Shown piece after piece: positions 1 to 64,000 of a stretch of 64,000 nucleotides of DNA. A model generated the notes under the pieces. The model was given only the letters and a program-made list of their open reading frames with translations, was not told the DNA's origin and did no database searches. This DNA comes from Actinomycetota bacterium. GTDB lineage: Bacteria; Actinomycetota; Geothermincolia; Geothermincolales; RBG-13-55-18. How positions within the stretch are numbered: position 1 is the first letter of the stretch; the number at the start of each line of letters is the position of its first letter. A program made the position numbers and the translations under genes. The stretch is from NCBI GenBank assembly GCA_003598015.1, contig QZKE01000033.1, positions 124,616-188,615 of the forward strand, in the 5' to 3' direction.

Positions 1-110
1 TGTCCGAACTTGGTATCGCGCGGGAGTTAACCGGTAGAAAGCGCAACAGAATATTCGTTTACGATCGTTACCTGTCTATCCTAAGCGAGGGAACAGAGCC
101 TTTGTAATAG

Positions 111-186
111 GTTCTTCTGCGAAAAATGTGGGTGCCTGACAAACTCGACTCTACCATACATACACCCAGCTTTTCGCAGAAGAACC
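111..186. repeat. 16-bp perfect inverted repeat GGTTCTTCTGCGAAAA (111-126) / TTTTCGCAGAAGAACC (171-186) with 44-nt spacer; possible structured element/terminator downstream of the minus-strand TA operon
   Basis: Read directly from sequence; arms are exact reverse complements. Confidence 0.5.
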
Positions 187-267
187 CTGCAATATTAGTT
201 ATGGTATCCGATGAGAATAGGGTAATAGTGAGAAAGTTGCGTTACATGGTACATGTGCCTTGAAAAT

Positions 268-295
268 CATTAGCCTTCGCGGGTTCGAACCCCCC
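268..295 (+). other. tRNA 3'-end-like fragment (T-arm GCGGG-TTCGAAC-CCCCC then CCGCCAC-C) without a matching 5' acceptor half; possible integration-site remnant
   Basis: GGTTCGAAC T-loop consensus with flanking G/C stem; no complementary 5' acceptor strand within 100 nt upstream; sits at a GC-content drop. Confidence 0.25.
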
Positions 296-359
296 CCGCC
301 ACCTATTGTTCCTCGAAATGGTTAAGCGGTTCAACCCGGAATGAGTTTTCGGAGACGAT

Positions 360-782
360 CTATAGTCGTTTAGGCAGCCGCGTCTTTGCCCAATCCATGA
401 ATCTTTGAGCATCCAAGACGATCTCCCGTGCTTCTCTCTCTGTCATGCGCTTTTCCTCGTATTCAACCCTGCTCTTCTTCGCGATTACGGTTCCAAGGCG
501 TTTGGCCGCTTTTTGTGCATCCTCTTCCTTGAACCGGGACTGCAGGACTCTGACTGCGTCTTTATGGTCTTGGCTCGCTGGTCTTATCCCCCTCAGGGCG
601 ATGAGCAGTGCATCGTTTGCTGAAATGGCGCAGTGTACGGCGTTGATGCCTGCGGCCTCCCAATGTCCTTCTTGCAGTGCTTCATTCATCGCGTGCGCAC
701 ATTGCTGAGCCCTGTCCCAGAAGATACCGGCCATGGATTTGTCGGTGCGCTTCGTCTGCGGTTCTTTCCCCATAATTACCAT
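360..782 (-). CDS. HEPN domain toxin-like protein (partner of upstream nucleotidyltransferase)
   Basis: 140 aa; helical; R-x5-H motif (RPASQDH); stop TAG at 360; 7-nt gap after upstream MNT gene. Confidence 0.75.
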   Translation of the reverse strand: MVIMGKEPQTKRTDKSMAGIFWDRAQQCAHAMNEALQEGHWEAAGINAVHCAISANDALLIALRGIRPASQDHKDAVRVLQSRFKEEDAQKAAKRLGTVIAKKSRVEYEEKRMTEREAREIVLDAQRFMDWAKTRLPKRL

Positions 783-789
783 TCCACTT

Positions 790-1380
790 TCAGGGACCTA
801 TCAGGATACCTGTCTCCGCGATCTCCCTCCACAGGCCACGCCTGGCATTCTTCTTGCGCTCATACTCTGAGCTCGTAACGGACACTGCTGATACCTGGTT
901 TCCGAAATGTTTTGCTACCCGCAAAGACGCTTCCGAGACATCGTCTTCCTTGACCGAGAGATCAACCTCGTCTGAGAATACGAGGACAAGGTCTAAATCG
1001 CTATTCGGGATTTCCTCGCCCCTTGCTACACTACCGAACAGGATTATCGCCAAGAGATCCTGTCCAATCTCGTCGGAAAAAATACTTGCCACTTCTCCGA
1101 GAAGATCCTCTTCAAGCTCGAATGCAGGGGATAAGACCCTAGTGAAAATGATGTTATCTTGATCCAGGGAATACATATTCGACCTGCCGGCTTGCTGCTT
1201 TACGACCAGGCCGTGGCGCTCGAGTTCTTCTAGCGCATAGCGGGTCGTATTGTGAGACTGCCCGATCAGCCTTGCCAGCTCTCTTCCCGTATGAGCGCTT
1301 CTCGTTCTGGAAAGAAGCCTCAGGAGTCTGACCTGAGTCCTGTTGCCCAAGATGTCGTCAAGTGGCTCGTGAAACCTCAT
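790..1380 (-). CDS. Nucleotidyltransferase (MNT) domain protein with N-terminal winged-HTH; antitoxin-like partner of HEPN gene
   Basis: 196 aa; N-terminal wHTH (RLLRLL...GRELARLIG); GS-x9-12-D-x-D motif (FGSVARGEEIPNSDLDLVLVF). Confidence 0.8.
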   Translation of the reverse strand: MRFHEPLDDILGNRTQVRLLRLLSRTRSAHTGRELARLIGQSHNTTRYALEELERHGLVVKQQAGRSNMYSLDQDNIIFTRVLSPAFELEEDLLGEVASIFSDEIGQDLLAIILFGSVARGEEIPNSDLDLVLVFSDEVDLSVKEDDVSEASLRVAKHFGNQVSAVSVTSSEYERKKNARRGLWREIAETGILIGP

Positions 1381-1395
1381 GCAATGATTCTAGCA

Positions 1396-1441
1396 TAATT
1401 ATGACCATATGGGCAATAACAAGACCATATGGTCATAATTA
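1396..1441. promoter_or_regulatory. Putative operator: 17-bp perfect inverted repeat TAATTATGACCATATGG / CCATATGGTCATAATTA (12-nt spacer) 16-60 nt upstream of the MNT start
   Basis: Exact reverse-complement arms, each containing the palindrome CCATATGG; AT-rich; directly 5' of the wHTH-MNT gene. Confidence 0.55.
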
Positions 1442-1546
1442 AGGACACAATATAAACCTGCAGAGATCCTGTAAGACATAGCTCTTCGTGTCGCCCTATT
1501 CCTTGCATATGCTTGATCCAGGCTACTCGGAGATGCCTGGTGTTGA

Positions 1547-1795
1547 TTATATCTCGAGTTCGTCAGCCTCGGATTTACCATGTTCCACTACATTCCTGGA
1601 ACGCGGGCCGGTTTCTCTCACCCCCCAGATAAGGATGAGAAAGGGCTTGCGCAGCCTCACCTTCTCGGAGAGGTCGGGCATCATCCCCGCTCCGACGATG
1701 CCACCCAGAATCATGGCGCTTGCTACGTACGAAGCGAACTTGGAGGAGAAGCCGTGATAACCACTCGCGGGTACGAATCCCGCCCCCTCCGCCAC
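1547..1795 (-). CDS. Hypothetical small protein with one hydrophobic Gly-rich segment (AMILGGIVGAGMM)
   Basis: 82-aa ORF, GTG start preceded by GGAGG 13 nt upstream; overlaps a plus-strand ORF of similar quality. Confidence 0.3.
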   Translation of the reverse strand: MAEGAGFVPASGYHGFSSKFASYVASAMILGGIVGAGMMPDLSEKVRLRKPFLILIWGVRETGPRSRNVVEHGKSEADELEI

Positions 1796-2041
1796 TATAA
1801 TCTATGCCTCCATATCCTGGTTTGCAGCCATCTATTAGGGGGGAAACTTCGAATGAGGGCTATCTTTCATTCAAGAACCAAGAATTTGCTTTAGATAAAC
1901 TTTTCCGCCAGTGGGATTATCCGCAAGCTCACTTGCGCTCTGGGAAGGCCCCCTCCCTGCATTGTGCTAAAGTACCGGGTCGATTGTGACGGAAATATAA
2001 ACAGCGATCGTGTGCATGGACAAGAGGACACGAGGAGGACC

Positions 2042-2338
2042 GTGAATAAGCCGCCACGCCCGAACGGAGTAGCGCCGAGGTTCCCCTACGAAGCGCCACA
2101 GCGGAGTACCGAAGGCTTGCGGAAGATAAACGTCCATGTGGGTTCACCCATCAAGAGGGCTATCGACGGCATGGTCTGGTGGAGTGAAGAGAGGGCGTTT
2201 GGTGGATGGAGAAGGCTGCGAAGAGCGGTCAACAGGCACAGGCGCCAGCAGCGCCGATTCCGGAGAGCGCAGAAACAGCTTAAGAAGCATGAATACCAGA
2301 TGTGGCTCGAACAACAGAAACGGGAATACGTAATCTGA
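2042..2338 (+). CDS. Hypothetical small highly basic protein (Arg/Gln/Lys-rich C-terminus)
   Basis: GTG at 2042 with GAGGAGG 4 nt upstream; 98 codons; lower-GC region next to TA module. Confidence 0.25.
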   Translation: MNKPPRPNGVAPRFPYEAPQRSTEGLRKINVHVGSPIKRAIDGMVWWSEERAFGGWRRLRRAVNRHRRQQRRFRRAQKQLKKHEYQMWLEQQKREYVI

Positions 2339-2440
2339 GAAAAAAGCTTTTGATGCGCATACGAGGGATAGCGGATCATATCATGTGGTCCTCTGGATAG
2401 GTCTTCAGGAACGAAGCAGCCACATCGACCGGTCGGATGA

Positions 2441-3049
2441 TCACGAGAAAGCGATGCCGTTGAACAGGGTCCCGATTACTGTTTTCTTGAGCCGCTCGAT
2501 ATTATCGGGCGAGAAACCGTCCTCGCCGGTGAGCATGGAGTAGACCTGTCCCGCGAAGAAATAAAAACTGGTCATCCCGAAGACGTTGAAGACCAGGAGG
2601 TGGATATCGTGCTTCTGGAGTCCGTTCTGCTCTGTGCCGCTCTCTTCTAGTGTCCCCGCGACCTCGTTGAAAACCGGAACCCAGAAGTTGGATATCAGCT
2701 CGTCCACCGTGTGTTCTCCCTCCAGCATCATCCCTTCGGCGAGGATGCGGGGAAGCCCGGGATGATCCGCCCAGAAGTCGATGAGGAGCAGTGCCAGCAT
2801 GCGAACCTGCTCCTTGAATTCGGATGCCTCCTTGATGCGATCCAGGACGGCGGTTTTTAGCTGGTTGAAGCGGTACACGATAAGGGAGTTGTAGATGTCG
2901 CCTTTGCTCTTGAAGTAATTGTAGAGGCCGGGGGTCTTGATGTTCACTCCCTCGGCTATCTCCCTCAAGGTCGAACCCTTGAAGCCCTTTTCGGAGAATA
3001 GCGCTTCGGCGACCAGCAGTATCTGCTCCCGCCTGTCCACTCCTGCCAT
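2441..3049 (-). CDS. TetR/AcrR family transcriptional regulator
   Basis: N-terminal HTH (ILLVAEALFSEKGFKGSTLREIAEGVNIKTPGLYNYFKSK), 202 aa. Confidence 0.85.
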   Translation of the reverse strand: MAGVDRREQILLVAEALFSEKGFKGSTLREIAEGVNIKTPGLYNYFKSKGDIYNSLIVYRFNQLKTAVLDRIKEASEFKEQVRMLALLLIDFWADHPGLPRILAEGMMLEGEHTVDELISNFWVPVFNEVAGTLEESGTEQNGLQKHDIHLLVFNVFGMTSFYFFAGQVYSMLTGEDGFSPDNIERLKKTVIGTLFNGIAFS

Positions 3050-3224
3050 TCTCTCAGCCGCCTTTCGCCGCCTTCCGGCTACAACAACCGTCGATCAGGT
3101 CAGTCCCTTCCTGGCCCAGCCAGGTGAACACCGGTCTTTCCACGCTATATTTAAGCAGGTAGGACAGGAGGATGTACAGCGCCGACGGTGCGACCCGGAG
3201 GCTTCTTTCCAGAGCGTCTTCGAG

Positions 3225-4031
3225 TCATCGGAACCTCATGTTGTAGGTGCGCAAGAACCATGCTATCCCGGTCAGCCCCACCGGGAACATATACTTGAGC
3301 AGGTTGATATCCATCCTGACCACCCTCATGGGCAGGGGGTTGTCGAAGTCAGCCACATACTCCCTCAGCGGGTCGAGGAGGGAGTGGTCGATTGCGAGTG
3401 TCCCGAGGGCCGTCCTGGATTCGTATATCACCTCCCCGAGCCTGAAACACCAGACCGGATTGAAGAAGAAGAGCTGCCCGGGCCCACCGACGTTGAACGC
3501 CTTCGCTCCCAGCACGAATTCGGGGCGTTCCTCGCTGCCGGTTATCTCCGCGTCGATAGACAACAGCATGGTACCCTTTCGCTCGACATCCGCGGTAACC
3601 CTGCCTCCCGTCTCGTGGTAGCGGATGACCGCCATCTTTTTCGGGCACGAGAGCAGTTCCCGGCCGAGTATGAGGGCGGTGTCGTCGTCCACGACCATCC
3701 AGGCCACATGCCCGCCCTCGCCGAACGGAGACCGCACGAAGAAAGAGAGGGACGCCTCGTTATAGGGCGGGCAATAGGCCGCCCTCTCGTAGCTGACTAC
3801 GAACAGCCTGGCCATCGCCGGGTCGGCCGGCCTGAGCCCCAAGGGAAGGATACCGGCTACCTTATCCCTTCTTACCGGGAGGTCGACCAGCACCATGCGC
3901 GCGTTCCTGACGATGCTTTCACCGGGCTTGAACATGGAGATGAGCGAGCGGCGGAGCGCCGCAAACGCCGGCTTCTCAGCGATCGGGAACGGGATATCCT
4001 TGCCGAAAGGCAGCTCTTTTTCCCTTTTCAT
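3225..4031 (-). CDS. Acetoacetate decarboxylase (ADC)-like family protein
   Basis: 268 aa; ADC-like signature PYNEA...G..G...WMVVDDDTALILGRE...PKKMAVI; 4-nt overlap with upstream paralog. Confidence 0.5.
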   Translation of the reverse strand: MKREKELPFGKDIPFPIAEKPAFAALRRSLISMFKPGESIVRNARMVLVDLPVRRDKVAGILPLGLRPADPAMARLFVVSYERAAYCPPYNEASLSFFVRSPFGEGGHVAWMVVDDDTALILGRELLSCPKKMAVIRYHETGGRVTADVERKGTMLLSIDAEITGSEERPEFVLGAKAFNVGGPGQLFFFNPVWCFRLGEVIYESRTALGTLAIDHSLLDPLREYVADFDNPLPMRVVRMDINLLKYMFPVGLTGIAWFLRTYNMRFR

Positions 4032-4870
4032 GCTGGTCCCTCCCGGCTCGGCCCGGGTTGGCGCGATACCAGCCCGGCAGCGGCGAGCGCCCTCCCGAGA
4101 AGTGGCATGGAGTAGCTCTCGGGCCCGTAGAGAACGGCCTGAACGCGCGGGAAGTAGAGCCCCGCGAGGGCGATGGGCGCGATTATCGCCTGCGAGATCT
4201 CGCGGCCGATGGCGCTTGCCGTGTTGATATGCAGCGAAACCGACCTGGGACCGATCCCTATGGCACCCTCTATCACATTCGCCTTTATCTCCGCGAACTG
4301 GGGCTTGCGATACTGGTAAAGGTCCGCCACCAGCAGCATCTCGCCCAGATTCCGCCCGGAGGCCTTCGCGCAGGAGATGGATAGTATGCGTTCCCCGTCA
4401 CGGCCGAGGGCGCACTCCAGGGTGTCGCCTGAATCCGTGAACTCGATATCGGCGATGAACTTGGGGAAGTTATAGTTATCGACTCCGGCCTTCAAAGCCA
4501 CCTCCGTGGTCACCGGAAGCCGCACGACGAAAGCCGAGAAGAAACGGTCCACCGCCTGCCTGAGAAGGTTATATCCCGGGAAACCCGCATACAGGGGCGA
4601 GTTGGTGAGGACCGCGACCGCGAATTCGTTATAGGGCCCGATATCCGTGTCCCGGTATTCGAAGGCTCCCAGCAGAAGGCCTCCGACACCCGGCATTATC
4701 TGGGCCGCCTTGAACCTGGGGTCGGGCAGCAACCGTCTCAACTTCATGATGTTCGCCGGGAGAAGGGCCCCGAGAGCGCGGGCTTCTCTATAGAAAAGGG
4801 GCAACTTCCCCTTGACTCCGGGGATGAACTCGACGTCGATCTGCTCTATGTCAGTAAAGAAGTCATTCAC
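4028..4870 (-). CDS. ADC-like family protein (paralog of 3225..4031)
   Basis: GTG start at 4870 with GGGAGGTG 8 nt upstream. The longer track ORF (to 5212) overlaps the acyl-CoA dehydrogenase gene. Motif VTTEVALKAGVDNYNFPKFIADIEF resembles the neighbouring paralog. Confidence 0.45.
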   Translation of the reverse strand: MNDFFTDIEQIDVEFIPGVKGKLPLFYREARALGALLPANIMKLRRLLPDPRFKAAQIMPGVGGLLLGAFEYRDTDIGPYNEFAVAVLTNSPLYAGFPGYNLLRQAVDRFFSAFVVRLPVTTEVALKAGVDNYNFPKFIADIEFTDSGDTLECALGRDGERILSISCAKASGRNLGEMLLVADLYQYRKPQFAEIKANVIEGAIGIGPRSVSLHINTASAIGREISQAIIAPIALAGLYFPRVQAVLYGPESYSMPLLGRALAAAGLVSRQPGPSREGPA

Positions 4871-4920
4871 CTCTCGACACCTCCCGTTGCATCTACCGGC
4901 CTCGCGGTATGCGAGGCGCG

Positions 4921-6174
4921 CTAGAAGTAGTCCTCCATTCTCCTGGGATATTCTTCCGCCAGCACTTTTCCGCCGTACGCCTGGAGCACCTCGTTGTTGC
5001 CGTCCCCAATCATCGCCGACCTGGCGTCCCGGAAGAGCTTCTCCACGAAACCTTCCTCGGTGAGCCCGTACCCGCCGAGGATCTGCATCGCCTCGCTCGC
5101 CACCTCGAACGCAAGCTGGGTGCAGAAGGTCTTGGACGCCAGCGAGTACTCCGGGAGCGGGGGGGAGATGTTCAGGTTGAGATCGATGACCGACCGCGAG
5201 AGCGCCCTGCACGCCTCCACCTTGGCGAACATCTGAAAAAGCCGCTGCCTCACCGATCTATGCTCGATGATGGGCGCGCCGCCCTGGACCCTCTCCCTGG
5301 CATACTGGAGCGCCTCCTCGAACGCCGCCCTGGCGATGCCTACGACACCGATCCCGAGGGCCGCGTTGGCGGAGGACAGGATCAGCTCCAGCATCTCCGG
5401 GTAGTAGTCGGGCTCGCAGAACATGTATCGCTTCGGTATGCGCACGTCGTCGAAGTAGATCTCGCCCTGGTTCAGGTCCCGGCACCCCATCTTGGCCAGC
5501 GGCTTTCCCCTGGAAACCCCGTCCCTGTCCAGCGGGCAGATGCAGATACCCCCTCCCGCCATGCCGAGGGAGGGGTCGACCTGGCAGAACAGCAGCGCGT
5601 GCGTGGCTATGGTGCCGCCGGATACCCAGGCGGACTTCTGCCCGTTTATGACCCATTCGTCTCCTTCGAGTCTGGCCTGGACGTTGTTGCGGATGTCGGG
5701 GTTCCGGAAGAAATCCTCGCAGCCGAAATAGTCACTCCCGTGGTCCGGCTCGGTTATCGCCCAGCATCCCCGGATGCTCCCGTCCCTGCACGAGCAGAAC
5801 GGTATCACGAACTCCTCTATCAGCTCGTCGTCCGCGGTGAGGCAGGCGGCGAAGAAGGGCACGCAAGAGGCGGCGATAAGCGTGCCGAGACCGGCTCCAC
5901 CCCATGCTATCTCCTCGAAGATAAGGTTGATCTGGTGGGGCGACAGACCGAGGCCGCCGTACTCCTCGGGAAGGAGTATCGTGTGGTAGCCGAGCTCGTA
6001 AGCGGTTTTCAGAAAATCCCAGAGAGGAGAATCCTCCGCGATCCCTTCCTCCGGGCTCATGGCGTCGAGCCGGCGCGAAGCGGGCCTTACTACCTCCTCG
6101 GCGAAGGTATGCGCCGCTCGTTTGATATCGAGGTCCTCGTCAGTGAGCTTCTCGTAGATATCGAAATAATCCAT
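4921..6174 (-). CDS. Acyl-CoA dehydrogenase family protein
   Basis: ACAD-family hallmarks across the length (WITEPDHGSD..., C-terminal GGYGLTEEGFVEKLFRDARSAMIGDGNNEV); ATG at 6174 with AAGGAG 8 nt upstream. Confidence 0.85.
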   Translation of the reverse strand: MDYFDIYEKLTDEDLDIKRAAHTFAEEVVRPASRRLDAMSPEEGIAEDSPLWDFLKTAYELGYHTILLPEEYGGLGLSPHQINLIFEEIAWGGAGLGTLIAASCVPFFAACLTADDELIEEFVIPFCSCRDGSIRGCWAITEPDHGSDYFGCEDFFRNPDIRNNVQARLEGDEWVINGQKSAWVSGGTIATHALLFCQVDPSLGMAGGGICICPLDRDGVSRGKPLAKMGCRDLNQGEIYFDDVRIPKRYMFCEPDYYPEMLELILSSANAALGIGVVGIARAAFEEALQYARERVQGGAPIIEHRSVRQRLFQMFAKVEACRALSRSVIDLNLNISPPLPEYSLASKTFCTQLAFEVASEAMQILGGYGLTEEGFVEKLFRDARSAMIGDGNNEVLQAYGGKVLAEEYPRRMEDYF

Positions 6175-6225
6175 CTCATATCTCCTTGGCTCCAGGTCGC
6201 CGCACCGCTTTTCGCGGGCGGTCAC

Positions 6226-6633
6226 TCACACTTCCGTGGGGAGGTCATACTTGCGGCAGTATTCCAGGTAGACTTTGTTCGCGGGTTTGAGAAGCGGGAG
6301 AAGCTTCATAACCTTGGGGACCGGCCCCCGGGTCTTCACCTGCCTCGTCGCCAGCGCCTTGGCGACGTTGAGTTTCTTGAGCCAGAACAGGTGTACGGTA
6401 TCCGCGGACATGGTGAGCGTGAGGACGGGGTCCATGGCGTTGGCCTCGGAGTCCCACCTGATCCCGTCCTCGTCGATATACATCGAGAATTCGGGATCGC
6501 TCACCCGAAAAAGCGCCGTCAGCCCCGTCTCCTTCAACTTGGCTCCAACATCGGGATGTTCCAGGAGTTCGCTCCAGAACTCTCCGAGAACCTGCCTCGC
6601 CTGCTCAGCATCCCTGTAGTAACCCATATCCAT
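6226..6633 (-). CDS. SCP2 (sterol-carrier-protein-2-like) lipid-binding domain protein
   Basis: C-terminal segment LFWLKKLNVAKALATRQVKTRGPVPKVMKLLPLL resembles the SCP2 signature; immediately upstream of the ACAD gene; start uncertain (TTG at 6699 in track). Confidence 0.5.
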   Translation of the reverse strand: MDMGYYRDAEQARQVLGEFWSELLEHPDVGAKLKETGLTALFRVSDPEFSMYIDEDGIRWDSEANAMDPVLTLTMSADTVHLFWLKKLNVAKALATRQVKTRGPVPKVMKLLPLLKPANKVYLEYCRKYDLPTEV

Positions 6634-6746
6634 CCCCCCAATCCACGAGAACATCGAACACGCAAACGGATTATTGTCTTGTTTCAACCCCCTTCCCAAG
6701 CCCGAATTCCACTATCGGTTGGCAACGCGCATGAAACGGAGCTTAC

Positions 6747-6787
6747 GTTATTAACTGTTATTAATTTATTAACGATTATTAACATTC
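6747..6787. promoter_or_regulatory. AT-rich island with four tandem copies of tTATTAAc between divergent SCP2/ACAD operon and hydrolase gene; putative regulator binding array
   Basis: gttattaac-tgttattaa-tttattaac-gattattaac read from sequence; striking in a roughly 65% GC background. Confidence 0.4.
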
Positions 6788-6926
6788 CTTGAGGATATGT
6801 CAAGAGCTTTTCCGGAATCCTCTGCCCACACTTCTTGGAGAACTTGATAGAATTACCATGTTCGGCTGGAAGATATGGGAAGATGTCCAAGTACGTCTGT
6901 GTCGGGAAACAGGAGGGCAGGTGGCG

Positions 6927-7523
6927 ATGGCGGACTACGTTCTCGTGCACGGTGGCCATAAGGACGGGAGCATATGGGACAAAGTAGTCCCACTGCTGGA
7001 AGAAAAAGGCCACAGGGTGTGCGCACCCTCCCTTCCCGACGCGGAGACCTCGATCCTTGAAGAGTTCATCTCCGCAGTTTGCCGGCTCCTCGAGGACGAA
7101 GGCCTGCATGACATCGTCCTCGCCGGCCACAGCTCCGGAGCTTTGACCATCACGGGCGTCGCGGACAGGATGCCCGAACGTGTCGGTCACCTCGTGTACG
7201 TGGACAGCTCGGTCCCCATTGTCGGCAAATCGCTCTACGGCATGTTCGAAGACCTGGGCATTTCCCCCGCGCAATACGACCTCCCGCAGGACCCCCCGTG
7301 GCTCGAGCCCCTGTATTTCGATGCAGAGAAGATCCGCAGGATACCTAAGACCTATGTTTTCTGCACGCAAGGCGAGTTCAAAGCGGTTGCCGAGCCTTTT
7401 TACGAGAAGGTCAAGCGGAACGCGGAACGGGACGGCTGGAATTACTATGCCCTGGACTCAGGCCACGAATGCATGGTATCCCATCCGGCCGAGCTCGCGC
7501 ATATCCTGCTCGCCCAAGGCTAG
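6927..7523 (+). CDS. Alpha/beta hydrolase fold protein (esterase-like)
   Basis: MADYVLVHGG...LAGHSSGA nucleophile elbow GHSSG; ATG at 6927 with AGGAGG about 10 nt upstream. Confidence 0.8.
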   Translation: MADYVLVHGGHKDGSIWDKVVPLLEEKGHRVCAPSLPDAETSILEEFISAVCRLLEDEGLHDIVLAGHSSGALTITGVADRMPERVGHLVYVDSSVPIVGKSLYGMFEDLGISPAQYDLPQDPPWLEPLYFDAEKIRRIPKTYVFCTQGEFKAVAEPFYEKVKRNAERDGWNYYALDSGHECMVSHPAELAHILLAQG

Positions 7524-7612
7524 ACGAAGCCCTTTCGGAGAGGTCGTAGTGTCAGAATACAAGCGCGAACAAGAGTAGAAGATGCGTTGCCCCAGTCGGC
7601 AAGACGGACCGG

Positions 7613-8281
7613 CTACCGGACCCTCCGCCCCTTCTTGTATCTGAAGTCACAACGTTCTGCCCCCTCGGCGAGCGTCGTCGTGCGCACCAGGCCCGTGCCC
7701 TGGTATTCGCTGATGATGAAGTCCTGCTCGCACATGTACGGGATCAGTTCGGCGGCGCCCTGTTTCTCGAAGAACTTGCATATGCCACACTCCGTGAAAT
7801 CCCATCCCCAGTCGAAGCTCCCCGGCTCGCCCGCGACGAAATCGAAGACCCAATCCCCGGGATAAAGCCTCTTGTGCGATTCCCGGGAGACGACTTCCTG
7901 CACCCCATACCATTCCGGGGTGAACTGCTGTTCTCCCTGGGCAATCTGGATCTCCTGCGGGACGGCGCGGCAGGCGATATCCGCGGCATCCAGGATCACC
8001 TGCCCAGCATCGCCGGTCGTCATGCCGAGATCCTTCAGCGCCCGATAGAAGGAGAGCGCGACGGCGCTCTCGATCAGATCCCTGGCCAGCGGGTACTGTA
8101 AGCTCCCGACGAAAGGTATATCGGGTACCAGGGCCGCGAAGTCCGCGCTGGCGCGGGAGAGCACCCGGTCGACGCTCTCCCCTCCCAACGCCTTTGCGGC
8201 CGCTGCGCGGTAGTAAGGCAGGAGCTCGGTGAAAACCGCGTCAAGCTCTTCCCGCTCGTACGATTCTTTCATCTCATCCAT
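7613..8281 (-). CDS. L-2-amino-thiazoline-4-carboxylic acid (ATC) hydrolase-like family protein
   Basis: 222 aa; C-terminal FDF...CGICKFF...ELIPYMCEQD resembles the ATC-hydrolase-like family; last gene of a 3-gene minus-strand operon. Confidence 0.45.
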   Translation of the reverse strand: MDEMKESYEREELDAVFTELLPYYRAAAAKALGGESVDRVLSRASADFAALVPDIPFVGSLQYPLARDLIESAVALSFYRALKDLGMTTGDAGQVILDAADIACRAVPQEIQIAQGEQQFTPEWYGVQEVVSRESHKRLYPGDWVFDFVAGEPGSFDWGWDFTECGICKFFEKQGAAELIPYMCEQDFIISEYQGTGLVRTTTLAEGAERCDFRYKKGRRVR

Positions 8282-8303
8282 GGCTGCTCCCGGACAACGA
8301 TCC

Positions 8304-9470
8304 CTAGACCCAACCGCGCTTGGCCATGTAGTTGACCATGGGCTCGGCCAGTCCCGATCCGTACATGAGGGGAAGCATCTTCACGAAGAGGGGAAGGCTG
8401 GTCACCTTCATCACCGGGTTGAGTTTGCCGAAGCCGAGCCCTCTTTTTTTCGCCAGTTCCGACAGCATATTGAGGTAATTCGCCGGCACCGGCGCCGTTT
8501 CCCTGGCGACCAGCGACAAGGCATGCTGCGCACAGGTGGAGACACAGAGGCCGCAACCGATGCACCTGGCGAGGTCGATCTCGACCCTGCCGTCCGTCTC
8601 GGAGATCGCCTCCATCTGGCAGCGCTCCAGGCACACCCCGCATGCGGTGCAGCGTTCAGGGTATTTCCTGACCAGGAAGGCGGAGCGGACGTAATCGGCG
8701 GGCCTGTCGTGTACCTTCAACATGCGCAGCAGAGCGCAGCAGCACGAGCAGCAGCAGCACATGTGCACGATGTCCCGGCTGTTGGTGGGCATGAGTATCA
8801 TCGCGTTCTCATCGGCGCGATCGACGATCTTCAGGGCCTCGTCGATGCTTATCTCCCGCCCCTTGCCGGTGCGTATCATGTGATCGGCCCCTATGCCGAA
8901 ACTCAGGCAGGTCTCGTGCGGCTTCTCGCATTCATTGCCCAGCAGGCCCTGCTGCTTCTTGCAGATACATTCCGCCACGGCGGCCAGTTTCTGTTTCTTG
9001 ATGATCTCCCTGGCCTTGTCGAAGCTGGCGATGGATGAGGTGGGGTCCACGGCGGCGCCTACGGGCACCACGCGGTGCTGCTGAAGGACCGCGTCGCCCA
9101 GGTGTTTCTCGAATTCCACTACCATCTCCGCCAGTTCGCGGTCGATGGTGTCTACGAAGAACTCGAGGAAGCCTACCTGGTACTGCGTCGCCTGGTAGAA
9201 ATCGTGCTTGCCACTGTGGATCCTGATGATGAGTCCCGTCTGTGCCATCTCGGCGAGTTTCTCGGCGGCCCGTTCCTCGGACATCCCCCACCGCTTCGCG
9301 ATCACCGCGGGCGGTTCGGGGAACAGCCGCAACTGCATGGTAAGGCGGGCATCCTCCGGCGTGAACATCTTCGCCAGGATCTTCAGTTCCACCCCGCTCT
9401 CGGTCGAGGGGAATCCTCCCGGCGTTCTATCCAGATACTCTCGCAGTCGGGTGTAGGTTTCCTCCGGCAT
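8304..9470 (-). CDS. Iron-sulfur protein: N-terminal helical/wHTH-like region, poly-Cys tract (HMCCCCSCCC) and C-terminal 2x[4Fe-4S] ferredoxin domain
   Basis: CTACGVCLERC and CIGCGLCVSTC CxxCxxCxxxC motifs; additional CxxxC...C cysteines; RBS AAAGGAGAGG before ATG 9470. Confidence 0.7.
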   Translation of the reverse strand: MPEETYTRLREYLDRTPGGFPSTESGVELKILAKMFTPEDARLTMQLRLFPEPPAVIAKRWGMSEERAAEKLAEMAQTGLIIRIHSGKHDFYQATQYQVGFLEFFVDTIDRELAEMVVEFEKHLGDAVLQQHRVVPVGAAVDPTSSIASFDKAREIIKKQKLAAVAECICKKQQGLLGNECEKPHETCLSFGIGADHMIRTGKGREISIDEALKIVDRADENAMILMPTNSRDIVHMCCCCSCCCALLRMLKVHDRPADYVRSAFLVRKYPERCTACGVCLERCQMEAISETDGRVEIDLARCIGCGLCVSTCAQHALSLVARETAPVPANYLNMLSELAKKRGLGFGKLNPVMKVTSLPLFVKMLPLMYGSGLAEPMVNYMAKRGWV

Positions 9471-9563
9471 GGCCCCTCTCCTTTCTATTGAAAGATCTCT
9501 CCTGACAGGGAAGACCCGGACCGTGCGATATCGCGAACCCCATGGCGTCCTCGTTCTATATAC

Positions 9564-10781
9564 TCATCCGGCCGCGACGATAGCCAGCGCTTCGACCGGG
9601 CAGATGGTGATGCAGGCACCGCAGCGTTCGCAGAGCTCCAGGTCGATCAGCGGCTTGCCGTTGTCCATGGTTACCGCGCCGTAGATGCAGGAAGCGCACT
9701 TGCCGCAGCCGTTGCATTTATCCTCGTCGAGGACGGTATGCAGGGTCTGGGGAGGAACGGCTCCCGTCATGAACTGCACCACCAGCTCTTCCATGTTGTC
9801 GATGTGGGGAACCGCGAGCCCCACCATATCCGGGACCCGTTCGTAACCCTTGCGTTGCATGAAACGGGTCAGGCCGCCCAGGATCTCCTCGAAGATCCGG
9901 TAGCCCCTGTACTGCACCGGGCTTTCCAGGGCGGCTATGGTCGCACCACACATGATGCGCTCGACTGCATCCCTCCAATTCCATATACCCCCACTGCTGA
10001 TGATCTGCAGGCCGGTATCGTTCGCGGATAGGAATATGGCGTAGTTGCACAAGCCCCGCAGCCAGCGGCCGTAGCCGAAGGGTACGGTAAGGGGGGGTCT
10101 CGCCGTCTCGATATCCAGGAAGGTAACCCGGAAGTCACTGTAAGTATGCATCGCCGCCGCGCCCAGGCCCCGCATCGTCTCGAGGTAGCCCCGCCAGAAT
10201 ACGTCGTGGTTGAAGCCCAGTTTGAGCCAGAACGGCACGCGGAGGTGGCCGTCGAGCGCCTTGAATACGGCCGGGATGGCCTCATCCACGAAGGAAGCCG
10301 TCTCGCCCGCGCTGCAGGACAGGCCGCAGGTGCAGACCACCTCTATAGCCTCCGCTCCCGCCTCCTCCATCTGCAGGGCCATCTCCCGCAGCGTCACCTC
10401 AGATGGCGGCGAGACGGTCTCGAAGGGCGGCAGACCGGTCCACGGCCCTATGTAGAAGAAGCTGCCGATGAGCCGCGTATCCTCCCTCTCGGCCACGGGC
10501 TTCACGGTGCTGATGTATTCCAGCGCGTTCTCGAGCGGCAGGATGCCGGCATAACAGTGCATGAGGCTGCCGCGGTCACCTATCCTGTCGCAGAACCAGT
10601 TGCCCGGGCGGGGAAGAAGCTGCGTCAGCTCATCCAGCCCGACGCTCTTTACGATGACCGCGCCTGCGCCGGCTTCGATACAGCGCTGGATCGTGTAGGG
10701 TGTCGAAGTGATGGCACCCGCGGCGGCGGCAATCGGATTCTTCATGCGCATTCCGGCGAATTCGATCTCGAGATCAGCCAT
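9564..10781 (-). CDS. Dihydroorotate/dihydropyrimidine dehydrogenase (PreA)-like TIM-barrel flavoenzyme with C-terminal 2x[4Fe-4S] domain
   Basis: N-terminal LKNPI..AAG-type motif (MRMKNPIAAAAGAI), SSGGI motif, C-terminal CNGCGKCASC...CERCGACITICP; ATG at 10781 with GGAGGTG RBS. Confidence 0.75.
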   Translation of the reverse strand: MADLEIEFAGMRMKNPIAAAAGAITSTPYTIQRCIEAGAGAVIVKSVGLDELTQLLPRPGNWFCDRIGDRGSLMHCYAGILPLENALEYISTVKPVAEREDTRLIGSFFYIGPWTGLPPFETVSPPSEVTLREMALQMEEAGAEAIEVVCTCGLSCSAGETASFVDEAIPAVFKALDGHLRVPFWLKLGFNHDVFWRGYLETMRGLGAAAMHTYSDFRVTFLDIETARPPLTVPFGYGRWLRGLCNYAIFLSANDTGLQIISSGGIWNWRDAVERIMCGATIAALESPVQYRGYRIFEEILGGLTRFMQRKGYERVPDMVGLAVPHIDNMEELVVQFMTGAVPPQTLHTVLDEDKCNGCGKCASCIYGAVTMDNGKPLIDLELCERCGACITICPVEALAIVAAG

Positions 10782-10955
10782 TTCCCTGCACCTCCCCTTT
10801 CGAGACGTCGTCGCGGTCCGGCCTGTGAGTCCGGGACCTCCGTCCGCTTCCCGGGGCCGTTCCACGCCGTTCCCTCGAGCCTTCACCCACGCAGACTGTA
10901 TATCTATATCCCGGGAGGCCGAGCGGAGGACCAGCCCTGATGGTCCGCTTCCCGT

Positions 10956-11624
10956 TCAGGCTCTCCCCTCCAGCTGCTGTTGCAGGAGCGCGTTGACCCC
11001 CGCGAGCAAGAAAGTCACGGTCTGATCAGAGATCTCCGGGATACGGTCGGATTCATCCCGCCATATCAGGTAGTGATAGGCGACCTGCGCATAGAGGCCG
11101 ACGGTCAGTACGGCGATCAATTCCATGAGAGGGGCGGAGATGACGATATCGCCCTCGCGCCGGCAGACCTCTTCCAATCCGCCCTGGATATCCGCGGTGA
11201 GTTTCTCGAACAACTGCTTCCTCTGTTCCTCGACCTCCGCGCCCTGGCCGACCGTCTCGCGGAAGAGGATGGTCGCCTTTTCGGGATAGCGGCTGCAGAA
11301 GTCCAGCAGAAAGACCTGGCCGACCTGGCAGAAATCCGCGAGCGCGAAATCGGAACTCCGCAGCCCGCCGGCGAGCGATTCACGCAGGAGGTATACACAA
11401 TCGTTCATCAACCTGATCAGCAGGTCTTCCTTGTTCTTGAAGTAGAAATAGATGGTGCCGGTCGAAAACTCCGCCAGGTCCGCTATATCGCCCATGCTCG
11501 CTGTCTGGTAGCCTTTTTGAGCGAACAGCTTCTCGGCGGCGGCGAGGATAGCCGCGATACGCTGTTCCTTCTCGCGTTGCTTGCGCAGCGTTCTGCGCGG
11601 AACTTCGGGCTCTGAAGCAGGCAT
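10956..11624 (-). CDS. TetR/AcrR family transcriptional regulator
   Basis: HTH AAILAAAEKLFAQKGYQTASMGDIADLAEFSTGTIYFYFKNKEDL. Confidence 0.85.
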   Translation of the reverse strand: MPASEPEVPRRTLRKQREKEQRIAAILAAAEKLFAQKGYQTASMGDIADLAEFSTGTIYFYFKNKEDLLIRLMNDCVYLLRESLAGGLRSSDFALADFCQVGQVFLLDFCSRYPEKATILFRETVGQGAEVEEQRKQLFEKLTADIQGGLEEVCRREGDIVISAPLMELIAVLTVGLYAQVAYHYLIWRDESDRIPEISDQTVTFLLAGVNALLQQQLEGRA

Positions 11625-12093
11625 GGAACCCCACCTCGTAAGGGCGATCTTATGCCCCGGTCGGTGCTGCGTATGTTGCGTTATAGATATGCCATATAAT
11701 TTTAAACTGTATTAGAAAAATAAATCAGATTATAGATATTGTCAACAGACAGCTATTGCGGCTGAAAGGCAGGGTACCTACGGGATGATTGCCAGTGGAC
11801 GGTATGCAGATTGCCGTCATGCGCATCAGACAAGGCTGCATCGTCATGCGCGGAGGTTGCGGCCCCACAGCGGGAGGAATGCTGCACAGGCAGCCTTCAG
11901 GTCAGGTGCCCCACCGCTGGCGTCTCGATATAACATCTTCTTAAGGGTGGCGTAACAGATCCTTCACATGGAATCCGACTTATACAATAGATCAATCAAG
12001 GCGCTGCGATGGCGGGTCGGCGCGGGTATGATACCTCCGCCGGACCGGCCTAGCGGGCGAGCCGAGGCCATGAGGTGGCGGGGAGGGATCACC

Positions 12094-13566
12094 GTGAGTA
12101 AGAAAGCGGCGAAAACGAGCATGTTCATAGCGGCCCTAGCGTCAGCCGTCATCGCGGTGGCGTGCGTCACGGTTTTCGTGGCGCTGCGGGGCCCGGACGG
12201 GGGAGGGGGAGAGGCCACGTCCTACTACCAACTGCGCGTCGAGCTTACGACCAGATCGGACGGCGCCGAGCTCGAGCCCGCGCGGACGGCTGAAATCCTC
12301 AGCGTGAGAGAGGTCGGGGTTCAGGGTAAATGGGAGAAAAAGGGCGTGTCCATGCTCCGCGTGTGGGTGCAGAGGGACGGCGCCGCGTCGGCGGAGGAAG
12401 TCGTGGGCATCACCGCCGACTATGCCATCGACCCAAGCGCCCTCGGCCGGCCTTTTGCCTTCAGCCTGCATGCGGCAGGACCGGAGGGTTGCGCCTTGCG
12501 CGTGACCGGGGCGGGCGATGGAGAGGAGGTGGAGCTGGCGGTGGTGGAGCACGCCGGCGCCGAGCCCCTCGAGTTTCAAGTCGAACTCTCGCCCCTGGGA
12601 GGTTCGCCTCCCCTCGTAGACGAAACGGAGTCGCGGTCCTCGTCCATGGCCCTGGCCTTCTACTACCCCTGGTACGATTCCACGCGCAACTGGGACAGCC
12701 CTGCCCTGCAGGACCGTCCCGCACAGCCGTATGTCTCCGCAGACCGCGCGGCCATGGAGCGGCACGTCGAGCAGGCCCGCGAGGCGGGGATCGACGGTTT
12801 CCTGGTCTCCTGGTGGGGCCCCGGCTCCTACACCGACGAGAACCTGGCGTTGCTCCTGGACGTGGCGGAGGAGAGCGGGTTCTCCATCGCCATCAACTTC
12901 GAGACCCTGCGAGGCGACAGCCCGGCCGGGAACCCACAACCCCTCCCGCCCGACGAGATCTTCGCCTGGATGAGGTACGCGCTAACCAGCTACGGCGATC
13001 ATCCCGCCTATCTCAGGATCGACGGAGAGCCTCTCATCGCCGTTTGGGCGTCCCAAGCGGTACCCCTCGACGACTGGGAGCGCGTCTTCGCCGAACTGGA
13101 GGCGCGGGGGCTCGAGGCCTTCTGCCTGGCCGAGTTCGGAGGCGATCACCCCAAGACGGACGTCCTGGAGGTCTTCGACGGGCTGCACACCTACAATATA
13201 GTGGGCATGGCGGGGGGAGACGGGGGGATGGATCAACTCGCCTCCATTTATGCCGATACCGGGCGCATGGTCAGGAACTACCACCTCCTGCAGGAGGAGG
13301 GAGCCCCCCGCAAGCTGTGGGCAGCGACCGCCCAACCCGGGTACGACGACCATCTCATACCAGGCCGTCCGGGGGTAGTCCTCCCGCGTGAGGACGGGGA
13401 GACCTACCGCGCGAGTTTCGAGGCGGCGCTGGCGAGCGGTCCCGACTGCGTGTTCATAACCTCGTGGAACGAATGGTGGGAGCATACGTATATCGAACCG
13501 AGCGAAGCCTACGGGGACCTTTATCTCAGCATAACCGCCGAGTGCCTGGGGGCGTGGAGGGAATGA
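12094..13566 (+). CDS. Membrane-anchored/secreted glycoside hydrolase family 99-like (endo-alpha-mannosidase-like) protein
   Basis: N-terminal signal anchor (KKAAKTSMFIAALASAVIAVACVTVFVAL); GH99-like motifs AFYYPWY, GIDGFLVSWWG, FITSWNEWWE; GTG 12094 with GGGGAGGG RBS (ATG 12070/12118 alternatives). Confidence 0.55.
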   Translation: MSKKAAKTSMFIAALASAVIAVACVTVFVALRGPDGGGGEATSYYQLRVELTTRSDGAELEPARTAEILSVREVGVQGKWEKKGVSMLRVWVQRDGAASAEEVVGITADYAIDPSALGRPFAFSLHAAGPEGCALRVTGAGDGEEVELAVVEHAGAEPLEFQVELSPLGGSPPLVDETESRSSSMALAFYYPWYDSTRNWDSPALQDRPAQPYVSADRAAMERHVEQAREAGIDGFLVSWWGPGSYTDENLALLLDVAEESGFSIAINFETLRGDSPAGNPQPLPPDEIFAWMRYALTSYGDHPAYLRIDGEPLIAVWASQAVPLDDWERVFAELEARGLEAFCLAEFGGDHPKTDVLEVFDGLHTYNIVGMAGGDGGMDQLASIYADTGRMVRNYHLLQEEGAPRKLWAATAQPGYDDHLIPGRPGVVLPREDGETYRASFEAALASGPDCVFITSWNEWWEHTYIEPSEAYGDLYLSITAECLGAWRE

Positions 13567-13593
13567 TCCCGCGCGGCGCCCCGCCCCGGGAAC

Positions 13594-14277
13594 TCAGGAG
13601 AAGAGTTCCTCGAGCAGGGGCGTGAACACCGCGAGCAGGGTGTCCTTTACCCATTGCCGGTATGCTTCGCCGTCGGGATCCATCCCCAGGATCTGGGCGT
13701 GGGCCGACTTGGCGCCCAGGAAGGAGTCGGCGAGGATGTGGAAGCAATACACGAAGCTCTCCGCCTCCTCCCTGCGGCCGGGCAGCGGAGCCATCCCCTC
13801 GAGCATGCTCCGCAGCCCCTCGATATGCATGAGGATGTAGCGATAGCCCGGTATCTCCTCCAGCTGGCCTATCTGCGCCATGTTCACGAAGATGATCTGC
13901 TGGGCCTCGGGGTGGTCGAAATAGTAGTCGAGGAAGCGATCGATAAAGAGAGAGAGGCCCTCAACCGGCCGCATGCGTGAGAGGTCGTGCAGCCAGGCGG
14001 GCATTATCTCCATAGTCTCGCGGTAGATCCTCTCCGTCACCGCCTCGAAGAGCTTCTCCTTGGAGCCGAAGTAATAATGTATAAGCGGGTGGTCAACGCC
14101 CGCCTCCGCGGCGATCATGCGTGTGCTGGCCGCGCGGAAGGAATGTTGCGCGAATACCCGGGTGGCCGCCTTGAGTATCCTCTCCCGCGTGCCCTCGTCC
14201 CCATCGCCCTTGCGTTGGCGGCGCCTGCTTTCACCCATAGCGGCGGGCTTGCTGTGTCCCTTTCTTGCCACTGCCAT
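13594..14277 (-). CDS. TetR family transcriptional regulator
   Basis: HTH RILKAATRVFAQHSFRAASTRMIAAEAGVDHPLIHYYFGSKEKL. Confidence 0.85.
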   Translation of the reverse strand: MAVARKGHSKPAAMGESRRRQRKGDGDEGTRERILKAATRVFAQHSFRAASTRMIAAEAGVDHPLIHYYFGSKEKLFEAVTERIYRETMEIMPAWLHDLSRMRPVEGLSLFIDRFLDYYFDHPEAQQIIFVNMAQIGQLEEIPGYRYILMHIEGLRSMLEGMAPLPGRREEAESFVYCFHILADSFLGAKSAHAQILGMDPDGEAYRQWVKDTLLAVFTPLLEELFS

Positions 14278-14366
14278 GACGCTTGACCCTTTCTCTGTCT
14301 CCGGCCGGCTTCGCTGACGACGGGACGGGGTTCCACGCCGCCGATGATAGCGCAGCCATCAGTATA

Positions 14367-14416
14367 TTGACAAATCGGTAAAATATCCTATGATAGTATT
14401 TACCAATCGGTAAAAG
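14367..14416 (+). promoter_or_regulatory. Sigma70-like promoter (TTGACA 14367-72, 16-nt spacer, TATGAT 14389-94) overlapped by two copies of AATCGGTAAAA (second inside the near-palindrome TTTACCAATCGGTAAA); putative TetR operator
   Basis: Read from sequence; AT-rich intergenic between divergent TetR (13594..14277) and the 14465 operon. Confidence 0.45.
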
Positions 14417-14464
14417 TATAGACGACATAATATTTTTCGGCAAGCGGAAAGGGGTGCGTGGCAC

Positions 14465-15202
14465 ATGGAGCCTCAGGCGGGTCTGTTGCAGGCGGGGATG
14501 GAAGAGAGGAGCGAGGCGGTATGGCAGGCGATGCGCGCCGCCTACAAGTCGGGCCTTATGGACGAGATGCTCGACCTCGCCGGTGCGCTTATGCCTCCCG
14601 ATATGGATCAGATCGAGATGATGGGAGAGGCCGAGGAGCGATTGATGCAGGCCGATCTGGCCGCTACGGCCGGGATGATGGACGAGATGCTCATCCCGCT
14701 GGCGCGCGTCATGGCCAGGGAAGAGGTGGTGGAGGCGATGAAGTCACTCCTGCTCACCTTCAAGCCGGCCATCATGGGCGCCGTGTCGGCGTCGGGAGGA
14801 GATGTCACATTGCTGAGGGAAAGGCTCCAGGCCGTGCAGGCGAGCCTGCTGGCCTTGCGTCCCGTGGCGCAGGTGGCGGCGCCGGCCGCCCTGCAGGCCG
14901 CCTCTCCACGGCTGGAGGGTTTCCTCCTGGATAAAGCCGGTCCCGCGGTGGGCAACATGATAAACGCGCAGTGCGCCGGCCTGAACCACCTCATCGAGAC
15001 CAACCCCCGGGCCATCCCCGCTTTTCTGCGAGGGGTGGCGGAGACCGTCGACAGCGCGGAGATGAGAAAGGCGGCCTCCGCGCTCTTTGGTATCCTCCTC
15101 GCTCACAGGCCCAAGCCGCTCAAGTGGCTGGTGCGGGAGATAGCGATGCGCACGAGGAAGCGCTTCGGAGCTGCGAAGGGAGGGGCGCGTGATGACGGCT
15201 AA
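14465..15202 (+). CDS. Hypothetical helical protein (Met/Ala/Leu-rich, no recognised domain), first gene of the GlcD/F/E-like operon
   Basis: 245-aa ORF with RBS AAGGGG; coding-type GC3; overlaps next gene by 11 nt. Confidence 0.5.
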   Translation: MEPQAGLLQAGMEERSEAVWQAMRAAYKSGLMDEMLDLAGALMPPDMDQIEMMGEAEERLMQADLAATAGMMDEMLIPLARVMAREEVVEAMKSLLLTFKPAIMGAVSASGGDVTLLRERLQAVQASLLALRPVAQVAAPAALQAASPRLEGFLLDKAGPAVGNMINAQCAGLNHLIETNPRAIPAFLRGVAETVDSAEMRKAASALFGILLAHRPKPLKWLVREIAMRTRKRFGAAKGGARDDG

Positions 15203-16646
15203 GAGCGATTGCGTGAAGATCGTAGGCGAAGAGAGCGTGCTCGCGGACAAGAAAATCCTGGCCTCCTTCGCCCGCGATGACGGCGGCAGCCAGGGGTCGC
15301 CTCCGGCCTGCGTGGTGAAACCCCGCAGCGCGGAGGAGGTACGCGAAATCGTGCTCATGGCCAACGCCAGGGGTTATGCGCTGGTGCCCGTCTCCTCCGG
15401 CGAACCGCACTCCCGCGGCGATACCGTGCCCGCGACGGAGGGCGCGGTGATCGTCGACCTCTCGGGGATGAAGCGCGTGCTGCGTATGGACCGGCGCAAC
15501 AAGGTGGCCATGGTGGAGCCGGGAGTGACCTTCGGCGAGTTGAGGGACGCCGCCGCGCAGGAGGGATTGCGGGTGCTCACTCCCCTGCTTCCCCGCCCCA
15601 GCAAGTCGGTACTGGGAAGCGCCCTGGAGAGGGAGCCCATGCTCATCCCCAAGTACCACTGGGATATGACCGACCCCCTCATGTGCGTGGAGGTCGTGTT
15701 CGGGACGGGCGACGTCTTCCGCACCGGCTCGGCTGCCGGCCCCGGCACCCTGGAGGAGCAGTGGGCCGTCGGGTGCGCCCAGAAGAATCCCATGGGGCCG
15801 GGACAGACCGATTTCCTGCGCCTCGTCCAGGGTTCCCAGGGCAGCATGGGCATCGTGACCTGGGGCACGGTGAAACTGGAATTGCTGCCCGGCGTGGAGA
15901 AAGCCTTCCTCGTCACGGCGGACGAATTCGGCGCGCTGCAGGATTTCGCCTACACCATCCTCAAGTTCAAGCTCCCGGATCTCTGCCTCATCCTCAACGG
16001 CGCCGCTCTTGGCGCCATAACGGAAAAGGGCGGAGGGGATATGCCCCCCTGGACGCTCGCCTATTCCATTTCCGGCTATACCTACATGCCGCGGGAGAGG
16101 GTGGAATACCTGGAGAAAGACGTCGCGGATATCGCTTCCGCGGCGGGGGTCAAACCCGCGCGCACCGCGGGGGACGTCGATGCCGGCGAGCTGGCCCGCA
16201 TGATGGGCGCGCCGTGCCCGCCGCCGCACTGGAAGACGCGCGCCAGGGGCGCCTGCCGGGAGGTCTTCTTCCTCACCACCCTGGACAGGGTGCCCGCGTT
16301 CCTGGCGGCGGTGGATGGGGAGATGTCCGCGCACGGCTTCGATGCCCGGGACCTGGGGGTCTACGTGCAGCCCATCCGCCAGGGGACCGGATGCCACCTG
16401 GAAATGGACTTCTTCTACGACCCGGGAAGCGAGGAGGATACGCGAAAAGCCAGGGCGCTCCACGAGGGCGTCAGCCGCGCCTGCATCGAGATGGGAGGTT
16501 TCTTCTCGCGCCCCTACGGCGGCTGGGCCGACCTGGCCTACGGGCGCGCGCCGGATGCCGTGGCGGCGCTTGCCAGGATAAAGGACATCCTCGACCCGCG
16601 CGGCGTGATGAACCCGGGCCGCCTCTGCTTCGGGAAGGAGGGATAG
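15192..16646 (+). CDS. FAD-binding oxidoreductase (FAD-linked oxidase, GlcD-like)
   Basis: PCMH-type FAD-binding region (VVKPRSAEEVREIVLMANARGYALVPVSSG); C-terminal oxidase domain; GGGAGGGG RBS 7 nt before ATG 15192. Confidence 0.85.
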   Translation: MTAKSDCVKIVGEESVLADKKILASFARDDGGSQGSPPACVVKPRSAEEVREIVLMANARGYALVPVSSGEPHSRGDTVPATEGAVIVDLSGMKRVLRMDRRNKVAMVEPGVTFGELRDAAAQEGLRVLTPLLPRPSKSVLGSALEREPMLIPKYHWDMTDPLMCVEVVFGTGDVFRTGSAAGPGTLEEQWAVGCAQKNPMGPGQTDFLRLVQGSQGSMGIVTWGTVKLELLPGVEKAFLVTADEFGALQDFAYTILKFKLPDLCLILNGAALGAITEKGGGDMPPWTLAYSISGYTYMPRERVEYLEKDVADIASAAGVKPARTAGDVDAGELARMMGAPCPPPHWKTRARGACREVFFLTTLDRVPAFLAAVDGEMSAHGFDARDLGVYVQPIRQGTGCHLEMDFFYDPGSEEDTRKARALHEGVSRACIEMGGFFSRPYGGWADLAYGRAPDAVAALARIKDILDPRGVMNPGRLCFGKEG

Positions 16647-16649
16647 GCA

Positions 16650-17918
16650 ATGGCTTTACAGGATATGGAAAGGGATATGGCGGGCTGTTCCAGGTGCTCG
16701 AGCTGCAAGTGGATACCCCACAACCAGGTCAAGAGCTGGAGGTTCGCCCAGGGGTGCCCCTCCAGTACCCGCTACAGCTTCCACGCTTACTCCGGCAGCG
16801 GCAAGATGATCATGGGGCTCTCCATGCTGCAGAGCCGCAGCGAGCTCAACGACGACGTGGCCGGCATCATCTATAACTGCCAGCTCTGCGGCTCTTGCCA
16901 GGTCTCGTGCCAGGTTTACCGGGACGACATCGACCTTTCCGACGTGCTCCTCGAGCTGAGGGCGAAGTGCGTGGAAGACGGCTTCCTCATCCTCGAGCAC
17001 ATGGAGATGCTGCAGTCCATGAAGAAGGAGGACAACCCCCTGGGCATGCTCAAGGCCGACCGCGGGAGGTGGGCGGAGGGGCTGGGCCTGCCGGAGATCG
17101 GCGGGCGCCAGGTGGAGGTGCTCTTCCATGCCGGTTGCCGCTACTCCTACGACGAAGACCTGCGCGGGACGGTGAGGGGTACGGTCTCCCTCCTGCGCGA
17201 TGCCGGTATAGATATCGGCGTGGCGGGGAAGGATGAGGCTTGCTGCGGCGGCAGGGCCTACGAACTGGGTTACCAGGGAGAGATGCGCAACTTCGCGGAC
17301 GACATGGCCGGCCGGGTCAAGGCCTCCGGCGCCCGCACGCTGGTCACGGCATGCTCCGACTGCTACTACACCTTCATGTACCTCTACCCCAAGAATGGAT
17401 TGGACCTCGGGGTCGAGGTGCTGCATATCACCGAGCTGGTAGGCCGCATGATCGAGGAGGGGAGGATCGAGCCCGCCGGCGAAGTGCCCATGCGCGTGAC
17501 CTATCACGATCCCTGCCACCTGGGCCGGCGGGGCGAGTCGTACAAGGAGGGCTGGAGCGGCGGCGACAAGCTGCTGCGGCCGGTACGTTTCAAGCAGAGC
17601 GGGCGTCTGGGTGTGTTCGACCCTCCGCGGGACATCATCAGGGCGCTGCCCGGAATCGAGCTGGTCGAGATGGAGCGCATACGTGAATACTCCTGGTGCT
17701 GCGGCGCCGGTGGCGGCGTGCTCGAGGCTTTCCCCGAGTTCGCTTCCTGGACGGCGGGAGACCGCCTGGAGGAGGCAGCGGCCACCGGGGCGGAGGCGCT
17801 GGTCACCGCATGTCCCTGGTGCGTGAGGGTGTTCCGGGACGCCGTGACGGAGCGGGGCATGGAGATGAAGATCTACGACGTGATGGAACTGCTGGCGTCG
17901 TCACTGGGAGGTGCTTGA
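16650..17918 (+). CDS. (Fe-S)-binding protein, GlcF/heterodisulfide-reductase-like with two CCG cysteine-rich domains
   Basis: CSRCSSC...C and CQLCGSCQVSCQ ferredoxin-type motifs; two CCG-type cysteine-rich repeats (AGCRYSY...ACCGG; ACSDCYY...HDPCHLGR; WCCGAGGG). Confidence 0.85.
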   Translation: MALQDMERDMAGCSRCSSCKWIPHNQVKSWRFAQGCPSSTRYSFHAYSGSGKMIMGLSMLQSRSELNDDVAGIIYNCQLCGSCQVSCQVYRDDIDLSDVLLELRAKCVEDGFLILEHMEMLQSMKKEDNPLGMLKADRGRWAEGLGLPEIGGRQVEVLFHAGCRYSYDEDLRGTVRGTVSLLRDAGIDIGVAGKDEACCGGRAYELGYQGEMRNFADDMAGRVKASGARTLVTACSDCYYTFMYLYPKNGLDLGVEVLHITELVGRMIEEGRIEPAGEVPMRVTYHDPCHLGRRGESYKEGWSGGDKLLRPVRFKQSGRLGVFDPPRDIIRALPGIELVEMERIREYSWCCGAGGGVLEAFPEFASWTAGDRLEEAAATGAEALVTACPWCVRVFRDAVTERGMEMKIYDVMELLASSLGGA

Positions 17919-17919
17919 G

Positions 17920-19572
17920 ATGATAACGGATGCAGCCTACCGGGAACTCCAGGAAACCCTGGGTGCGGAGAACGTCTCCCGCGAGCCGGCGGTGCTGGAC
18001 GGCTATACCTGGCAGCCCTTCACCGATATCCTCGGACTTCCCGACTCATGGTGCCGCTACCGGCCCGCCGCGGTGGTGCTGCCGGGAAGCACCGAAGAGG
18101 TGCAGGAGGTGGTGAGGATCTGCGGCCGGCACGGGCTGCAGTTCAAGGCCATGAGCACGGGCTGGGGCGCCTGGAACGCCATGGGCGGGGAGAACACCGT
18201 GCAGATCGACCTGAAGCGGATGAACCGCATCCTGGAGATAGACGAGAAAAACATGTACGCGGTGGTGGAGCCCTGTGCCGTCTGCTCCCAGCTGCAGGCT
18301 GAGGCGATGAAGAAGGGTTTGAACTGCCATATCATCGGGGCCGGCTGCGGCTCCTCACCATTGGCCAGCGCCACCTCGCTGTGCGGTTACGGCTGGAGCG
18401 GCCTCACCACCTCCTACAGCGCCCGCAACGTGCTGGGCGTGGAATGGGTGCTGCCCGACGGCGAGGTGCTCAGGATCGGGACCCCGGGCCAGGACGCGGG
18501 TTGGTTCAACGGCGACGGCCCCGGACCCAGCCTGCGCGGCGCCATGCGCGGCTTCATGGGTGCCTGCGGCGGCCTGGGGGTGTTCACGCGCTGCGCCGTG
18601 AAGCTCTTCCCCTGGCCGGGTCCCGAGGAGCCGCAGGTCGAGGGGCTGCTCAACGACGTCACCGCGGAGGTGCCGGACACCCACGCCATGTTCCTGATCG
18701 CCTTTCCCGACCTGCAGCGTTGGGCCGATGCCGCCTACAGTGTCGCCGACGCGGAGATAGGGTACATGATGTGTAAGAACGCCATCGGGGCCCTGGTGGC
18801 GACCATGATGCCCCGGGGGCTGAAGGAGTTGACGCGCTTTGCGGTGTTCAAGGACATACTCAAGACCTTGCGCTACCAGTTCCAGTTCCTGGTCTGCGCG
18901 AGGACGCCGCGGGAATTCGCATACCAGAAAGCGGTCCTCAGGGAGATCGTCGAGGAATGCGAGGGCATATGCCTGGACGTGAGCAAGCTGCCGGGCCTGC
19001 ACGACGCTTTCTGGTGGGGATTCGTGCGCGCGGCCATGCCCCCGCTTATCTTCCGCATGGGCGGAACCTTCGGGACCTCCTACGGCGCCCTGGAGGGGTT
19101 CGATCACCCCGCCTACCAGTCCCAGGAGGGAGCCCGCCTGAAGAGCCAGTACACCGAGACGGGCAGGCTCATGGACGACCTGGCGGACAACTCCTGGGGA
19201 GGCATCTACGAGGGGAGCACGGGGTTCGGCCACCAGGAGGAACTGTATGTTTACGACCCGCGCGACTCCGCCCAGCTGGAGGCGGCGGAGGATTATCTGG
19301 CGGGTACCCTGGTGGACACCGCGGCGAAGAAGCTGGGCCCCGGCCTGGGGTTCGCGGGAGGAGCCATCGTGGCGGAGATCTTCGGCCCCCTCATCGGCGA
19401 CTATCACGAATGGCTGCGCAAGATCAAGGGCGCCTTCGACCCGGACAACGTGAGCGATCCCGCCTTCTACGTATCCCCCGATCCGGAGAAGCTCATCGCC
19501 GAGGAGATGGCCAACCGGCCCGGCATGGCGCAGAGCCTCCTCAGCGTGATGGGGGAGGAGGATACTCCGTAG
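17920..19572 (+). CDS. FAD-binding oxidoreductase (second FAD-linked oxidase subunit, GlcE/GlcD-like)
   Basis: FAD-binding PCMH region (VVLPGSTEEVQEVVRICGRHGLQFKAMSTG); ATG 17920 with GGGAGGTG 6 nt upstream. Confidence 0.8.
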   Translation: MITDAAYRELQETLGAENVSREPAVLDGYTWQPFTDILGLPDSWCRYRPAAVVLPGSTEEVQEVVRICGRHGLQFKAMSTGWGAWNAMGGENTVQIDLKRMNRILEIDEKNMYAVVEPCAVCSQLQAEAMKKGLNCHIIGAGCGSSPLASATSLCGYGWSGLTTSYSARNVLGVEWVLPDGEVLRIGTPGQDAGWFNGDGPGPSLRGAMRGFMGACGGLGVFTRCAVKLFPWPGPEEPQVEGLLNDVTAEVPDTHAMFLIAFPDLQRWADAAYSVADAEIGYMMCKNAIGALVATMMPRGLKELTRFAVFKDILKTLRYQFQFLVCARTPREFAYQKAVLREIVEECEGICLDVSKLPGLHDAFWWGFVRAAMPPLIFRMGGTFGTSYGALEGFDHPAYQSQEGARLKSQYTETGRLMDDLADNSWGGIYEGSTGFGHQEELYVYDPRDSAQLEAAEDYLAGTLVDTAAKKLGPGLGFAGGAIVAEIFGPLIGDYHEWLRKIKGAFDPDNVSDPAFYVSPDPEKLIAEEMANRPGMAQSLLSVMGEEDTP

Positions 19573-19574
19573 GC

Positions 19575-19606
19575 TCAGGCATAGGGGTCGGCCCTGGACT
19601 CATGCC
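19575..19606 (+). repeat. Dispersed palindromic repeat unit TCAGGCATAGGGGTCGGCCCTGGACTCATGCC (copy 1)
   Basis: Identical 32-mer recurs at 44579-44610; followed in both copies by ..CTTGCGATC.. Confidence 0.6.
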
Positions 19607-19643
19607 CGGGACTTGCGATCCCTATGCCTGACGGGCTTCTTCC

Positions 19644-19678
19644 TCAGGCATAAGTCCAGGGCCGACCCCTATGCCTGA
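19644..19678 (-). repeat. Inverted copy of the same palindromic repeat (TCAGGCATAAGTCCAGGGCCGACCCCTATGCCTGA)
   Basis: Contains exact reverse complement of AGGCATAGGGGTCGGCCCTGGACT from copy 1; lies between convergent gene ends. Confidence 0.6.
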
Positions 19679-20382
19679 TCGCCGAATCCCTTCTCGACCC
19701 GCGACAGGTGCCGGAACATGGCCGCGCGCGCCGCGGCGGGGTCGTGCGACTTCAGGGCCCGCACGATGGCGCGGTGATCGCGTACGGTCTGCCGGCGGAT
19801 GTCCGGGGATTCCGCAGTCCGCCGGCGGCTGTACACGCTCAGCTGGTTGATGGAGGACATGAAGAGCTCCAGGATACCGTTACGGGCCGCCTTGACGATC
19901 TGATTGTGGAGCGCCAGGTCCAGATGGAGGAAGGCCTCCGCATCGTCCACCCTCTCCTTCGCTTCCTTCACCAGCGCCTCCAGTTCCTCCACCTCGGAAT
20001 CGGTTATGTTGCCGGCGGCCAGCTCGGCCAGGCCTGTTTCCATAATCTTCCTGGCCTTGAAGAGGTCTACGTAGACGGCATCGTCGAGGACGAAGACCGC
20101 CTCGAGGTGTTCGATCAGCTTCTTCGGTTCCAGGGAAGTGATGTAATTCCCGGAACCCTGCCGGTTCTCGATGATGTTCATGATCTGAAGGGCTCGCAGG
20201 GCCTCCCGCAGTGAGGGGCGGCTCACCTGCATCATGCGCGCGAGCTCGCGCTCCGAGGGCAGCCGGTCCCCGGGGCGCAGCTGCTTCTCCTTGATGAGGG
20301 AGAGTATCCTCTTGGCGATCTTCATGGAGAGGGTTTCCCTCTCCAGGGTTCCGAACAGGTCCCCCCACGGCTGGTCTACCAT
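19669..20382 (-). CDS. GntR/FadR family transcriptional regulator
   Basis: wHTH RLPSERELARMMQVSRPSLREALRAL plus FadR-type C-terminal helical domain; start uncertain (20382, 20325 or track 20457). Confidence 0.8.
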   Translation of the reverse strand: MVDQPWGDLFGTLERETLSMKIAKRILSLIKEKQLRPGDRLPSERELARMMQVSRPSLREALRALQIMNIIENRQGSGNYITSLEPKKLIEHLEAVFVLDDAVYVDLFKARKIMETGLAELAAGNITDSEVEELEALVKEAKERVDDAEAFLHLDLALHNQIVKAARNGILELFMSSINQLSVYSRRRTAESPDIRRQTVRDHRAIVRALKSHDPAAARAAMFRHLSRVEKGFGDQA

Positions 20383-20392
20383 CGCCGCGGCC

Positions 20393-21163
20393 TCACTTGG
20401 CCACCCAACCACAATCCACGAGGAGGTCAGCGCCGGTGATGAAGGAGGCCTTCTCACTGGCGAGGAAATAGACCGCTTCCGCTATCTCCAGGGGAGAGGC
20501 CCAGCGCTTGAAGGCCTGCTCCGCCTCTCTCATCTTCTTGACCTCCTCGTAAGGCAGGCCGGTCCTGCGGGATTCGATATCTATGTCCCCACGCAGCATG
20601 GGGGTATCCACCGACCCCGGGCTCAACGAGTTCACCCGGATCCCGTGGGGCGCCAGTTCCCAGGCGATGGCGCGGGTGAAGGAGATGACCGCGCCCTTGC
20701 TGGCCCCGTACACGGAGTGGTCCACCTGGCCCACGTGGCCGGACACCGATCCCATGTTAACGATGGCCCCCGCACGCTGCCCCTTCATCACCGGGACGAC
20801 GTGCTTGCAGAAGAGAAAGATCCCGCCCAGGTTGATGTTCACCACCCGCCTGAACTCGTCCACGCCGATTTCCTCTACCGGCTTCACCAGCACTACGCCG
20901 GCGTTGTTCACCAGTACGTCGATGCGCCCGAAACGGTCCGCCACGTCGTGCACGAAGGAAGCTACGTCTTTCTCCTCGGCCACGTCCCCCCGGGCGCTGT
21001 GGCACGCCGCCCCCTCCGCTTCAGCGGCGGCGGCTGTCTCCTGCACGGCTTCGGCTATGTCCATGACGGCCACGTCGTATCCGTTGCGGGCGAAAAGCTC
21101 CGCCGCGGCCCTCCCGATGCCGCTCGCGGCGCCCGTGACCATGGCCAGGCTTCTTCCCTCCAT
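20393..21163 (-). CDS. SDR family NAD(P)-dependent oxidoreductase
   Basis: TGAASGIGRA Rossmann motif, NNAG, catalytic YGASK. Confidence 0.85.
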   Translation of the reverse strand: MEGRSLAMVTGAASGIGRAAAELFARNGYDVAVMDIAEAVQETAAAAEAEGAACHSARGDVAEEKDVASFVHDVADRFGRIDVLVNNAGVVLVKPVEEIGVDEFRRVVNINLGGIFLFCKHVVPVMKGQRAGAIVNMGSVSGHVGQVDHSVYGASKGAVISFTRAIAWELAPHGIRVNSLSPGSVDTPMLRGDIDIESRRTGLPYEEVKKMREAEQAFKRWASPLEIAEAVYFLASEKASFITGADLLVDCGWVAK

Positions 21164-21166
21164 CTT

Positions 21167-21973
21167 TCAAGGCCTCCTTCCTATTCCCAGCCTGCCGCGG
21201 GCTTCTTGCGGCGTGGCTACCGGCCTGCCCAGCGCCTCGGCGATGCGCCGCGCCTCCTCCACCAGCACGTGGGTGGGGGCTACCTCTCCCTCGCGGTTGA
21301 AGGGGTAGTCCTCCGTCCCCACGCGGATGTGGTCTCCCTCCACCATGGCGGCCGCCAGGAGTTTCATCTGGCTCTCGCCCATCACGCTGACCGTGCACAC
21401 GCATCCCTCCGGCATCTGCCTCCGCCGGTAGAGGTATTCATCGATGGTGGGAGGGCTCCAGGTCCCCCCCGGCCAGCCGAAGAAGAGGGTGGTGACGTAA
21501 GGTTCAGCGAGCAACCCCTCGCGCACGAGGAAGAGGAGGTTCCAGATGGAACCGCTGTGCCATACCTCGAACTCCGGCACCACGCCGGAGTCAGCGCAGG
21601 CCCGGGCATAGGAGATCAGTTCCTCCTTGGTGTGGAGGACGTTGAAATCCTCCGCGGCGAAGGCCTCGTCGTGATGGCCCAGGATCACGGATATCATGTC
21701 GCCCTTATGCGCGAAGACGTCCGCGCGCTCCTCCAGGGTGGTGCTGGACATCCCGCACTGGATGATGATATCGCACCTTTGCCGTATCGCCGGAATAACC
21801 TCGTCCCAGCGTCCTTCGGCGTGGGTGTGGCAGACCGCCGCCCCCTTTTCCAGGCAGAGCGCGGCCTCGTCCGCGATGGCCTGCGCGGTCCTGGGGTACT
21901 CCACCCCGGGATGCATCCAGCAGGTGTTGGCGGTCGCGGTGATGATTAGCGGCGTCTCAAATACCCTGCTCAT
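21167..21973 (-). CDS. 3-keto-5-aminohexanoate cleavage enzyme family (BKACE/DUF849) protein
   Basis: 268 aa; BKACE-like TIM-barrel pattern incl. HTHAEG, IIIQCGMSSTT, PEFEVWHSGS. Confidence 0.7.
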   Translation of the reverse strand: MSRVFETPLIITATANTCWMHPGVEYPRTAQAIADEAALCLEKGAAVCHTHAEGRWDEVIPAIRQRCDIIIQCGMSSTTLEERADVFAHKGDMISVILGHHDEAFAAEDFNVLHTKEELISYARACADSGVVPEFEVWHSGSIWNLLFLVREGLLAEPYVTTLFFGWPGGTWSPPTIDEYLYRRRQMPEGCVCTVSVMGESQMKLLAAAMVEGDHIRVGTEDYPFNREGEVAPTHVLVEEARRIAEALGRPVATPQEARGRLGIGRRP

Positions 21974-22003
21974 TTTCTGCTCCTCTCGCCGGCTCGCCCC
22001 GGC

Positions 22004-24280
22004 TCATGCGCCGTCCCGGCCCGTAATGCGTTTGTCCAGGGTGGTGATCCTGCGGCAACCATCGCCGGTGACGACGTAACAATCCTCCACTCCGATCAGG
22101 GTGTCGCGGAAGGGCTCCCAGGCCTCTATCTCGAAGACCATGTTCTCCTTGAAGACCCCTTCGGCGACCCCCATGGTCCCGAAGAGGTGCTGCTCCTCGC
22201 ACTCCAGGCCGATGCTGTGGCCCACCACGAAGGTGAGCCCTTCCGGCCTCAGGGACTTGTAGTAGGCGATCGCCTCCTCGTTGAGTTCCCGCATGTTTAC
22301 CCCCGGCTTCACGTGCTGCTCGTAGAACTCCTGCAGCTGTATAAGGCTGCCCACCAGCTCCTCCGCCTCGGGAGGGACTGGGCCCAGCACCAGGTGGCGG
22401 TTCACATCGGAGACGTAGCCCTTGCATACGGCGCCGAAATCGAAGCGCAGGATATCACCTTGCTCGGCCACCGTGCCCAGACCCGGGGCCTCGGGATCGG
22501 AACCCCCTATGCTCAAGGTGAGGTGATCCCATCCGTCCGCGCCCTCCGCGAGCATGGTCTGCTTGCCCAGTTTGAGGAAGTCGTTGTCGCTTATCCCCGC
22601 GGCGGCGGCCTCCATGCAGGCCGTGATGGCCTTCTCGGTAACGGCGGTGGCCTTCTCGATGAGGGTTATCTCCTCCTCGCTCTTGACCACCCGCAGGTCC
22701 AGGAAGGCCTGGTCCGCGGTGACCACCTCGAGCTCGGGGTCCTTCGAGGACAGGTGTTCGACGAGCCACTTGGGAGCGCTGGATTCGACTCCCACCCGCC
22801 TGCCCCTGAAACCCCATCTCTTGAGCTTCGACCATACCGCCCTCTTCGCTTCCCTCTGCCCGATGATGCCTTTGTACTCGTTGGCCCAGCAGAACTCGTC
22901 CACGCTCCGGAAGAGGGCCCAGTGGAAGAGGGCGAGATGTCCGTCCCGCCGCATGAGCACCACGTTGGGATACATGTTCCTGAGGGCGAAGAGGATGGGG
23001 TTGGGGGCGGTGGGCAGGGTGGGCAAACCGCTCAGGTAGTAGACGTTGATGGGGGAAGTGGCCACGAGAAGATCGAGGTCCTGCCCGTTCATGATCTCCT
23101 CGGCCCGTTCCCTGTCGAATCCGATGGGCTTCATGCGTTTCACCTCCGGCAATCCGGGGCGGGCCGGGATATGTTCTCCCAGGTCTTGGTAGAGGCTCCC
23201 GGTGCCCTCCTTCTCCGCCAGCTCCACGAGCTCTCCGCGCGTGGCCGCCCTTCCCGTGCCGGCCGAAAGGTAGCCCATGAGCACGCAGGCCACCGCGCTC
23301 TTCGCATCGTCGGGAGAGAACTCCGGCTCCCGGTCCTCGAGGATGCAGCCGGCGAAATGCTCGTCCTCGTGCCTCACCGATATGGTGTAGTAATGGGGGA
23401 AAGGGGCGTGCTCCAGTTCCGGCTCGTACCACTCACGGCGATGGTCTCCCATGGCCTTGTGGTAGGAGTAGATGCGCACCGGCCTCTCCCAGGCGTGGTT
23501 CTCGAGTATGGTTCCCTGCGTGCCGTATATCTCCAGGCTGTTGAAGGGGGTGGTCTGCTGGGTGAAGCTCACCACGACCTCCCCGATGGTCCCCCTGGAG
23601 AAGCGTATCATGGACAGGGCGTTGTCCTCGCCCTTCTCGGGATGGCTCACGGCCTGCCTGGAGAGCATGGCGGTTACTTCCTCCACGCGGTCCTGCAGGA
23701 TCCACTCCAGGGTGGCGAACTTATGGGCTCCCATGTCCATGAAACTCCCGCCCCCCGCCTTGTTGATATCTCCCTTCCAGGAATCGGGCTGGCTGAGGCC
23801 GGCGATCTCGTTCACCCCCTCGTAGGCCCTGACCAGGAGCACCTCGCCGATGAGCCCTTCCCGGATCGCGTCGTGTATGTAGCGATGGGCGGGGAGAAAG
23901 CGGTGGTTCTCCGCCACCATGAATCTCACCCCGGCCTTGCGCGTCGCCTCGATCATCGCGTCACAACCCTCCAGGGTGGTGGCCATGGGCTTCTCGCACA
24001 GCACGTGCTTGCCCGCCGCCGCGCACAAGCTCACCGTCTCCTCGTGATAGGCGTGGGGGACCGTCACCAGGACGGCATGTATATCGCTCCCCAGAAACCC
24101 CTCCAGGTCCTTGTATACGGTTACCGGGCCGGCGCGGTAGCGCCTGCTCATCTTCAAGGCGTGCCGGTAGTTGACGTCGTACATGGCCGTGAACCTGATC
24201 ATTGGTGATGCCGCGGTGGCGTTTCCGTGGAAGCTCCACGCCCCTCCCAGACCTATAACGCCGAAGTCTACCGCATTCAT
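22004..24280 (-). CDS. Fusion protein: N-terminal Gfo/Idh/MocA-family NAD(P) oxidoreductase + C-terminal creatinase/Xaa-Pro aminopeptidase (M24) domain
   Basis: Single uninterrupted 758-761 aa frame; N-term FGVIGLGGAWSF...EKPMA (Gfo/Idh/MocA); C-term HLVLGPV...HSIGLECEE (M24 pita-bread metal-ligand region). Confidence 0.7.
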   Translation of the reverse strand: MNAVDFGVIGLGGAWSFHGNATAASPMIRFTAMYDVNYRHALKMSRRYRAGPVTVYKDLEGFLGSDIHAVLVTVPHAYHEETVSLCAAAGKHVLCEKPMATTLEGCDAMIEATRKAGVRFMVAENHRFLPAHRYIHDAIREGLIGEVLLVRAYEGVNEIAGLSQPDSWKGDINKAGGGSFMDMGAHKFATLEWILQDRVEEVTAMLSRQAVSHPEKGEDNALSMIRFSRGTIGEVVVSFTQQTTPFNSLEIYGTQGTILENHAWERPVRIYSYHKAMGDHRREWYEPELEHAPFPHYYTISVRHEDEHFAGCILEDREPEFSPDDAKSAVACVLMGYLSAGTGRAATRGELVELAEKEGTGSLYQDLGEHIPARPGLPEVKRMKPIGFDRERAEEIMNGQDLDLLVATSPINVYYLSGLPTLPTAPNPILFALRNMYPNVVLMRRDGHLALFHWALFRSVDEFCWANEYKGIIGQREAKRAVWSKLKRWGFRGRRVGVESSAPKWLVEHLSSKDPELEVVTADQAFLDLRVVKSEEEITLIEKATAVTEKAITACMEAAAAGISDNDFLKLGKQTMLAEGADGWDHLTLSIGGSDPEAPGLGTVAEQGDILRFDFGAVCKGYVSDVNRHLVLGPVPPEAEELVGSLIQLQEFYEQHVKPGVNMRELNEEAIAYYKSLRPEGLTFVVGHSIGLECEEQHLFGTMGVAEGVFKENMVFEIEAWEPFRDTLIGVEDCYVVTGDGCRRITTLDKRITGRDGA

Positions 24281-24322
24281 GATTCTCATCCTCTTTCCCG
24301 TTCTCTCCCGCGTTTCAGCCCA

Positions 24323-24757
24323 TCAGTCCATCTCGTCCTGCACCAGCTCGAGCAGGTCCTTGAAACGGATGGCGTCGCTGATGATCCCGTCCACCTCGAG
24401 GTCGCCGCACATGTAAGCCGCGGTGGGATCCACGCTGCCGCTGAAGACGCCCAGGGCCACCTCTTCATCCATGTTCAATATTATGTCCGGATTGGGAAGG
24501 GAACCCGATCCCGCCTCGAACCTGCATTCGCGCACGGACAACCAGCAGAGCGGTTTGCCCTCCACGTTGATCTGGAAACTGCGGTCGAAGCCCTCCACCT
24601 CGTCCTGGACGTCTTCGGCGTTGTTGGCGATCTGGGTGAAAACGGTGAAGTAGTCCTTGATGTCAGCCATGCAGAGGGTGTTTTCCTCCATCTTCTGCAG
24701 CACCTGGTCCCGCAAGACCTCGTCTATCTGCTGCCCGCTTTCCGCTTTCCAATCCAT
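24323..24757 (-). CDS. SCP2 domain-containing protein
   Basis: ATG 24757 with AGGAGG 6-7 nt upstream; C-terminal SCP2 signature (AAYMCGDLEVDGIISDAIRFKDLL). Confidence 0.6.
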   Translation of the reverse strand: MDWKAESGQQIDEVLRDQVLQKMEENTLCMADIKDYFTVFTQIANNAEDVQDEVEGFDRSFQINVEGKPLCWLSVRECRFEAGSGSLPNPDIILNMDEEVALGVFSGSVDPTAAYMCGDLEVDGIISDAIRFKDLLELVQDEMD

Positions 24758-24994
24758 CTGCGCCCTCCTTTTCCGGCACGGCTCTTGCCCCGCGACAGCT
24801 GAATCGTCAAAGTGGTAAAATGGTAAGACCATTAAAATATAACGCGCTTCTCCTTCGCCTGTCAACCGCACCATGCGGCCGGATAGCATCTTGCGGATCA
24901 GCCGGGTGAGGCAAGTTTGGAGCTTCTCCGAGAAGTGTAGTATTTCGCGGAGTCTTCAGGGTCTACCCCCTGCGCTACTCGCGGAAGAACCTCT

Positions 24995-25759
24995 TCAGAG
25001 GGTAGACACGAATTCCGTAATGGCCCGTGAGACCTCTTGCGGTTTTTCCATGGGCGACAGGTGGCCGGCGTCGGCTATCTCGACCAGGGTGGCGTTTTCG
25101 ATGCGGTTGGCCATGAACGTGCCGTATTTCACCGGGGTCATCCTGTCGTCCGACGCGGTGAGGACGAGGACGGGGGCTCCGATCTCGTCCAACCTCTCCA
25201 TGACGTCGAAGGCGTCGCAGGCCCGAAAGTCGCCCAGGGTCACCTCGGGAGGGCACGTGGCCGTGGCCTCCATGAGAGGAGCGATACAGGAGGGGTCGGT
25301 CTTCTCGGAGATGCTGAACTTGGGCGCTCCTTCCAGGTAGGCGCGGTAATCGTTCTCGATGGTCTCGAAGATAAGCGGCATCACCCTCAGCCTCGCCCCC
25401 GAGTTCACTACGATTCCGGCCTTGTACCTTTGCGGCATGTCCAGCAACAGCTGCAGGACAATAGCGCCGCCGATGGAGAGGCCGCAGACCACGGGTCGGG
25501 TTACACCCAGGGAAGTAATGAAGCCGTCGACTATCGCGGTGTAATCCGCGATGCAGTTCTTCCCCTCGCCCCCGCTTGCGCCGTGGCCGGGCAGATCGAG
25601 GGCGATGGTGTTCATGTCGCCTGCGAGCGCTTCCACCTGCGCGCGCCACAACACGCTCGCTCCGCCGGATCCATGGATGAACACGATGGTGGGCAGGTCC
25701 GGTTCGAGCGGCCACCGGCCCGCTATGAAACCTATACCTCCGGTCTTTGATTCATACAT
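24995..25759 (-). CDS. Alpha/beta hydrolase
   Basis: IVFIHGSGG..., GLSIGG nucleophile elbow, C-terminal DAGH. Confidence 0.8.
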   Translation of the reverse strand: MYESKTGGIGFIAGRWPLEPDLPTIVFIHGSGGASVLWRAQVEALAGDMNTIALDLPGHGASGGEGKNCIADYTAIVDGFITSLGVTRPVVCGLSIGGAIVLQLLLDMPQRYKAGIVVNSGARLRVMPLIFETIENDYRAYLEGAPKFSISEKTDPSCIAPLMEATATCPPEVTLGDFRACDAFDVMERLDEIGAPVLVLTASDDRMTPVKYGTFMANRIENATLVEIADAGHLSPMEKPQEVSRAITEFVSTL

Positions 25760-25804
25760 CTCACGGGCAGCATATCACATCCTGGCGCGATTGAAGATGG
25801 CGGT

Positions 25805-27313
25805 TTATTTCAGGTAGATGGATTGCTCCACGAGGATGGGGGCGTCCGAGAGCACGCATGTGGCGACGTCCGGGGCGCTTCCGGCGATGTCGTTCAACCG
25901 CAGCGATGCCTTGCCCCGGGCGGGGAGCGCGACGGAGTATTCCGAGGAGCGCGCTCCGGCCGTCATGGCGATGATAACTGGATGGGATTCCACCTCCCCG
26001 GGGTTGCATACGTAGAGCCACGTCTCCGCGCCCCCGGCGGTGCAGCCTCCGGCGGTATACCATTCCGTGGCCGCCCAGCATGATCCCACCCTGTTTTTCT
26101 CCAGCGACCAAGCGCCCCCGCGCCGGTAATACGTCGCTTCCTCCGCCAGGATGGGGATATCGGAATCGATGCACAAGAACAGGTCCCGGCCCATTCCGAA
26201 GAGCTGATTCATACGCAGTGTCCTGGTGCTCCGTGGCGGGACGCATATCCTGTGTTCCTCCTCCGCCCCTGCTCCCCCCGGGGATCGCACGAACGCGATG
26301 GCCGTGCTCTTGTCGTAGTTGGTCAGACGGAGCCACGTCTCGAAGCTCTCCGCCGTGGACGCATGCGCGAAGAACCATTGCTCCGAGGGTTGATACGAGC
26401 GGGTCGCGGAGGCGCCCCCCTGGTAATGCCTCCGGGATATGTCCTCGTAGACCAGGCGCGACGCCTCCGCATGCACGCTGAAGCCTGGAGCGCCTCCGGA
26501 CATTACGCAAAACACGTAGGTCAGGCCGTCCAGGAAGACTACCGCCGCATCGTTGTAGTAGCCCTGGTAATTGCCCGTCTTGTTGCCCACCGCCACGCTC
26601 TCCGGAAGTCCTGCGGGGATGCCGCTGTTCAGGGTACTTTCCTCGAGATAGGTGACGACCTCCCGTCCCAGGGGATCCGTCTCCGCGAACTGCAGCACGC
26701 GCACGAGCAGGATGCCCATCTCCCGCGCGGTGGTCGAGTTGATGTTGTATGTCCCGGCTACCGGGCAGCCCAGGGAGGCGGCGTAGTCGCGGAACTTGCG
26801 GTAGCCGTAGACGCGCTTGAGCATGCGTGCGGCCACGTTGTCGCTGTTGACGATGGCGCAGCGGCACAGCTCCCGCGTGGTGAAGCCCGTCCCCAGGGGG
26901 GCGGTCTGGATCACCCCCTCCTCGCCCTCCATGTCGCCGGCCTGGTAGGTGATGATGCGGTTGAGGTCGAAGGTTCCCCTGGCGGCTTCCTCGTAGATGT
27001 ACATCACCAGGAACAGCTTGTAGCAGCTGGCGGCGTAGAAGACCTCGTCTTCCCTGTATCCCGCCTGTTCTCCGGTCTCGAGGATGTTGAGGTACATGCC
27101 GTAGCTGCCGTAATAACCGTCGGCCAGCTCCTCCAGTTGCGCCGCGATAGGGGGCGCGGCGGTTTCCACGCTCTCCTCACCAGGGGTGGCGTATTGTCCT
27201 CCCCGCAGGCCGCAGGCACGAGCGCGAGCATGCGAGGCGGCCGGGAAGGGCAACATAATAAGGAGGAAGCAGATTGCGACGATCAGCCGCGGGCTATCGC
27301 GACGGGCATACAT
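25805..27313 (-). CDS. Secreted class A beta-lactamase-like serine hydrolase with C-terminal repeat-domain (shared with 44696..45837 proteins)
   Basis: Signal peptide; SCYK (SxxK), SDN (NSDNVAA), KTG (NKTGN) motifs; C-terminal roughly 190 aa resemble the W.FAEG...ERPMYFNY repeat unit. Confidence 0.65.
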   Translation of the reverse strand: MYARRDSPRLIVAICFLLIMLPFPAASHARARACGLRGGQYATPGEESVETAAPPIAAQLEELADGYYGSYGMYLNILETGEQAGYREDEVFYAASCYKLFLVMYIYEEAARGTFDLNRIITYQAGDMEGEEGVIQTAPLGTGFTTRELCRCAIVNSDNVAARMLKRVYGYRKFRDYAASLGCPVAGTYNINSTTAREMGILLVRVLQFAETDPLGREVVTYLEESTLNSGIPAGLPESVAVGNKTGNYQGYYNDAAVVFLDGLTYVFCVMSGGAPGFSVHAEASRLVYEDISRRHYQGGASATRSYQPSEQWFFAHASTAESFETWLRLTNYDKSTAIAFVRSPGGAGAEEEHRICVPPRSTRTLRMNQLFGMGRDLFLCIDSDIPILAEEATYYRRGGAWSLEKNRVGSCWAATEWYTAGGCTAGGAETWLYVCNPGEVESHPVIIAMTAGARSSEYSVALPARGKASLRLNDIAGSAPDVATCVLSDAPILVEQSIYLK

Positions 27314-27768
27314 GACAGACCTCGTATCAAATAGCACCCTTGCCAGTGAGAATGATACAGGGAAAACGGCCCAGGCTTCAACGGCAAATCAATCGACTCG
27401 CGCCACCCATTTGCCCAGGGCTTTTCCCATGCTCCGTATGCCCCCACCCGAGCGAGGCGAGGAGGTCGGCTGCCAGGGCCTCCCAATATCATACAACACC
27501 ATGCATGGATATCAGGACAGGCAGCTTTACTCTGTCCTTCTCGATCCCTCCGACGCGGTCGCATTGCCGCAATTGCTTTGCTTTACAGAATTTGCCTATA
27601 CATTATGCTGATGACAAGGGCTATCATCACAAACACTCCGTATAAGCAGGCTCGTGTATTGCGGCGCCCTGGAGCGGTCGGATATGCGGATACGGCTGGG
27701 AGGCAAGCTGCGAACGAGCTGCCGGCCGCATAACTGACTGTACCGCTCAAGAAAGAGGGGGTTAGAAG

Positions 27769-28953
27769 ATGGAATCCATGCACTACGACCTTGTGGTGGT
27801 GGGGGGAGGCCCGGCAGGAGCGGCTGCGGCCAGGGCGGCAGTCGAAGGCGGGATGAGCACCTTACTCATCGAGAAGAAGAAGATGCCCCGGCCCAAGCAG
27901 TGTTCGGGCATGATCATGCCGGCTGCCCGGCGCTACTTGCAGGAATATTTCGGGCCCCTGCCGGAGAAGGTACTGGCGAGTCCGCCCTTCAAGGGCTCGA
28001 GCTGGCATCTCAAGGGAGACAGGACCATCAACGTACATCTGGACGGAGATAACGTATGGCGGGACAGGTTCGACCAGTGGTTGTGCGAGGAATCCGGGGC
28101 GGAAATACGTGATGGGACGAGGCTCGTGGATTTCGCGGCATGGAAGGACCATGTTGAAATCATCTGCCTCCGCAATGGCGAGGAAGTGAGGCTGCGTTCC
28201 TCGGCCATGGTAGCGGCGGACGGGGTCTATTCCGGGGTCGTAAAGAAAATAGATCCAACCTTCAATGATGGCCTGGACTGCTTCTATTACCGGCAGGACT
28301 ATTACCGCTGCGATGTGGAACTGGAGCCGGGTTATTTCCATGTTTTCCTGGATCCAAGGTTCGGGCTCTACCCCGCCGCCTATGTCAAGGACGACATTCT
28401 GGTGGTGGACAGTTGCGTACGTGCGGGAGAGAAGATCGCGCCGGCCCATGATCGCTATTGCTCATCTTTGAGCGAGAAGCACGGTTTCAAGTGTCACGAG
28501 CTGGTCATGACCTTGGGCTGCAGGGAGACCGGTACACCTGGATTCAACCGCTTCTGCCTGGGCACGGACCGCGTCCTTGTGGCGGGAGAGGCGGCCGGCT
28601 TCATAAACGGTTACGGCGAGGGCATCTCGTCGGCGTTAGCCACGGGTTATCTGGCGGGGAAAGCGGTGGTGGAATCCGGGAGCTCCTCTCCCGGGCCCGT
28701 GTATCGAGAAAGCGTTGCGCCTGAGAGGGAGCGTACCATGAAAGAATGGCACCTGCCGGACGTCATATCGGGACGCTCCAATCCGGATGTAACCCGGGCC
28801 ATTATGGCCTTGCCTCCCAAGGACATACTGCGGCTGATGCCGAAGATATTCGCCTTCGGCATCAAGCATAAAGCTTTCCCCGGGTTTCACAGGGGCAACT
28901 TGGAGCTCTCCCTGAGAAGGCTGCTGCACGGCGATTTTAACTTCCGAGGTTGA
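27769..28953 (+). CDS. FAD-dependent oxidoreductase (geranylgeranyl-reductase-like family)
   Basis: N-terminal DLVVVGGGPAGAAAARAA Rossmann FAD motif; GDAAG-like VAGEAAGF near C-terminus. Confidence 0.75.
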   Translation: MESMHYDLVVVGGGPAGAAAARAAVEGGMSTLLIEKKKMPRPKQCSGMIMPAARRYLQEYFGPLPEKVLASPPFKGSSWHLKGDRTINVHLDGDNVWRDRFDQWLCEESGAEIRDGTRLVDFAAWKDHVEIICLRNGEEVRLRSSAMVAADGVYSGVVKKIDPTFNDGLDCFYYRQDYYRCDVELEPGYFHVFLDPRFGLYPAAYVKDDILVVDSCVRAGEKIAPAHDRYCSSLSEKHGFKCHELVMTLGCRETGTPGFNRFCLGTDRVLVAGEAAGFINGYGEGISSALATGYLAGKAVVESGSSSPGPVYRESVAPERERTMKEWHLPDVISGRSNPDVTRAIMALPPKDILRLMPKIFAFGIKHKAFPGFHRGNLELSLRRLLHGDFNFRG

Positions 28954-29103
28954 TTGATAAGCATTTCAGGTTCTTCTCCGAAAAGCTTGGGTGAACAGTA
29001 TGGTGGAATCAGGGTCAGGCCAGGCCTAACGGCAGCTACTCACACTTCTCAGGGAAGAACTACATCATACCCTGGGGAGTCGTGCGAGAAATGGAGGATG
29101 ATC

Positions 29104-31170
29104 ATGATGGGAGGAAACTGGGGCAGGATTCTCGAGGTCGATCTCACGCAAAGGTCCGTGCGGGACCTGGAGCCGGATGAGCAACTGTATCGCGATTACC
29201 TGGGGGGCAGCGGCCTGGCCGCCAGGCTGTTCTTCGACCGCCGTGGTTGGGAGGCTGATCCCTTATCCCCCGAGAACCCGCTGCTGATCATGCTGGGGCC
29301 GCTCTCGGGGTTGAACCTTCCGGGGGTGTCCAGGCTGGAGATCTGCGCCCGCTCCCCCCTCACCGGCATCTGGGGGGAATCCTGCATGGGAGGCCACTTC
29401 GCCCCTCAATTGAAGCGCACCGGCTACGACGGTATCATCGTGACCGGGGCATCGGACAAGCCGGTCTACCTCTGGGTGACGGACGAGGGGGCCGAGATCC
29501 GCGACGCCTCCCACCTCTGGGGCAGGGACACCTACGAGACGGAGGATATCCTCAAGACGGAGGCGGGAGACAAGCGAGCCCAGGTGATGTGCATCGGCCT
29601 GGCCGGGGAGAACCTGGTGAAGTACGCCAACGTGATGAACGACAGGGGCTCCACAGCCGGGCGCTGCGGCATGGGGGCGGTGATGGGCTCCAAGAAGCTC
29701 AAGGCGGTGGTGGCCCGGGGCGGCAGGAAACCTCCCATCGCCGACGAGGATGGGTATAAGAAAATCCGCGAGCGGCTGGGCGAGGTATTGAAGTTCAGCA
29801 TGGTGGCCGAGTCCTTCGGCGCCTACGGGACCAACGTGGGCATGGAGTTCGGCATGGCCATGGGAGACGTACCCACCAAGAACTGGCGGGAGGCCTACTG
29901 GGAGGCCGGCCGGGAGAAGCTGGGCGGAGTGGCGGTGGCGGAGACCATCCTTACCAGGACCCACTCCTGCTACGGATGTCCCGTGGGATGCAAACGTATC
30001 GTAGAGGTGGATTCCGGCCCCTACGCCCTGGAGGAAGGTCCGGGAAGCGAGTACGAGACAGCCGCGGCCCTGGGCACCTTGCAGCGCCTGGACAGCGTGG
30101 AGGCCAATCACAAGGCCAACGAGATGTGCAACCGCTACGGCATGGACACCATCTCCGCCGGGGGGAGCATCGCCTACGCAATCGAGGCCTTCGAGGAAGG
30201 CTTGATCGTGGAGGCCGACACCGGCGGCATCAAGCTGGGCTGGAACCAGCCCGAGACCCTGCTCCTGCTCATCGACAAGATCGCCCAGAGGGAGGGTTTC
30301 GGGGATGAGCTGGCCGAGGGGGTACGGTCCATGTCCGGGAAATACGGCGGGGAGGAATTCGCCATCCACGTCAAGGGGCTGGAATGTCCCATGCACGATC
30401 CCCGGGCGATGTGGGGCCTGGCCCTTACCTATGCCACGTCGGTGAGGGGAGCGTGCCACGTCTCCGACGCGAATCTTTTCGCTGATTATGGCATAACCGA
30501 CCACAGGGACCTGGGGGCGAAGAGGTCCTGGCCGTACAGGGCCAAGGGCAAGGCGGCCCAGACGGTGGCATCGCAGGAGAAAGGATCCGTGGCCAACTCG
30601 GCGATCATCTGCCTGATCGCCTGGGCTTCGGAAGGCGGCGCCATGCGGGATATGATGGAGATGCTCAACCCCGTCACCGGCTTCGCCTACGATGTGGATG
30701 AACTGGCTCGGGTGGGGGACCGCATATGGTTTATCAAGCGCGCTATCGGCAACCTCTGCGGGGCTACACGCCAGGATGACCGGCTGCCCGCGCGCATCAT
30801 AGAGCCGCATGTTGAGGGGACCACCTCGTATCTCACCATGGCGGCATTCCCGACCATGATGTCCATGCTGCCCATGGGCAAGCTGCGGGTGGATAAGCTG
30901 AGGGATGTCCTGGCCAACTTCCAGATGAAGGTCCTGGTGCCCAACATGAACAAGCTGCTCAGATCCCAGCGCAATCTTCCCGGTTTCAGGGGCCACATGA
31001 AAAGGCTGGAGGCGGGAGAGGCGGAGGAGATAAAGCGCAGGACAGTCCCCTTCGACGATATGCTCCAGGAGTATTATCGCTTGCGTGATATAGACGGCCG
31101 GGGGCGCCCCAGCCGCAAGGTCCTCGAGAGCCTGGGGATGGGGGAGGTGGCCAAGGAGCTGCACGGCTGA
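29104..31170 (+). CDS. Aldehyde:ferredoxin oxidoreductase (tungsten-containing AOR family)
   Basis: AOR N-terminal domain (GNWGRILEVDL...GGSGLAARL) and AOR C-terminal domains with Cys ligands; GGAGG 6 nt before ATG 29104. Confidence 0.85.
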   Translation: MMGGNWGRILEVDLTQRSVRDLEPDEQLYRDYLGGSGLAARLFFDRRGWEADPLSPENPLLIMLGPLSGLNLPGVSRLEICARSPLTGIWGESCMGGHFAPQLKRTGYDGIIVTGASDKPVYLWVTDEGAEIRDASHLWGRDTYETEDILKTEAGDKRAQVMCIGLAGENLVKYANVMNDRGSTAGRCGMGAVMGSKKLKAVVARGGRKPPIADEDGYKKIRERLGEVLKFSMVAESFGAYGTNVGMEFGMAMGDVPTKNWREAYWEAGREKLGGVAVAETILTRTHSCYGCPVGCKRIVEVDSGPYALEEGPGSEYETAAALGTLQRLDSVEANHKANEMCNRYGMDTISAGGSIAYAIEAFEEGLIVEADTGGIKLGWNQPETLLLLIDKIAQREGFGDELAEGVRSMSGKYGGEEFAIHVKGLECPMHDPRAMWGLALTYATSVRGACHVSDANLFADYGITDHRDLGAKRSWPYRAKGKAAQTVASQEKGSVANSAIICLIAWASEGGAMRDMMEMLNPVTGFAYDVDELARVGDRIWFIKRAIGNLCGATRQDDRLPARIIEPHVEGTTSYLTMAAFPTMMSMLPMGKLRVDKLRDVLANFQMKVLVPNMNKLLRSQRNLPGFRGHMKRLEAGEAEEIKRRTVPFDDMLQEYYRLRDIDGRGRPSRKVLESLGMGEVAKELHG

Positions 31171-31285
31171 AGCGCCCGTCAGCTGCAAGCCTTGAGGGGC
31201 TCGGAACCCTGACTCCTGGTCACGAGGGCATGAGGTAAGGCGCCCGCCTGTTTCAACCGCCGGCTAAACCGGGTGCCCTGGCGCA

Positions 31286-32593
31286 TCAACCCAAAGCGTC
31301 CGCGAGAAAACTCAGCATTTTCGCCCAGGAGTCCGAGCTGGCGCGCGCGTTCGCCCCGGGGCTGCCGCCGAAGTCCAGGGCCATGCCGGAGAAGACGCGG
31401 GTGTAGCCCACCGTCGCCGGCTGATAGGGCATGAAGACGACGTGGCCTGCGCCGTCGTAGTCCAGGTGCTCGCAGGGGTAGGGGTGGTTGTTCTTCTCCA
31501 GGCGCCCGAGGGCGATGCGTGACAGCTCGGAGGACGGCCATACCCTGTCCCCCTTGCCGGACACCAGCAGCACCGGCCCCTTTATCTTCTCCACCTCTAT
31601 GGTGGCCTTATCCACCGACCCCTCGTCCTTCATACCCTCGATATAGGTGGACAGGGTGGAGAGGGGCTTTCCTGACATGCCGCTCCAGATGGCCTTCGCC
31701 GTGAACGCGAAGCTGTCCTTGCGCTTCGCGAAGGGCACCGCCTCCCCCCGCCAGGTCCAGGGCGTATCCGCTTCCGCTTCCCGGGGGTTCTTGTGCAGCC
31801 CCTCGAAGACCACTCCCCCTCCGGAGATGGAGACCACCGCGCTCACCTGCTCCAGTTTGGAGGCGACCAGGAGGGCGCCCTCGCCGCCCCGCGACACCCC
31901 GATGAGGGCGACGCCGTCCTCTCTCACTTCCAGCCTCGCGGACAGCCAGGCGATGCATTTCTCGAAGTATTCCACGGGGATTCTTATGTAGTCTTCCGGC
32001 TGTCCAGCGCCGCCGAAGTAGAGCAGGGAGAGCACGGCGTAGCCCCGCGAGGCCAGGAGGGACCCCCTGTCCTCCATGATGCGGTTGGAGGTGCCGTGCA
32101 TGACGATGATTCCGGGACGCGGACCGGCGGCAACGGGCTTGAAGTAGGTGCCCGTGATGCCGCCCTCGGAGACGGGGATGCGCTCCACTCCCGGCGCCAG
32201 GTACAGCCTCTCGATCTCCCTGGTGGCTGCGGCAGCCCCATCCACTTGCGCGGTGAAGGTCATCTTCTTGGGTTCGGTGTTCTCCTTCACGTATATGCCC
32301 GCGCTCTTGTCCAGCGGGGACATGGACCAGAAGAGGCCCATGGGATCGGCATCCTTGTAGGTTCCCGCGGCGGGCTTGTGCCGGGACAGGTCCGCCATGC
32401 CGTCCTCATCGCAGGTAAAGACGGCATGGGATTCCCACCTCTTCCCGGCGTCGTCATCGAGCGACGCGCCGAGGTTCACCCGCTGGTGAGGCTCGAAGCC
32501 GGCAAGCCTTATCTCCAGCGCTTCGTCGGCCAGCGAACTCTCGGGCGCTATCTCTATGCGCGGTCCTTGGGGAGCCCCTTCATCCCTTGCCAT
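31286..32593 (-). CDS. Acyl-CoA thioesterase / BAAT-family hydrolase (N-terminal thioesterase-like beta domain + C-terminal alpha/beta hydrolase)
   Basis: GVSRGG nucleophile elbow, C-terminal YDGAGH; ATG 32593 with GGGAGGTG RBS. Confidence 0.6.
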   Translation of the reverse strand: MARDEGAPQGPRIEIAPESSLADEALEIRLAGFEPHQRVNLGASLDDDAGKRWESHAVFTCDEDGMADLSRHKPAAGTYKDADPMGLFWSMSPLDKSAGIYVKENTEPKKMTFTAQVDGAAAATREIERLYLAPGVERIPVSEGGITGTYFKPVAAGPRPGIIVMHGTSNRIMEDRGSLLASRGYAVLSLLYFGGAGQPEDYIRIPVEYFEKCIAWLSARLEVREDGVALIGVSRGGEGALLVASKLEQVSAVVSISGGGVVFEGLHKNPREAEADTPWTWRGEAVPFAKRKDSFAFTAKAIWSGMSGKPLSTLSTYIEGMKDEGSVDKATIEVEKIKGPVLLVSGKGDRVWPSSELSRIALGRLEKNNHPYPCEHLDYDGAGHVVFMPYQPATVGYTRVFSGMALDFGGSPGANARASSDSWAKMLSFLADALG

Positions 32594-32935
32594 TTTGGCA
32601 CCTCCCGGTGGTAATGCACGGTTCCGCCCGTGCCGAGAGACGTTGAAAACGCACTTGACCATAGCATAACGCATGTTCGCATCCGAGTGGTGGAGAATGG
32701 CCGGCATTTTATGGTGCTGCATTACCTTCCAATCCCCTCTCGTCCCCCCGTGGTGTTTGCGTCCCGCATTCCTGCCACTCCTTCCCGTTCAAGCCGGGAA
32801 GGGTCCGGAAAATACCATCCACCTCACCGCGGGCGACCTTGGTTTGCATGCCGGCGATATACTGGCAGGGGCTCCGATGCAATAATAGAGGCATGCCGTT
32901 ACCATTGCAGGCTCTCAGGTGAGGAGGGAGGGGGC

Positions 32936-35599
32936 ATGGGCAGGTCATTCCTGATGGCGTTCGACCTCGGCGGCGGCTCCGGCAGGTGCATACTGGTCGA
33001 CCTGGAAACGGGAGCCGCCTTTTCAACCAAGAGGGACTGGTCGTATCCCGTAGCGCCCGGTACCGCGGGCCTGGGTTACGACCTGGATCTCGAGGACATG
33101 TGGCGCAAGCTGGGAGAAGCCTGCCGCCAGGTGGTGGAGGAAGCGGGAGCCGGGCCCGGGGAAATACTGGGCGTAGCCGCCACCAGCATGCGCAACACCA
33201 CGGTATTGCTGGACGGCGAAGACAGGGTGCTCTTCGCCACCCCCAACCAGGACGGGCGTGCCCTGGGCAACGCGCTGATGCTGGCGGGCGAGCGCGGCAT
33301 GGAGTTCTATCGGGCGGGCGGCCACTGGCCGGGCCCCATTTTCACCGGCCCGAGGCTGCTGTGGATGCAGAACAACGCGCCGGAACTCCTCGCACGGGCC
33401 ACGCGCGTCACCTGCCTCTCCGACTGGATGGGGTTCCGCCTGAGCGGGGGTCTCTATTCCGAGAGGTCGCAGGCGGGCGAGACCATCCTCTTCGACCACC
33501 GCAAACGCGACTGGGCCCGGGACCTCATCGCGTCCATCGGAGTGGATCCGGGGATGTTCCCCGAGGTGGTGGGTGCGGGGACCCTTATCGGAAGCCTCAC
33601 GCGCGAGGCGGCGGAGCACCTGGGCCTGGCGCCCGGCATCCCGGTTGCGGCGGGCGGCGCCGACACCCAGTGCGGCCTGCTGGGGGCGGGATGCGTGCGG
33701 GACGGGGATCTCGGCGTCATCGCCGGAACCTCCATGTCCGTGCAGCAGGTCTGCGGGGACTACGTGCTGGACGGGGAGGGCCGGCTGTGGAGCGGGCAGC
33801 ACGTGGTGCCCGGACTGTACGTGCTGGAGAGCAACGGCCTGCTCTCGGGCACGGTCCTGGAATGGTTCTCGCGCATCCTCCATCCGGGCAGCTACGACCC
33901 GCTCGCGGTCCTCTTCGCCGCGGCGGCACGTTCCGAGCCCGGCGCGGCGGGGGTGTATTCGACCTTCGGGGCCCATGTAGGGGACGCCCGCAGCATCAGC
34001 GTCATCCTCGGCAGCCTCACCATGTCCCACATGGTGACCCCCGACACCCTCGCCTGCCGCGATCACATCGGCCGGGCCCTGCTGGAGGGCATCGCCTATT
34101 CCGCCTGGGCCAACGCCGGACAGGTCATCGCGGTGAGCGGCATGGACCCGGACTTCCTTGACGCGGGAGCGGGCATGTCCAGGAGCGCACTGTGGACCCA
34201 GATAGTCAGCGACGTGGCGGGGAAGACGGTAAGGGTGCATGCGGTGGCGGAGAACTCGGCGCTGGGCGCGGCCATCTGCGCCGGCGTGGGGGCCGGCGTC
34301 TTCCCCGACCTGGTGGAGGGCGCCAGCCGCCTGGTGAGCGTGGAGAGGGAACAGCGGCCGGGGGAGCATGCCCAGAAATACGGGGAGCTGTACGCGGGCT
34401 GGAGGGAGGCCATGGACAAAGGCTCCGAGTGTGAAAGCTGCATGGCGAACCAGATGGCCGTGGCCATGCTCTCCCGCGCGCCGGCGGCCTGCGAGGCACC
34501 ACCCGCCTTCCGGCCCCGCATACTGGTCACCGCGAGCATGGACGATGCGGCCCTGGGCGAGCTGCGCGGCATGGGCGAAGTGGACTTCCGCCCCTGGCGC
34601 GAGGAGATGAGCGTCCTGGGGGGCGGGCGGGAGCTGGCGCAGGCGCTGGCGGGCTTCGACGTCTTCATCACCGAGATGGACGTGGTGGACTTCGAGGCCC
34701 TGCGCGATACGCCGGGCCTGAAGATGATCATCTGCTGCCGCGTCAACGCCGTCAACGTCGACCTGGAGGCGGCCACCGCCTTCGGCGTACCCGTGGCCAA
34801 CACCCCCGGCAGGAACTCAGGCGCGGTGGCGGACCTCGCCGTGGGCTTCATGATCATGCTGGCGCGCAAGCTGCCCGGGGCGGCCACGTTCCTCAAGCAA
34901 AGCGGCGGCGAGGCCGGCGACCTCCTGCGCATGGCGCAGGCCTACGAGGAATACCAGGGCAGCGAGCTCTGGCGCAAGACGGTAGGCCTGGTGGGCCTGG
35001 GCAACGTGGGAACGCGGGTCGCCGCCAGGCTGTGCCCCTTCGGCGCGAAGGTCATCTTCTACGATCCCGGAATAGACGCCGCGGAAGGGGTACTGGCGGG
35101 GGCCGAGAAGGTGTCCTTCGAGGAGTTGCTGAGGCGCAGCGACTTCGTGAGCGTGCATGCCCCGGCCACCGCGGCCAGCGAAAAGCTCATGGACCGTGAG
35201 GCCTTCTCGCGCATGAAGGAGGGGGCGTTCTTCATCAACACGGCGCGGGCCTCCCTCGTCGATGACGAGGCCCTGGCGGAGGCGCTGGAGAGCGGGAAGC
35301 TCGCCGGGGCCGCACTGGACGTTTTCACGGTGGAGCCCCCCGCGGCGGATAACCGGTTGGCGGGGAGGGAAGACGTCATCGCCACCCCGCATATAGGGGG
35401 CAACACGCGGGAGATCGGCGCCCACCAGGGGGATATCGCCGCGGACCAGCTGCGCAAACTGCTGCGCGGAGCGTCACCCGACCACATCCTCAACCCGGGG
35501 GTACTGGAGGGGTTCGCCTGGGAGGGGCCCCGCCGCGAACCACCTCCCGAGGTGCTCGAGTCACTCGCCCGCAACCCGAAGCCGTCCATCACCTCTTAG
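32936..35599 (+). CDS. Fusion protein: FGGY-family carbohydrate kinase (N-terminal about 500 aa) + D-isomer-specific 2-hydroxyacid dehydrogenase (C-terminal about 330 aa)
   Basis: Single frame without stop; FGGY motifs (MAFDLGGGSGRC, AGGADTQCG, GTSM); 2-HADH NAD-binding GLVGLGNVGTRVA and catalytic HIGGNT; ATG 32936 with GAGGAGGGAGGGGG RBS. Confidence 0.7.
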   Translation: MGRSFLMAFDLGGGSGRCILVDLETGAAFSTKRDWSYPVAPGTAGLGYDLDLEDMWRKLGEACRQVVEEAGAGPGEILGVAATSMRNTTVLLDGEDRVLFATPNQDGRALGNALMLAGERGMEFYRAGGHWPGPIFTGPRLLWMQNNAPELLARATRVTCLSDWMGFRLSGGLYSERSQAGETILFDHRKRDWARDLIASIGVDPGMFPEVVGAGTLIGSLTREAAEHLGLAPGIPVAAGGADTQCGLLGAGCVRDGDLGVIAGTSMSVQQVCGDYVLDGEGRLWSGQHVVPGLYVLESNGLLSGTVLEWFSRILHPGSYDPLAVLFAAAARSEPGAAGVYSTFGAHVGDARSISVILGSLTMSHMVTPDTLACRDHIGRALLEGIAYSAWANAGQVIAVSGMDPDFLDAGAGMSRSALWTQIVSDVAGKTVRVHAVAENSALGAAICAGVGAGVFPDLVEGASRLVSVEREQRPGEHAQKYGELYAGWREAMDKGSECESCMANQMAVAMLSRAPAACEAPPAFRPRILVTASMDDAALGELRGMGEVDFRPWREEMSVLGGGRELAQALAGFDVFITEMDVVDFEALRDTPGLKMIICCRVNAVNVDLEAATAFGVPVANTPGRNSGAVADLAVGFMIMLARKLPGAATFLKQSGGEAGDLLRMAQAYEEYQGSELWRKTVGLVGLGNVGTRVAARLCPFGAKVIFYDPGIDAAEGVLAGAEKVSFEELLRRSDFVSVHAPATAASEKLMDREAFSRMKEGAFFINTARASLVDDEALAEALESGKLAGAALDVFTVEPPAADNRLAGREDVIATPHIGGNTREIGAHQGDIAADQLRKLLRGASPDHILNPGVLEGFAWEGPRREPPPEVLESLARNPKPSITS

Positions 35600-35617
35600 A
35601 GGGGAAAGGAGACAGCC

Positions 35618-35959
35618 ATGGCCGTTGGTTTCCCGGCTAAATACGAGGAAGTACGCCCATACAACCTGCACTTCAACTATCTCAGCAACGCTGCGGTGAA
35701 CGCGCTGAATTCCCTGGGATGGAAATACTATGCTTTAACTCCCTATCAATTCAGCGCGGAGGGCAAGATGAGCCTCTTATCCTGGGGCGAGACCATGGCC
35801 ATCAATATCTTCCAGGACGGAACGGTGCAGATGCTGAGCAAATGCTCATTCCCCCTGCAATGGTTCGATTGGGGCAAGAACAAGAAAAATGTGGTCCGTT
35901 TCTTCGCCTGGCTGGATTATTTCCTTTCCCAGATGGCCTATGCGCCTGGAAACAGATAA
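35618..35959 (+). CDS. Hypothetical protein (aromatic-rich, no recognised domain)
   Basis: 113-aa ORF, RBS GGAAAGGAG, 19 nt after preceding gene; lower GC than surroundings. Confidence 0.4.
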   Translation: MAVGFPAKYEEVRPYNLHFNYLSNAAVNALNSLGWKYYALTPYQFSAEGKMSLLSWGETMAINIFQDGTVQMLSKCSFPLQWFDWGKNKKNVVRFFAWLDYFLSQMAYAPGNR

Positions 35960-36148
35960 TTATCAATGAGAGCCTTCACTTCCTGAGGGCTGACGTAAGG
36001 GGGGTAGAACGTACCCGACTCCGATCAATTGCCCCAGGCGTAATGGTAAGAATGAGCCTGGGGTCAGAATGTGAGGATCTACTGGCTAAATGACCGGAGA
36101 TCACACCGGACAGGGCTACGCCCTGGCTGCGTTATTCTCAATCTTCGT

Positions 36149-36799
36149 CTAAGTGCCTTCGTAACCTTTCTCGTAGTCCTTATTGTAACCGTCATAGAAA
36201 CCGCGTTCATACTCTGGGGGGCCGCCGCCGGTCCAAAGGCCGGGTGTGGGGCTGAACCCAAATCCGAAATCCTTGTCCGCTTCGCCGTGCCTTAAGCCCA
36301 TCTCATATCCATCTTCGTAGCCAGCATCGTAGTCCAGGATTCTATCTGACTCCACGGTCTCTTTATCATCACTGGAGGCCTCCTCCCCAGAGGCCTCTTC
36401 CTCGGAGGCAGCTAACTGCAGCTCTTCCTCCTTTATGCGAATGCAATCTTCGTAAGCGTCAAAATATCCATCCAGATTACCAACCCGGAATCCCTCGTCA
36501 TACTTTGCATTGCCGGTCTTGACGCCCATGGAAGAAGGGGTGAAGTCTTCTCCCCTCGCGTAGTCCCCCGTCCCTTCGGAATACCCGTTCTTATAGCCGA
36601 GATCGTATCCTTTGCGATACTCCTCACTTGTGGATTTGTTGCGGTTGGCTGGATCGCCGACACCCTGTTTCTTCAGCAAGTCCATGTACGCCTTGTTCCT
36701 CTCCGCCAAGCTCTTGCCGTTGCAGCCGCAAGAGAGGATAAGGGACAGGCTGAGTAAAGATATGATCAGCAACAGACCCCTGGTGGTGGCCTTCTGTAT
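36149..36799 (-). CDS. Predicted lipoprotein with Gly/Tyr/Asp-rich repeats (GYDLGYKNGY, DGYFDAYED, GYEDGYEMG)
   Basis: Signal peptide ending in lipobox-like LILSC|GC; low-GC gene. Confidence 0.5.
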   Translation of the reverse strand: MQKATTRGLLLIISLLSLSLILSCGCNGKSLAERNKAYMDLLKKQGVGDPANRNKSTSEEYRKGYDLGYKNGYSEGTGDYARGEDFTPSSMGVKTGNAKYDEGFRVGNLDGYFDAYEDCIRIKEEELQLAASEEEASGEEASSDDKETVESDRILDYDAGYEDGYEMGLRHGEADKDFGFGFSPTPGLWTGGGPPEYERGFYDGYNKDYEKGYEGT

Positions 36800-36971
36800 C
36801 ATCACAACCACCTGTTTTGGATTTGCCGCCCTATTGCTTTGATTATATACAGTGAGGGAATCCTATGCCTAGCATGTAGGATACGTATACAGTGCCATCT
36901 TTGCGGCTCTCTTTGAATCTGAGTCCTGCTAGGGTACATCTATATCCAGGATCACACGGGAAGGGCGTAAG

Positions 36972-37038
36972 TTGACGTTAGAATCGATATGTTCTATAGT
37001 TAACTGATATATATACTATATTGTTAGTTTACAATAGG
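36972..37038 (+). promoter_or_regulatory. Promoter for arsR-nifS-dsrE operon (TTGACG 36972-77, 17-nt spacer, TATAGT 36995-37000) followed by TATTGT-N6-ACAATA inverted repeat (putative ArsR operator)
   Basis: Read from sequence immediately 5' of ATG 37050. Confidence 0.4.
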
Positions 37039-37049
37039 TTCAGGTAGAG

Positions 37050-37370
37050 ATGAACGAGATATTCGAACTCCACGCGGACATATGCAAGACTTTTGCGAAC
37101 TCCAAGAGGCTTGAAATCATCGATGCATTGAGGGATCAAGAGATGACAGCAAGCCAGTTGCTCATGCGAATCGACACCAGTAAGGCAAACCTCTCACAAC
37201 ATATGAAAGTACTTGTGGAAAAAGGGGTAGTGGATTCGAGGAAAGACGGAGTGAAAGTTTACTACCGCCTGAGCGACGAGAGGATAACCAAAGCGTGCGA
37301 CCTGATGCGCGAGGTGTTGATAAAAAGGTTGGAGCTGAACAACGAGATCCTACAGAATCTGAGAAAGTAA
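37050..37370 (+). CDS. ArsR/SmtB family transcriptional regulator
   Basis: 106 aa; wHTH ICKTFANSKRLEIIDAL...MTASQLLMRIDTSKANLSQHMKVLVEKGVV. Confidence 0.8.
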   Translation: MNEIFELHADICKTFANSKRLEIIDALRDQEMTASQLLMRIDTSKANLSQHMKVLVEKGVVDSRKDGVKVYYRLSDERITKACDLMREVLIKRLELNNEILQNLRK

Positions 37371-37371
37371 A

Positions 37372-38580
37372 ATGAACCAGCGTAGCGTATCAGCGGGAAA
37401 CACGGAAGCCGGAAAACCGGTCTATCTGGATTATAATGCAACCACGCCAACCGATCCCGATGTTGCTGAGGCGATGCGGCCTTATCTTGCGGAGTATTTC
37501 GGAAATCCGTCCAGTTCCTATTCGTATGGCATTCAAACAAAGGACGCCATTGAGAACGCGCGCGCGCAAGTCGCGGCGCTTCTAGAATGCCAACCCCATG
37601 AGGTGGTCTTCACCAGCGGGGGGACAGAATCCAATAATTTCGCGATAAAAGGAACGGCCTTCGCCAATCGCGATAGGGGCAACCATGTCGTAACAGCACA
37701 GATCGAGCACCCGGCAGTCACGCAGGTATGCGAGTACCTCGAGCGGCAGGGTTTCGATATCACTTATCTGCAGGTCGACGAATTCGGCCTCATCAGCGTT
37801 TCGGATGTCGAAAAGGCCATTAGCGGTAGAACTACGCTTATAACCATCATGCACGCCAACAACGAGGTTGGGACCATTCAACCCATCGAACAGATTTCCA
37901 GGCTGGCTTCCGAAAAGGGGGTCACCTTCCATACCGATGCTGCTCAATCCGCCGGGAAGATCCCCGTAAGCGTCGGTGATCTTGGGGTTGACCTCCTTTC
38001 CCTGGCCGGGCACAAAATATATGCTCCAAAGGGTATTGGTGCATTGTACATCCGACAAGGCCTGAGGCTCGAGAAATTCATGCACGGAGCCGGCCAGGAG
38101 CGAGGAATGAGGGCTGGAACCGAGAACATCCTGGGGATTGTAGGCCTTGGGAAAGCCTGCGAGATCGCGAAGCGGGACCTAAGCCGTAACGCGTCCCGGA
38201 TGAGAGACATGCGTGACGCATTATATAAAGGATTGTTTGAAAGCCTGGAAAACGTGCGGCTGAACGGGCACCCGGAGAGGCGTCTCCCCAATACGTTGAG
38301 CTTCAGCATTCAGGGTGTTCAGTCGGACGTTCTCCTCGGCAAGATCAAGGGACGTTTGGCTGCTTCCGCAGGTGCGGCCTGCCACTCCGGCGAAGTCGAC
38401 ATATCCCACGTCCTACGGGCGATGAAAGTGCCGGAGGATTGGGCGAGAGGGACAATCCGTTTGTCCACCGGCAAGATGACGACCGAATCCGATATCGAAA
38501 CGGCGATAAGGATTATCGCGGATGCGGTGAGCAGTCTCAGGGACACAGCGGATGGTTCTTCTATGAAGAGGAGGTTATGA
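37372..38580 (+). CDS. nifS: Cysteine desulfurase (NifS/IscS-type, class V aminotransferase)
   Basis: YLDYNATTP, GGTESNN, PLP-Lys motif SLAGHKIYAPKGIG, active-site SAGAACHSG. Confidence 0.9.
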   Translation: MNQRSVSAGNTEAGKPVYLDYNATTPTDPDVAEAMRPYLAEYFGNPSSSYSYGIQTKDAIENARAQVAALLECQPHEVVFTSGGTESNNFAIKGTAFANRDRGNHVVTAQIEHPAVTQVCEYLERQGFDITYLQVDEFGLISVSDVEKAISGRTTLITIMHANNEVGTIQPIEQISRLASEKGVTFHTDAAQSAGKIPVSVGDLGVDLLSLAGHKIYAPKGIGALYIRQGLRLEKFMHGAGQERGMRAGTENILGIVGLGKACEIAKRDLSRNASRMRDMRDALYKGLFESLENVRLNGHPERRLPNTLSFSIQGVQSDVLLGKIKGRLAASAGAACHSGEVDISHVLRAMKVPEDWARGTIRLSTGKMTTESDIETAIRIIADAVSSLRDTADGSSMKRRL

Positions 38581-38900
38581 TGAAACTCGGCATGATCATC
38601 AGCCAGACCGATGCGGAGACCGTCTTCAACGCCTTGCGCCTGGCCCTCTACAGCCTGGAACAGGGCGACGAGGTGCGCATTTTCCTTTCGGGAAGAGGCG
38701 TTGAGATAGACAGCATAGAGGATCCCAAGTTCGATGTGAAGGCCCAGGCACAGCTGGTCCTGGATGCGGGCGGACAATTCCTCGCATGTGGCGCATGCCT
38801 GAGGCTTCGCAACTCCGAGGGGTCTGAGATATGCCCCCTCTCAACTCTAATGGATCAATACGATATCGTACGCGAATCCGACAGGGTCGTGACGTTCTGA
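38580..38900 (+). CDS. DsrE/DsrF-like sulfur-relay family protein
   Basis: ATG 38580 with GAGGAGG 7 nt upstream, overlapping nifS stop; about 107 aa with conserved Cys (ACGACL). Confidence 0.6.
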   Translation: MKLGMIISQTDAETVFNALRLALYSLEQGDEVRIFLSGRGVEIDSIEDPKFDVKAQAQLVLDAGGQFLACGACLRLRNSEGSEICPLSTLMDQYDIVRESDRVVTF

Positions 38901-39003
38901 CACTTATTCAGTAGAGTGGGCGGAAACGGAGGCAGACCGTTACCCGATCGGCAAGTCATTTGGTTGACCTTGATTTGTGTAGGAATATTCTGGTAAGCGC
39001 ATC

Positions 39004-39040
39004 TGCCTCGAAAGGCGTTTCGCTTTGCCGCGGGCTTTGC
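39004..39040. repeat. Left copy of imperfect direct repeat TGCCTCGAAAGGC...GGGCTTTGC flanking the HepT/MntA + TIR-gene islet
   Basis: Matches 43592-43616 (TGCCTCGAAAGGCaccGGGCTTTGC); left copy has a 12-nt internal insertion. Confidence 0.45.
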
Positions 39041-39209
39041 GGAATCGCATCCCTCCCCTCCGTCAACATCTATCTTGAGCTGGGAATCTGCGTGAAAAAT
39101 CTAGACCGCTTGTTTATGCCATCGAATTGCGAATTCCCCGGCTGTGCCCAAAACGTGCCCGATTTACGAGGAGGCCAGAGTGCAGATATGATGGAGAAGG
39201 CAGCGCAGG

Positions 39210-39557
39210 TCATACTTCTTTCTCTATTACGTATGCGATGAGCGGCTTAAGTCTCGGGATGTCCTCCATCACGGTGTTCCATACCACCCTTGAATTCACC
39301 CCGAAATATTCATGGATCAGCTTATCACGGATTCCAGCCATCTCCTTCCAGGGGACCTCTGGATAGGAATCCCTTGTCTCTGGAGGGATTTTCTTCGAAG
39401 CCTCGCCGACGATCTCCAGGGCCCTGACCACGGCGTACGAGGTCTTCTTGTCCTTTGTGAATGCTTCGTAATCAAGGCCTTGCGTAAAATCCACGATGTC
39501 CAGGATAGCCCTTTGGATGTCTTGAAGGTAGTCCTTATGATCTCTTTCGGCAATCAT
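39210..39557 (-). CDS. hepT: HepT-like HEPN toxin (DUF86 family) of type VII TA system
   Basis: R-x4-HxY motif (RDKLIHEY); 115 aa; 4-nt overlap with upstream mntA. Confidence 0.85.
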   Translation of the reverse strand: MIAERDHKDYLQDIQRAILDIVDFTQGLDYEAFTKDKKTSYAVVRALEIVGEASKKIPPETRDSYPEVPWKEMAGIRDKLIHEYFGVNSRVVWNTVMEDIPRLKPLIAYVIEKEV

Positions 39558-39895
39558 AGCGAAACGGCTTCCTTGAGGATTCTTTCACCTATTGCCGGCT
39601 TCAATGCATCCTTCATCACCAGGTCTACCTTGATTCCCAGAAGGTCGGATAGGTGATTCTCGAGTGCGATGAAAGCAAGCAAAGAGGGGGTTTTTACAAA
39701 CTCTACTAAGAGATCAAGATCGTTTGCCGACTCTCTCCCGCCCCGCAGAAAGGACCCGAAGACCTGAATGTTGCCTACGTGGTAGTCACATTTCAATCGC
39801 GGGAGGTTCTGGCGCAAGGCAGATATTATCTCCTGGGTATCTCCAGGAAGATCCTTATAACCATGTGGGCTCTTACCCTTGGAGTCCGTAGCCAT
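39554..39895 (-). CDS. mntA: MntA-like nucleotidyltransferase antitoxin
   Basis: GSxxRG...DxD motif (FGSFLRGGRESANDLDLLV); 113 aa. Confidence 0.85.
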   Translation of the reverse strand: MATDSKGKSPHGYKDLPGDTQEIISALRQNLPRLKCDYHVGNIQVFGSFLRGGRESANDLDLLVEFVKTPSLLAFIALENHLSDLLGIKVDLVMKDALKPAIGERILKEAVSL

Positions 39896-40208
39896 ACCCT
39901 TTCCACCACCTCAAATCGGCCTGTTCTGTAAACATTCTACAATGCCAAGAAGACCTTGACACTATAAAAACATTACATGGGGCTAAACAGCACAGCCCAT
40001 GCCGGTCGTGAGGGTGCTGTCGTGATCCGTAATGTGTGGGACTACCCAGATATGATACCCCTACCCGAGGTGCTATCATGGTTGTAGTGCTGTGGTTCGG
40101 GGCCAAAGGGTTCCAACTATTTAAGGGTTACGCGCAGGGCAGTTCCCTTGCATGCGTGACCACCATCAAGAGGGCCTGCACCACTGGATCTATCCAGGTG
40201 AGGTGCAC

Positions 40209-43200
40209 ATGGGAAATATCTTCATCAGCCACGTCATTGCGGACGAGCTCCTCATGCGCGAAATAGCGCAGGGGCTCGAGGAGGCGGGCTATGCCGCCTG
40301 GTTCTTCGAGAGGGGCGTCCTCCCCGGAACCTCCTATCTCATCCAGATCACCCGGGCGATAGAGGCCTGCGACGCCCTGGTACTGCTGGTCACCCCCGCA
40401 GCCCTCGAATCCGACCAGGTGACCAAGGGGGTGGTGGGGGCCTTCGAGCGCAGGATACCTTTCATACCGGTACTGGTGGGTGTGATCCCTGACGAGCTCA
40501 AGGAATGCCAGCCGGAGTGGCGGCACGCCCTGGGGGGAACGGCCATGCTCTGCTGCGGGGAGGGGGGCCTCTCACCCACCATACCGCGCATCATAGATGG
40601 AATCCGGGCGCTGGGCATAGAACCCAAGGAAAGGGAGTTCTCTACAACTACCCCTGCTTCCTCCGCACCAGCAGATGTCTCCGAGCACATTCTCTCCTAC
40701 CGCTCATCCCTGGAGGGGGAGCGCAAGCAGGTGACGGTGCTCTGCGCCGGCGCATCCCTTCCTCCCGCCCTCTCCGAGAAGCTCGACCCCGAGGAGGTAC
40801 ACGACCTCCTGAGGCCGGCTATAGACATCATGGCTGAGGAGGTCCACAGATACGAGGGCACCGTGGCCCAGCTCGCAGGCGACGGCCTCACCGCCGTCTT
40901 CGGAGCCCCCCTGGCTCACGAGGACGACCACCAGCGGGCCCTGTACGCGGCACTGGCCATCAGGAAGCGCCTGGGCGGATACGAGGAGAGACTCAAAGCC
41001 AAGGGGATGGAACTTGCCCTGCGCGCGGGGGCCAACACCGGCCTCATCAAGGTGGAGGCCGTAGGGGAGGACCTCTCCATGTCCTATACCCCCCTGGGCA
41101 TGGGCAAGTCCCGCCTGCTGCTCGAGTTCAGGAAAACCCTCCCCGAGGACGAATACACCTACCTGGAGGGGGGGTGAATCCACTACGGGGAGGCCATCGC
41201 CTACCTCCCCATCCTGGACATCCTGCGGGACTACTTCGATATCGCTGAGGGAGAGGATGAGAAGAGCAGCAGACGCAAAGTGGAGGAAAGGCTGGCTCCC
41301 CTGGACGGCCAGCTCTCCCATATCCTCCCGCCCCTCGAGGAGCTGCTCTCCCTTCCCATGGACGACGAGTCCTATCTCTCCCTGGAGCCCGCGCAGAGGA
41401 GGAAGAGAACCTTCGAGGCCATCCGCTGTCTGCTCATAGCCGAATCCCACAAGAGGCCTCTGGTGGTCTCGGTGGAGGACCTGCACTGGATGGACAGGAC
41501 GAGCGAGGACTTTATCTCCTATTTCGTGGAGAGCATGCCCGCTGCCTCCATCCTCCTGCTCCTGCTCTACCACCCGGAATACAGCCCTGCCTGGGCAAGC
41601 AAGACCTATTACCGGCAGATCCTCGTGGATCACCTGCAGGAGAGGCCGAGCATGGAACTGGTGCAGGCCATCCTCTCTGATGGTGAGGTCTCCCCCGAGC
41701 TCTCCGCTTTTATCACCGAAAGAGCCGCTGGGAACCCACTCCTTATCGAGGAGCTCACCCGCTCCCTGCTGGAGTCGGGCTCCATCACGGCAGAGGACGG
41801 GCGCTACACCCTCGCGGCCGAGCCCTCTGAGATCAAGGTGCCGGATAGCATGCAGGGCATCGTCGCCTCCCGCCTGGACCATCTGCCTGAGGAGGAGAAG
41901 GAGGTTCTGCAGCTCGCCTCGGTCATCGGGAGGGAGTTCTCACTGCGCCTGCTGGAGGAGGTCACCGGCCTGGGTAAGGTGCTCAAGTCCACACTCCACG
42001 CCCTGCAGTCCCTGGAGCTCATCTACGAGAAGGGCCTCTTCCCTGAGCCGGAGTACATCTTCAAGCATGCCCTCACCCAGGAGGTGGCCTACGAGAGTAT
42101 CCCCTCAAGAGAAGGAAGAGACTGCACGAGAAGATCGGCCAGGCAATTGAGCGGCTCTACCCGGAACGCCTGGAGGAATTCTACGAGACCCTGGCCCACC
42201 ACTACTCCAGGAGCGAGAACGCGGAAAAAGCCGTGCACTACCTCCGGCTCTCCGGAGACAGAGCGACACGCGACTACGCCAACTGGGAGGCCATACGCTT
42301 CTACCAGGAGGCTATACATATACTCGATTCCCAACCGCAGAGCGAGGAGACAAAACGGGCCAAGTTGGATATCTTCATCTCCATCCTGGACCCCGCCTTC
42401 TTCCTGGGCTTTCCCGAGGGCAGCAGCGAGTTCCTGGCAGAAGCGGAGAGGCTCGCCTGGGAACTTGGTGACGATGGCAGCCTTGTCGCCGTTTACAGCA
42501 GGTTCTCCCTCTACCACACCATGAGGGGAGACATATCCCTGGGTGTGGAATACTCCTGGAAATGCTTCGACGCAGCGGAGAAGGCCGGGGACGTTAGATC
42601 TATGTCCCTAGCCGCTTTCGACATCTGCAGCTCCCTGTTCTTCTCGGGAGATTTTTTAGAAGTCGTCATGATTGGCCGCAAGGTCATCGAGGCCCTGGAG
42701 GAGAAGCACCTGGAAAAAGAGCTCAAAGTAGGGCCGTGGACCGTATACAGCGATCAGTGCGCGTGGTGCGGAGAAGCCCTGGGGATGATGGGGGAATTCG
42801 AGGAGGCAAAGACGGTGCTGAAGAAGGGGATCGAGCATGCCCTGGGGATCGGTGAAGTCTTCGGGATCGGATATATCGGCCAAGCTCACTGCGTCGTTTC
42901 GTTCCCGGAAGGGGACGCGGATGGCCTTGCCTATCACGCGAGCAGGTCCATCGAGCGCTTCGAGGAGACGGGGGTAAAGTTCCTCCTGGGAATTTCGATG
43001 GCTTGGTCGGGGCTGGGCTATTTGCTCCTCGGCGATTATGAAACTGCAAGGGAGGATATCGAGAAGGGCAGCGAGAGCAATAGAGAGTTTGGCTTACCAA
43101 TCATGCTGTCGTTTTTTTCATGGGCGCTGTCCCTGGTTGATCTCGGAGCAGGGGCACCCGGCAAAGCAAAAGCGCATGCGGAGGAGGCCTTGAGGCTGGC

Positions 43201-43519
43201 GCGTGTGCACGGGGCGGTGTTATATGAGGCATTGGCCCTAGTGGCCCTGGGAAGGGCGGAGGGAGAAGAGTCCCCCTCTCGTTTGCGGGAAGCATCAGAG
43301 CATATCCGTTGCGGTATTTCCATGGCCGAGGAGATGTTGTCGAAGCCAATCTCACAGCTGGGCTATATTTTTCTTGGCGAGGTCTTCGAGCTAGCCGGCC
43401 GAAGGGAAGAAGCTGTGGAGGAACTTCGTAAGGCAGAGGCGATGATGGAGGAGCTGCGGGTGATTCCCGACTCCTACTGGCTCACCCGCACCCGGGAAGC
43501 TCTGGCGCGTCTCGGTTAG
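40209..43519 (+). pseudogene. Disrupted TIR domain - class III adenylate/guanylate cyclase (partial) - AAA_16/STAND ATPase - TPR protein (in-frame TGA at 41175-41177; -1 frameshift in C4 run 42101-42104)
   Basis: TIR: MGNIFISH...DALVLLV...PVLV. Cyclase N-half: ERKQVTVLCAGA...GDGLTAVFGAP..HEDD. Walker A: GMGKSRL. The same frame continues after TGA (...LEGG*IHYGEAIAYLPILDIL...). The downstream frame resumes ...PLKRRKRLHEKIGQAIERLYPERLEEFYETLAHHY then TPR repeats to 43519. Confidence 0.6.
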
Positions 43520-43591
43520 GAATAGATCTACTTCGCGATTCCATAACATGATGTGCGATTACACCGAAACCGCCCATTTGAAAATCTCACA

Positions 43592-43616
43592 TGCCTCGAA
43601 AGGCACCGGGCTTTGC
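43592..43616. repeat. Right copy of direct repeat TGCCTCGAAAGGC-N3-GGGCTTTGC
   Basis: See 39004-39040. Confidence 0.45.
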
Positions 43617-43672
43617 TGCTGGTCGCGCGAGTCCGCAACCAACCCTATCCGCTGGCATTAGAGCGATCTTGT

Positions 43673-44209
43673 TCAGGCCATCTTCTTGCGTAGTTTCGCC
43701 AGCTTGGGAGAGATGACCGCCCGGCAGTAGGGCTGGCTCGGGTTCCTCTCGTAGTACCTGTGGTGGTATTCCTCGGCCGGATAGAACCTGTCCAGCTCCT
43801 TAAACTCGGTGACGATGGGCCTGCCGTAGCTGCCGGTGATGCTCGCGATATATTTCTCCACGCGCTCTTTCTGCTCCGGCGATTTGTAGAGGATAATGGA
43901 CCTGTACTGCGTGCCGACGTCGGCGCCCTGGCGGTTCAGCGACGTTGGGTCGTGCGTCGCGAAGAACACCTCCAGCAAGTCCTCCAGGGAGATGACCTCA
44001 GGGTCGTACTCTACCTCGACAACCTCGGCATGGCCCGTGTTTCCATAGCAGACCTGGCGGTAGGTGGGTTCCTCAGTCACGCCTCCCGCATAACCCGGGG
44101 TAGCCCTGAGCACTCCAACAATGGTGTTCAGCAGTGCTTCCATGCACCAGAAGCACCCTCCACCCAGGACGATGGTCTCGTGGCTATTCTGCATTATCAT
44201 CGGGTACAA
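43673..44209 (-). CDS. msrA: Peptide-methionine (S)-S-oxide reductase MsrA
   Basis: GGGCFWC active-site motif; 172-178 aa. Confidence 0.9.
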
Positions 44210-44555
44210 ACCTCATGGAAATGGAATTTACGCAATGGCGCGTGTCCTTGGGGGTGAACCTCTCACCCTCGAAGACGTGGCCGAGATGGCCCCCGCACTT
44301 CGCGCACATGATCTCCGTCCTCCTGCCGTCTGCGTCGGTTTGCCTCTTCACCGCCCCCGCGATCTCGTCGTCAAAGCTGGGCCAGCCGCAGCCCGAATGG
44401 AACTTGTCCTGCGAGCGGTAAAGGGGAGTACCGCACCTCCGGCATACGTAGGTGCCTGGCTGTAAGAGGTCCGTATACTCTCCCGTAAAGGGTCTTTCCG
44501 TTCCCTTGTGAACGATAATCCTCTCTTCCTCGGCCGTAAGCTTTCTCTCTTCCAT
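44184..44555 (-). CDS. msrB: Peptide-methionine (R)-S-oxide reductase MsrB
   Basis: Zn-binding CxxC pairs ([20 protein letters not shown]), catalytic RHC(V)NS; overlaps msrA by 26 nt. Confidence 0.9.
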
Positions 44556-44578
44556 GTTTGTCCCAATCCTCTTCTCAT

Positions 44579-44613
44579 TCAGGCATAGGGGTCGGCCCTG
44601 GACTCATGCCTGA
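44579..44613 (+). repeat. Third copy of dispersed palindromic repeat (TCAGGCATAGGGGTCGGCCCTGGACTCATGCCTGA) with terminal inverted ends TCAGGCAT/ATGCCTGA
   Basis: 32/32 identity to 19575-19606; intergenic between msrB and the repeat-domain gene. Confidence 0.6.
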
Positions 44614-44695
44614 GACCTTTCTTGCGATCTTGGTTCTCCAGTCTATATAAAATCTATTCCCATTCGGGCCACGCCTGTATGTTCCATGTCAACCT

Positions 44696-45837
44696 TCATG
44701 GCTGGAAACCCACAACGTCGTGGCCTCCGCTCCATGACCCGTCGTAGTCGAAGTACATGGGGCGCTCGGCGATTACAGGCGGGCCGCTGGTCACCAGGAC
44801 CCGGCAGGACAATTGCAGGCCGATGCCGGCGTCCAGGTTGACGGGGATGGTGTAACGGCTCCCGGCCGGCAGGCTGTGCTCACGGGTGAAGGCGTCCCCA
44901 CCCTGGGGCATGTAGGTCACCAGGACAGTGGATGGAGAATCGGCGGGGTTGTACAGGCACAGCCACTCCTCGAAATCGCTGTCCGCGTATCCCTCGGCGA
45001 AAAACCATTCACGCCCCGGCGCGCCTGCGCCGATGACGCAATGACCTCCCGTCCATGCCCCATGATAATTGAAGTACATGGGTCGTTCGGCTACGATGGG
45101 CGCATCCGCTGCGACCTTGACGGAAACCTCGCGGTTTGGCCCCACGACGTCGTTAACACATACCGTAGTGCGGGAGACGGGACCGACGATGACATCCTGA
45201 TCCTGCCTGGTGCCGTCGGCGAACATGTAGGATATGGAGACGCCGGCCGGCTGCAGGCCGGGGTTCGCGAGGCAGAGATACTCGTCGAACTCGCCCTGTC
45301 CCGTGTATCCCTCTGCGAAATAGAAGATCGTCCCGGGGCGGGGGTACCGATGACATCATGCCCGCCCGTCCACACCCCGTTGTAATTGAAATACATGGGG
45401 CGCTCCACTACGATAGGCTGCCCCCCGGCGCTTTCAACTTTCACGGAGAAGTCGTGTGCTACGTCGTCGGCGACGCCCAGCTCGTCCCGGGGATCGACGG
45501 TAAGGCGGGAATGTGCGGCTACGGCCACTTCCTGGCTGTCCATCGTGCCGTCTCCCAGCATGTAGGTTATTTTCGCCGTCGCTTGTTCGTCCCCGGGATT
45601 CTGGATGCACAGGTAAGGCACGAAGCCGGGTCGGCAGGTCCCCTCCGCGAAATAGAAACAAGTCTGCGGCGCGGGGATACCCACTACGTCATGGCCACCC
45701 GTCCACACCCCGTTGTAGTTGAAGTACATGGGGCGCTCGGCCACGATACGCTGTCCGTTCACGCATTCGACTTTGATGGAAAAGTCGTATGAGGTGTCGT
45801 CACCGGTCCCCAACTCGCTGCGGGGCAGCACGGTCAT
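44696..45837 (-). pseudogene. Tandem-repeat protein (at least 3 copies of an about 120-aa domain with W.FAEG and ERPMYFNY..W.GGHDV motifs) split into two frames by a 1-nt indel near 45335-45350; N-terminus starts mid-repeat
   Basis: Track ORFs 45091..45837 and 44696..45226 overlap in different frames. DNA at 45315-45378 is 1 nt shorter than the paralogous segment at 45655-45719. Confidence 0.45.
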
Positions 45838-46039
45838 GCGTGGTCCTCATCTATAACACTGCACAGGTCAGAGCTTCATCTCTCCGAACTGCTTTCTTAC
45901 CTCAGTGGAGGGCGGAGGATCAAAGCCCCCATAGGCTGCGCCAACGGATTTACAGTCCGGAGATGCCCCTAGTACACCTCAGATAATCTTGTCAAGATCT
46001 CAATCCCCGCTCCCCCACCGATCCTCTATATATAGTGGC

Positions 46040-46171
46040 ATGAAATCTGTGCCCCTCCATGACGGAGACGAGTGCCTGGGATCCGTCCTCCTCACCACCG
46101 ACCTCGATTTTTATGACGGCATGAGGTCAAGGCACGGAAGTGGAGGTGATTGTCGCCAAGTAAGGGTATAA
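46040..46171 (+). CDS. Small hypothetical protein (about 43 aa), paralog of 47335..47523
   Basis: MKSVPLHDGDECLGSVLLTTDLDFYDGMRSR vs MKNVPLYDCDQNIGSVPLTTNLDTWDGMRWR; ends 55 nt upstream of Fic. Confidence 0.35.
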   Translation: MKSVPLHDGDECLGSVLLTTDLDFYDGMRSRHGSGGDCRQVRV

Positions 46172-46226
46172 TAATCATTGTATTACCCTTACTTATGGGT
46201 TATTACCCCGACTGTCAGGAGGGCAG

Positions 46227-47273
46227 ATGAACACGCTGTCGCTGGAATACATAGGGGGGAAGCTCCTGCCTCAGCAGTTGTTGAAGACCATCAGATTGAT
46301 CGGGGAATACAAAGGGAGGCAAGACCTGTTCAAGGCGCAGGCGCCACAGATGCTGGAGAGCTTGAGGCAGGTGGCCATGGTGCAGAGCGTGGAGTCTTCC
46401 AACCGCATCGAGGGCATCACCGCACCCCATGAGAGAATCCTGGCCTTGGTGGGCGAAAAAACCTCGCCCAAGGACAGGTCCGAGCAGGAGATCGCCGGAT
46501 ACCGGGACGTGCTCAACAGCATCCACGCCAATTATAAGAACATGGAGCTCTCTGAGGAGCTTATCTTGGGGATGCACAAAGACCTATACGGATACCTTCC
46601 CGATGAAGGAGGCTTTTGGAAGAGGAGAGACAATCGGATCGTTCAGATAATGGCCGGCGGGAGCGTGGTAGTGAGGTTCGACCCCGTGGCGGCGTCTGAG
46701 ACCAAGAAGGCCATGGCAGACCTGCAAAAACGCTTCGAGGTGTTGTGGCGCTCGGGTGAAGTGGAGCCGCTCCTTTTAATCGCAAGCTATGTATTCGATT
46801 TTTCGTGCATCCATCCCTTCCAGGATGGGAACGGCAGGATGGCGCGCCTGCTCACCCTCCTGCTCCTCTACAAGCAGGACTATGAGGTAGGCCGCTACAT
46901 CAGCCTGGAGAAGGTGGTGGAGCAAACCAAGGATAGCTATTACCGCGTGCTCTATACATCCTCCCAGGGATGGCATGAAAAGGAGCACGACATCCTGCCA
47001 TGGTGGGAATACTTCATCGGGGTTATGTTGCTCTCTTCCTATAGGGAATTTGAAGAGAGGGTGGGGGTGGTGTCCTCATCGAGGGGGACCAAGACCGCCA
47101 TGGTCTTGGACGTTATCAACGGCTTTGCAGGAGAGTTCACCTTTGCGGACTTAAAGGAAAGGTGCCCCACCGTCAGCGTGGATATGATCAGAAAGGTCTT
47201 GAAAGATGAGCGCGGGGCCGGAAACCTGGAATGCAGGGGCAAAGGCCCGGGGGCGAGGTGGAGGAATACATGA
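46227..47273 (+). CDS. Fic family protein (class II, N-terminal inhibitory SxxxEG motif) with C-terminal wHTH-like domain
   Basis: HPFQDGNGRMARLL Fic motif; SNRIEG inhibitory motif about 130 aa upstream; lower-GC region. Confidence 0.85.
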   Translation: MNTLSLEYIGGKLLPQQLLKTIRLIGEYKGRQDLFKAQAPQMLESLRQVAMVQSVESSNRIEGITAPHERILALVGEKTSPKDRSEQEIAGYRDVLNSIHANYKNMELSEELILGMHKDLYGYLPDEGGFWKRRDNRIVQIMAGGSVVVRFDPVAASETKKAMADLQKRFEVLWRSGEVEPLLLIASYVFDFSCIHPFQDGNGRMARLLTLLLLYKQDYEVGRYISLEKVVEQTKDSYYRVLYTSSQGWHEKEHDILPWWEYFIGVMLLSSYREFEERVGVVSSSRGTKTAMVLDVINGFAGEFTFADLKERCPTVSVDMIRKVLKDERGAGNLECRGKGPGARWRNT

Positions 47274-47334
47274 TATGCAACCAATGCGCTGAAAGTGCAC
47301 CTGCACTCTCAGGTAGGCATCGTCGGGCAGCAAC

Positions 47335-47523
47335 ATGTCCTTTGGTGAGGCAATGAAGAACGTGCCCCTCTACGACTGTGACCAAAACATAGGCTCCGTC
47401 CCGCTCACAACCAACCTTGACACCTGGGACGGCATGAGGTGGCGCTTTCAGCAGACCGGCTGCCATCTGGGTATAGGGAAGCTCGAGGATGGCCGCTTCT
47501 ACGCCTGCTACTCCAGCGACTAG
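47335..47523 (+). CDS. Small hypothetical protein (paralog of 46040..46171); in-frame TAG at 47521 followed by 52 more coding-like codons to TAA 47689-47691
   Basis: Paralogy as above; GC3-rich codons continue in the same frame after TAG (PEGIVRRKQDDGIWEVLFRCTGDFGPPALAVVISEEEAKELVRECKEDMYEEMFG). Confidence 0.4.
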   Translation: MSFGEAMKNVPLYDCDQNIGSVPLTTNLDTWDGMRWRFQQTGCHLGIGKLEDGRFYACYSSD

Positions 47524-47767
47524 CCCGAAGGCATCGTCCGGCGCAAGCAAGACGATGGCATCTGGGAGGTCCTCTTCAGGTGTACCGGCGACTTCGGACC
47601 CCCGGCCCTGGCGGTGGTGATCAGCGAGGAAGAGGCCAAGGAGCTGGTACGAGAGTGTAAAGAAGATATGTATGAGGAGATGTTCGGGTAAGGGCTAAAA
47701 TGGAGCATCTACACAATCATATCGTAGCCATTATTTTGGATTGATATAGCGGTACGTCTCATGTATA

Positions 47768-47835
47768 AGGGCTCAAATGTTGACATTTCGTATTTCTCTA
47801 CAAGCCCCATGGATTTGAAAGTCAACATTTGAGCT
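47768..47835. promoter_or_regulatory. Long inverted repeat GGGCTCAAATGTTGACATTTCG / TGAAAGTCAACATTTGAGCTC (25-nt spacer) upstream of the glpA-like operon; operator or terminator hairpin
   Basis: 14-bp perfect core GCTCAAATGTTGAC in both arms read from sequence. Confidence 0.4.
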
Positions 47836-47912
47836 CTGACCCCATAATCTTGATTTTTATGGGTAGAATGGTATGAATAGGCCTGAGGACACCGATTGAA
47901 CGAAGGAAACGT

Positions 47913-49472
47913 ATGCGAACAGAGACATCATCCCTGCCTGCGCGGGCCGGCCTGGTGATCGTCGGGGGCGGCGTCATCGGCTGTTCCATCGCCAGGGAAG
48001 CAACGCGTTATACCCCCGACGTGGTCGTCCTGGAGAAGGAGAGCGACGTATCCTGCGGCACCAGCAAGGCCAACAACGCCGAGGTGCACTCCGGCATCGG
48101 CGAGGACGCGGGGACCCTGAAACAGAAACTCAACGTGCGGGGAAACCAGATGTATGATGAGTTCGTGCGGGGCCTGGGCGTGGAGGTCAAGCGGCACGGC
48201 ATGCTCATCGTGGTCACCCAGCGCGTCATCCCCGAAGAGACCGCCGGGGGCATGAGCGAGGAGGAGAGGGAGGAGATCCTCACGCGCAAGATACCGCAGG
48301 GCATCGTGGCCTACGGCGAGAAGGCCGGTATAAAGGGGCTGCGCGTGCTCACGCGCGACGAGGTCTTCCGCATGGAGCCCAACGTCACCCGCGAGGCCGT
48401 GGCCGGCGTGTTCGACGGAACCTACGGCCTCATCAGCCCCTACAAACTGACCATAGCCCTGGCGGAGCACGCGGTCATCAACGGGGCCAGGGTGTTCACG
48501 GACACCGCGGTCACCGGGTTCCGCGTGGAGGACGGAGGGGTCAAGGCGGTGATCACGGACCGCGGAGAGATCGAGACCTCCCTGGTGGTGAACGCGGCGG
48601 GCGTGTTCGCCGACGAGGTGGCGGACATGGCAGGGGCGGGCGGATTCATCATCCACCCCCGCAAAGGGGCCACCCTGCTTTTCGACCGCCAGGTGACCGC
48701 CGAATACGTGAAGTCGAGCGTGGCGGAGTTCCGCCTGCCGGGCCAGAAGACCACCCAGAGCAAGGGCGGCGGTGCCATGCCCACCGACGAGGGCAACCTG
48801 CAGCTGGGGCCCACCGCGGTGGAGACCGGCGACAAGTACGACACCTCCATCTCCGCGGAGGAGATCGAGGAGATCTTCGAGAGGTTTCACTACCTCCTCC
48901 CCGATTTCCCCCGCGACGCCCTCATCTCCGCCTTCAGTGGCATCCGTGCCCCCACCCTGGAGGAGGATTTCGTCATCGGCGCCTCCGAGGCGGTGCTCGG
49001 CTTCGTGAACGTGGCGGGGATCCAGTCGCCGGGTCTCGCCTCCGCTCCGGCCATCGCCGAGATGGTCATCGGCATACTGCACGAACTGGGCATGCCCGGC
49101 GAACCCAGGCCCGACTTCGATGCGGTGCGGCCGAAGCCCGCGAGGTTCTCCCAGCTTTCCAACGCCGAGCGCAACGCGCTCATCAAGGAAGACCCGCGTT
49201 GGGGGCACGTCATCTGTCGCTGTGAGACGGTGACCGAGATGGAGGTGCTGAACGCCATACACGCCGTAATCCCCGCCACCAACATGGACGCGGTGAAACG
49301 CCGCACCCGCACCGGCATGGGCAGGTGCCAGGGTGGGTTCTGCCACAACCGCGTGGCGGCCATCCTGGCCGGGGAATTGGGGATACCCATCACCGCGGTG
49401 ACCAAGGACGGGGAGGGTTCCCCCATCTTCCTGGGGACGGCCAAGGATTTTCTCAGGGGTGAGGGCGCATGA
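47913..49472 (+). CDS. FAD-dependent oxidoreductase, anaerobic glycerol-3-phosphate dehydrogenase subunit A (GlpA)-like, with C-terminal BFD-like [2Fe-2S] domain
   Basis: GLVIVGGGVIGCSIAREA FAD motif; C-terminal CRCETVTE...GMGRCQGGFC. Confidence 0.8.
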   Translation: MRTETSSLPARAGLVIVGGGVIGCSIAREATRYTPDVVVLEKESDVSCGTSKANNAEVHSGIGEDAGTLKQKLNVRGNQMYDEFVRGLGVEVKRHGMLIVVTQRVIPEETAGGMSEEEREEILTRKIPQGIVAYGEKAGIKGLRVLTRDEVFRMEPNVTREAVAGVFDGTYGLISPYKLTIALAEHAVINGARVFTDTAVTGFRVEDGGVKAVITDRGEIETSLVVNAAGVFADEVADMAGAGGFIIHPRKGATLLFDRQVTAEYVKSSVAEFRLPGQKTTQSKGGGAMPTDEGNLQLGPTAVETGDKYDTSISAEEIEEIFERFHYLLPDFPRDALISAFSGIRAPTLEEDFVIGASEAVLGFVNVAGIQSPGLASAPAIAEMVIGILHELGMPGEPRPDFDAVRPKPARFSQLSNAERNALIKEDPRWGHVICRCETVTEMEVLNAIHAVIPATNMDAVKRRTRTGMGRCQGGFCHNRVAAILAGELGIPITAVTKDGEGSPIFLGTAKDFLRGEGA

Positions 49473-50737
49473 GCGCGGCGAGGCGGCCGGACTGCGCGGT
49501 CATCGGCGCCGGGCCTGCCGGGCTGGGGGCGGCCCTGGCCGCCCGCGAGGCGGGCCTGAAGGACGTCATGCTCATCGAGCGGGACGTCGAGCTGGGCGGC
49601 ATCCTCCCCCAGTGCATACACGACGGCTTCGGCTCCATCGTCTTCGACGAGGTGCTCACCGGCCCCCAGTACGCCCAGCGCTATATCGACCGCATCGAGG
49701 CGGCGGATATCGATGTCAGGCTGAACACCATGGTGCTGGAGATGGCGCCCGACCGGCGCATCACCGCCGTGAACGCCCGGGAGGGGGTCATCGAGCTGGA
49801 GCCCCGGTCCATCGTGCTGGCCATGGGCTGCCGCGAGAGGACGCGCCACCAGGTCATGATCCCCGGCTACCGGCCGGCCGGTGTCATCTGCGCCGGAGCG
49901 GCCCAGAGGGACATCAACATCGAGGGCATCATGCCCGGCCGCAGTGTGGTCATCCTGGGCTCGGGAGATATAGGGCTGATCATGGCTCGCCGCTTCACCC
50001 TCGAGGGCGCTGAGGTGGAGGGGGTATACGAGATTATGGCGAACCCGGGCGGCCTCTCGCGCAACGTGGTGCAGTGCCTGCACGACTACGATATCCCCCT
50101 GCACCTCTCCCATACCGTGACCTTCATCCACGGCCGCAAGCGGGTGGAGGCGGTGACGGTGGCGCAGGTGGACGGGGGTTTGAAGCCCATCGGGGAGACC
50201 GAGCGGCTGGTCCCCTGCGACTCCCTGGTCCTCTCCGTCGGCCTCATTCCCGAGAACGAGCTCTCCCTGCAGGCGGGCGTGGAGCTGGATCCCGTCACCG
50301 CTGGGCCCGTGGTCGACGAGAGCATGCACACCTCCGTGGACGGCATCTTCGCCTGCGGCAACGTGGTCGGCGTCTTCGACCTGGTCGACTGGGTGACCCG
50401 CACCGCCGAGACGGCGGGGAGGGGCGCGGCGGAGTACGTGTTGGGAAAGAAGAAGATCAGGACCCCCATCCGGGTGAACCCCGGCAGGAACGTGAGATTG
50501 GTGGTGCCGCAGCTGGTGCGCAACCTCGGCCGCGAGGTGGATTTCTACTTCCGCGTCCAGCGCCCCGAGCGCGAGGTGAGGGCCAACGTGCTGGCCGGGG
50601 GCGAACAGGTCTTTTCACGCAAGGCGAGGATGGTGCGGCCGCCCGAGATGATACATGCGCAGATAAGCGCGTCCGGCGCCGCCGGGAAAGCGAAGGATAT
50701 CACGCTGGAAGTGGTCCCGCATGAAAAAGAAACATGA
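49469..50737 (+). CDS. NAD(P)/FAD-dependent (pyridine nucleotide-disulfide family) oxidoreductase
   Basis: CAVIGAGPAGLGAA and VVILGSGDIGL dinucleotide motifs; ATGA overlap with upstream gene. Confidence 0.8.
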   Translation: MSAARRPDCAVIGAGPAGLGAALAAREAGLKDVMLIERDVELGGILPQCIHDGFGSIVFDEVLTGPQYAQRYIDRIEAADIDVRLNTMVLEMAPDRRITAVNAREGVIELEPRSIVLAMGCRERTRHQVMIPGYRPAGVICAGAAQRDINIEGIMPGRSVVILGSGDIGLIMARRFTLEGAEVEGVYEIMANPGGLSRNVVQCLHDYDIPLHLSHTVTFIHGRKRVEAVTVAQVDGGLKPIGETERLVPCDSLVLSVGLIPENELSLQAGVELDPVTAGPVVDESMHTSVDGIFACGNVVGVFDLVDWVTRTAETAGRGAAEYVLGKKKIRTPIRVNPGRNVRLVVPQLVRNLGREVDFYFRVQRPEREVRANVLAGGEQVFSRKARMVRPPEMIHAQISASGAAGKAKDITLEVVPHEKET

Positions 50738-51098
50738 GTTCCTGTGCATAAACTGCCCCCTGGGCTGCAGCCTCGAGCTCACCGAGGAGGGCGGAGAGAT
50801 CCTGGAGATCGCCGGCGCCGAGTGCAAGGTGGGAGAGAAGTACGCCGAGGAGGAGTTCAGGAATCCCCGCCGCAGGGTGAGCACCACGGTGAGGGTCTCG
50901 GGCGGGACGCTTCCGTTGCTCCCCGTAGCGAGCGAATCGCCTATACCCAAGAAGATGGTCAGGGACGCGGTCAAGGTGCTGGCCGAAACGGTGGTAGAGG
51001 CACCGGTAGCGGACGGGCAGGTGATATACCCGGACATCCTGGGCACCGGCGTCAATGTAGTCGCCTCACGCAGACTGGATCGCGAATCCACGCGGTAG
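50721..51098 (+). CDS. DUF1667 domain-containing protein (third member of GlpA-like/oxidoreductase/DUF1667 trio)
   Basis: FLCINCPLGCSLE...AECKVGEKY N-terminal Cys motif typical of DUF1667; overlaps upstream gene by 17 nt. Confidence 0.65.
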   Translation: MKKKHEFLCINCPLGCSLELTEEGGEILEIAGAECKVGEKYAEEEFRNPRRRVSTTVRVSGGTLPLLPVASESPIPKKMVRDAVKVLAETVVEAPVADGQVIYPDILGTGVNVVASRRLDRESTR

Positions 51099-51219
51099 TC
51101 AGGCCTGACCCCCGGGCCTGACACAAGCATTTTCGCCATATCAGGAACACCTCAGTCATAACCCGAGTCATAGGGCATGTAGTCATTTATATACGTAAAG
51201 GAAGGGGCAGCCAATAATC

Positions 51220-52284
51220 ATGCTTCAAGGAGTCACTGCCATGGACATGTTCGATTTCCTGACCAGCAGGCAGTTCACCCTGCCGGCGCTGTTCATGCTG
51301 GGCGGACTGGCCCTGGGTTTCGTTCTGGAGAGGGTACTCCTCGTCGCCCTGGGCAGGCTCTGGTCCCGCAAGGACTGGGATGGGTTCCAGACGGTAAGGA
51401 AGTCCCTGCGAGGTATGATAACCTTGTGGTTCGCGATCGGTGGAGCTTATGCCTCCACACGTCTGGCCGCCTTGAATCCAGCGGTGAGGTTGATCTATCA
51501 CGAGGCCTTCCTGGCCCTCATCATCTTCACCATGTCCCTGGTTATCGCCCGCATCCTGGCGGGGCTGCTGGACCTGTACATAAGCAGGGCGGAAGGGGCC
51601 TTCCCCTCGACGACCATCCTGGGCAACATCGTCAGGATAACCGTGATGCTTACTGGGATACTGGTCATCCTCAAGATCCTGGATGTCCCCATCACCCCCA
51701 TCCTGACCGCCCTGGGCGTGGGCGGCTTCGCCATGGCCCTGGCCTTCCAGGACACGCTGTCCAACCTTTTTTCCGGGCTGCACATACTGGCATCCAAGCA
51801 GTTGAGGCCGGGTGATTATGTCGAGCTGGACACCGGTAACGAGGGATACGTAGTGGACGTTACCTGGAGAAACACCACTATCAGGACGCTCCCCAACAAC
51901 GTGGTGGTTATCCCCAACTCGAAACTGGCCACGACGGTGCTGACAAATTACCACCGCCCGGTGAAGGAGTTCTCGGTCCTGGTAGACGTGGGCGTGGGTT
52001 ACGACAGCGACCTGCAGAGGGTCGAGGAGATTACCCTGGAGATCGCACGTGAGGTGCTGAGGGAAGTGCACGGCGGCGTCTCTGGCTTCGAGCCGCAGGT
52101 CTACTATAAGGAATTCTCTGATATCAGGATCGAGTTCACCGTGGTTCTCCGCGCCGAGGAATACGTGGACCAGTACCGGCTCAAGCACGAGTTCATCAAG
52201 AGGCTGCACGAGCGCTACGGCTTGGAGGAGATAGATATACCATCCCTGGTGACCACAATGTACCTGGAGCCGAGCCGGCACTGA
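51220..52284 (+). CDS. Mechanosensitive ion channel (MscS family)
   Basis: 3 N-terminal TM helices, pore helix GVGGFAMALAFQDTLSNLFSG, beta-domain PGDYVELD...G.V.DV. Confidence 0.85.
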   Translation: MLQGVTAMDMFDFLTSRQFTLPALFMLGGLALGFVLERVLLVALGRLWSRKDWDGFQTVRKSLRGMITLWFAIGGAYASTRLAALNPAVRLIYHEAFLALIIFTMSLVIARILAGLLDLYISRAEGAFPSTTILGNIVRITVMLTGILVILKILDVPITPILTALGVGGFAMALAFQDTLSNLFSGLHILASKQLRPGDYVELDTGNEGYVVDVTWRNTTIRTLPNNVVVIPNSKLATTVLTNYHRPVKEFSVLVDVGVGYDSDLQRVEEITLEIAREVLREVHGGVSGFEPQVYYKEFSDIRIEFTVVLRAEEYVDQYRLKHEFIKRLHERYGLEEIDIPSLVTTMYLEPSRH

Positions 52285-52288
52285 TGAA

Positions 52289-52373
52289 GGGGTCGTATCT
52301 TCGATCTTCGGTTCTTGCTTAGATAAACGCTGCCCCTAACGGAATACTGAACTCAATATTGAAGATACGACCC
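52289..52373. repeat. 16-bp near-perfect inverted repeat GGGTCGTATCTTCGAT / ATTGAAGATACGACCC with about 52-nt loop between convergent mscS and ligase genes
   Basis: Read from sequence; 15/16 complementary. Confidence 0.4.
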
Positions 52374-52374
52374 G

Positions 52375-53358
52375 CTAGGCGGACTCCCTGACGACCTCGC
52401 CGGGCTCTTTGTCGCTGCGCAGGCCCAGGAACCTCGGGTGGCGCAGCCTGCCATCCCGCGTCCACTCGGCGAAACCGACCCGGGCTACGAGTTCGGGCCG
52501 CACCCAGTGCACGCCCCTCTGGTCCAGGTCATCGCCGAAGGGTGAGCTCTCCTGCTCCATTCGGGATAACGACGCATGCAGGCTCTCAAGCATAGACTCG
52601 CTGAAACCCGTACCGACCTTTCCGGCATAGCGTAGCTTCTTCCCCTCGTAGTATCCGAGCAGCAAGGCTCCGAACCCGGTCCTCGTCCCCCTGGGCTCCG
52701 TGTACCCGCCGATGACGAACTCCTGCTCCCTGACGCATTTGAACTTCAGCCAGTCCGGCGAGCGTCCGGAGACATACAGGCTTGCCACCCGCTTGGCGAT
52801 GAGGCCCTCCCTTCCCTTGCCGCATATCTCCTCGAAATATGCCTCGTCGGCCTCGGGAATGTGGGAGAGGAAGCGTATGGGGTCCGTGTACGATACCGCC
52901 TTCTCGAGCAGCCTTTTCCTCGCTGCGAGGGGGAGTTGGGTGACGTCGTAACCCTCGACGTAGAGGATATCGAAGACGTAGTAGCGTATTACGATGCCGG
53001 CACCGTGGGATGTGGAGGGATTGCCACCATGCGAACGCCCCTGGAGAAGCGAGAAGCTGGTGCGATCCCCCTCGCATGCCGCGATCTCGCCGTCCAGGAT
53101 CAACGCATCGGCGGCCTGCCCGCGCAGCGCCGTCTCTATCTCCGGGTAGCCCTCGTTGAGGAGATTCCGGTTCCTCGAGTACATATTGATGTCGCCGCCT
53201 CTCTTGAAGGCGAGACAGCGTATGCCGTCGAGCTTGGGCTCGCATATCCAGCCGGGTTCGAAAAAGCGCTTGCCGGCCAGCGTCGCGAGCATGGGCGATA
53301 CCCAGCGCGGCTGCGGCGTCTTTATCAGTTTTCCCCTCAGGTCCTCCGGCAGATCCAT
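52375..53358 (-). CDS. ATP-dependent DNA ligase (LigD ligase-domain-only gene)
   Basis: KxDG adenylation motif (EPKLDGIR), downstream ligase motifs (EGLIAKR, WLKFK). Confidence 0.85.
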   Translation of the reverse strand: MDLPEDLRGKLIKTPQPRWVSPMLATLAGKRFFEPGWICEPKLDGIRCLAFKRGGDINMYSRNRNLLNEGYPEIETALRGQAADALILDGEIAACEGDRTSFSLLQGRSHGGNPSTSHGAGIVIRYYVFDILYVEGYDVTQLPLAARKRLLEKAVSYTDPIRFLSHIPEADEAYFEEICGKGREGLIAKRVASLYVSGRSPDWLKFKCVREQEFVIGGYTEPRGTRTGFGALLLGYYEGKKLRYAGKVGTGFSESMLESLHASLSRMEQESSPFGDDLDQRGVHWVRPELVARVGFAEWTRDGRLRHPRFLGLRSDKEPGEVVRESA

Positions 53359-53437
53359 GCGGCCCCCGTTGATACGCTGGAAAAACCCTGGGCGACACCC
53401 TTATAGTCACACATCCACGCGTACACTTACCAGCCCC

Positions 53438-53536
53438 ACGCTTGGTTGGGGTCAGCCCCGGACATGGGACAAAAACCAGACGTATACTCTTCCTATATTC
53501 GGTTTTTGTCCCATGTCCGGGGCTGGCCCCAAGCGT
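53438..53536. promoter_or_regulatory. Large palindrome (25-bp perfect arms CAGCCCCGGACATGGGACAAAAACC / GGTTTTTGTCCCATGTCCGGGGCTG, 23-nt AT-rich spacer containing TATACT/TATATT) in the divergent promoter region between the ligase gene and ligD PE-Pol/ku
   Basis: Exact reverse-complement arms at 53453-53477 and 53501-53525; partial extension ACGCTTGG../..CCAAGCGT. Confidence 0.5.
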
Positions 53537-53580
53537 TAGCTTGCCGTACGGGATGGGAAGATTAAGAATGGGGAGAGAGC

Positions 53581-55110
53581 TTGAAAGGCTTGCAGGCAAT
53601 GGCAGAGAATAATCTGGAGAAATACCGCAGCAAGAGGGACTTCGGGAAGACGCCCGAGCCGGGCGGGGCCCCGGGGGAATCCCGGGGCGGCGCTATCTTC
53701 GTCATCCAGAAGCACGCCGCCCGGAACCTCCATTACGACATCCGGCTGGAATCCGACGGGGTTCTCAAGTCCTGGGCGGTACCCAAGGGGCCCTCCATGA
53801 ATCCCCGCGACAAGCGGCTGGCCATGCCGACGGAGGACCACCCCCTCTCCTACGCTGACTTCGAGGGGGTCATCCCCAGGGGCGAATACGGAGCGGGTGC
53901 GGTGGAGGTATGGGACCGGGGCGTCTTCGTCAACCTCAAGCCCAAGGGCGAGGGCAATTCCATCTCCGCCAACATGGAAGACGGTCTGGTCGAGGTGTGG
54001 CTGGAGGGCGAGAAGCTCAAGGGTGGCTTCGCGCTGGTCCGCACCAGGATGGGGAAGGGCGAGACCTGGCTGCTGGTGAAGATGAGGGACAAAGAGACCG
54101 GCCTGGATAGAAACCCGGTCGAGGACCTGCCCCGCTCCGTGCTCACCGGCCGCACCCTGGAGGAGATAGCGGAGGGGGCGGGATATTTCTCCGAGGATCC
54201 GCCCAACATCAAGGTGAGCATAGGCGGCCGCACCCTCACCTTGACCAACCTCAACAAGATCATGTACCCGGAGGCGGACTTCAGCAAGGCCGGCGTGCTC
54301 AACTACTACATCGGCGTCTCTCTTTATATCCTGCCCCACCTGCGGGGGAGGCTGCTCACCATGAAGCGGTATCCGGACGGGGTGGATGGGGATTTCTTCT
54401 ATGAGAAGAGCTGTCCCGGATACAAACCCGACTGGCTCACTGTCACCGAGGCGGGCAGAACGAAGAAGGTGGCGTACTGCACCGTAGAAGACGAGGCCGG
54501 CCTGGTGTGGATAGCCAACCTTGCTTCCCTGGAGTTCCATACCTCGCTCAGCCGTTCCGGCAACATATCCAGGCCGACCATGGTGGTCTTCGATCTCGAT
54601 CCCGGAGAGGGCATGGATATCCTGGACTGCGCAAGAGCGGGGGTGGACCTGAGGGCGCTGCTTGCCGGCCTGGGGCTGGAATGCTGTGCGAAGACCTCGG
54701 GGGGAAAAGGCCTCCACGTCTACATCCCCCTCAACACGCCCGTCTCCTTCCAGGAGACCAAGGACTTCGCACATGCCGTGGCGCTCATGATGCAGGAGCG
54801 GTACCCGGACATGATCGTCGCCAACATGCGCAAGGCCCTGCGCAAAGGGAAGATCCTTATCGACTGGAGCCAGAACGACGAACACAAGACGACGGTCTGC
54901 GCCTACTCCCTGCGTGCCCGGACCAGGCCGGTGGTCTCCACGCCCGTCACCTGGGATGAACTGGACGCGGCGGTCGAGAAGAAGGACAAAGGCCTGCTCT
55001 TCTTCGAGGTAGAGGATGTGCTGGAGCGCGTGCATGAAAAGGGTGACCTCTTCAGGCCCGTGGCCGTCATGGAGCAGGAGCTGCCCGCGGCGGCGCACCT
55101 GGGGCGATGA
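53581..55110 (+). CDS. ligD: LigD 3'-phosphoesterase (PE) + polymerase/primase (Pol) domain protein
   Basis: PE domain (FVIQKHAARNLHYDIRLE...SWAVPKGPS) followed by LigD Pol domain (KIMYPE..., ...KGLHVYIPL...). Confidence 0.8.
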   Translation: MKGLQAMAENNLEKYRSKRDFGKTPEPGGAPGESRGGAIFVIQKHAARNLHYDIRLESDGVLKSWAVPKGPSMNPRDKRLAMPTEDHPLSYADFEGVIPRGEYGAGAVEVWDRGVFVNLKPKGEGNSISANMEDGLVEVWLEGEKLKGGFALVRTRMGKGETWLLVKMRDKETGLDRNPVEDLPRSVLTGRTLEEIAEGAGYFSEDPPNIKVSIGGRTLTLTNLNKIMYPEADFSKAGVLNYYIGVSLYILPHLRGRLLTMKRYPDGVDGDFFYEKSCPGYKPDWLTVTEAGRTKKVAYCTVEDEAGLVWIANLASLEFHTSLSRSGNISRPTMVVFDLDPGEGMDILDCARAGVDLRALLAGLGLECCAKTSGGKGLHVYIPLNTPVSFQETKDFAHAVALMMQERYPDMIVANMRKALRKGKILIDWSQNDEHKTTVCAYSLRARTRPVVSTPVTWDELDAAVEKKDKGLLFFEVEDVLERVHEKGDLFRPVAVMEQELPAAAHLGR

Positions 55111-55141
55111 GAGAAGAGCGAGATGAAAGGATGGGAGTGAA

Positions 55142-55996
55142 ATGCCAAAAGCACTATGGAACGGATATATAAGCTTCGGGCTGGTCAACATACCGGTCTC
55201 CCTGGTGACGGCCGTGCGCGATAAGTCCATCCATTTCAACCTCCTCCATCCCGAAGACGGGGCCAGGCTGCGCCAGAAGCTCGTGTGCCCTTTCGACGCC
55301 AAGGAAGTGGGGCGCAAGCAGGCGGCCAGGGGCTATGAAGTCTCTCCCGGCGAATACGTAATCGTCGAGGAAGATGAGCTGCGCGCGCTGGAGCCCGAGA
55401 AGAGCAGGATGATCGAGATATCCGACTTCGTCGCGATGGCGGAGATAGACCCCGTCTACTACGAGAGGCCCTATTATCTCATCCCGCAGGAGGGGGGAGG
55501 AAAGGCCTACTCGCTCCTGCTGCGAGCCATGGTGGAGAAGAACAGGATCGGCATCGGCAAGTTCGTATTCCACGAGCGCGAGCACGTGGTGGCATTGAGG
55601 CCCCTGGACGGCATCCTGTGCCTGGAGATAATGCGCTTCGCCGATGAGATCGTCGGCAGGAAGGGTATCAGGGATAGCGTGGAGGAAGAGAGGAGCGCAG
55701 ACAAGAAACAGCTCGAGCTGGCCAAGGAATTGATCGACGCCCTGGCGGGGGATTTCGAGCCGGAGAAATACAAGGACGATTACCGGGAAGCCGTAAGGGA
55801 ACTGATAGAGAAAAAGGCCAGGGGCGAGAAGATCGTGGCGGCGCCCGCAGAGGCCCACGAGGGCAAGGTCGTAGATCTCATGGCCGCCCTGGAGCGCAGC
55901 CTCGCGCAGGTCCGGGGCGGGCAGGAAGACGCCCAAGGAGCGGCGGGGAGGAAACCCACGCGCGGGGGTAGGAAGAAAGCGTCGGGAAAGCAATGA
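55142..55996 (+). CDS. ku: Ku protein (NHEJ DNA end-binding)
   Basis: MPKALWNGYISFGLVNIPV... canonical bacterial Ku N-terminus; basic Lys/Arg-rich C-tail. Confidence 0.9.
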   Translation: MPKALWNGYISFGLVNIPVSLVTAVRDKSIHFNLLHPEDGARLRQKLVCPFDAKEVGRKQAARGYEVSPGEYVIVEEDELRALEPEKSRMIEISDFVAMAEIDPVYYERPYYLIPQEGGGKAYSLLLRAMVEKNRIGIGKFVFHEREHVVALRPLDGILCLEIMRFADEIVGRKGIRDSVEEERSADKKQLELAKELIDALAGDFEPEKYKDDYREAVRELIEKKARGEKIVAAPAEAHEGKVVDLMAALERSLAQVRGGQEDAQGAAGRKPTRGGRKKASGKQ

Positions 55997-56206
55997 TCAC
56001 GCAGCCCCGTAGTTGTGACGCACCTCGCGTGGAAGCGTTCCACCCCTTGCTATCGGCACCGGCATCCCGGATGAAAAGATACGAGACGTGCGCAAGGCGG
56101 CTTCGTCCTTCCCGATATTAAAATCCCCGGGTTCGGTATAGATCTGCATGGGCGTCATGATGTCCGTGCCACCCGGGCTGCACCCGGCCTGTATCAAGAA
56201 CAGATG

Positions 56207-56890
56207 CTACGAACCCCGCACCGGCCGGTTGCCTCTCCGGCCAGGCAGCATCCCGCGTAGTTCGATTGCGTTCGCGGCGGCGTATCCCCCCTGGTCGTTG
56301 TCGAAGTAGCAGTAGATGTCCAGGCCTTTCCCGCACCAGGCGGAGAAAGCGTGCGCCCAGCCCGCCAGTGTCTTCGCGTCGTATTTCCCCCGGTATGCCT
56401 GGCCGGGGCCGTGCAGCCTCACGTACACGAAGTCGGCGGTGATCTTTTTGGGGGAGAGGCGGCCTTCCAGATTGTAGATACAGAGGGCGATATTGTGCCG
56501 GTCGAGCAGCCCGTACACTTCCTCGTGGAACCAGCTCGCATCGCGGAATTCGAAGGCGTACTTTCTCCCCCCGGGCAGTACTGCGAGGAAAGAGCGCAGG
56601 CGCTCCAGGTCGAGCTTCCAGCGGGGCGGCAGCTGGAAGAGGATGGGGCCGAGCTTGCCCCCCAACGCCTCCATCCTCTGCATGAAGGTGGAAACCGGCT
56701 CCTCCGCCTCCCGCAGCTTCTTCATATGCGTTATGTACCTGCTTGCTTTCACGGCGAAGATGAAACCGGCAGGCACGCTATCGTGCCAGTGGAGCAGCGT
56801 TTTTTTCTCCGGCAATTGATAGAAGGTGTTGTTCACTTCGACCGTGCGGAAACGGCCGGCATAGTAACCCAACATCCCTGCGGAGTCCAT
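56207..56890 (-). CDS. DUF72 domain protein; annotated from downstream ATG because the native N-terminus (MNKGERIHVGTSGWHYDH*RGPFYP) is interrupted by in-frame TAG at 56905-56907
   Basis: DUF72 N-terminal signature IxGTSGWxYxxW present upstream in frame with TAG replacing the conserved Trp codon. Confidence 0.65.
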   Translation of the reverse strand: MDSAGMLGYYAGRFRTVEVNNTFYQLPEKKTLLHWHDSVPAGFIFAVKASRYITHMKKLREAEEPVSTFMQRMEALGGKLGPILFQLPPRWKLDLERLRSFLAVLPGGRKYAFEFRDASWFHEEVYGLLDRHNIALCIYNLEGRLSPKKITADFVYVRLHGPGQAYRGKYDAKTLAGWAHAFSAWCGKGLDIYCYFDNDQGGYAAANAIELRGMLPGRRGNRPVRGS

Positions 56891-56982
56891 GTCCCGGGGA
56901 TAGAAGGGACCTCTCTAGTGATCGTAATGCCAGCCGGAGGTCCCTACGTGGATTCTCTCACCCTTGTTCATCGCCCTCGCAG

Positions 56983-58239
56983 TCAGGCGCCTTGCAGCGC
57001 GTCTCCCACCTCGCCCAGCATGGCGTCCAGGGATTCCAGCACCTGCCGCGCCTGTTCCTCCTCGATGATGAGCGGGGGGAGAATCTGGCTCACCGAGGCG
57101 TCGTTGTTGGCGTAGATGGTGAGGATGCCGTGGCGGAATCCGGCCAGGGTCATGAGCGGGCCGCAGAATTCCCCCGCCATCTTGAGGCCCATCATCAGGC
57201 CCCTCTGGCGCGCCTCCACCAGGACGTCGGGGTGCCTGTCCCGCAGCTCCCCGAATCCCTCCTCGAATACCGCGGTCATCTCCCGCACATGCGCGAGGAA
57301 ACCCTCCTCCTCCAGGATGTCCAACACCTCCATGGCCGCGTAGCACCCCACCTCCGATCCCCCGAAGGTGGAGACGTGGATGAAGGGGTTCTCGTCGAAG
57401 AAGGAATTGAGGCTGTCGTCGTAGATGGTGGCGGTTATGGGGTAGATGCCTCCCGAGAGCCCCTTGGCGGTGACCAGGATGTCGGGGACCACCCCGTAGG
57501 TGTCGATGCCCCAAACCTCACCGCACCTCCCCAGGCCGGTCTGGACCTCGTCGATGATCATCAGCGCCCCGTGGCGGTCGCACAGTTCGCGCACCCCGGT
57601 GAAGTAGTCCTCGGGCGGAACGGCGATGCCCAGGGTGGCGGGGATGGTCTCGAAGATGACCGCGGCGGTGCCCTCGCCCATGGCTTCCTCCAGGGCCTCG
57701 ATATCGCCGAAGGTCACCTGGGTGAATCCCGGCGGCAGGGGCTCGAAGGGGGCGCTGTACTTGGCATCCCCGGTGGCCAGGGCGAAGCCGGTATGCCCGT
57801 GATATCCCCCTATGCCGGAGATTATCCCCGCCTTACCCGTGTACCCCCGGGCGAGCTTGATGGCGGTTTCTATGGCCTCGCCGCCGCCCACCCCGAAGAC
57901 GACGCGGTTGAGGTCTCCCGGGGACAGCACCGCCAGCCTCTCGGCCAGCCGCGCGCGGTGTTCGCTGACGAGGTGATGGTTGCCGATGTCCAGTTCATCC
58001 AGGGCCCGCTTCAGAGCGGCGACAACGCGCGGGTTTCGGTGCCCGAGGTTGAAAACCCCGCCGTTGCAGTGGCAGTTGATGAGGCGGGTGCCGTCCAAGT
58101 CCCACACGTAAACGCCCTCGCGGCGCGCGAAGACGAAGTCGATGCCCACCTGCGCGAAGAACTTCGCCTTGCCGCTGGAGACGTGCCGGGCGAAACGTTC
58201 GACGATCTCCTCCTTGGGGTCCTGTCCGATCAACGACAT
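56983..58239 (-). CDS. Class III (acetylornithine/GABA-type) PLP-dependent aminotransferase
   Basis: PLP lysine motif (TAKGLSGGIYPI), DEVQTGLGRCGE. Confidence 0.85.
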   Translation of the reverse strand: MSLIGQDPKEEIVERFARHVSSGKAKFFAQVGIDFVFARREGVYVWDLDGTRLINCHCNGGVFNLGHRNPRVVAALKRALDELDIGNHHLVSEHRARLAERLAVLSPGDLNRVVFGVGGGEAIETAIKLARGYTGKAGIISGIGGYHGHTGFALATGDAKYSAPFEPLPPGFTQVTFGDIEALEEAMGEGTAAVIFETIPATLGIAVPPEDYFTGVRELCDRHGALMIIDEVQTGLGRCGEVWGIDTYGVVPDILVTAKGLSGGIYPITATIYDDSLNSFFDENPFIHVSTFGGSEVGCYAAMEVLDILEEEGFLAHVREMTAVFEEGFGELRDRHPDVLVEARQRGLMMGLKMAGEFCGPLMTLAGFRHGILTIYANNDASVSQILPPLIIEEEQARQVLESLDAMLGEVGDALQGA

Positions 58240-58349
58240 TACCTCGACCTCCTGTTAATAAGACCGGGCCGGCCCCGGCTTTCGTATCCAGATCGGCAGA
58301 CCGAGCGGCTTCAGCGGGAATACCGCCTTTTCGCACCCACCGGGCCTGG

Positions 58350-59327
58350 CTACTTCCTCTTTATCTTTCCAGGCAGGATATAAGGATACTCCCTGCGCAT
58401 GAGGCGCGCATGAAGGAAGCGGTCCAGCTTGCGCAGGGCGAGGTACAGTGCCCATATAATACGGTCCTCGCGGTAATACGAAGCTATGTCTTTTTCACTG
58501 ATGGGCTCGATATCCAGGTGCGACGCCTCTTGCGAGAAGAAATCGTTGGCCGTCTCCACCAGGCGGGGGATGAGCTCCGCCCTCTGTTCCTTGTAGAAGT
58601 TGGCGATGAGGTCGATGGCCACCAGGCGAAAGTCGTAGTAGCGGGTCATCACATCCTCCAGGAAGAAAAGGCGTATCAACCATACCAGGAAGGACGGGGC
58701 GCTGCGCAGGAAGAGCTCCGGATCGAGCTGTTCCTCTCCCTCTATGCGGAAGAGCGGGGTGCTGGTGTCCATGTAAAGAAAGCGCGTGGCCTCGTCCACG
58801 TGGGGGGAGACCGCGTCGAAGGAGACGATGGACCAGTTGGATATCTGCCCGTCGATGGCCACCTCTAGGCTCTCGCTCCCGTGGTTGAAGTCCCATACCT
58901 TCGCAAGCTCGCGCAGGATCATCCTCACCAGGATGGGGATCTCTTCATCCGGGAGGATATGGATGGCCTGGTTGCCTATGGAGTTCGCCGGGAGCTGTTC
59001 CTGGACTATGAAGAAGACGGGCCGTCCGCTTGAGGACACGAAATCCGCATGCCCGTACGCCGGCAGGGAGATGCCAACCTCTTCCCGCAGGACGCGGTTG
59101 TATTCCTCGTAGCTGGCCAGGTAGGGCTCGATCTCCTCGCGGTCCTTGAAGATGGGCAGCCGCTTGAAGGCGTAACCCTCCATCCCCTCCGCCTGTATCT
59201 CGAACACGGTGCTGATCTCGCCGTAACCCAGCACCCGGGCGGGTATGCGGCTGCGTTCGGGATATCTCGGATCCAGGCCCCGCTCGAACTCCTCGAGCAT
59301 GTACACGTCGACCTGAAGCTCTTCCAT
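58350..59327 (-). CDS. Hypothetical protein with protein-kinase-like/phosphotransferase-like features (Gly-rich loop LGYGEISTVFEI, AFKRL)
   Basis: 325-aa ORF immediately downstream of the aminotransferase; weak kinase-like motifs only. Confidence 0.4.
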   Translation of the reverse strand: MEELQVDVYMLEEFERGLDPRYPERSRIPARVLGYGEISTVFEIQAEGMEGYAFKRLPIFKDREEIEPYLASYEEYNRVLREEVGISLPAYGHADFVSSSGRPVFFIVQEQLPANSIGNQAIHILPDEEIPILVRMILRELAKVWDFNHGSESLEVAIDGQISNWSIVSFDAVSPHVDEATRFLYMDTSTPLFRIEGEEQLDPELFLRSAPSFLVWLIRLFFLEDVMTRYYDFRLVAIDLIANFYKEQRAELIPRLVETANDFFSQEASHLDIEPISEKDIASYYREDRIIWALYLALRKLDRFLHARLMRREYPYILPGKIKRK

Positions 59328-59568
59328 GGGTCGGACTCCCCTATGGTCGTATCGCCTGCGACTTCATGCGGGCCGAGATAAAGCGCCGTCAGCATGATTC
59401 TACTACAGGGAAGCCTCCCGGGCCCGTATATGAGCGGTGATGATTGTCCGGCCGAGATAGGGGAGGCGCCGAGCGCGTTATCGTATCCCGTGCGTCCTGT
59501 CACGAAGACAAGGCCGATCTCCAGGCTCGACGCCGGTCATCATCGATCAAGCCTCAGCCGCCCATGTC

Positions 59569-59850
59569 TCAGCCGCCGAGGTCTGTCTTGATCCTCTCGA
59601 ACTCCTCCGGAGTTATCTCGCCCGAGGCGTACCTGCGCTGAGCTATCTCCAAAGGCGTCTCTTCTTGCCGGGGGACTGCATATACTCCCTCAGTCCGGGA
59701 GGAAGACGCTCCCTTGAGCAGCAGGTATACAACAGCTGCTATGAGGATTAAACCCGCAAGCATCATCAAACCCATCCAGATCCAACCTCCTGTGCTCCAG
59801 TTAGAAAAACCGTGGCCGCAGTCTGATACAACGTCCGTAAAAAGCCCCAT
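59569..59850 (-). CDS. SHOCT domain-containing membrane protein
   Basis: One TM helix then C-terminal SHOCT-like LEIAQRRYASGEITPEEFERIKTDL. Confidence 0.6.
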   Translation of the reverse strand: MGLFTDVVSDCGHGFSNWSTGGWIWMGLMMLAGLILIAAVVYLLLKGASSSRTEGVYAVPRQEETPLEIAQRRYASGEITPEEFERIKTDLGG

Positions 59851-60011
59851 TATCTATCACTTCCCTTCTGATGAGCATCCATGTTTATATTATGGCCCCT
59901 CGATTCTTTAGATGCTTTGAGATGCGTCAATCTCGGGGCGAGGTACTATCGGCAGTAGTGACAGATATCAACAGGAGATGTCTTGATATTTGACTATATG
60001 TAAGTTACACT

Positions 60012-60031
60012 TATATGTATATAGACATATA
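60012..60031. promoter_or_regulatory. Putative PadR operator TATATGT-N6-ACATATA (ATGT...ACAT type) overlapping a TTGACT(59990)-N16/17-TATATG promoter
   Basis: 7-bp inverted repeat read from sequence 27 nt upstream of padR ATG. Confidence 0.4.
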
Positions 60032-60057
60032 GCTAGATAAGACAGGGAGCGTATGAA

Positions 60058-60465
60058 ATGAGCAGGCCGGCTTCGGAAGAGAAAAAAGCGCGAAAGCATG
60101 TACCCGGCGCCATCGACCACGAGAGGTTCGTGCGCGAGGGGCCCCAGAAGAGGTTCATCGAGCCGCGGCTGCTCTATCTCATCAAGAAAGCCCCGAGCTA
60201 CGGATACCAGCTCAGCGAGGACATGGGGGAACTGCCTTTCCCGGGACCCACCCCCGACTCCGCGGCGGTCTACCGCATGCTGCGCGAGCTGGAGAAGAAC
60301 GGCCTGGTACGATCGCAATGGCAACACGGGGAGACGGGTCCATCCAAGCGGGTCTATTCCCTCACGGCGGCAGGCGGGGAGCGCTTGGAGGCATGGATCG
60401 ACGCCTTCAGGGGGAGGGTTGAATTACTCAACGCATTCATCGCCCTGTGCGAGGAAGCGGGGTGA
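60058..60465 (+). CDS. PadR family transcriptional regulator
   Basis: wHTH with PadR signature (LLYLIKKAPSYGYQLSEDM...SAAVYRMLRELEKNGLVRS). Confidence 0.85.
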   Translation: MSRPASEEKKARKHVPGAIDHERFVREGPQKRFIEPRLLYLIKKAPSYGYQLSEDMGELPFPGPTPDSAAVYRMLRELEKNGLVRSQWQHGETGPSKRVYSLTAAGGERLEAWIDAFRGRVELLNAFIALCEEAG

Positions 60466-60956
60466 TGGGCATGTCCACGACTTCCATCGTCATCGATGCT
60501 TTCGTAGCTGTGTGCCTTATACTCTCCCTGGTGAAGAGCAGGGAGAAAACGAAGACGGCCCTACTTATCGCCTGGAATGGGATGAAGAGACTCGTCCCCA
60601 GCGTTCTGGCGGTTATCGCGGTGATCGGCCTCATCGTAGGGTTCATCCCTCCGAAGTGGATCGCATCGAGTATCGGTGGAGAGAGCGGCTTCGTGGGGGT
60701 GCTCGTCGCCGCACTGATCGGTTCCGTCCTCTTCATCCCCGCCATCATCGCCTTTCCGCTGGCGAGATCCCTGCTGGACATGGGAGCGGGAGTGATGGCT
60801 ATAGCCGCTTTCATCACTACCCTGACCATGATCGGTTTCGTATTCCTGCCCATAGAGATCAAGGAGCTCGGCAAGCGATTCGCCCTGCTGCGCAACGGGC
60901 TCAGCTTTGTAGCCGCCTTGATCATCGCCGTCATCATTGGCCTGGTGCTGGGCTGA
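60465..60956 (+). CDS. Integral membrane permease subunit (about 5 TM helices; COG0701/DUF318-like two-part permease)
   Basis: ATG overlapping padR stop; strongly hydrophobic. Confidence 0.5.
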   Translation: MGMSTTSIVIDAFVAVCLILSLVKSREKTKTALLIAWNGMKRLVPSVLAVIAVIGLIVGFIPPKWIASSIGGESGFVGVLVAALIGSVLFIPAIIAFPLARSLLDMGAGVMAIAAFITTLTMIGFVFLPIEIKELGKRFALLRNGLSFVAALIIAVIIGLVLG

Positions 60957-61632
60957 CAGGGGGGAGGTGGCAGACTTGGGAGAAAACATTGCGGCAGCGG
61001 GGGACAGCGTACCCGGACTCCCCCTGCGCAAGAGGATCAAGTGGGACCTGGTCGCACTCGTGGCTTCCGCCGCGGCTCTCTACGGCCTTTCCCTTGCCTT
61101 CCCGCAGAAAGGCGAGATGGCGCTCGAGGTGTCCTGGGAATTCTTCAAAGAGATGGTCTTCATCCTGCCCGCGGTATTGATCGTCATGGGCCTCTTCGGC
61201 GTGTGGGTGAAGAGGGAGGTCGTGGTCAGGTATCTGGGCAGAGATTCAGGTATCGGCGGACTGTTCCTCGCCATCCTGCTCGGAACCCTGCCCACCGGCC
61301 CCCTCTACGTGGCATTCCCGCTCGCGGCGATGCTTCTCAAGAAGGGCGCGAGGGTGGCCGGCGTCATGCTTTTTCTCTCCGCCTGGGCCTGCATAAAGCT
61401 TCCCCAGGAGATCATGGAGCTGCAGTTTCTCGGCTTGGAATTCACGCTGTTGAGGCTGGGGTTGACAGTAGCCGTCCTCATCCCCATGGTATTGTTGGCG
61501 GAGACCCTTTACCATCGCGGAGGCTCGCGAGAAATGCAGCCGGTCAACGAGGAAGGGGCAGGAGAAGTGGAAACGGAAACAGTAGCGGGGATGGAAAACC
61601 CCGGCACGAGCGAGGAGAATGTGCCGGCCTGA
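60937..61632 (+). CDS. Integral membrane permease subunit (second half of two-part permease)
   Basis: Hydrophobic 231-aa ORF overlapping upstream permease gene by 20 nt. Confidence 0.45.
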   Translation: MAWCWADRGEVADLGENIAAAGDSVPGLPLRKRIKWDLVALVASAAALYGLSLAFPQKGEMALEVSWEFFKEMVFILPAVLIVMGLFGVWVKREVVVRYLGRDSGIGGLFLAILLGTLPTGPLYVAFPLAAMLLKKGARVAGVMLFLSAWACIKLPQEIMELQFLGLEFTLLRLGLTVAVLIPMVLLAETLYHRGGSREMQPVNEEGAGEVETETVAGMENPGTSEENVPA

Positions 61633-61698
61633 CCGGCGGGAGGAGGCTGGGCGAAATGTCCCGGAAACGGCGTGGGATGCGGAGACAGGGGGGTTACG

Positions 61699-62451
61699 AT
61701 GAATGAAGGAGCCTCCGGCTACATGATCGAGGCGCACGGCCTGGTGAAGCGCTACGGCAAGTTCACCGCCGTCGACCACCTGGACCTGCAGGTGAACAAG
61801 GGCGAGATCTACGGCCTGCTCGGTCCCAACGGGGCGGGCAAAACCACCACCATCAAGGTGCTATGCGGTCTGCTCAAGTTGAGCGGGGGCGAGGCTTACG
61901 TGAACGGAAAGCCGATCCCCGACCGCCGCATCGCGGCGCAGATCGGGTACATGCCCCAGGAGACCGCCCTCTATCTCGGTCTGACCGTGCATCAGAACAT
62001 GGCCTTCTTCGGGGAGATATTCGGGCTCACCAAGCGCGAGATAGGGGAGAGGGAACGGGACCTGCTGGAGTTTATCAACCTCAGCGGATGGCGAGACGAG
62101 ATGGTGGGGAACCTGAGCGGCGGCATGAAACACCGCGTATCCCTGGCCTGTGCGCTGATACATATGCCGCCCCTCTTGCTTCTCGACGAACCCACCGTGG
62201 GGGTGGACCCGGAACTGCGCGTCTCTTTCTGGGACTATTTCAACGACATCAAGAGCCAGGGAAGGACCATCGTTATTACCACGCATTACATGGACGAAGC
62301 GGGCCACTGCGACCGCATCGGGTTCATGCATAACGGGCTCCTTATCGCTGAGGGAGAACCCGGGGAGCTGCTGGTGATGACGGGGACGGACAACCTCGAG
62401 GACGCGTTCATGAGCTTCTCCGCAAGCGACAGGAAGGGGGCCGAGCAATGA
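61699..62451 (+). CDS. ABC transporter ATP-binding protein
   Basis: Walker A GPNGAGKTT, signature LSGGMKHR, Walker B LLLLDEP. Confidence 0.85.
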   Translation: MNEGASGYMIEAHGLVKRYGKFTAVDHLDLQVNKGEIYGLLGPNGAGKTTTIKVLCGLLKLSGGEAYVNGKPIPDRRIAAQIGYMPQETALYLGLTVHQNMAFFGEIFGLTKREIGERERDLLEFINLSGWRDEMVGNLSGGMKHRVSLACALIHMPPLLLLDEPTVGVDPELRVSFWDYFNDIKSQGRTIVITTHYMDEAGHCDRIGFMHNGLLIAEGEPGELLVMTGTDNLEDAFMSFSASDRKGAEQ

Positions 62452-63587
62452 GGAGAGCCCGCTTCTTCACCGTCACCAAGAGGGTCTTCAAGGACCTCAA
62501 GAACGACAAGCGCTCCCTGGCGCTCATCGTCATCGCGCCCATATTCGTCATGTTCGTCTTCGGCCTGGCCTTCAGCGGCGAGGTGAAAAACGTCAAGGTG
62601 GTGGTGGTAAACCAGGACCAGGGGGCTGCAGTTGCCGGAGGAGGCACCATGTCCCTGTCGGAGAAGATCATCTCCAACCTGGATGCGGAAGTGCTCAAGC
62701 TGGAGTACGCGGACGACCGGGATGCGGCGCTGGCGCAGGTGGAGAACGGGGACGCCTACGCGGCCATAATCTTCCCTTCGGACTTCACCTCCAGCGCACT
62801 AGCGGTCATAGATGACCGTTCCTCGGGCTCGTCCACCGATATCGAGCTCCTGCTGGACAAGAGCAACATCAACGTGGCCAACGCCATCACCAAGGCGGTC
62901 AACGACGCCCTGCTGGCGACGATAGACCAGGCGGGCATGCAGACGCCGGTAAAGGTGGAAACCGAGGCGGTTTTCGGCCAGAACGCGAAGTTCATGGATT
63001 TCTTCGTCCCCGGCATCATGGCCTTCGCGGTGTACATGATCACCACCCTCCTCACCCTGGTTACCTTCGTGGGAGAGAGGACCTCCGGCACACTGCAGCG
63101 CATGCTCGCCACGACTCTGAACGAGCGGGACATCGTGATGGGTTACGCGGCGGCCTTCAGTATCATAGGGATCGGGCAGGCCATTCTGCTGCTCCTCGTC
63201 GGTATCCTGGTCTTCGACATCACCGTGGTCGGCAACGTGCTGCTGGCTTTCCTGGTCATCGCCCTGCTGGCTATCGTCTCCCAGGCACTGGGGATACTCC
63301 TCTCGAGTACGGCCAGGCGGGAGGCCCAGGCCATACAGGTGCTGCCCTTCGTGGTCCTGCCGGCTTTCCTCCTGGCGGGCATCTTCTGGCCCATCGAGGC
63401 CATCCCCACCTGGCTAAGGCCGCTCTCCTACCTGGTGCCTCCCACCTACGCGGTGGACGCATCGCGCGCGGTCATGCTCAAGGGATACGGCATCGGTAAG
63501 ATATGGATAGACATCGTGGCCCTCCTCGCCATGGCCGCTGTTTTTCTGACCCTGGCGGTGTGGTCGCTGCGGACGAGGAAAGATTGA
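62448..63587 (+). CDS. ABC-2 family transporter permease
   Basis: N-terminal TM, large extracytoplasmic loop, 5 C-terminal TMs; ATGA overlap with ATPase gene. Confidence 0.8.
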   Translation: MRRARFFTVTKRVFKDLKNDKRSLALIVIAPIFVMFVFGLAFSGEVKNVKVVVVNQDQGAAVAGGGTMSLSEKIISNLDAEVLKLEYADDRDAALAQVENGDAYAAIIFPSDFTSSALAVIDDRSSGSSTDIELLLDKSNINVANAITKAVNDALLATIDQAGMQTPVKVETEAVFGQNAKFMDFFVPGIMAFAVYMITTLLTLVTFVGERTSGTLQRMLATTLNERDIVMGYAAAFSIIGIGQAILLLLVGILVFDITVVGNVLLAFLVIALLAIVSQALGILLSSTARREAQAIQVLPFVVLPAFLLAGIFWPIEAIPTWLRPLSYLVPPTYAVDASRAVMLKGYGIGKIWIDIVALLAMAAVFLTLAVWSLRTRKD

Positions 63588-63852
63588 GTGAACCGGGACC
63601 TGGCGGCGCAGTAGGACACCATCATGGAACACTACGGCGAAAAGGGACCGCATACATAAGGAGAAGAACCTCTCCCTCGCCCTGGTCATCCGCATCGATA
63701 TCGACGAGATGACGTGCAAGGCCAACGGCTGTTGAGGCAGCCCGGCTTGCCCCGCCCATGGTCCTTCGGATGACATAAGTCCACATAGTGGTAATATGTA
63801 AACAGGGCTCGAAAACAATCTCTCAAGCACCTCGAGGGATATCCAGGCAGAG

Positions 63853-64000
63853 GGGCGAAGGATGGGGACAGATGGTCCGAATGTCTCCGACATGGACAAG
63901 CTCAAACCGGGCGACCATGTCTGTATCCTCTTCAAGGATGGAGACGAGCGGCGCAGTGCATTCACACGAGTCGTATTACCCGGGCTGAAGGGAAACGAGA
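63853..64000 (+). CDS. 5' part of a MEDS-domain-like protein (runs off window end)
   Basis: ATG 63853 with RBS AGGGGCGAAGG; N-terminus LKPGDHVCILFKDGDERRSAFTRVVLPGLKGNE resembles MEDS domain start. Confidence 0.3.

Follow-up and report, generated by a model that had tools for sequence, protein, structure and literature searches.

ASRT-homology repeats shared by a predicted secreted PBP-A-like peptidase and a gene remnant in an uncultured actinomycetote

Modules known to hold exported proteins on the walls of monoderm bacteria include SLH, CWB2, LysM, SH3b and the choline-binding repeats. The ASRT-homology (ASRAH) superfamily was described by De Souza, Iyer and Aravind in 2009, with secreted multi-copy forms that are fused to a cell-wall amidase (PMC2739507). 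Its hallmarks are a Trp that opens strand 1 and a near-invariant Asn that closes strand 2; the secreted versions are dyads or tetrads, and ASRT (the Anabaena sensory rhodopsin transducer) and TM1070 are tetramers (PMC2739507). Sugar binding by the superfamily was predicted in 2009 from context and from ethanediol in a crystal, the predicted cleft for the sugar or other small molecule being lined by strand 2 (PMC2739507). Family 2 of the same work comprises secreted Chloroflexi N-acetylmuramoyl-L-alanine amidases with four ASRAH domains (PMC2739507). In our literature search the name ASRAH was found only in this paper. The second described system of importance here is PBP-A, a DD-carboxy/endopeptidase that has no omega-loop glutamate (PMC11189452).

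The DNA analysed (the window) is a stretch of 64,000 nucleotides from contig QZKE01000033.1 of an actinomycetote of the class Geothermincolia; coordinates below are positions in the window and (-) denotes its reverse strand. A first-pass annotation of the sequence had proposed that a beta-lactamase-like protein shares a repeat with a locus 18 kb away (locus 2), and this proposal was borne out. Comparison by blastp of the 510-aa ORF at 25805..27337(-) with the frame-repaired locus-2 protein yielded E 6e-19 and 25% identity over aa 305-510, and an HMM built from the three complete units of locus 2 matched the reading frame 25808..27388 with E 3.5e-19 and two domains. The runner-up among the 873 six-frame segments of the window had E 0.98, and no repeat copies besides those of the two loci were detected in the window by this search. 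Judged by these scores, the similarity of the repeats at the two loci is real and far above chance. The units homologous to locus 2, two of ~105 aa each, occupy the last ~205 aa of the ORF. The unit phase given in the annotation (W.FAEG ... ERPMYFNY..W.GGHDV) agrees with the eight strands per unit of the structure model, and its unit length of ~120 aa has to be reduced, the units measuring 105-111 aa.

The repeat had also been put forward as a novel domain that could not be assigned to any family, a candidate that is now corrected to DUF5719/ASRT-like because HMM searches map it to the known Pfam domains DUF5719 (PF18986) and ASRT (PF07100), an outcome that the annotation itself had named as contradicting novelty. 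The frame-repaired locus-2 protein matched DUF5719 with 54.7 bits against a cut-off of 26.2; the beta-lactamase-like protein scored 24.6 bits, slightly under this curated cut-off, and precomputed annotation assigns PF18986 to its closest homologues. The ASRT model matched locus 2 with E 3.6e-5 and 24.1 bits, slightly under the cut-off of 25, and relatives with E-values down to 1e-20. A profile of 52 units matched TM1070 (1NC7) with E 1.2e-6 and the Anabaena transducer (2II7) with E 1.5e-5. In the alignment of these units the Asn closing strand 2 is invariant (52/52), and strand 1 starts with Trp, or with Phe/Tyr, before [YF]FAEG. Structure prediction was performed on a dyad of locus-2 units, and the resulting AlphaFold model (pLDDT 96.8, pTM 0.91) has eight strands per unit. 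When the model was searched with Foldseek, 1NC7 was the top match (E 3.5e-9, TMt 0.81, rmsd 1.6-2.0), and the ASRT entries 2II7/8/9 were found at probability 1.00. These results show that the shared repeat is an ASRAH beta-sandwich, covered in Pfam by DUF5719 and ASRT, and that the beta-lactamase-like protein and locus 2 are new members of a described family. A new domain family without known relatives might have been suspected from the failure to assign the repeat by eye and from the fact that DUF5719 is mentioned in no paper of the searchable literature; it has become scarcely credible in view of the Pfam matches, the profile matches to 1NC7 and 2II7, the same two structures leading the Foldseek results with TMt about 0.8, the published description of the superfamily (PMC2739507) and the NCBI name 'DUF5719 family protein' of close relatives.

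The repeats resemble ASRT (2II7) and TM1070 (1NC7), both PF07100, in the eight-stranded beta-sandwich, which superposes with TM 0.7-0.8, in the strand-1 Trp and strand-2 Asn, and in their occurrence as dyads or tetrads. Further common traits are an acidic residue and Gly after strand 1 (FAEG in the repeats, FPDG in ASRT/TM1070) and a Cys in strand 2 (WLCLxN and SLCIMN, respectively). In contrast to the free-standing, cytoplasmic single-domain tetramers of that group, the units described here are covalent repeats in exported proteins, with a signature of their own (FAEG, SRxT, AERPMYF, GGH) and an identity of about 17-24%. DUF5719 (PF18986) is probably, to judge from the description in the 2009 paper, the actinobacterial surface lipoprotein of family 3. 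The locus-2 units map to positions ~40-131 of the DUF5719 model, and flanking N- and C-terminal extensions were not recognised here. The conserved lipobox cysteine of the family-3 lipoproteins was not found after the signal peptide of the peptidase, the Cys of ...ARACGL varying among the aligned homologues, and the genes around the two loci include none of the families of the family-3 neighbourhood (WhiB, glycosyltransferase, inactive zincin). With family 2 the window's protein has in common the exported multi-copy units and the fusion to a peptidoglycan hydrolase, and relatives found here, such as P0069, combine Amidase_3 with four units just as family 2 does; compared by the paper's description, the window's protein differs from family 2 in being a PBP-A-like peptidase with two diverged units from uncultured Actinomycetota.

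On the evidence of the ORF list, Pfam and homologues, 25805..27337(-) encodes a putative secreted serine peptidase that is PBP-A-like and bears an ASRAH dyad at its C-terminus. The ORF of 510 aa, as listed, has a GTG start; the gene probably starts at the ATG at 27313, which is preceded at 8 nt by GAGG. Pfam matches of the 510-aa protein were Beta-lactamase2 (E 1.2e-40) and DUF5719 (E 1.6e-5). About 40 full-length homologues of the same architecture were found in Actinomycetota MAGs; the combination of a PBP-A-like domain with ASRAH units is present in database annotation and absent from the searchable literature. Inspection of the sequence led to the prediction of a signal peptide, MYARRDSPRLIVAICFLLIMLPFPAASHA (27227..27313(-); aa 9-37 in the numbering of the 510-aa ORF). 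Every aligned homologue has a hydrophobic segment at its N-terminus, and the structure model has a helix at residues 8-19 followed by a low-confidence linker. The gene is flanked by genes for an alpha/beta hydrolase, an FAD oxidoreductase and an aldehyde:ferredoxin oxidoreductase, and no cell-wall genes were found in this neighbourhood. Synteny is limited to close relatives, which share the downstream alpha/beta hydrolase, and is uninformative on function.

The catalytic domain (aa 80-279, 26501..27100(-)), as delimited by the Pfam match, the motifs and Foldseek, has the fold of class A beta-lactamases, and its motifs S104-C-Y-K107, S165-D-N167 and K253-T-G255 are kept without variation by 29 homologues. 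When aligned with class A enzymes, the domain shows an omega loop that is 13 residues shorter (13 gap columns). No equivalent of Glu166/Asn170 was found in this loop, where GTYNINSTT contains no Glu and the gap spans ...RWEPELNEALPGDPRD.... The top 11 Foldseek matches of the domain were PBP-A entries (2J7V/2J9O/2J8Y/2JBF) with E 1.8e-17 and TMt up to 0.84, and the peptidase sequence matched 2J7V with E 2.1e-11. Taking into account that SxxK, SDN and KTG are kept, that Glu166 is missing and that the nearest structure is PBP-A, the catalytic domain is probably a wall peptidase of the PBP-A type rather than a beta-lactamase. What the first-pass annotation had called class-A-beta-lactamase-like is so in its fold, but is more likely a PBP-A-type wall peptidase than a resistance enzyme. 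A true class A beta-lactamase conferring antibiotic resistance, with the C-terminal part as an accessory extension, would agree with the Beta-lactamase2 match, with the three motifs and with the JGI label 'beta-lactamase class A'; it is made very improbable by the score of 79 bits with the NCBIfam model bla_class_A, far under the cut-off of 200, by the shortened omega loop devoid of Glu166/Asn170, and by the PBP-A entries being the nearest structures. PBP-A of Thermosynechococcus elongatus (2J7V), like the window's domain, has the class A fold and SxxK/SDN/KTG, and it is the best structural match. It differs in sequence (about 22% identity) and in that the published work (PMC11189452) expressed and studied it as a soluble domain; no ASRAH module belongs to the chains of 265-275 aa that were solved.

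The two units of the dyad were located by domain matches of the unit HMM, by the structure model and by motifs. Unit 1 (aa 318-421, 26075..26386(-)) is a diverged sub-type with the motifs WFFAHAST, WLRLTN, PPRSTRTL and ILAEEATYY, and was modelled as an all-beta domain of eight strands with a pLDDT of about 90. Unit 2 (aa 423-510, 25808..26071(-); motifs WYTAGGCT, WLYVCNPG and ILVEQSIYLK) stops after strand 7, the equivalent of the ERPMYF strand, and therefore has no eighth strand. The full-length model has a pTM of 0.53, and the arrangement of its domains relative to each other is uncertain. The canonical invariants are replaced in the dyad: the Glu of FAEG, the Arg of SRxT and the Arg of AERP correspond to FAHA/TAGG, ST/GK and AEE/VEQ. 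Comparison of the motifs showed that the two diverged units keep the structural Trp, the Asn and the hydrophobic pattern. If the E/R/R residues form the binding site, their loss in the dyad means that the canonical ligand may not bind.

Secreted ASRAH repeats make up a very large family (9,830 clusters at 50% identity), whose ligand is so far only predicted. Four units were found in 115/157 relatives, two in 22/157 and three in 15/157, and four is also the usual number in the 150 best cluster representatives, some of which have 7-9; these copy numbers agree with the published dyad/tetrad rule. As a rule the units form a tetrad at the C-terminus of secreted proteins of various kinds, and the relatives bear signal peptides. 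In a Pfam partner census run on subsets of the relatives, the peptidoglycan enzymes SpoIID, YkuD, Amidase_3 and M23 were present in 7/78, 3/78, 2/78 and 1/78, respectively, and further partners were TIG, Big, phosphatases, subtilase and propellers. FIT, Slr4, Agarase_CBM, DUF7356 and others also gave matches; these are low-scoring, lie inside ASRAH units and were regarded as cross-matches rather than as extra domains. In the canonical units the charged residues E, R and E-R are strictly invariant over thousands of clusters. These observations fit the suggestion of a binding module that is secreted or exposed on the cell surface, given the signal peptide predicted for the peptidase, the exported relatives and a fold for which sugar binding has been predicted.

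The interpretation that we favour, with moderate confidence, is an exported PBP-A-type enzyme with a wall-tethering ASRAH dyad, locus 2 being the decayed remnant of a tetrad. The exported enzyme would consist of a signal peptide, the catalytic domain and two ASRAH units packed as a dyad. The catalytic domain keeps the acylation machinery (SxxK, SDN, KTG) and has no counterpart of the omega-loop glutamate that deacylates the penicilloyl-enzyme, as in PBP-A; we infer a DD-peptidase activity by which the catalytic domain would trim or cleave D-Ala-D-Ala or 4-3 peptide links of the cell's own peptidoglycan. The dyad would retain the enzyme on the envelope through its affinity for a glycan of the wall, which might be peptidoglycan strands or else a secondary polymer, a role comparable to that of SLH, CWB2, LysM and SH3b in other monoderms. 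The likeness to such modules is one of analogy only: they, too, are tandem repeats of set copy number that mostly sit at one end of many unrelated exported enzymes and surface proteins, autolysins included, whereas their folds are unrelated to ASRAH, for which wall binding is a prediction. In the clade of the window the dyad no longer has the canonical polar signature residues, and it may have switched or lost its ligand.

The dyads and tetrads could instead be oligomerisation or scaffold modules that mimic the ASRT/TM1070 homotetramer, either in a single chain or through dimerisation of dyads, in which case they would set the quaternary state or the spacing of the enzyme and bind no wall component. 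ASRT and TM1070 are indeed tetrameric and the secreted forms dyads or tetrads, four is the dominant copy number with few proteins at 7-9, the modelled dyad was predicted as a single rigid body (pTM 0.91), and it is the conserved polar residues that the window's dyad has dropped, the structural Trp, Asn and hydrophobic pattern being those that it has kept. We nevertheless consider a pure scaffold unlikely, since the invariant E, R and E-R of the canonical units would, from their conservation, suit a binding site better than a packing surface, and since a module that occurs on dozens of unrelated exported enzymes is distributed as expected for one that serves retention. Wall retention also has to be weighed against binding of external polysaccharides, that is, a carbohydrate-binding module that serves nutrient acquisition and does not address the own wall. 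A beta-sandwich with a predicted sugar pocket would be suited to this function, and an occasional rhamnosidase C-terminal domain, pectate-lyase-like partners and the weak Agarase_CBM matches point in the same direction; but glycoside hydrolases are rare among the partners, the recurrent ones being peptidoglycan-active (SpoIID, YkuD, Amidase_3, M23, PBP-A-like) or phosphatases and proteases, and the Agarase_CBM matches sit within the units themselves, which leaves this function less probable still than that of a scaffold.

The fixed copy number and the many unrelated exported partners, several of them peptidoglycan-active, make retention on the wall a testable hypothesis for these uncultured Actinomycetota. 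If the repeats are anchors, dozens of unrelated exoenzymes, autolysins and adhesin-like proteins would be retained on a specific wall glycopolymer. A wider proposal, which we make tentatively and with some doubt, is that the ASRAH tetrad or dyad could be a major, hitherto unrecognised envelope anchor of deep-branching Actinomycetota (Geothermincolia and relatives) and of Chloroflexi, and that the PBP-A-like fusions with diverged dyads could represent a ligand-switched sub-lineage.

Locus 2 (44696..45846(-)), taken in the first-pass annotation for one intact gene of a tandem-repeat protein, is a 5'-truncated, frameshifted remnant of a gene. It comprises the overlapping ORFs 45091..45837 and 44696..45226, offset by a 1-nt frameshift, and contains three complete units and the C-terminal half of a fourth. 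This half unit is the first in the array and forms the 5' edge of the remnant (45667..45846(-); three-frame translation, tblastn), so that the remnant starts mid-unit, with stop codons directly upstream. It is followed by a complete canonical unit (FYFAEG ... VERPMYFNYNGVWTGGHDV, 45334..45666(-)), recognised by translation and the unit HMM, and by the frameshift site (45325..45337(-)), where the DNA and the frame change in tblastn indicate that the run ccccggg (45332-45337), or the sequence that follows it, lacks one base. The next complete canonical unit (IFYFAEGYTGQGEFDEYLCLANP ... AERPMYFNYHGAWTGGHCV, 45017..45334(-); unit HMM) is the first half of the modelled dyad, and the last in the array (WFFAEGYADSDFEEWLCLYNP ... 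AERPMYFDYDGSWSGGHDVVGFQP, 44699..45016(-); unit HMM and model) is also canonical and complete, and ends at the stop codon at 44696-44698. Three-frame translation of the locus revealed no signal peptide or N-terminal domain. The tblastn alignment of the closest homologue of locus 2, P0083, begins at residue 133 of P0083, and residues 1-132 had no counterpart anywhere in the window. The remnant would derive from a gene for a surface protein that once ended in the usual ASRAH tetrad and whose 5' part was lost.

P0083, the closest intact relative of the remnant, lies on an unrelated, apparently fragmented contig and is uninformative on the 5' loss. A stretch upstream of the remnant, at about 45,900-46,010, looked tRNA-like by eye and was considered as a tRNA or integration-site remnant; it was rejected, as a search of the window with ARAGORN returned no tRNA and Rfam gave nothing at gathering or at E<=1. 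The frameshift may be an assembly error, the run being homopolymer-rich. The identical broken ORF (100% identical) is also present in the NCBI MAG contig JAGVAL010000166.1.

The first-pass annotation proposed a repeat of about 120 aa common to the C-terminus of the beta-lactamase-like protein (ORF 25805..27337, minus strand, 510 aa) and to locus 2 (44696..45846, minus strand), 18 kb away. The similarity between the two loci is real: residues 305-510 of the 510-aa protein aligned in blastp with two consecutive units of joined locus 2 (E 6e-19, 25% identity), and an HMM trained on only the three complete units of locus 2 matched the 25808..27388 frame as two domains (E 3.5e-19). The repeat unit is shorter than proposed, 105-111 aa; the beta-lactamase-like protein carries two units, residues 318-421 and 423-510. 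The tandem repeat described at 44696..45837 does contain three complete units but is not a single ORF: two ORFs overlap in different frames (45091..45837 and 44696..45226), and joining them at the run ccccggg (45332-45337) yields a 380-aa sequence that has, besides these three, the C-terminal half of one more unit. When the unit HMM was searched against the 873 six-frame segments of the window, no further copy better than E 0.98 was detected among the other segments.

The repeat, which the first-pass annotation could not assign to a known family, belongs to one; an HMM match to an established domain was the outcome that this annotation had itself named as refuting its reading. In Pfam the locus-2 repeats match DUF5719 (PF18986; E 1.1e-14, 54.7 bits, cut-off 26.2) and are borderline for ASRT (PF07100; 24.1 bits, cut-off 25); the beta-lactamase-like protein, at 24.6 bits with DUF5719, falls just below the cut-off of 26.2, and close relatives are labeled 'DUF5719 family protein' by NCBI. 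With a profile of 52 diverse units, only three solved proteins were significant: TM1070 was the best (1NC7, E 1.2e-6), and the Anabaena sensory rhodopsin transducer was represented by two sequences (2IIA, E 1.3e-5; 2II7, E 1.5e-5). The aligned regions span from the W-Y-F-A-E-G strand to the strand preceding ERPMYF. Structure prediction led to the same known fold: the two final units of locus 2, modeled with AlphaFold2 (pLDDT 96.8, pTM 0.91, eight strands per unit), had 1NC7 as its best PDB match in Foldseek (E 3.5e-9, TM 0.81 on target, rmsd 1.6-2.0 Å), followed by ASRT entries with probability 1.00. This superfamily was defined as the ASRAH domain, an ASRT-homology beta-sandwich, by De Souza, Iyer and Aravind 2009 (PMC2739507). 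Its hallmarks are a Trp opening strand 1 and a nearly invariant Asn closing strand 2, which lines a predicted sugar-binding cleft; secreted versions always form dyads or tetrads (two or four units). Every published sequence hallmark was found in the repeats of this window, and across the 52-unit alignment the strand-2 Asn is kept in 52/52 units and [YF]FAEG is preceded by Trp (or Phe/Tyr). We are nearly certain that the shared repeat is an ASRAH domain.

The catalytic part of the 510-aa protein (residues 80-279) matches Pfam Beta-lactamase2 with E 1.2e-40, and 29 homologues all share S104-x-x-K107, S165-D-N167 and K253-T-G255. Against a cut-off of 200, the NCBIfam class A model gives 79 bits. 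In the alignment to class A enzymes the omega loop has 13 gap columns, and where beta-lactamases carry RWEPELNEALPGDPRDTT the window protein has GTYNINSTT, so that, in contrast to class A beta-lactamases, no equivalent of Glu166/Asn170 is left. For the full-length model (pLDDT 83; about 90 in the catalytic domain and both C-terminal beta domains), the eleven best Foldseek matches were all to the Thermosynechococcus elongatus PBP-A (2J7V and its derivatives; E 1.8e-17, TM up to 0.84), ranked above every true beta-lactamase. On these results the product is best read as a putative exported peptidoglycan peptidase of the PBP-A type. Translation probably starts at the ATG at 27313, preceded by GAGG, which yields the predicted signal peptide MYARRDSPRLIVAICFLLIMLPFPAASHA. 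The Cys following the signal peptide is variable among homologues, thus a lipoprotein was rejected.

About 40 proteins from MAGs of uncultured Actinomycetota keep the PBP-A-like + ASRAH architecture, with identity as low as 40% in Candidatus Geothermincola secundus. More distant members have two to four canonical units (WYFAEGTT, SRxS, AERPMYF). The clade of the window protein (about 19 sequences) always has two, in which the otherwise invariant polar residues are exchanged: FAEG is replaced by FAHA and TAGG, SR by ST and GK, and AERPMYF by AEEA.YY and VEQ..Y. Retained are the Trp, the Tyr and the L-x-L-x-N strand. The replacements are in turn conserved across the clade, and the model folds both units with confidence. 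This looks like changed function, not decay; the dyad may bind a different ligand or be mainly a structural or dimerizing element.

When 1.84 billion cluster representatives were searched with a profile, 9,830 proteins matched at E<=1e-3, of which 3,807 reach E<=1e-30. Among 157 collected relatives 115 have four units, 22 two and 15 three; four is also commonest among the best 150 of the 9,830, a few of which have seven to nine. The array is mostly C-terminal (median 0 aa after and 120 aa before the repeats), and signal peptides were found at the N-terminus of the full-length relatives inspected. Partner domains in one sample (78 proteins) were TIG (16), SpoIID (7), YkuD (3), PD40 (3), Vgb-lyase-type propeller (3), Amidase_3 (2), M23 (1), multicopper oxidase, PHB esterase and others; in another (53 proteins) TIG (9), Big_7 (4), Big_13 (4), metallophosphatase (4), purple acid phosphatase N-terminal domain (3), NHL, PD40, subtilase, PGA_cap and others. 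Domain positions were verified for the SpoIID, Amidase_3, YkuD and M23 fusions. De Souza et al. (PMC2739507) described one family in Chloroflexi fused to N-acetylmuramoyl-L-alanine amidase and another among actinobacterial lipoproteins; we found no later literature on secreted ASRAH domains. Many relatives (P0024-P0035, P0061) have the strand-8 motif, GGH.x.G, ahead of their first unit as well and often lack it in their last, which then stops right after ERPMYF; strand 8 may therefore pack on the unit that comes next, in a strand exchange of neighbors.

A terminal repeat that recurs in fixed copy number on many exported proteins unrelated to each other, with several peptidoglycan enzymes among them, has the pattern of a cell-envelope retention module, a putative role assigned by analogy. 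For the window protein we consider it reasonably probable that an exported PBP-A-like enzyme with predicted DD-peptidase activity would be held at the wall by its dyad binding wall glycan. That the dyad or tetrad is an oligomerization scaffold imitating the ASRT/TM1070 tetramer we regard as unlikely; still less likely, despite the predicted sugar-binding cleft, is a carbohydrate-binding module for external polysaccharides. A true beta-lactamase would account for the Pfam match, yet with the altered omega loop it is very improbable, and in view of the DUF5719 and 1NC7/2II7 matches a new domain is hardly credible. The gene neighborhood (alpha/beta hydrolase, FAD oxidoreductase, aldehyde:ferredoxin oxidoreductase), syntenic in close relatives only, is uninformative on mechanism. 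The domain, its fold, the copy-number rule and the wall-hydrolase fusion are all published or in Pfam already; new at most are one more architecture, a PBP-A-like peptidase with a diverged dyad, and a wider partner census, which sharpens the retention-module hypothesis.

Judged from its sequence, locus 2 is what is left of a tetrad-bearing gene, truncated at the 5' end and frameshifted by 1 nt; it has no signal peptide. Its closest relative, P0083 (68% identity), has a TIG-like N-terminus and four units; in tblastn its residues 133-304 map to 45840..45325 and 301-446 to 45337..44900 in a different frame. No part of the window matches its residues 1-132, and the sequence just upstream of 45846 contains stop codons. 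An ORF broken in the same way is annotated on NCBI MAG contig JAGVAL010000166.1, which is 100% identical to the window over 8.4 kb; the two assemblies may share reads, so the frameshift may be an assembly error at the homopolymer. The 5' break holds independently of it. P0083 (ENA ERZ1700618 contig) lies among short gene calls that overlap on one strand (159, 240 Metallophos, 421, 142 and 465 aa) and resemble a single large gene interrupted by frameshift errors, thus P0083 may itself be incomplete. The segments 19805..33256 and 41091..49482 are 100% identical to JGI 3300038436 contig Ga0394679_071855 and NCBI JAGVAL010000166.1 (GCA_020060335.1), which places the window in the same uncultured Actinomycetota population.

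Divergent from the remnant and 380 bp upstream of it is a SoFic-like Fic/DOC gene (46227..47273, plus strand; PADLOC SoFic anti-phage defense model, E 8e-35); GC falls to about 0.55 in this stretch. At 40152..43519 (plus strand) a TIR gene (Pfam TIR_2, E 2.6e-14; weak PADLOC matches to PycC and SAVED_TIR) precedes two overlapping ORFs, one AAA_16-like and one TPR, whose frames differ; the group may be a STAND-type defense gene set or a single gene split by frameshift. These flanking defense-type genes suggest that locus 2 is in a variable region. Two further fusions were seen: a 761-aa protein (22004..24289, minus strand) combining, unusually, an N-terminal GFO/IDH/MocA oxidoreductase with C-terminal Creatinase_N and Peptidase_M24, and a 989-aa protein (32630..35599, plus strand) made up of an FGGY carbohydrate kinase fused with a D-isomer-specific 2-hydroxyacid dehydrogenase.

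Follow-up and report, generated by a model that had tools for sequence, protein, structure and literature searches.

The window analysed here, a stretch of 64,000 nucleotides, carries a single uninterrupted gene at 32936-35599 on the plus strand, with 887 codons and a TAG stop, whose ATG at 32936 lies within a surrounding open frame of 32630-35599 (+). The product joins an FGGY carbohydrate kinase to a D-2-hydroxyacid dehydrogenase (2-HADH). The gene, its parts and the genes upstream of it are the following:

27769..28953 (+): FAD-dependent oxidoreductase directly upstream of the next gene (annotated context)
29098..31170 (+): tungsten-type aldehyde:ferredoxin oxidoreductase, AOR (Pfam AFOR_N, AFOR_C; PDB 1aor, 391 bits)
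31286..32593 (-): BAAT/dienelactone-hydrolase-like alpha/beta hydrolase, divergent from the fusion (Pfam, synteny)
32921..32934 (+): Shine-Dalgarno-like purine run GAGGAGGGAGGGGG, just 5' of the ATG (sequence reading)
32936..35599 (+): complete fusion coding sequence, 887 aa, ATG to TAG (ORF, Pfam, translation)
32936..34426 (+): FGGY carbohydrate kinase half, residues 1-497, relative of the LsrK/XylB clade (Pfam, NCBIfam, PDB, Foldseek)
33188..33202 (+): MRNTT substrate-pocket motif (alignment)
33653..33670 (+): GGADTQ motif with the FGGY catalytic Asp243 (invariance in alignment)
34427..34510 (+): interdomain linker, residues 498-525 (pLDDT, alignment, split relative)
34511..35506 (+): D-2-hydroxyacid dehydrogenase half, residues 526-857, substrate- and NAD-binding domains (Pfam, NCBIfam, PDB)
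34670..34681 (+): invariant TEMD (T579-E580-M-D582) at the position of the phosphate-binding (V/L)RS(A/V)T of phosphoglycerate dehydrogenase, PGDH (alignment to 1ygy)
34733..34762 (+): CCRVNAVNVD substrate loop (alignment, genome-scan pattern)
34802..34816 (+): TPGRN loop with invariant Arg626 (alignment)
34898..34951 (+): family-specific region with a 10-residue insertion at the Trp-x-Arg135' dimer-interface loop of PGDH (alignment gap, pLDDT)
34994..35011 (+): Rossmann GxGxxG, G687-L-G689-N-V-G692 (alignment, translation)
35060-35068 (+): YDP motif with Asp710 (alignment, translation)
35237..35401 (+): catalytic triad region with Arg771 (NTAR), Glu800 (VEPP) and His819 (TPHIGG) (alignment)
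35507..35596 (+): conserved C-terminal tail ending in KPSITS (alignment)

All four peptide strings cited in an earlier note on this DNA were found in the translation, and its main claim, that one polypeptide holds an entire FGGY kinase followed by an entire 2-HADH domain, is borne out by the open frame and the Pfam domains. FGGY_N (PF00370) covers residues 7-250 (E 1e-36, 126.8 bits against a cutoff of 28.8, profile positions 3-245 of 245) and FGGY_C (PF02782) residues 262-452 (E 4e-12, 47.0 bits against 27, positions 4-197 of 198). With both domains full-length and above their gathering thresholds, the first half belongs to the FGGY family. In the second half, 2-Hacid_dh (PF00389) matches residues 548-853 with 53.4 bits and encloses 2-Hacid_dh_C (PF02826) at residues 637-821 (179.8 bits, E 4e-53). 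Both are above threshold, and this nested architecture is that of the 2-HADH family. The regional DNA has a GC content of 68-72%, at which long spurious open frames are common; since the domain matches lie above gathering scores and are near full-length, chance is excluded nonetheless. GC3 is uniform (0.86-0.90) over the kinase, linker and dehydrogenase parts. The start methionine is common to the homologues, whose N-termini align at the ATG of the window. The region 32936-35599 is a genuine gene for a kinase-dehydrogenase fusion protein and no artefact.

An artefact in which faulty assembly or sequencing had merged two genes at the junction, the possibility behind the note's mention of a hidden stop, has a negligible probability. 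The junction at 34427-34510 contains neither a stop nor a change of frame, and GC3 does not vary across the linker. The window protein is 100% identical to a protein on a 194-kb JGI contig (P0001), and the identical entry of the protein collection comprises 3 member sequences from 2 contigs. Searches of the architecture revealed more than 100 sequence clusters (~888 aa, 54-84% identity) that independently retain the open frame in varied samples and with varied assemblers, the linker length being conserved. A genome scan found the kinase-dehydrogenase stretch in 175 of 185,579 reference species genomes from at least six phyla, and in 40 aligned homologues the mean column identity is 70%. In favour of separate genes, one related locus (L089) carries kinase and dehydrogenase split yet adjacent, its linker interrupted by an in-frame TAG; the two halves thus also exist in nature as separate polypeptides. 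With ~0.1% of species and no description of the kinase-dehydrogenase architecture in the searchable literature, the fusion is uncommon, as had been supposed; that literature likewise holds no biochemical data on activity or substrate for any family member. We predict with high confidence that the fusion is a real bifunctional enzyme. Judging from their invariant catalytic positions, both halves should be catalytically intact.

The kinase half is predicted to be an ATP-dependent FGGY kinase of a sister clade of LsrK and xylulokinase. D243, T244 and Q245 of the GGADTQ motif, whose Asp we take to be the catalytic base of the FGGY family, are invariant in the 40 fusions and across architectures. 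DLGGGSGR (residues 10-17), of the phosphate-binding type DxGxxxxR, is invariant or nearly so in the 40 homologues and in all architectures, and G14-R17 is invariant across architectures. In the pocket, Arg86 is invariant, and position 87 is Asn in the two-domain forms, His in the four-domain forms and Glu or Leu in unfused kinases; the two positions presumably correspond to Arg83-Glu84 of GlpK. The best PDB match is LsrK, the autoinducer-2 kinase of E. coli (5ya0, 227 bits; XylB 118 bits), with 32% identity and a TM score of 0.87 in Foldseek. Shared with LsrK (5YA0-5YA2) are the two-domain FGGY fold and the catalytic Asp motif. In contrast to the fusion, LsrK is not linked to a dehydrogenase, and it presumably has Glu at the pocket position that is Asn in the window protein; an unfused distant relative (P0138) also has Glu there. 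An assignment as LsrK proper was rejected, as the NCBIfam equivalog model (NF008187) scored 282.5 bits against a cutoff of 528 and the lsr context is missing: no lsr-operon genes (Lsr ABC transporter, LsrF, LsrG, LsrR) were found in the Pfam-annotated window and 9 related loci, nor lsr-type genes among the annotated recurrent neighbour clusters. The ABC genes seen near fusion loci are ABC-2 exporters.

The NCBIfam glyoxylate reductase model matches residues 526-857, and the second half is predicted to be an NAD-dependent D-2-hydroxyacid/2-oxoacid dehydrogenase. R771, E800 and H819, along with GxGxxG and D710, do not vary in any architecture and align to the corresponding residues of PGDH, so that the Arg-Glu-His triad, the Rossmann motif and the NAD-selecting acidic residue of 2-HADHs are all present. 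In this family, an acidic residue at such a position favours NAD over NADP, and Asp710 thus points to NAD as the cofactor. The best PDB matches, at 167 bits, are PGDH (1ygy) and PHGDH, and the fold, the Rossmann motif and the triad are those of SerA/PHGDH (1YGY, 2G76, 6PLF). Phosphoglycerate dehydrogenase itself was ruled out for this half by the TEMD at the phosphate site and by 217.8 bits for the SerA model (TIGR01327) against a cutoff of 454; the score is also far under the curated cutoff for PdxB. The phosphate ligands of PHGDH are Arg54 and Ser55 (PMC8081924). In the fusion this Arg-Ser pair is replaced by Thr-Glu of TEMD, and the loop with Arg135' of the partner subunit by the 10-residue insertion. 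Unlike SerA/PHGDH, the fusion possesses the new invariant residues Arg602, where GxGxDN(I/V)D has its canonical Gly, and Arg626, and it lacks ASB/ACT regulatory domains: an ACT domain was not matched, and the protein stops 30 residues past the catalytic domain. The genome scan, too, selected the CCRVNAVNVD stretch as family-specific pattern. The signature TEMD / CR(G/V)N(A/P)VN(V/I)D / PGRN is shared by the window protein, two- and four-domain forms, the Mycobacterium proteins and the split dehydrogenase of L089. Since the active-site residues are identical in all architectures, a single dehydrogenase substrate is probably common to the family.

Among the 40 homologues the linker varies by indels of just 1-4 residues, and the split relative breaks at window residues 514-523, within the linker. 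In the AlphaFold model, residues 513-519 of the linker and 659-672 of the dehydrogenase half have low pLDDT, the pTM is 0.66 and no confident interdomain contact is seen. In four-domain relatives the tail motif (GPAVSDL) runs on into a Pro/Ala-rich linker, followed by SCP2 and aldolase domains.

We judge the fusion to be a recurrent uncharacterised variant of known enzyme kinds and the two-domain form of a modular family. The forms observed are kinase alone, kinase-aldolase, kinase-dehydrogenase, kinase-dehydrogenase-SCP2-aldolase (including Mycobacterium kansasii-complex species) and kinase-dehydrogenase-SCP2-SCP2-aldolase; P0123 is a direct kinase-aldolase fusion without dehydrogenase. Kinase, dehydrogenase and aldolase-family activities are thus fused or side by side, in some lineages together with the lipid-binding SCP2. 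A PF00596 aldolase-family partner is fused or adjacent in ~50 of ~72 assessable related loci. The domain is fused in ~30 loci, and a class II aldolase-family gene lies directly 3' of the kinase-dehydrogenase gene in at least 21 Syntrophales-type loci. As a stand-alone gene it begins 6-135 bp downstream in at least 19 loci, and 244 and 168 bp downstream in two more with truncated ORF calls.

The partner is ~45% identical to a solved L-fuculose-1-phosphate aldolase and retains the Zn-binding His triad and the catalytic Glu (Glu73) of FucA, with Asp or Glu at the position of FucA Tyr113. It does not reach the L-fuculose-1-phosphate aldolase level (best score 165 bits, cutoff 264) nor that of the OtnC decarboxylase (95-114 bits, cutoff 250); it is nearer to FucA than to OtnC (165 vs 95 bits) and below all FucA, AraD and OtnC cutoffs. 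The genetic coupling of an FGGY kinase to a PF00596 enzyme, adjacent or fused, and the His triad with Glu recall FucK-FucA and AraB-AraD. The family differs from those systems by the 2-HADH as core fusion partner, by a non-conserved Tyr113 and by the lack of a nearby aldolase in the clade of the window. There, tblastn found no aldolase in the 64 kb, so the kinase/dehydrogenase/aldolase adjacency is absent from the window, and ~14 loci of its Actinomycetota clade have no aldolase-family gene within 10 kb. Direct kinase-aldolase fusions and the presence of the partner in most lineages indicate that the third activity belongs to the pathway. It is therefore rather likely that the fusion works in a kinase/dehydrogenase/aldolase module, which for the window protein is extrapolated from relatives 47-58% identical.

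An AOR is found upstream of the fusion in the closest relatives (L005, L006, L008 and L013), a linkage that inside the subclade of the window is mere synteny among close relatives. The FAD-dependent oxidoreductase is a possible operon partner of the AOR, and its tie to the fusion is uncertain. In Anaerolineae operons an AOR is 25-30 bp from the fusion, and in 4 Mycobacterium species an aldehyde dehydrogenase-family gene follows directly downstream. From phylum to phylum, the AORs beside the fusion come from distinct AOR lineages (28-44% identity). Taking these lineages and the subclade synteny together, about three independent associations underlie the aldehyde link. Apart from the neighbours discussed here and below, the gene context is poorly conserved among the loci.

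Kinase and dehydrogenase would share one short pathway acting on a small sugar-like hydroxy- or oxo-acid or a ketose. For its logic, step order and substrate class we infer the following scheme. The dehydrogenase would convert a 2-oxo acid and a D-2-hydroxy acid into each other, the kinase would phosphorylate the terminal hydroxyl, and the aldolase-family enzyme would cleave or decarboxylate the phospho-product to a triose or pentulose phosphate. The acid could come from an aldehyde-oxidising enzyme (in the window AOR, in Mycobacterium the aldehyde dehydrogenase-family member) together with a lactonase-like hydrolase. The order dehydrogenase, kinase, aldolase-family enzyme is preferred since it is the sole linear order in which both fusion pairs, kinase-dehydrogenase and kinase-aldolase, join consecutive steps; we propose it tentatively. 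The scheme is modelled by analogy on the tetronate (LtnD/DenD, OtnI, OtnK, OtnC) and 2,3-diketo-L-gulonate (YiaK, LyxK, SgbH/U/E) routes, which combine, on a small acid sugar, redox chemistry at C2, terminal phosphorylation and a reaction of the class II aldolase family. Among their enzymes, LyxK belongs to the FGGY kinases and OtnC to PF00596, whereas the dehydrogenases of these routes, and the Otn kinase, come from other protein families. Neither the OtnI-type isomerase required by the tetronate analogy nor an SgbH-type decarboxylase was found.

A sugar-acid-like substrate is plausible. The intact Arg-Glu-His machinery for a 2-oxo-carboxylate and the new invariant Arg602 and Arg626 suit an acid, as do the aldehyde-oxidising neighbours in three lineages (Actinomycetota subclade, Anaerolineae, Mycobacterium) and the dienelactone-hydrolase-like gene between AOR and fusion in the window and in L006. 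Against the preferred scheme, the FucA-like score of the partner suits a ketose-1-phosphate aldolase route at least equally, and the HAD phosphatases upstream of some fusions together with the kinase fusion could mean that the dehydrogenase acts on a phosphate ester. As a whole, the explanation with the dehydrogenase-first order is the preferred one, though rather less likely than not.

The FucA-like partner could instead belong to a deoxy-ketose route of the FucK/FucA type, which we consider unlikely. Here the kinase would give a ketose-1-phosphate, the aldolase DHAP and a 2-hydroxyaldehyde, AOR or aldehyde dehydrogenase a D-2-hydroxyacid and the dehydrogenase finally a 2-oxoacid. If the aldehyde part carried an anionic group, such as the sulfonate of a sulfo-sugar that ends in sulfolactate, an isostere of 3-phosphoglycerate, the remodelled anion site would be explained. 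This is consistent with the direct kinase-aldolase fusion, the identity of the partner to L-fuculose-1-phosphate aldolase with its retained Glu and His triad and the AOR or aldehyde dehydrogenase neighbours, further with an NTPG...DAVADL motif that recalls glyoxylate/hydroxypyruvate reductases, a 2-oxoacid:ferredoxin oxidoreductase near the kinase-aldolase fusion and GPH/MFS_2-type transporters at L061, L089 and L090. The fused activities would here be the first and last, non-consecutive steps. Against this route, the predominant fusion is that of kinase and dehydrogenase, not of kinase and aldolase. The Tyr113 position is Glu/Asp, and LsrK and XylB, to which the kinase is most similar, place the phosphate on the hydroxyl that is distal from the carbonyl group. 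No aldolase is found in the clade of the window (64 kb there, 10 kb in related loci), an FGGY/2-HADH sulfoglycolysis has no backing in the literature, and the annotated neighbours showed neither a sulfoquinovosidase nor an SQ isomerase. The earlier note had proposed channelled phosphorylation plus oxidation or reduction of a polyol or sugar acid, naming substrates of the glycerate, erythronate or threonate type. In such a scheme, the terminal hydroxyl of a D-2-hydroxy acid sugar would first receive a phosphate from the kinase, and a PGDH/PdxB-like half would then oxidise the phospho-hydroxyacid to the 2-oxo acid, possibly with channelling; a transaminase, a HAD phosphatase or both may act later, as they do when serine or 4-hydroxythreonine is made. 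In its favour, enzymes that are fused usually act one after the other, the dehydrogenase half resembles phosphoglycerate dehydrogenases best overall, and Arg602 with Arg626 might provide another site for the phosphate. A HAD phosphatase gene directly upstream in 8 Syntrophales loci and a class III aminotransferase in the Anaerolineae operon would also fit. This order is nevertheless unlikely: the Arg-Ser site, presumably also present in the E. coli SerA and PdxB sequences, has become the invariant acidic TEMD, the Arg135' loop an insertion, and the scores are far under the PGDH and PdxB cutoffs. Moreover, the kinase-aldolase fusions show that the kinase product can go straight to an aldolase-family enzyme, and the AlphaFold model gives no sign of a shared active-site tunnel. 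Of the channelled phosphorylation and oxidation, the complete kinase and dehydrogenase in one polypeptide hold, whereas the kinase product as dehydrogenase substrate is disfavoured by TEMD in place of the PGDH phosphate motif.

Two further readings are improbable. In an AI-2-like quenching or salvage, the kinase would act on DPD or a similar 2,3-diketone, the dehydrogenase would reduce one keto group, an alpha-diketone mimicking an alpha-keto acid, and the partner would cleave or epimerise the deoxy-pentulose phosphate. No characterised kinase comes nearly as close as LsrK (227 vs 118 bits for XylB, TM 0.87), and the compact (HAD)-kinase-dehydrogenase-aldolase units, which lack a regulator, suit the salvage of an endogenous or community metabolite. 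On the other side stand the 282 vs 528 bits of the LsrK equivalog model, ~110 library representatives scoring between the window protein and the LsrK level and annotated contexts free of lsr-type genes; to our knowledge, no 2-HADH reduces a diketone lacking a carboxylate. Just as improbable is a triose module in which kinase and dehydrogenase turn glycerol or dihydroxyacetone into DHAP via glycerol phosphate and, in four-domain forms, the aldolase condenses or cleaves DHAP with an SCP2-held lipid aldehyde. The domain order kinase-dehydrogenase-SCP2-aldolase would match this reaction order, and the invariant dehydrogenase site contrasts with a variable kinase pocket and variable accessory domains. 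Lipid-related neighbours (an HpnA-family SDR above its cutoff, acyl-CoA synthetase, WS/DGAT and a PigE-like aminotransferase) and GlpA/B-like genes near 4 Actinomycetota loci are in accordance with it. Yet Arg771, which binds the carboxylate, is kept, the kinase resembles LsrK far more than GlpK, SCP2 and aldolase domains are missing from the window protein, and no 2-HADH active on glycerol phosphate is known to us.

An unfused counterpart of the trio is annotated in M. tuberculosis, where the consecutive genes Rv0727c (fucA), Rv0728c (serA2) and Rv0729 (xylB) are described as 'possible L-fuculose-phosphate aldolase', 'possible D-3-phosphoglycerate dehydrogenase' and 'putative D-xylulose kinase' (PMC12101465, PMC11126594, PMC4895118). 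The likeness is one of annotation only, with putative functions, and M. kansasii complex species carry the four-domain fusion instead.

The one or two SCP2 domains of the four-domain form, together with the HpnA-family ('hopanoid-associated') SDR, AOR/aldehyde dehydrogenase, PigE-like aminotransferase and acyl-CoA neighbours, form the basis of a quite unlikely reading, in which the family is the core of an undescribed, phylogenetically widespread pathway for a lipid-tethered or anionic polyol. If it were true, the side chain of a bacteriohopanepolyol or another long-chain polyol or aminopolyol lipid would be candidate substrates, or alternatively a sulfonated deoxy-sugar degraded to sulfolactate, a mimic of 3-phosphoglycerate, and the two-domain enzyme of the window would be the version for soluble substrates. 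As a member of a family that usually also works with an aldolase-type enzyme, the fusion would mark an undescribed short pathway for a sugar or acid sugar.

The window protein combines an FGGY-type sugar kinase and a D-2-hydroxyacid dehydrogenase (2-HADH) in one chain and is predicted to be a bifunctional enzyme with both catalytic sites intact. ORF listing, Pfam and NCBIfam searches returned the uninterrupted 887-codon frame with kinase, linker and complete 2-HADH domain exactly as an earlier note had described it. The gene comprises the following elements:

32630-35599 (+), open reading frame spanning the fusion gene
32921-32934, Shine-Dalgarno-like purine-rich run ahead of the start codon
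32936-35599 (+), fusion gene; ATG start at 32936, 887 codons, TAG stop
34427-34510, stop-free kinase/dehydrogenase junction (residues 498-525)

The N-termini of 40 homologues line up with the Met at 32936 in an alignment. Pfam domains, all essentially full-length and far over threshold, were assigned to residues 7-250 (FGGY_N), 262-452 (FGGY_C) and 548-853 (2-Hacid_dh catalytic domain), with the NAD-binding domain (637-821) nested inside the latter. According to the NCBIfam models the kinase fold reaches approximately residue 497 and the dehydrogenase covers residues 526-857. A promoter and terminator scan around the gene revealed nothing beyond shuffled expectation.

The same note had named an assembly error at the junction as its refuting case. 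An assembly error or hidden stop codon at 34427-34510 is ruled out by the open frame, the uniform third-position GC (GC3 of 0.86-0.90 alike across kinase, linker and dehydrogenase) and more than 100 independent homologues of the same architecture. The fusion is a single polypeptide in the window and in nearly all relatives. The protein collection contains an identical entry, whose longest contig is a 194-kb JGI contig, and more than 100 clusters of approximately 888 aa with kinase-dehydrogenase architecture and 54-84% identity were found in JGI, NCBI, ENA and Logan assemblies. An alignment of 40 members has a mean column identity of 70%, with linker lengths that differ by just 1-4 residues. 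The family is rare: when 185,579 species were scanned, each represented by one genome, 175 stretches encoding a relative were located, corresponding to about 0.1% of species.

One relative, L089, encodes the kinase (515 aa, 58% identical) and the dehydrogenase (365 aa, 62% identical) as separate ORFs that share a frame, with TAG and five codons between them. The break falls exactly at window residues 514-523 and matches the sole low-confidence linker stretch (residues 513-519) of the AlphaFold model of the fusion (mean pLDDT 83.5). Both observations identify the linker as a true domain boundary, and judging from these sequences the two halves appear able to work as separate proteins. The interruption at 2140-2185 of L089 could reflect a real gene split, a nonsense mutation or an error of sequencing, or be a case of read-through. 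No PDB chain spanning both halves was found by Foldseek structure search.

The closest solved structure to the kinase half is E. coli LsrK (227 bits vs 118 for xylulokinase; Foldseek 32% identity, TM 0.87). It is not a true LsrK, because its score of 282 bits lies below the curated cutoff of 528 and lsr genes are absent from all annotated contexts of the window and the related loci. An ABC transporter near the Actinomycetota genes was considered as an Lsr-like importer and rejected, since it is an exporter of the ABC-2 type accompanied by a TetR regulator. Among 1.84 billion representatives, searched exhaustively, 1,047 relatives reached E<=1e-30, and roughly 110 of these outscore the level of the LsrK match. 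Invariant features of the kinase half are the catalytic Asp motif GGADTQ, the N-terminal DLGGGSGR and further pocket residues. Pocket position 87 tracks the architecture, with Asn in the two-domain form, His in the four-domain and kinase-aldolase forms described below and Glu or Leu in unfused kinases. The names of the closest unfused kinases are uninformative.

The best matches of the dehydrogenase half are phosphoglycerate dehydrogenases (PGDHs), namely M. tuberculosis 1YGY (167 bits) and human PHGDH, followed by McyI and glyoxylate reductases. Invariant positions comprise the catalytic residues Arg771, Glu800 and His819, the Rossmann motif and the NAD-type Asp710. A true PGDH or PdxB-type enzyme is ruled out by the sub-cutoff score (218 bits vs a PGDH cutoff of 454) and the lost phosphate-binding motif; ACT and ASB domains are absent from the fusion protein. 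In human PHGDH the distal anion/phosphate site consists of Arg54-Ser55 and Arg135' from the partner subunit (PMC8081924). Alignment places T579-E580, within an invariant acidic TEMD, at the Arg54-Ser55 position, and a 10-residue insertion stands in place of the Arg135' loop. Two new invariant arginines occur in substrate loops, Arg602 in CR(G/V)N(A/P)VN(V/I)D and Arg626 in TPGRN. The predicted substrate site thus differs from that of PGDH. Since these signature residues are identical in all architectures, including the Mycobacterium proteins and the split L089 form, the dehydrogenase substrate is probably the same across the family.

The top protein matches include proteins of about 1,320 aa that carry kinase, dehydrogenase, SCP2 and class II aldolase domains in this order. 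The representative search additionally revealed a kinase-dehydrogenase-SCP2 architecture and, in P0123 (746 aa), a kinase-aldolase fusion without the dehydrogenase. It also returned proteins of about 1,480 aa in which SCP2 is doubled; in L052, L053, L054, L067, L070 and P0128 (about 1,475 aa) the two SCP2 domains stand in tandem between dehydrogenase and aldolase. In P0160 (996 aa) the kinase is C-terminal (494-989), preceded by about 490 residues without Pfam match.

To find partner genes, profiles made from the fused C-terminal domains were run on all ORFs of 84 related loci. A stand-alone aldolase-family gene (about 228 aa) starts 6-135 bp 3' of the two-domain gene in at least 19 loci, and in two more it lies 168 and 244 bp downstream, with truncated ORF calls; these loci belong to Syntrophales, Smithella and related organisms. 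The fused aldolase form is found in about 30 loci, which come from Anaerolineae, from Myxococcota and from four cultured mycobacteria belonging to the M. kansasii complex. Genetic linkage to a class II aldolase-family enzyme holds for most of the family. This partner is about 45% identical to solved L-fuculose-1-phosphate aldolase (FucA) and retains the Zn-binding His triad and the catalytic Glu; FucA Tyr113 is not kept, and the score is under every curated cutoff. By tblastn no aldolase-family gene was detected in the 64 kb of the window, nor is there one within 10 kb in about 14 loci of its Actinomycetota (Geothermincolia-like) clade, so that the place of this clade in a three-activity module is an extrapolation.

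Clustering of the neighbouring ORFs of all loci showed aldehyde:ferredoxin oxidoreductase (AOR) to be the commonest neighbour (14 of 84 loci). The window and its nearest relatives, L005, L006, L008 and L013, have it upstream of the fusion, and three Anaerolineae operons have it at a distance of 25-30 bp from the fusion. In aerobic mycobacteria, the gene directly 3' encodes a member of the aldehyde dehydrogenase family (ALDH). A co-inherited, dedicated AOR partner is ruled out, since AORs near the fusion in different phyla are just 28-44% identical; hence either the association arose by separate recruitment, or part of it reflects synteny of close relatives. One Actinomycetota contig, CAYWXM010000024.1 (L008, L009), harbours two paralogous two-domain genes about 41 kb apart, both 69-70% identical to the window protein, with AOR near just one copy. 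A HAD hydrolase gene is located directly 5' of the fusion in eight Syntrophales loci, and a dienelactone-hydrolase/BAAT-like gene between AOR and fusion is common to the window and L006.

The contexts vary by lineage, and no single conserved operon revealing the substrate was found in the window or the related loci. Recurrent neighbours are limited to the aldolase-family gene, the HAD gene and AOR/ALDH, to which Anaerolineae add a GntR-MFS-aminotransferase-M28-HpnA set. Their conserved same-strand operon contains a GntR/UTRA regulator, the four-domain fusion, AOR, an MFS transporter, an aminotransferase of class III with PigE as its closest match, and an M28/M20 hydrolase. Its SDR scores above the curated cutoff for HpnA, 'hopanoid-associated sugar epimerase' (440 vs 368 bits). 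The mycobacterial four-domain form (about 1,285 aa; L051 M. ostraviense, L062 M. innocens, L066 M. attenuatum, L082 M. persicum) is accompanied, besides the ALDH-family gene, by HpnA-like SDRs, a WS/DGAT acyltransferase and an acyl-CoA synthetase. Several Actinomycetota loci carry genes for GlpA-like (DAO + BFD [2Fe-2S]) and GlpB-like FAD oxidoreductases a few kb 3' of the fusion, which may indicate a link to glycerol-phosphate/DHAP metabolism or a coincidence.

L061 1353-12884, Anaerolineae fusion operon, same strand; similar in L048, L052, L060 and L083
L009 19363-22211, GlpA/GlpB-like genes; also in L011 and L021

Further features were noted in the window itself:

22004-24289 (-), 761-aa protein, Gfo/Idh/MocA oxidoreductase fused to a creatinase/peptidase M24 domain
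24323-24757 (-), stand-alone 144-aa SCP2 gene directly 5' of the preceding fusion gene
~36000-40000, GC of 0.50-0.53 vs 0.62-0.72 on both flanks; ArsR-type regulator, cysteine desulfurase, DsrE and HepT/MNT toxin-antitoxin pair
39210-39895 (-), HepT/MNT nucleotidyltransferase matching PADLOC candidate system PDC-S09 (E 7e-25)
40152-41177, TIR_2-domain protein with weak PADLOC matches
within 40152-43519 (+), after the TIR_2 protein, 414-aa ORF without family and TPR protein

Between this SCP2 protein and the SCP2 domain found in four-domain relatives the similarity is weak (E 1e-3 with tblastn, 2e-4 with the profile). The low-GC segment may be an acquired island that begins right after the kinase-dehydrogenase gene, and 39210-39895 (-) together with 40152-43519 (+) could be a small defence locus.

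As kinase-dehydrogenase and kinase-aldolase fusions both occur, dehydrogenase, kinase, aldolase is the only linear order that has both fusion types linking consecutive steps, and we tentatively propose it as a possible reaction sequence. The dehydrogenase would perform a redox step at C2 of a 2-oxo/D-2-hydroxy acid, the kinase would phosphorylate terminally and the aldolase-family enzyme would cleave or decarboxylate; the acid could be supplied by AOR or ALDH together with the lactonase-like hydrolase. Such redox-kinase-aldolase logic is known from the tetronate route (LtnD/DenD-OtnI-OtnK-OtnC) and the 2,3-diketogulonate route (YiaK-LyxK-Sgb).

A deoxy-ketose route of the FucK/FucA kind, with oxidation of the aldehyde product and the dehydrogenase acting last, would match the resemblance of the partner to FucA, has the missing Tyr113 against it and appears rather improbable. 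The scheme of the earlier note, with kinase and then dehydrogenase acting consecutively on a phospho-hydroxyacid, suits the direct fusion of the two but is weakened by the lost phosphate motif of the dehydrogenase half, and we regard it as unlikely. An AI-2-like diketone route would fit the similarity of the kinase half to LsrK, has the absence of lsr genes from the annotated contexts against it and is very doubtful. The same low probability is given to a glycerol/DHAP module supplying an aldol reaction with a lipid aldehyde, which the GlpA/GlpB-like neighbours would fit if they are more than coincidence.

The fusion is a real, conserved and uncharacterised multidomain enzyme built from known kinds: one half is a member of the FGGY family, the other of the 2-HADH family, and both fall outside the LsrK and SerA equivalogs. 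Source annotations of family members as 'AI-2 kinase', 'phosphoglycerate dehydrogenase-like enzyme' or 'NAD(P)-dependent oxidoreductase' are probably misleading. No description of an FGGY and 2-HADH fusion was found in the searchable literature, and nothing relevant on an FGGY-SCP2-aldolase fusion or a sulfoglycolysis variant with an FGGY kinase. Going by annotation and gene numbering, M. tuberculosis appears to have the same trio unfused in consecutive genes:

Rv0727c, 'possible FucA'
Rv0728c, 'possible SerA2'
Rv0729, 'putative XylB'

If confirmed, the fusion would represent a new multifunctional enzyme family that unites two well-known superfamilies and in which the substrate site of the dehydrogenase is remodelled, and would mark a short carbohydrate/acid-sugar pathway that is nameless in current databases. 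The family is well populated in abundant sediment and digester anaerobes (Syntrophales/Smithella, Anaerolineae, Geothermincolia-type Actinomycetota), and the M. kansasii complex includes cultured, tractable mycobacteria that carry its extended form. Its natural fusions (kinase-dehydrogenase, kinase-aldolase, kinase-dehydrogenase-SCP2-aldolase) and the split kinase and dehydrogenase map which activities go together, so that the family lends itself well to function discovery. The family may also help to explain the fucA-serA2-xylB genes of M. tuberculosis.

Follow-up and report, generated by a model that had tools for sequence, protein, structure and literature searches.

The window analysed here is a 64,000-nt stretch of DNA from an Actinomycetota bacterium. 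A block of 4.6 kb lies in it between dsrE and msrA, contains a hepT/mntA toxin–antitoxin (TA) pair and a gene with TIR, cyclase and STAND domains, and is bordered on both sides by short direct repeats. The features of the locus are as follows:

38580..38900, + strand: dsrE, the left neighbour (Pfam DsrE)
38995..39090, + strand: left att-like element (independent profile, tRNA-only profile and match to the L132 tRNA)
38995-39006: P-arm remnant of the left element, AAGCGCATCTGC
39007-39013: anticodon-loop core CTCGAAA of the left element, with an 11-nt conserved block reaching to 39017
39018-39065: stretch of the left element derived from the tRNA-Ser 3′ part
39066-39090: stretch of the left element derived from the tRNA downstream flank
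39210..39557, − strand: hepT, HEPN ribonuclease toxin (Pfam HepT-like, E 4.1e-29), intact ORF
39554..39895, − strand: mntA, nucleotidyltransferase antitoxin (NTP_transf_2, E 2.1e-9; Polbeta, E 8e-8), intact ORF
40058..40121, + strand: conserved non-coding module, 5′ border of the TIR-STAND module
40209..43519, + strand: TIR / class III cyclase / AAA_16 STAND NTPase / TPR pseudogene, with an alternative upstream ATG at 40152
41097..41098, + strand: junction of a 315-nt in-frame deletion (105 codons), from the P0260 and P0261 proteins and the L131 and L132 DNA
41175..41177, + strand: in-frame TGA, which is TGC (Cys) in the intact homologues
42104..42106, + strand: 1-nt deletion causing a frameshift (homologues CTCCCGCTC, window ATCCC-CTC)
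43581..43684, + strand: right att-like element (independent and tRNA-only profiles; L119 synteny)
up to 43594: P arm of the TIR-STAND module in the right element
43595-43601: core CTCGAAA of the right element, the conserved block reaching to 43605
43606-43654: tRNA-derived stretch of the right element, the flank beyond it running into the msrA stop codon (43673-43675)
43673..44194, − strand: msrA, the right neighbour and conserved anchor gene of a variable spot (Pfam PMSR, E 3e-63)

A scan of 39091-43580 detected no genes besides hepT, mntA and the TIR-STAND pseudogene. The two TA genes overlap by 4 nt (39554-39557), mntA was also matched by PADLOC PDC-S09 (E 7e-25), and the translations contain the HepT motif RDKLIH (Rx4H) and the MntA motif GSx10DLD, GSFLRGGRESANDLD, so that both the motifs and the gene arrangement are those of a HepT/MntA system. 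The gene content given in an earlier note on this DNA stands as far as the HepT, MntA and TIR/cyclase/STAND domains are concerned, but the TIR gene is split into three ORFs (40152-41177, 41280-42524 and 42233-43519). TIR_2, a partial Guanylate_cyc, AAA_16 and TPR are recognisable in it, and an uninterrupted ORF of ~1200 aa covering TIR_2, Guanylate_cyc, AAA_16 and TPR is not found. Its intact homologues are 1208-1210 aa long (P0260, ~80% identity; P0261, 75%). The 315-nt deletion removes the GDTVN part of the cyclase domain together with the N-terminal part of AAA_16, and a GG microhomology was observed at its junction. With these lesions, the main defence gene of the islet is dead, inactivated three times over, and the intact hepT/mntA pair may keep the block in place.

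The block is modular, and its two modules were found separately in other loci. The left element together with hepT/mntA (38995-40056) occurs alone, in an unrelated context, in L095 with 89.8% nt identity, and the TIR-STAND module (40058 to ~43622) is paired with other TA pairs in L090, L131 and L132. Homology to L095 ends at 40056 and homology to L090 begins at 40058 (87.5% over 64 nt), with the junction of hepT/mntA and the TIR-STAND module at about 40057. The non-coding module at 40058..40121, which is also common to L094, L131 and L132, is probably the promoter or leader of the TIR-STAND module.

The sequence TGCCTCGAAAGGC at 39004-39016 and 43592-43604 has no other match in the 64 kb with ≤1 mismatch (0.12 expected), and GGGCTTTGC at 39032-39040 and 43608-43616 has no third site in the window (0.74 expected). 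The spacer between the two is 15 nt in the left repeat versus 3 nt in the right, and an ungapped alignment of the repeats gives 13 matches, 5 mismatches and then 7 matches. Both repeats are located in convergent intergenic gaps, that of dsrE and hepT on the left and that of the STAND gene and msrA on the right. The claim that a repeat marks the two borders of the block is confirmed, 39004 and 43592 being its only positions in the window. The length of the 13-mer alone is no proof, because maximal direct repeats of ≥13 nt form 114 pairs in the window, of which 40 lie within 10 kb; the pair is real because the two copies each form the middle of a ~95-nt element (38995-39090 and 43581-43684) belonging to a sequence family. 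Sixteen copies from other genomes, with the window copies and L095 left out, were made into an nhmmer profile, which matched just two places in the window, 38995-39089 (E 4.6e-19) and 43582-43673 (E 1e-12), its third-best match having an E of 0.24.

The element corresponds to two-thirds of a tRNA-Ser(CGA) gene, counted from its 3′ end, with ~25 nt of flank added, its segments following in the order anticodon loop CTCGAAA, variable arm, T arm, acceptor strand with CCA, and downstream flank. A profile made from tRNA-type copies alone placed 39002-39074 (E 2.7e-5) and 43594-43652 (E 3.2e-3) among the top window matches. The left element agrees with the 3′ part of the tRNA-Ser(CGA) gene of L132 at 40/60 positions, and graded intermediates exist, with identities of 85-89% (L092), 85% (L106c) and 78% (L124b), 75% in the msrA-side copy of L119, and 67% and 65% in the left and right window copies. 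Displaced tRNA-Ser(CGA) 3′ fragments of the kind that Islander looks for are thus present at both borders, on the + strand, with 65-67% identity to the gene. The right element is orthologous to the msrA-adjacent copy of L119. The CTCGAAA heptamer is invariant in all 38 distinct copies from the loci fetched, and the majority of cassette copies have CTCGAAAGGCG (GGCG) in place of the CTCGAAAACCG (ACCG) of the tRNA, a variant that cannot rebuild a working anticodon stem, so such copies may no longer target a real tRNA. The two window elements are only ~60% alike outside the 13-nt core, which makes present-day recombination between them doubtful. The window repeats are diverged att copies derived from the tRNA-Ser(CGA) 3′ part, and the att-like nature first proposed for them is borne out, this being the part of the tRNA gene that tyrosine integrases duplicate upon insertion. 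Worn copies of the back half of a tRNA gene are the classic footprint of integrase-mediated insertion.

The block was reported to contain no integrase, and we likewise found none in 39091-43580 and no recombinase domain in the other window ORFs scanned. None was found in the array loci of the relatives examined, and no helper element was found in viral contigs. ARAGORN detected no tRNA in the window, and the intact tRNA that Islander expects at one end is absent; a pattern search and blastn-short revealed no recognisable tRNA-Ser 5′ half in the window. A sister island was obtained from L132, another contig of the same metagenome, where 4.65 kb lie between a tRNA-Ser(CGA) gene and its fragment. 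ARAGORN places an intact tRNA-Ser(cga) at 9551-9642 of this contig, and a copy of the tRNA 3′ part at 14316-14394 is identical at 60/60 positions (a perfect repeat of about 65 nt), the block of identity beginning at the anticodon loop. An intact 1208-aa TIR-cyclase-STAND paralogue of the window gene makes up the cargo together with a DUF433/DUF5615 TA pair; the island has no integrase, and the perfect repeat around it looks recent.

In related Actinomycetota metagenome-assembled genomes (MAGs), the 38 distinct copies from the loci fetched separate TA/defence cassettes of 1-5 kb. The cassettes between copies are AbiE, MntA/HepT, or AAA_14/DUF4143 with or without DsrE in L085-90, L095 and L119; ParE/MazE or DUF2283/DUF4258, each with TIR-STAND, in L131; and HepT/MntA in L092 and L124. 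Arrays hold up to four att copies, several non-tRNA loci are occupied, and the orientation of the genes relative to the element varies between cassettes. The modules are bounded by the tRNA-like part (P′) on one side and by a short P arm (AAGCKCAYCYGS) on the opposite side. Near-identical strains differ in cassette content, with switch points falling in the CTCGAAA(GGCG) anticodon-loop core. Over 7.3 kb, L085 and L088 agree at 99.97% of positions, their divergence setting in at the core; L090 corresponds to L088 without two of its cassettes, and the core is again the point of junction. The switched pairs have left-/right-flank identities of 1.00/0.57 and 0.52/1.00. The homology of the window to the msrA side of L119 (80% nt) stops at 43595, the first base of the core. 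The earlier note had held that a frequent motif would be just another dispersed repeat. The window has two strong copies and two distant tRNA-like fragments, and is therefore not rich in the motif; it does recur in relatives, always at cassette borders, which strengthens the att reading and does not refute it.

We consider it likely that the window block is a module assembled via tRNA-Ser(CGA)-derived att sites with an integrase acting in trans, and that it is now a fossil. TA/defence modules of 1-5 kb are joined head to tail via the invariant core, an arrangement expected of a tyrosine integrase crossing over in the 7-bp anticodon loop. As no module carries an integrase, the enzyme that may have made the cassette junctions would have to act in trans, and the modules would then be CIME-like hitch-hikers assembled by tandem accretion. 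Since none was found in the window, the array loci or the viral contigs, the integrase is something that we purely infer. The block itself would be one such module, an inverted hepT/mntA and a forward TIR-cyclase-STAND gene, lodged beside msrA. With no tRNA, no integrase, diverged att copies and a damaged TIR-STAND gene, the islet is best read as a fossil, and the window copy presumably no longer moves. No population variants with and without the islet were seen, and L002, a second contig carrying it, is 100% identical over 14 kb and probably not independent. A bolder extension, which we put forward tentatively, is an integron-like cassette economy on a tRNA-derived site, in which one integrase encoded elsewhere moves integrase-less mini-modules in these uncultivated Actinomycetota. 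Each module would typically comprise a TA pair, a STAND, AAA_14-nuclease or Abi gene, and its own tRNA-Ser(CGA) 3′ part, and the integrase would insert, excise and reorder modules at the anticodon-loop core. Its targets would be the real tRNA and pseudo-sites round the chromosome such as the msrA flank, and copies with the GGCG core variant would form a sub-family that has specialised in pseudo-sites.

Alternatively, the tRNA-Ser fragments might be relics of old phage or ICE integration, with the cassettes shuffled by ordinary homologous recombination and no dedicated enzyme today. The lack of an integrase in any locus examined, the divergence of the element copies and the many GGCG copies that cannot rebuild the tRNA are in line with this. 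However, the partner-swapped copies share only 52-57% on one side plus an 11-nt identical core, which is far under the requirement of RecA-type recombination, the switch point is always at the core, and the perfect repeat around the integrase-less L132 island looks recent; we regard this explanation as unlikely.

Assembly through tRNA-derived att sites also has to be weighed against the simpler history of a single 4.6-kb cargo inserted once between dsrE and msrA with duplication of a short target. Direct repeats exactly at the block borders would fit such an event, and the block is accessory, as had been supposed, being absent from L119, L126, L127 and L128-130, whose flanking genes have ~80% nt identity; in L127, msrA is followed by a single truncated element copy with other genes beyond. 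Yet none of the relatives compared has the empty site that the earlier note predicted, in which msrA would come straight after dsrE with only one repeat copy, and they also lack dsrE, nifS and arsR. L119 and L126-L130 all share synteny of the msrB-msrA pair, each followed downstream by DNA of its own. The dsrE gene is no conserved neighbour here; copies with 85-89% nt identity to it stand in unrelated surroundings. The 8 kb beside msrA vary as a whole: the variable stretch spans ~35600-43672 against L128 and 32723-43672 against L126. The left side of the left copy is cassette-type (P arm) and not host sequence, resembling the P arm beside AAA_14 cassettes in L085 and L095; the left copy is therefore an internal junction of a former array. 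Moreover, the tRNA-derived repeats differ at ~40% of positions, which is no fresh duplication, and the block splits into two modules that occur apart. The one-off insertion is thus largely refuted and improbable.

An integron-type cassette array or CALIN with the repeats as attC sites is very improbable, although arrays of small, co-oriented, repeat-bounded TA/defence cassettes reshuffled between strains do recall sedentary chromosomal integrons. Those integrons likewise have TA modules interspersed with defence genes and a cassette order that varies between close strains at a fixed repeat point. The repeat here differs in being plainly a tRNA-Ser 3′ part and not a folded attC, and neither IntI nor attI is present. 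There is no conserved R″-L″/L′-R′ hairpin, RNAalifold gave a 4-bp stem only with no covariation, and single-strand DNA folds were inconsistent. The crossover falls in the anticodon-loop core ~70 nt before the sole GTTRRRY-like motif, no IntI integrase or intI gene was found in the window and annotated array loci, and the cassettes have their own leaders, several genes and both orientations. Complete integrons are not known in Actinobacteria (PMC4889954), and the window islet is not a member of the integron/CALIN family. A chance resemblance or a pair of independent terminator hairpins (GCCT-CGAA-AGGC) in convergent gaps, suggested by the commonness of 13-mer repeats, the match of the left copy to a crude terminator pattern and the position of both copies downstream of genes, is hardly credible and was rejected, since the repeats belong to a sequence family, with independent-profile E values of 5e-19 and 1e-12 over ~95 nt, homology to a tRNA gene, a stem without compensatory changes and unremarkable folding z-scores.

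Read in this way, the islet belongs to an element type already described, the CIME-like tRNA-att islets. Mycobacteriophage L5, which integrates at tRNA-Gly, is an example of tRNA integration with crossover in the anticodon loop. In class I integrases, strand exchange takes place within the 7-bp anticodon loop (PMC1762012, citing Williams 2002). An island regenerates the tRNA while a displaced piece of the gene stays behind, and of the 3919 islands in Islander, 2083 have an attP centred on the anticodon (PMC4383910). The elements described here share with such tRNA-targeted islands (class I or 'A' sites) a repeat running from the anticodon loop to the tRNA 3′ end and the invariant 7-nt loop as switch point, the canonical sublocation of crossover. 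L132 matches the textbook case, an intact tRNA-Ser(CGA) standing on one side of the island and a perfect displaced fragment on the other, whereas the window islet lacks both an intact tRNA at its ends and an internal integrase. The modules are also very small (1-5 kb), and GGCG for ACCG in most copies would disrupt the anticodon stem. In CIMEs, attL and attR are retained although an integrase is lacking, and these elements join tandem accretions (PMC6323972); tandem arrays of this type are found at ssrA in Dehalococcoides (PMC3146451). With the ICE/IME/CIME arrays of Streptococcus, the islet has in common att flanks, tandem arrays with repeated att sites, defence or adaptive cargo and the absence of integration and transfer genes; tandem accretion was also suggested for the integrase-less ssrA islands of Dehalococcoides. 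Copies of attL and attR type are both present here but diverged outside the 13-nt core. Unlike CIMEs, no cognate ICE, IME or phage was found here, and the arrays occupy several non-tRNA loci, with ≤4 att copies and no integrase in any unit.

The repeat-flanked islet is now explained by tRNA-Ser(CGA) att relics, with borders defined to the base and a main cargo gene that is dead; on present evidence, the copy in the window is a commonplace islet in decay. A profile of ~100 nt delimits TA/defence modules for the annotation of poorly known Actinomycetota MAGs, modules that tRNA finders and island finders miss because they have neither an intact tRNA nor an integrase. If a trans-acting integrase were confirmed, they would show defence cassettes without an integrase of their own being exchanged in nature at a tRNA-derived site, and would functionally parallel integrons in a phylum from which integrons are not known. 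The predicted hepT/mntA TA pair shares with HepT/MntA (HEPN/MNT, type VII) TA systems the domains, motifs, 4-nt overlap and mntA-then-hepT order, as well as the frequent location on mobile islets, and is in all these respects a usual member of its kind.

The repeat sequences and positions at the block borders claimed in the earlier note were borne out by the window sequence, with two copies each. TGCCTCGAAAGGC occurs at 39004-39016 and 43592-43604, the sole two matches in the window when one mismatch is allowed (0.12 expected), and GGGCTTTGC starts at 39032 and 43608 and was found at no other site in the window. Both copies lie in gaps between convergent genes, the left one 104 nt past dsrE and ahead of the hepT 3' end, and the right one 73 nt past the TIR gene and 57 nt ahead of the msrA stop codon. 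A total of 114 maximal direct repeat pairs of at least 13 nt were detected in the window, 40 of them no more than 10 kb apart, so that an exact 13-nt repeat alone is unremarkable and the significance comes from family membership. Misassembly at the repeats is unlikely, since the two window copies have just 13 and 9 nt exactly in common.

A degenerate-pattern metagenome scan for the motif returned 30 loci, of which 12 genuinely belong to the family, in some cases with 2-4 copies, and the aligned copies delimit an element of ~100 nt. A profile built from 16 copies, with those of the window and of L095 left out, recovered exactly two strong window sites, at 38995-39089 (E 4.6e-19) and 43582-43673 (E 1e-12). 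A longer form of the motif, AAGCGCAnCTGCCTCGAAAGGCG, separates TA cassettes in the related loci L085-L090. When all copies were listed with their flanks, the left flank and element of L132, a locus from the same metagenome as the window, read GGAGAGGTGGCAGAGTGGACGAATGCGGCGGT-CTCGAAA-ACCGTTGGGCC...GGTTCGAATCCCACCCTCTCCGCCA, and ARAGORN called positions 9551-9642 of this locus as tRNA-Ser with anticodon CGA; the element is thus the tRNA from its anticodon loop through CCA, together with ~25 nt of the flank downstream. The copies grade stepwise in their identity to the 3' part of the tRNA, from 100% to 65%:

L132 fragment, 100%
L092, 85-89%
L106c, 85%
L124b, 78%
L119, copy on the msrA side, 75%
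left window copy (38995-39090), 67%
right window copy (43581-43684), 65%

The repeats are real and represent att relics of tRNA-Ser(CGA). A profile of the tRNA-type copies alone gave its top four window sites at 39002-39074 (E 2.7e-5), 1764-1805 (E 3.7e-5), 43594-43652 (E 3.2e-3) and 258-301 (E 0.012). In the stretch 247-1805 of the window, two tRNA-like fragments flank a further pair of HEPN and HTH-MNT nucleotidyltransferase genes (360-782 and 790-1380, both on the minus strand). The fragment at 258-301 has a CTTGAAA loop and GGTTCGAACCCC T arm, and that at 1764-1805 has TCGCGGGTACGAATCCCGCCCCCTCCGCCA and an ATCTATG flank shared with the L132 tRNA; the stretch looks like another att-bounded TA module. 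In addition, 5' of the left element (window 38921-39023), GCGGAAAC-GGAGGCAGA complements TCTGCCTC...GTTTCGC across the core as a long imperfect hairpin; comparable upstream complements of the core were observed in L085a and L085c and are missing from most copies.

Other readings of the element were rejected. An integron attC was seriously entertained since the copies separate small cassettes, and was dropped on the RNAalifold result, which gave a 4-bp stem only and no covariation, on single-strand DNA folds, in which the copies share no long hairpin, and on the recognition of the tRNA. As to terminal inverted repeats or a MITE, the sole match was a 6-bp AGCTCA/TGAGCT without co-variation, whilst a conserved peptide was excluded by stops and 1-nt indels between copies (translation inspected by eye). 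A structured RNA or known RNA family was dismissed, as Rfam gave no match over the window at gathering score and noise only at E<=10, and covariation is lacking.

The genes of the block and its borders are as follows:

38580-38900, DsrE (Pfam)
39210-39557, minus strand, HepT-like (Pfam E 4e-29)
39554-39895, minus strand, MNT nucleotidyltransferase (Pfam)
40152-41177, 41280-42524 and 42233-43519, ORFs of the TIR gene
right of the block, MsrA and MsrB (Pfam)

The HepT/MntA pair described earlier was thus recovered by Pfam, and hepT and mntA look intact with their catalytic motifs retained; the TIR gene, previously described as a single gene, consists of three ORFs. A homologue search with the conceptually repaired TIR-STAND protein as query yielded intact homologues of 1208-1210 aa, P0260 (~80% identity) and P0261 (75%), both with TIR_2, Guanylate_cyc, AAA_16 and MalT-type TPR domains. 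Compared with the intact homologues at both the protein and the DNA level, the window gene carries three lesions:

41097/41098, 315-nt in-frame deletion that loses the cyclase GDTVN part and the AAA_16 start
41175-41177, TGC to TGA
near 42105, 1-nt deletion

The window TIR-cyclase-STAND gene is a pseudogene. The L002 contig was not counted as independent confirmation of the lesions, because it is 100% identical to the window across 14,057 nt. Full-length copies of the gene were located in the window (40152-43519), L131 (5395-9034 and 10001-13633) and L132 (10001-13627), with two of the four broken (the window and the first L131 copy), and L090 and L094 hold remnants only. TIR-STAND genes adjoin TA pairs in the loci examined. 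Proteins combining TIR, class III cyclase, AAA_16 and TPR form a large family (2992 matches at E<=1e-30), which matches the TIR and Pycsar cyclase models of PADLOC only weakly and thus represents no catalogued defence system.

Comparison with loci retrieved via relatives of DsrE and HepT revealed that hepT/mntA with the left repeat (38995-40056) is also present in L095, at 89.8% nucleotide identity and in a different context, and that parts of the TIR-STAND module (40058-43622) also occur in L090 and L094. The junction lies at ~40057, as the L095 homology stops at 40056 and that of L090, L094, L131 and L132 begins at 40058-40070; the block is one repeat-bounded unit made from two modules that meet there. 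The order of an inverted TA pair followed by a forward TIR-cyclase-STAND gene is repeated elsewhere with other TA pairs, namely ParE/MazE and DUF4258/DUF2283 in L131 and DUF4258/DUF2283 in L090; in L131, a pair of units of this type stands in tandem, and one is likewise split.

Syntenic contigs were found via MsrA relatives (75-85% identity), with the following arrangements:

L119 (~80% nucleotide identity), msrB-msrA, an abutting element copy, ParE/MazE plus an MNT gene, a further copy, an AAA_14/DUF4143 gene and a final copy
L126, msrA joined to a homologue of window 31286-32722
L127, msrA, then a single truncated element copy and unrelated genes
L128-L130, FGGY-kinase gene, HEAT-repeat gene and msrA, with the element absent and none of window 35600-43672

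The homology between L119 and the window ends where the core begins (43595), and the last L119 copy retains the tRNA's own ...GGCGGT arm on its left side. These differing arrangements make the flank of msrA a variable spot, in which the msrA-adjacent copy is old and orthologous; the islet is accessory, as are arsR-nifS-dsrE. Of the att-like duplication around an inserted cargo proposed in the earlier note, the tRNA-derived att relics, the accessory islet and the lack of an integrase stand, but not the predicted empty site, since dsrE followed directly by msrA with one repeat was absent from the syntenic relatives L119 and L126-L130. At 10520-10600 of L128-L130, the msrA 3' flank has another tandem/inverted repeat (GGTCAAGCCTCGCCTCGTGCC...GGCACGGGGGTGAGGCACGGGGG) in place of the tRNA-derived element.

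Two further synteny anchors were discarded. NifS (tblastn, GTDB genomes) gave a best match of 72% identity and none with msrA/msrB nearby, and DsrE is 83-93% identical at the protein level over many contigs of unrelated context, which led to the L085-L090 arrays. The dsrE gene (window 38577-38907) matches L085-L093 at 85-89% nucleotide identity over the ORF only, in quite different contexts. Within L085-L090 it shares an att-bounded unit with AAA_14/DUF4143, and dsrE seems to travel with the att arrays. No third element that would close a dsrE/nifS cassette was found on the left side of dsrE.

L132 has the textbook arrangement of tRNA-targeted islands: an island of 4.65 kb is framed by an intact tRNA and a perfect displaced tRNA fragment, and its cargo is an intact 1208-aa TIR-cyclase-STAND gene with a DUF433/DUF5615 TA pair. 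Such islands are known to restore the tRNA that they target, a fragment of which is left to form their distal border, and an anticodon-centred site is used by about half of the islands that have been mapped (PMC4383910), whilst a passage in PMC1762012 places strand exchange by class I integrases in the 7-bp anticodon loop. CTCGAAA is invariant in 38/38 distinct copies and marks the point at which partners are exchanged: L085 and L088 match at 99.97% identity over 7.3 kb and then diverge at the core, and L090 corresponds to L088 lacking two cassettes, AbiE and MntA/HepT, its junction likewise falling at the core. The pairs concerned have left/right flank identities of 1.00/0.57 and 0.52/1.00. 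Judging from these junctions, reshuffling of the islet family in related strains has demonstrably taken place at the anticodon-loop core. The invariant core, the partner switches, the L132 arrangement and known island behaviour together point to an integrase. Each module thus opens with its own tRNA-like P' part and closes with a short P arm (AAGCKCAYCYGS), the layout to be expected of POP' sites joined in tandem.

No integrase was found in the islet, the scanned window ORFs or the annotated array loci, and three viral-contig scans for a helper phage or element gave 0, 0 and 2 chance matches, so the modules fit the description of CIMEs, which are att-flanked, lack integration genes and ride on other elements by accretion (PMC6323972). 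They are also similar to the tandem ssrA islands of Dehalococcoides, for which integrase-less members were suggested (PMC3146451). As a small TA/defence islet without an integrase, the block belongs to a kind of element already known from tRNA-att islands, CIMEs and tandem accretion; less usual is that the integrase-free units are of this size and number and also occur at non-tRNA loci. The window islet looks fixed and decaying, as its att copies are diverged, tRNA and integrase are lacking, the STAND gene is dead and the TA pair alone is intact.

The most frequent neighbours of the arrays are AAA_14/DUF4143 genes, which are att-bounded themselves (L085 3560-3660, L095 4560-4620 and L119 8230-8280; also L086, L090, L099 and L104) and always preceded by nested palindromes (TACTCAAGATCTTGAGTA...). 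Their product is an ATPase whose C-terminal EVDF...EVK motif resembles a PD-(D/E)xK nuclease, and both cargo and a recombination role are possible.

The longest exact repeat of the window (26-32 nt, TCAGGCATAGGGGTCGGCCCTGGACTCATGCC) is unrelated to the tRNA element and possibly REP-like; it lies at 19575-19606 and 44579-44610 (plus) and 19653-19678 (inverted), all intergenic, with one copy just upstream of msrB. The stretch 44556-47946, from msrB to a DAO-family gene, is absent from L119 and L126-L128 and constitutes a second variable segment flanking msrAB. Besides a Fic-domain gene (46227-47273), it contains tandem paralogous ORFs (44696-45226 and 45091-45837) that lack a Pfam match and share a repeated ERPMYFNYNGVWTGGHDV motif. 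An MscS channel gene and an NHEJ set of ATP-dependent DNA ligase, LigD and Ku occupy 51087-56989, with a 25-nt inverted repeat (53453-53477 / 53501-53525) between ligase and LigD; this stretch is also present in L127 and L128, and L119 jumps from 51086 to 56990 without it.
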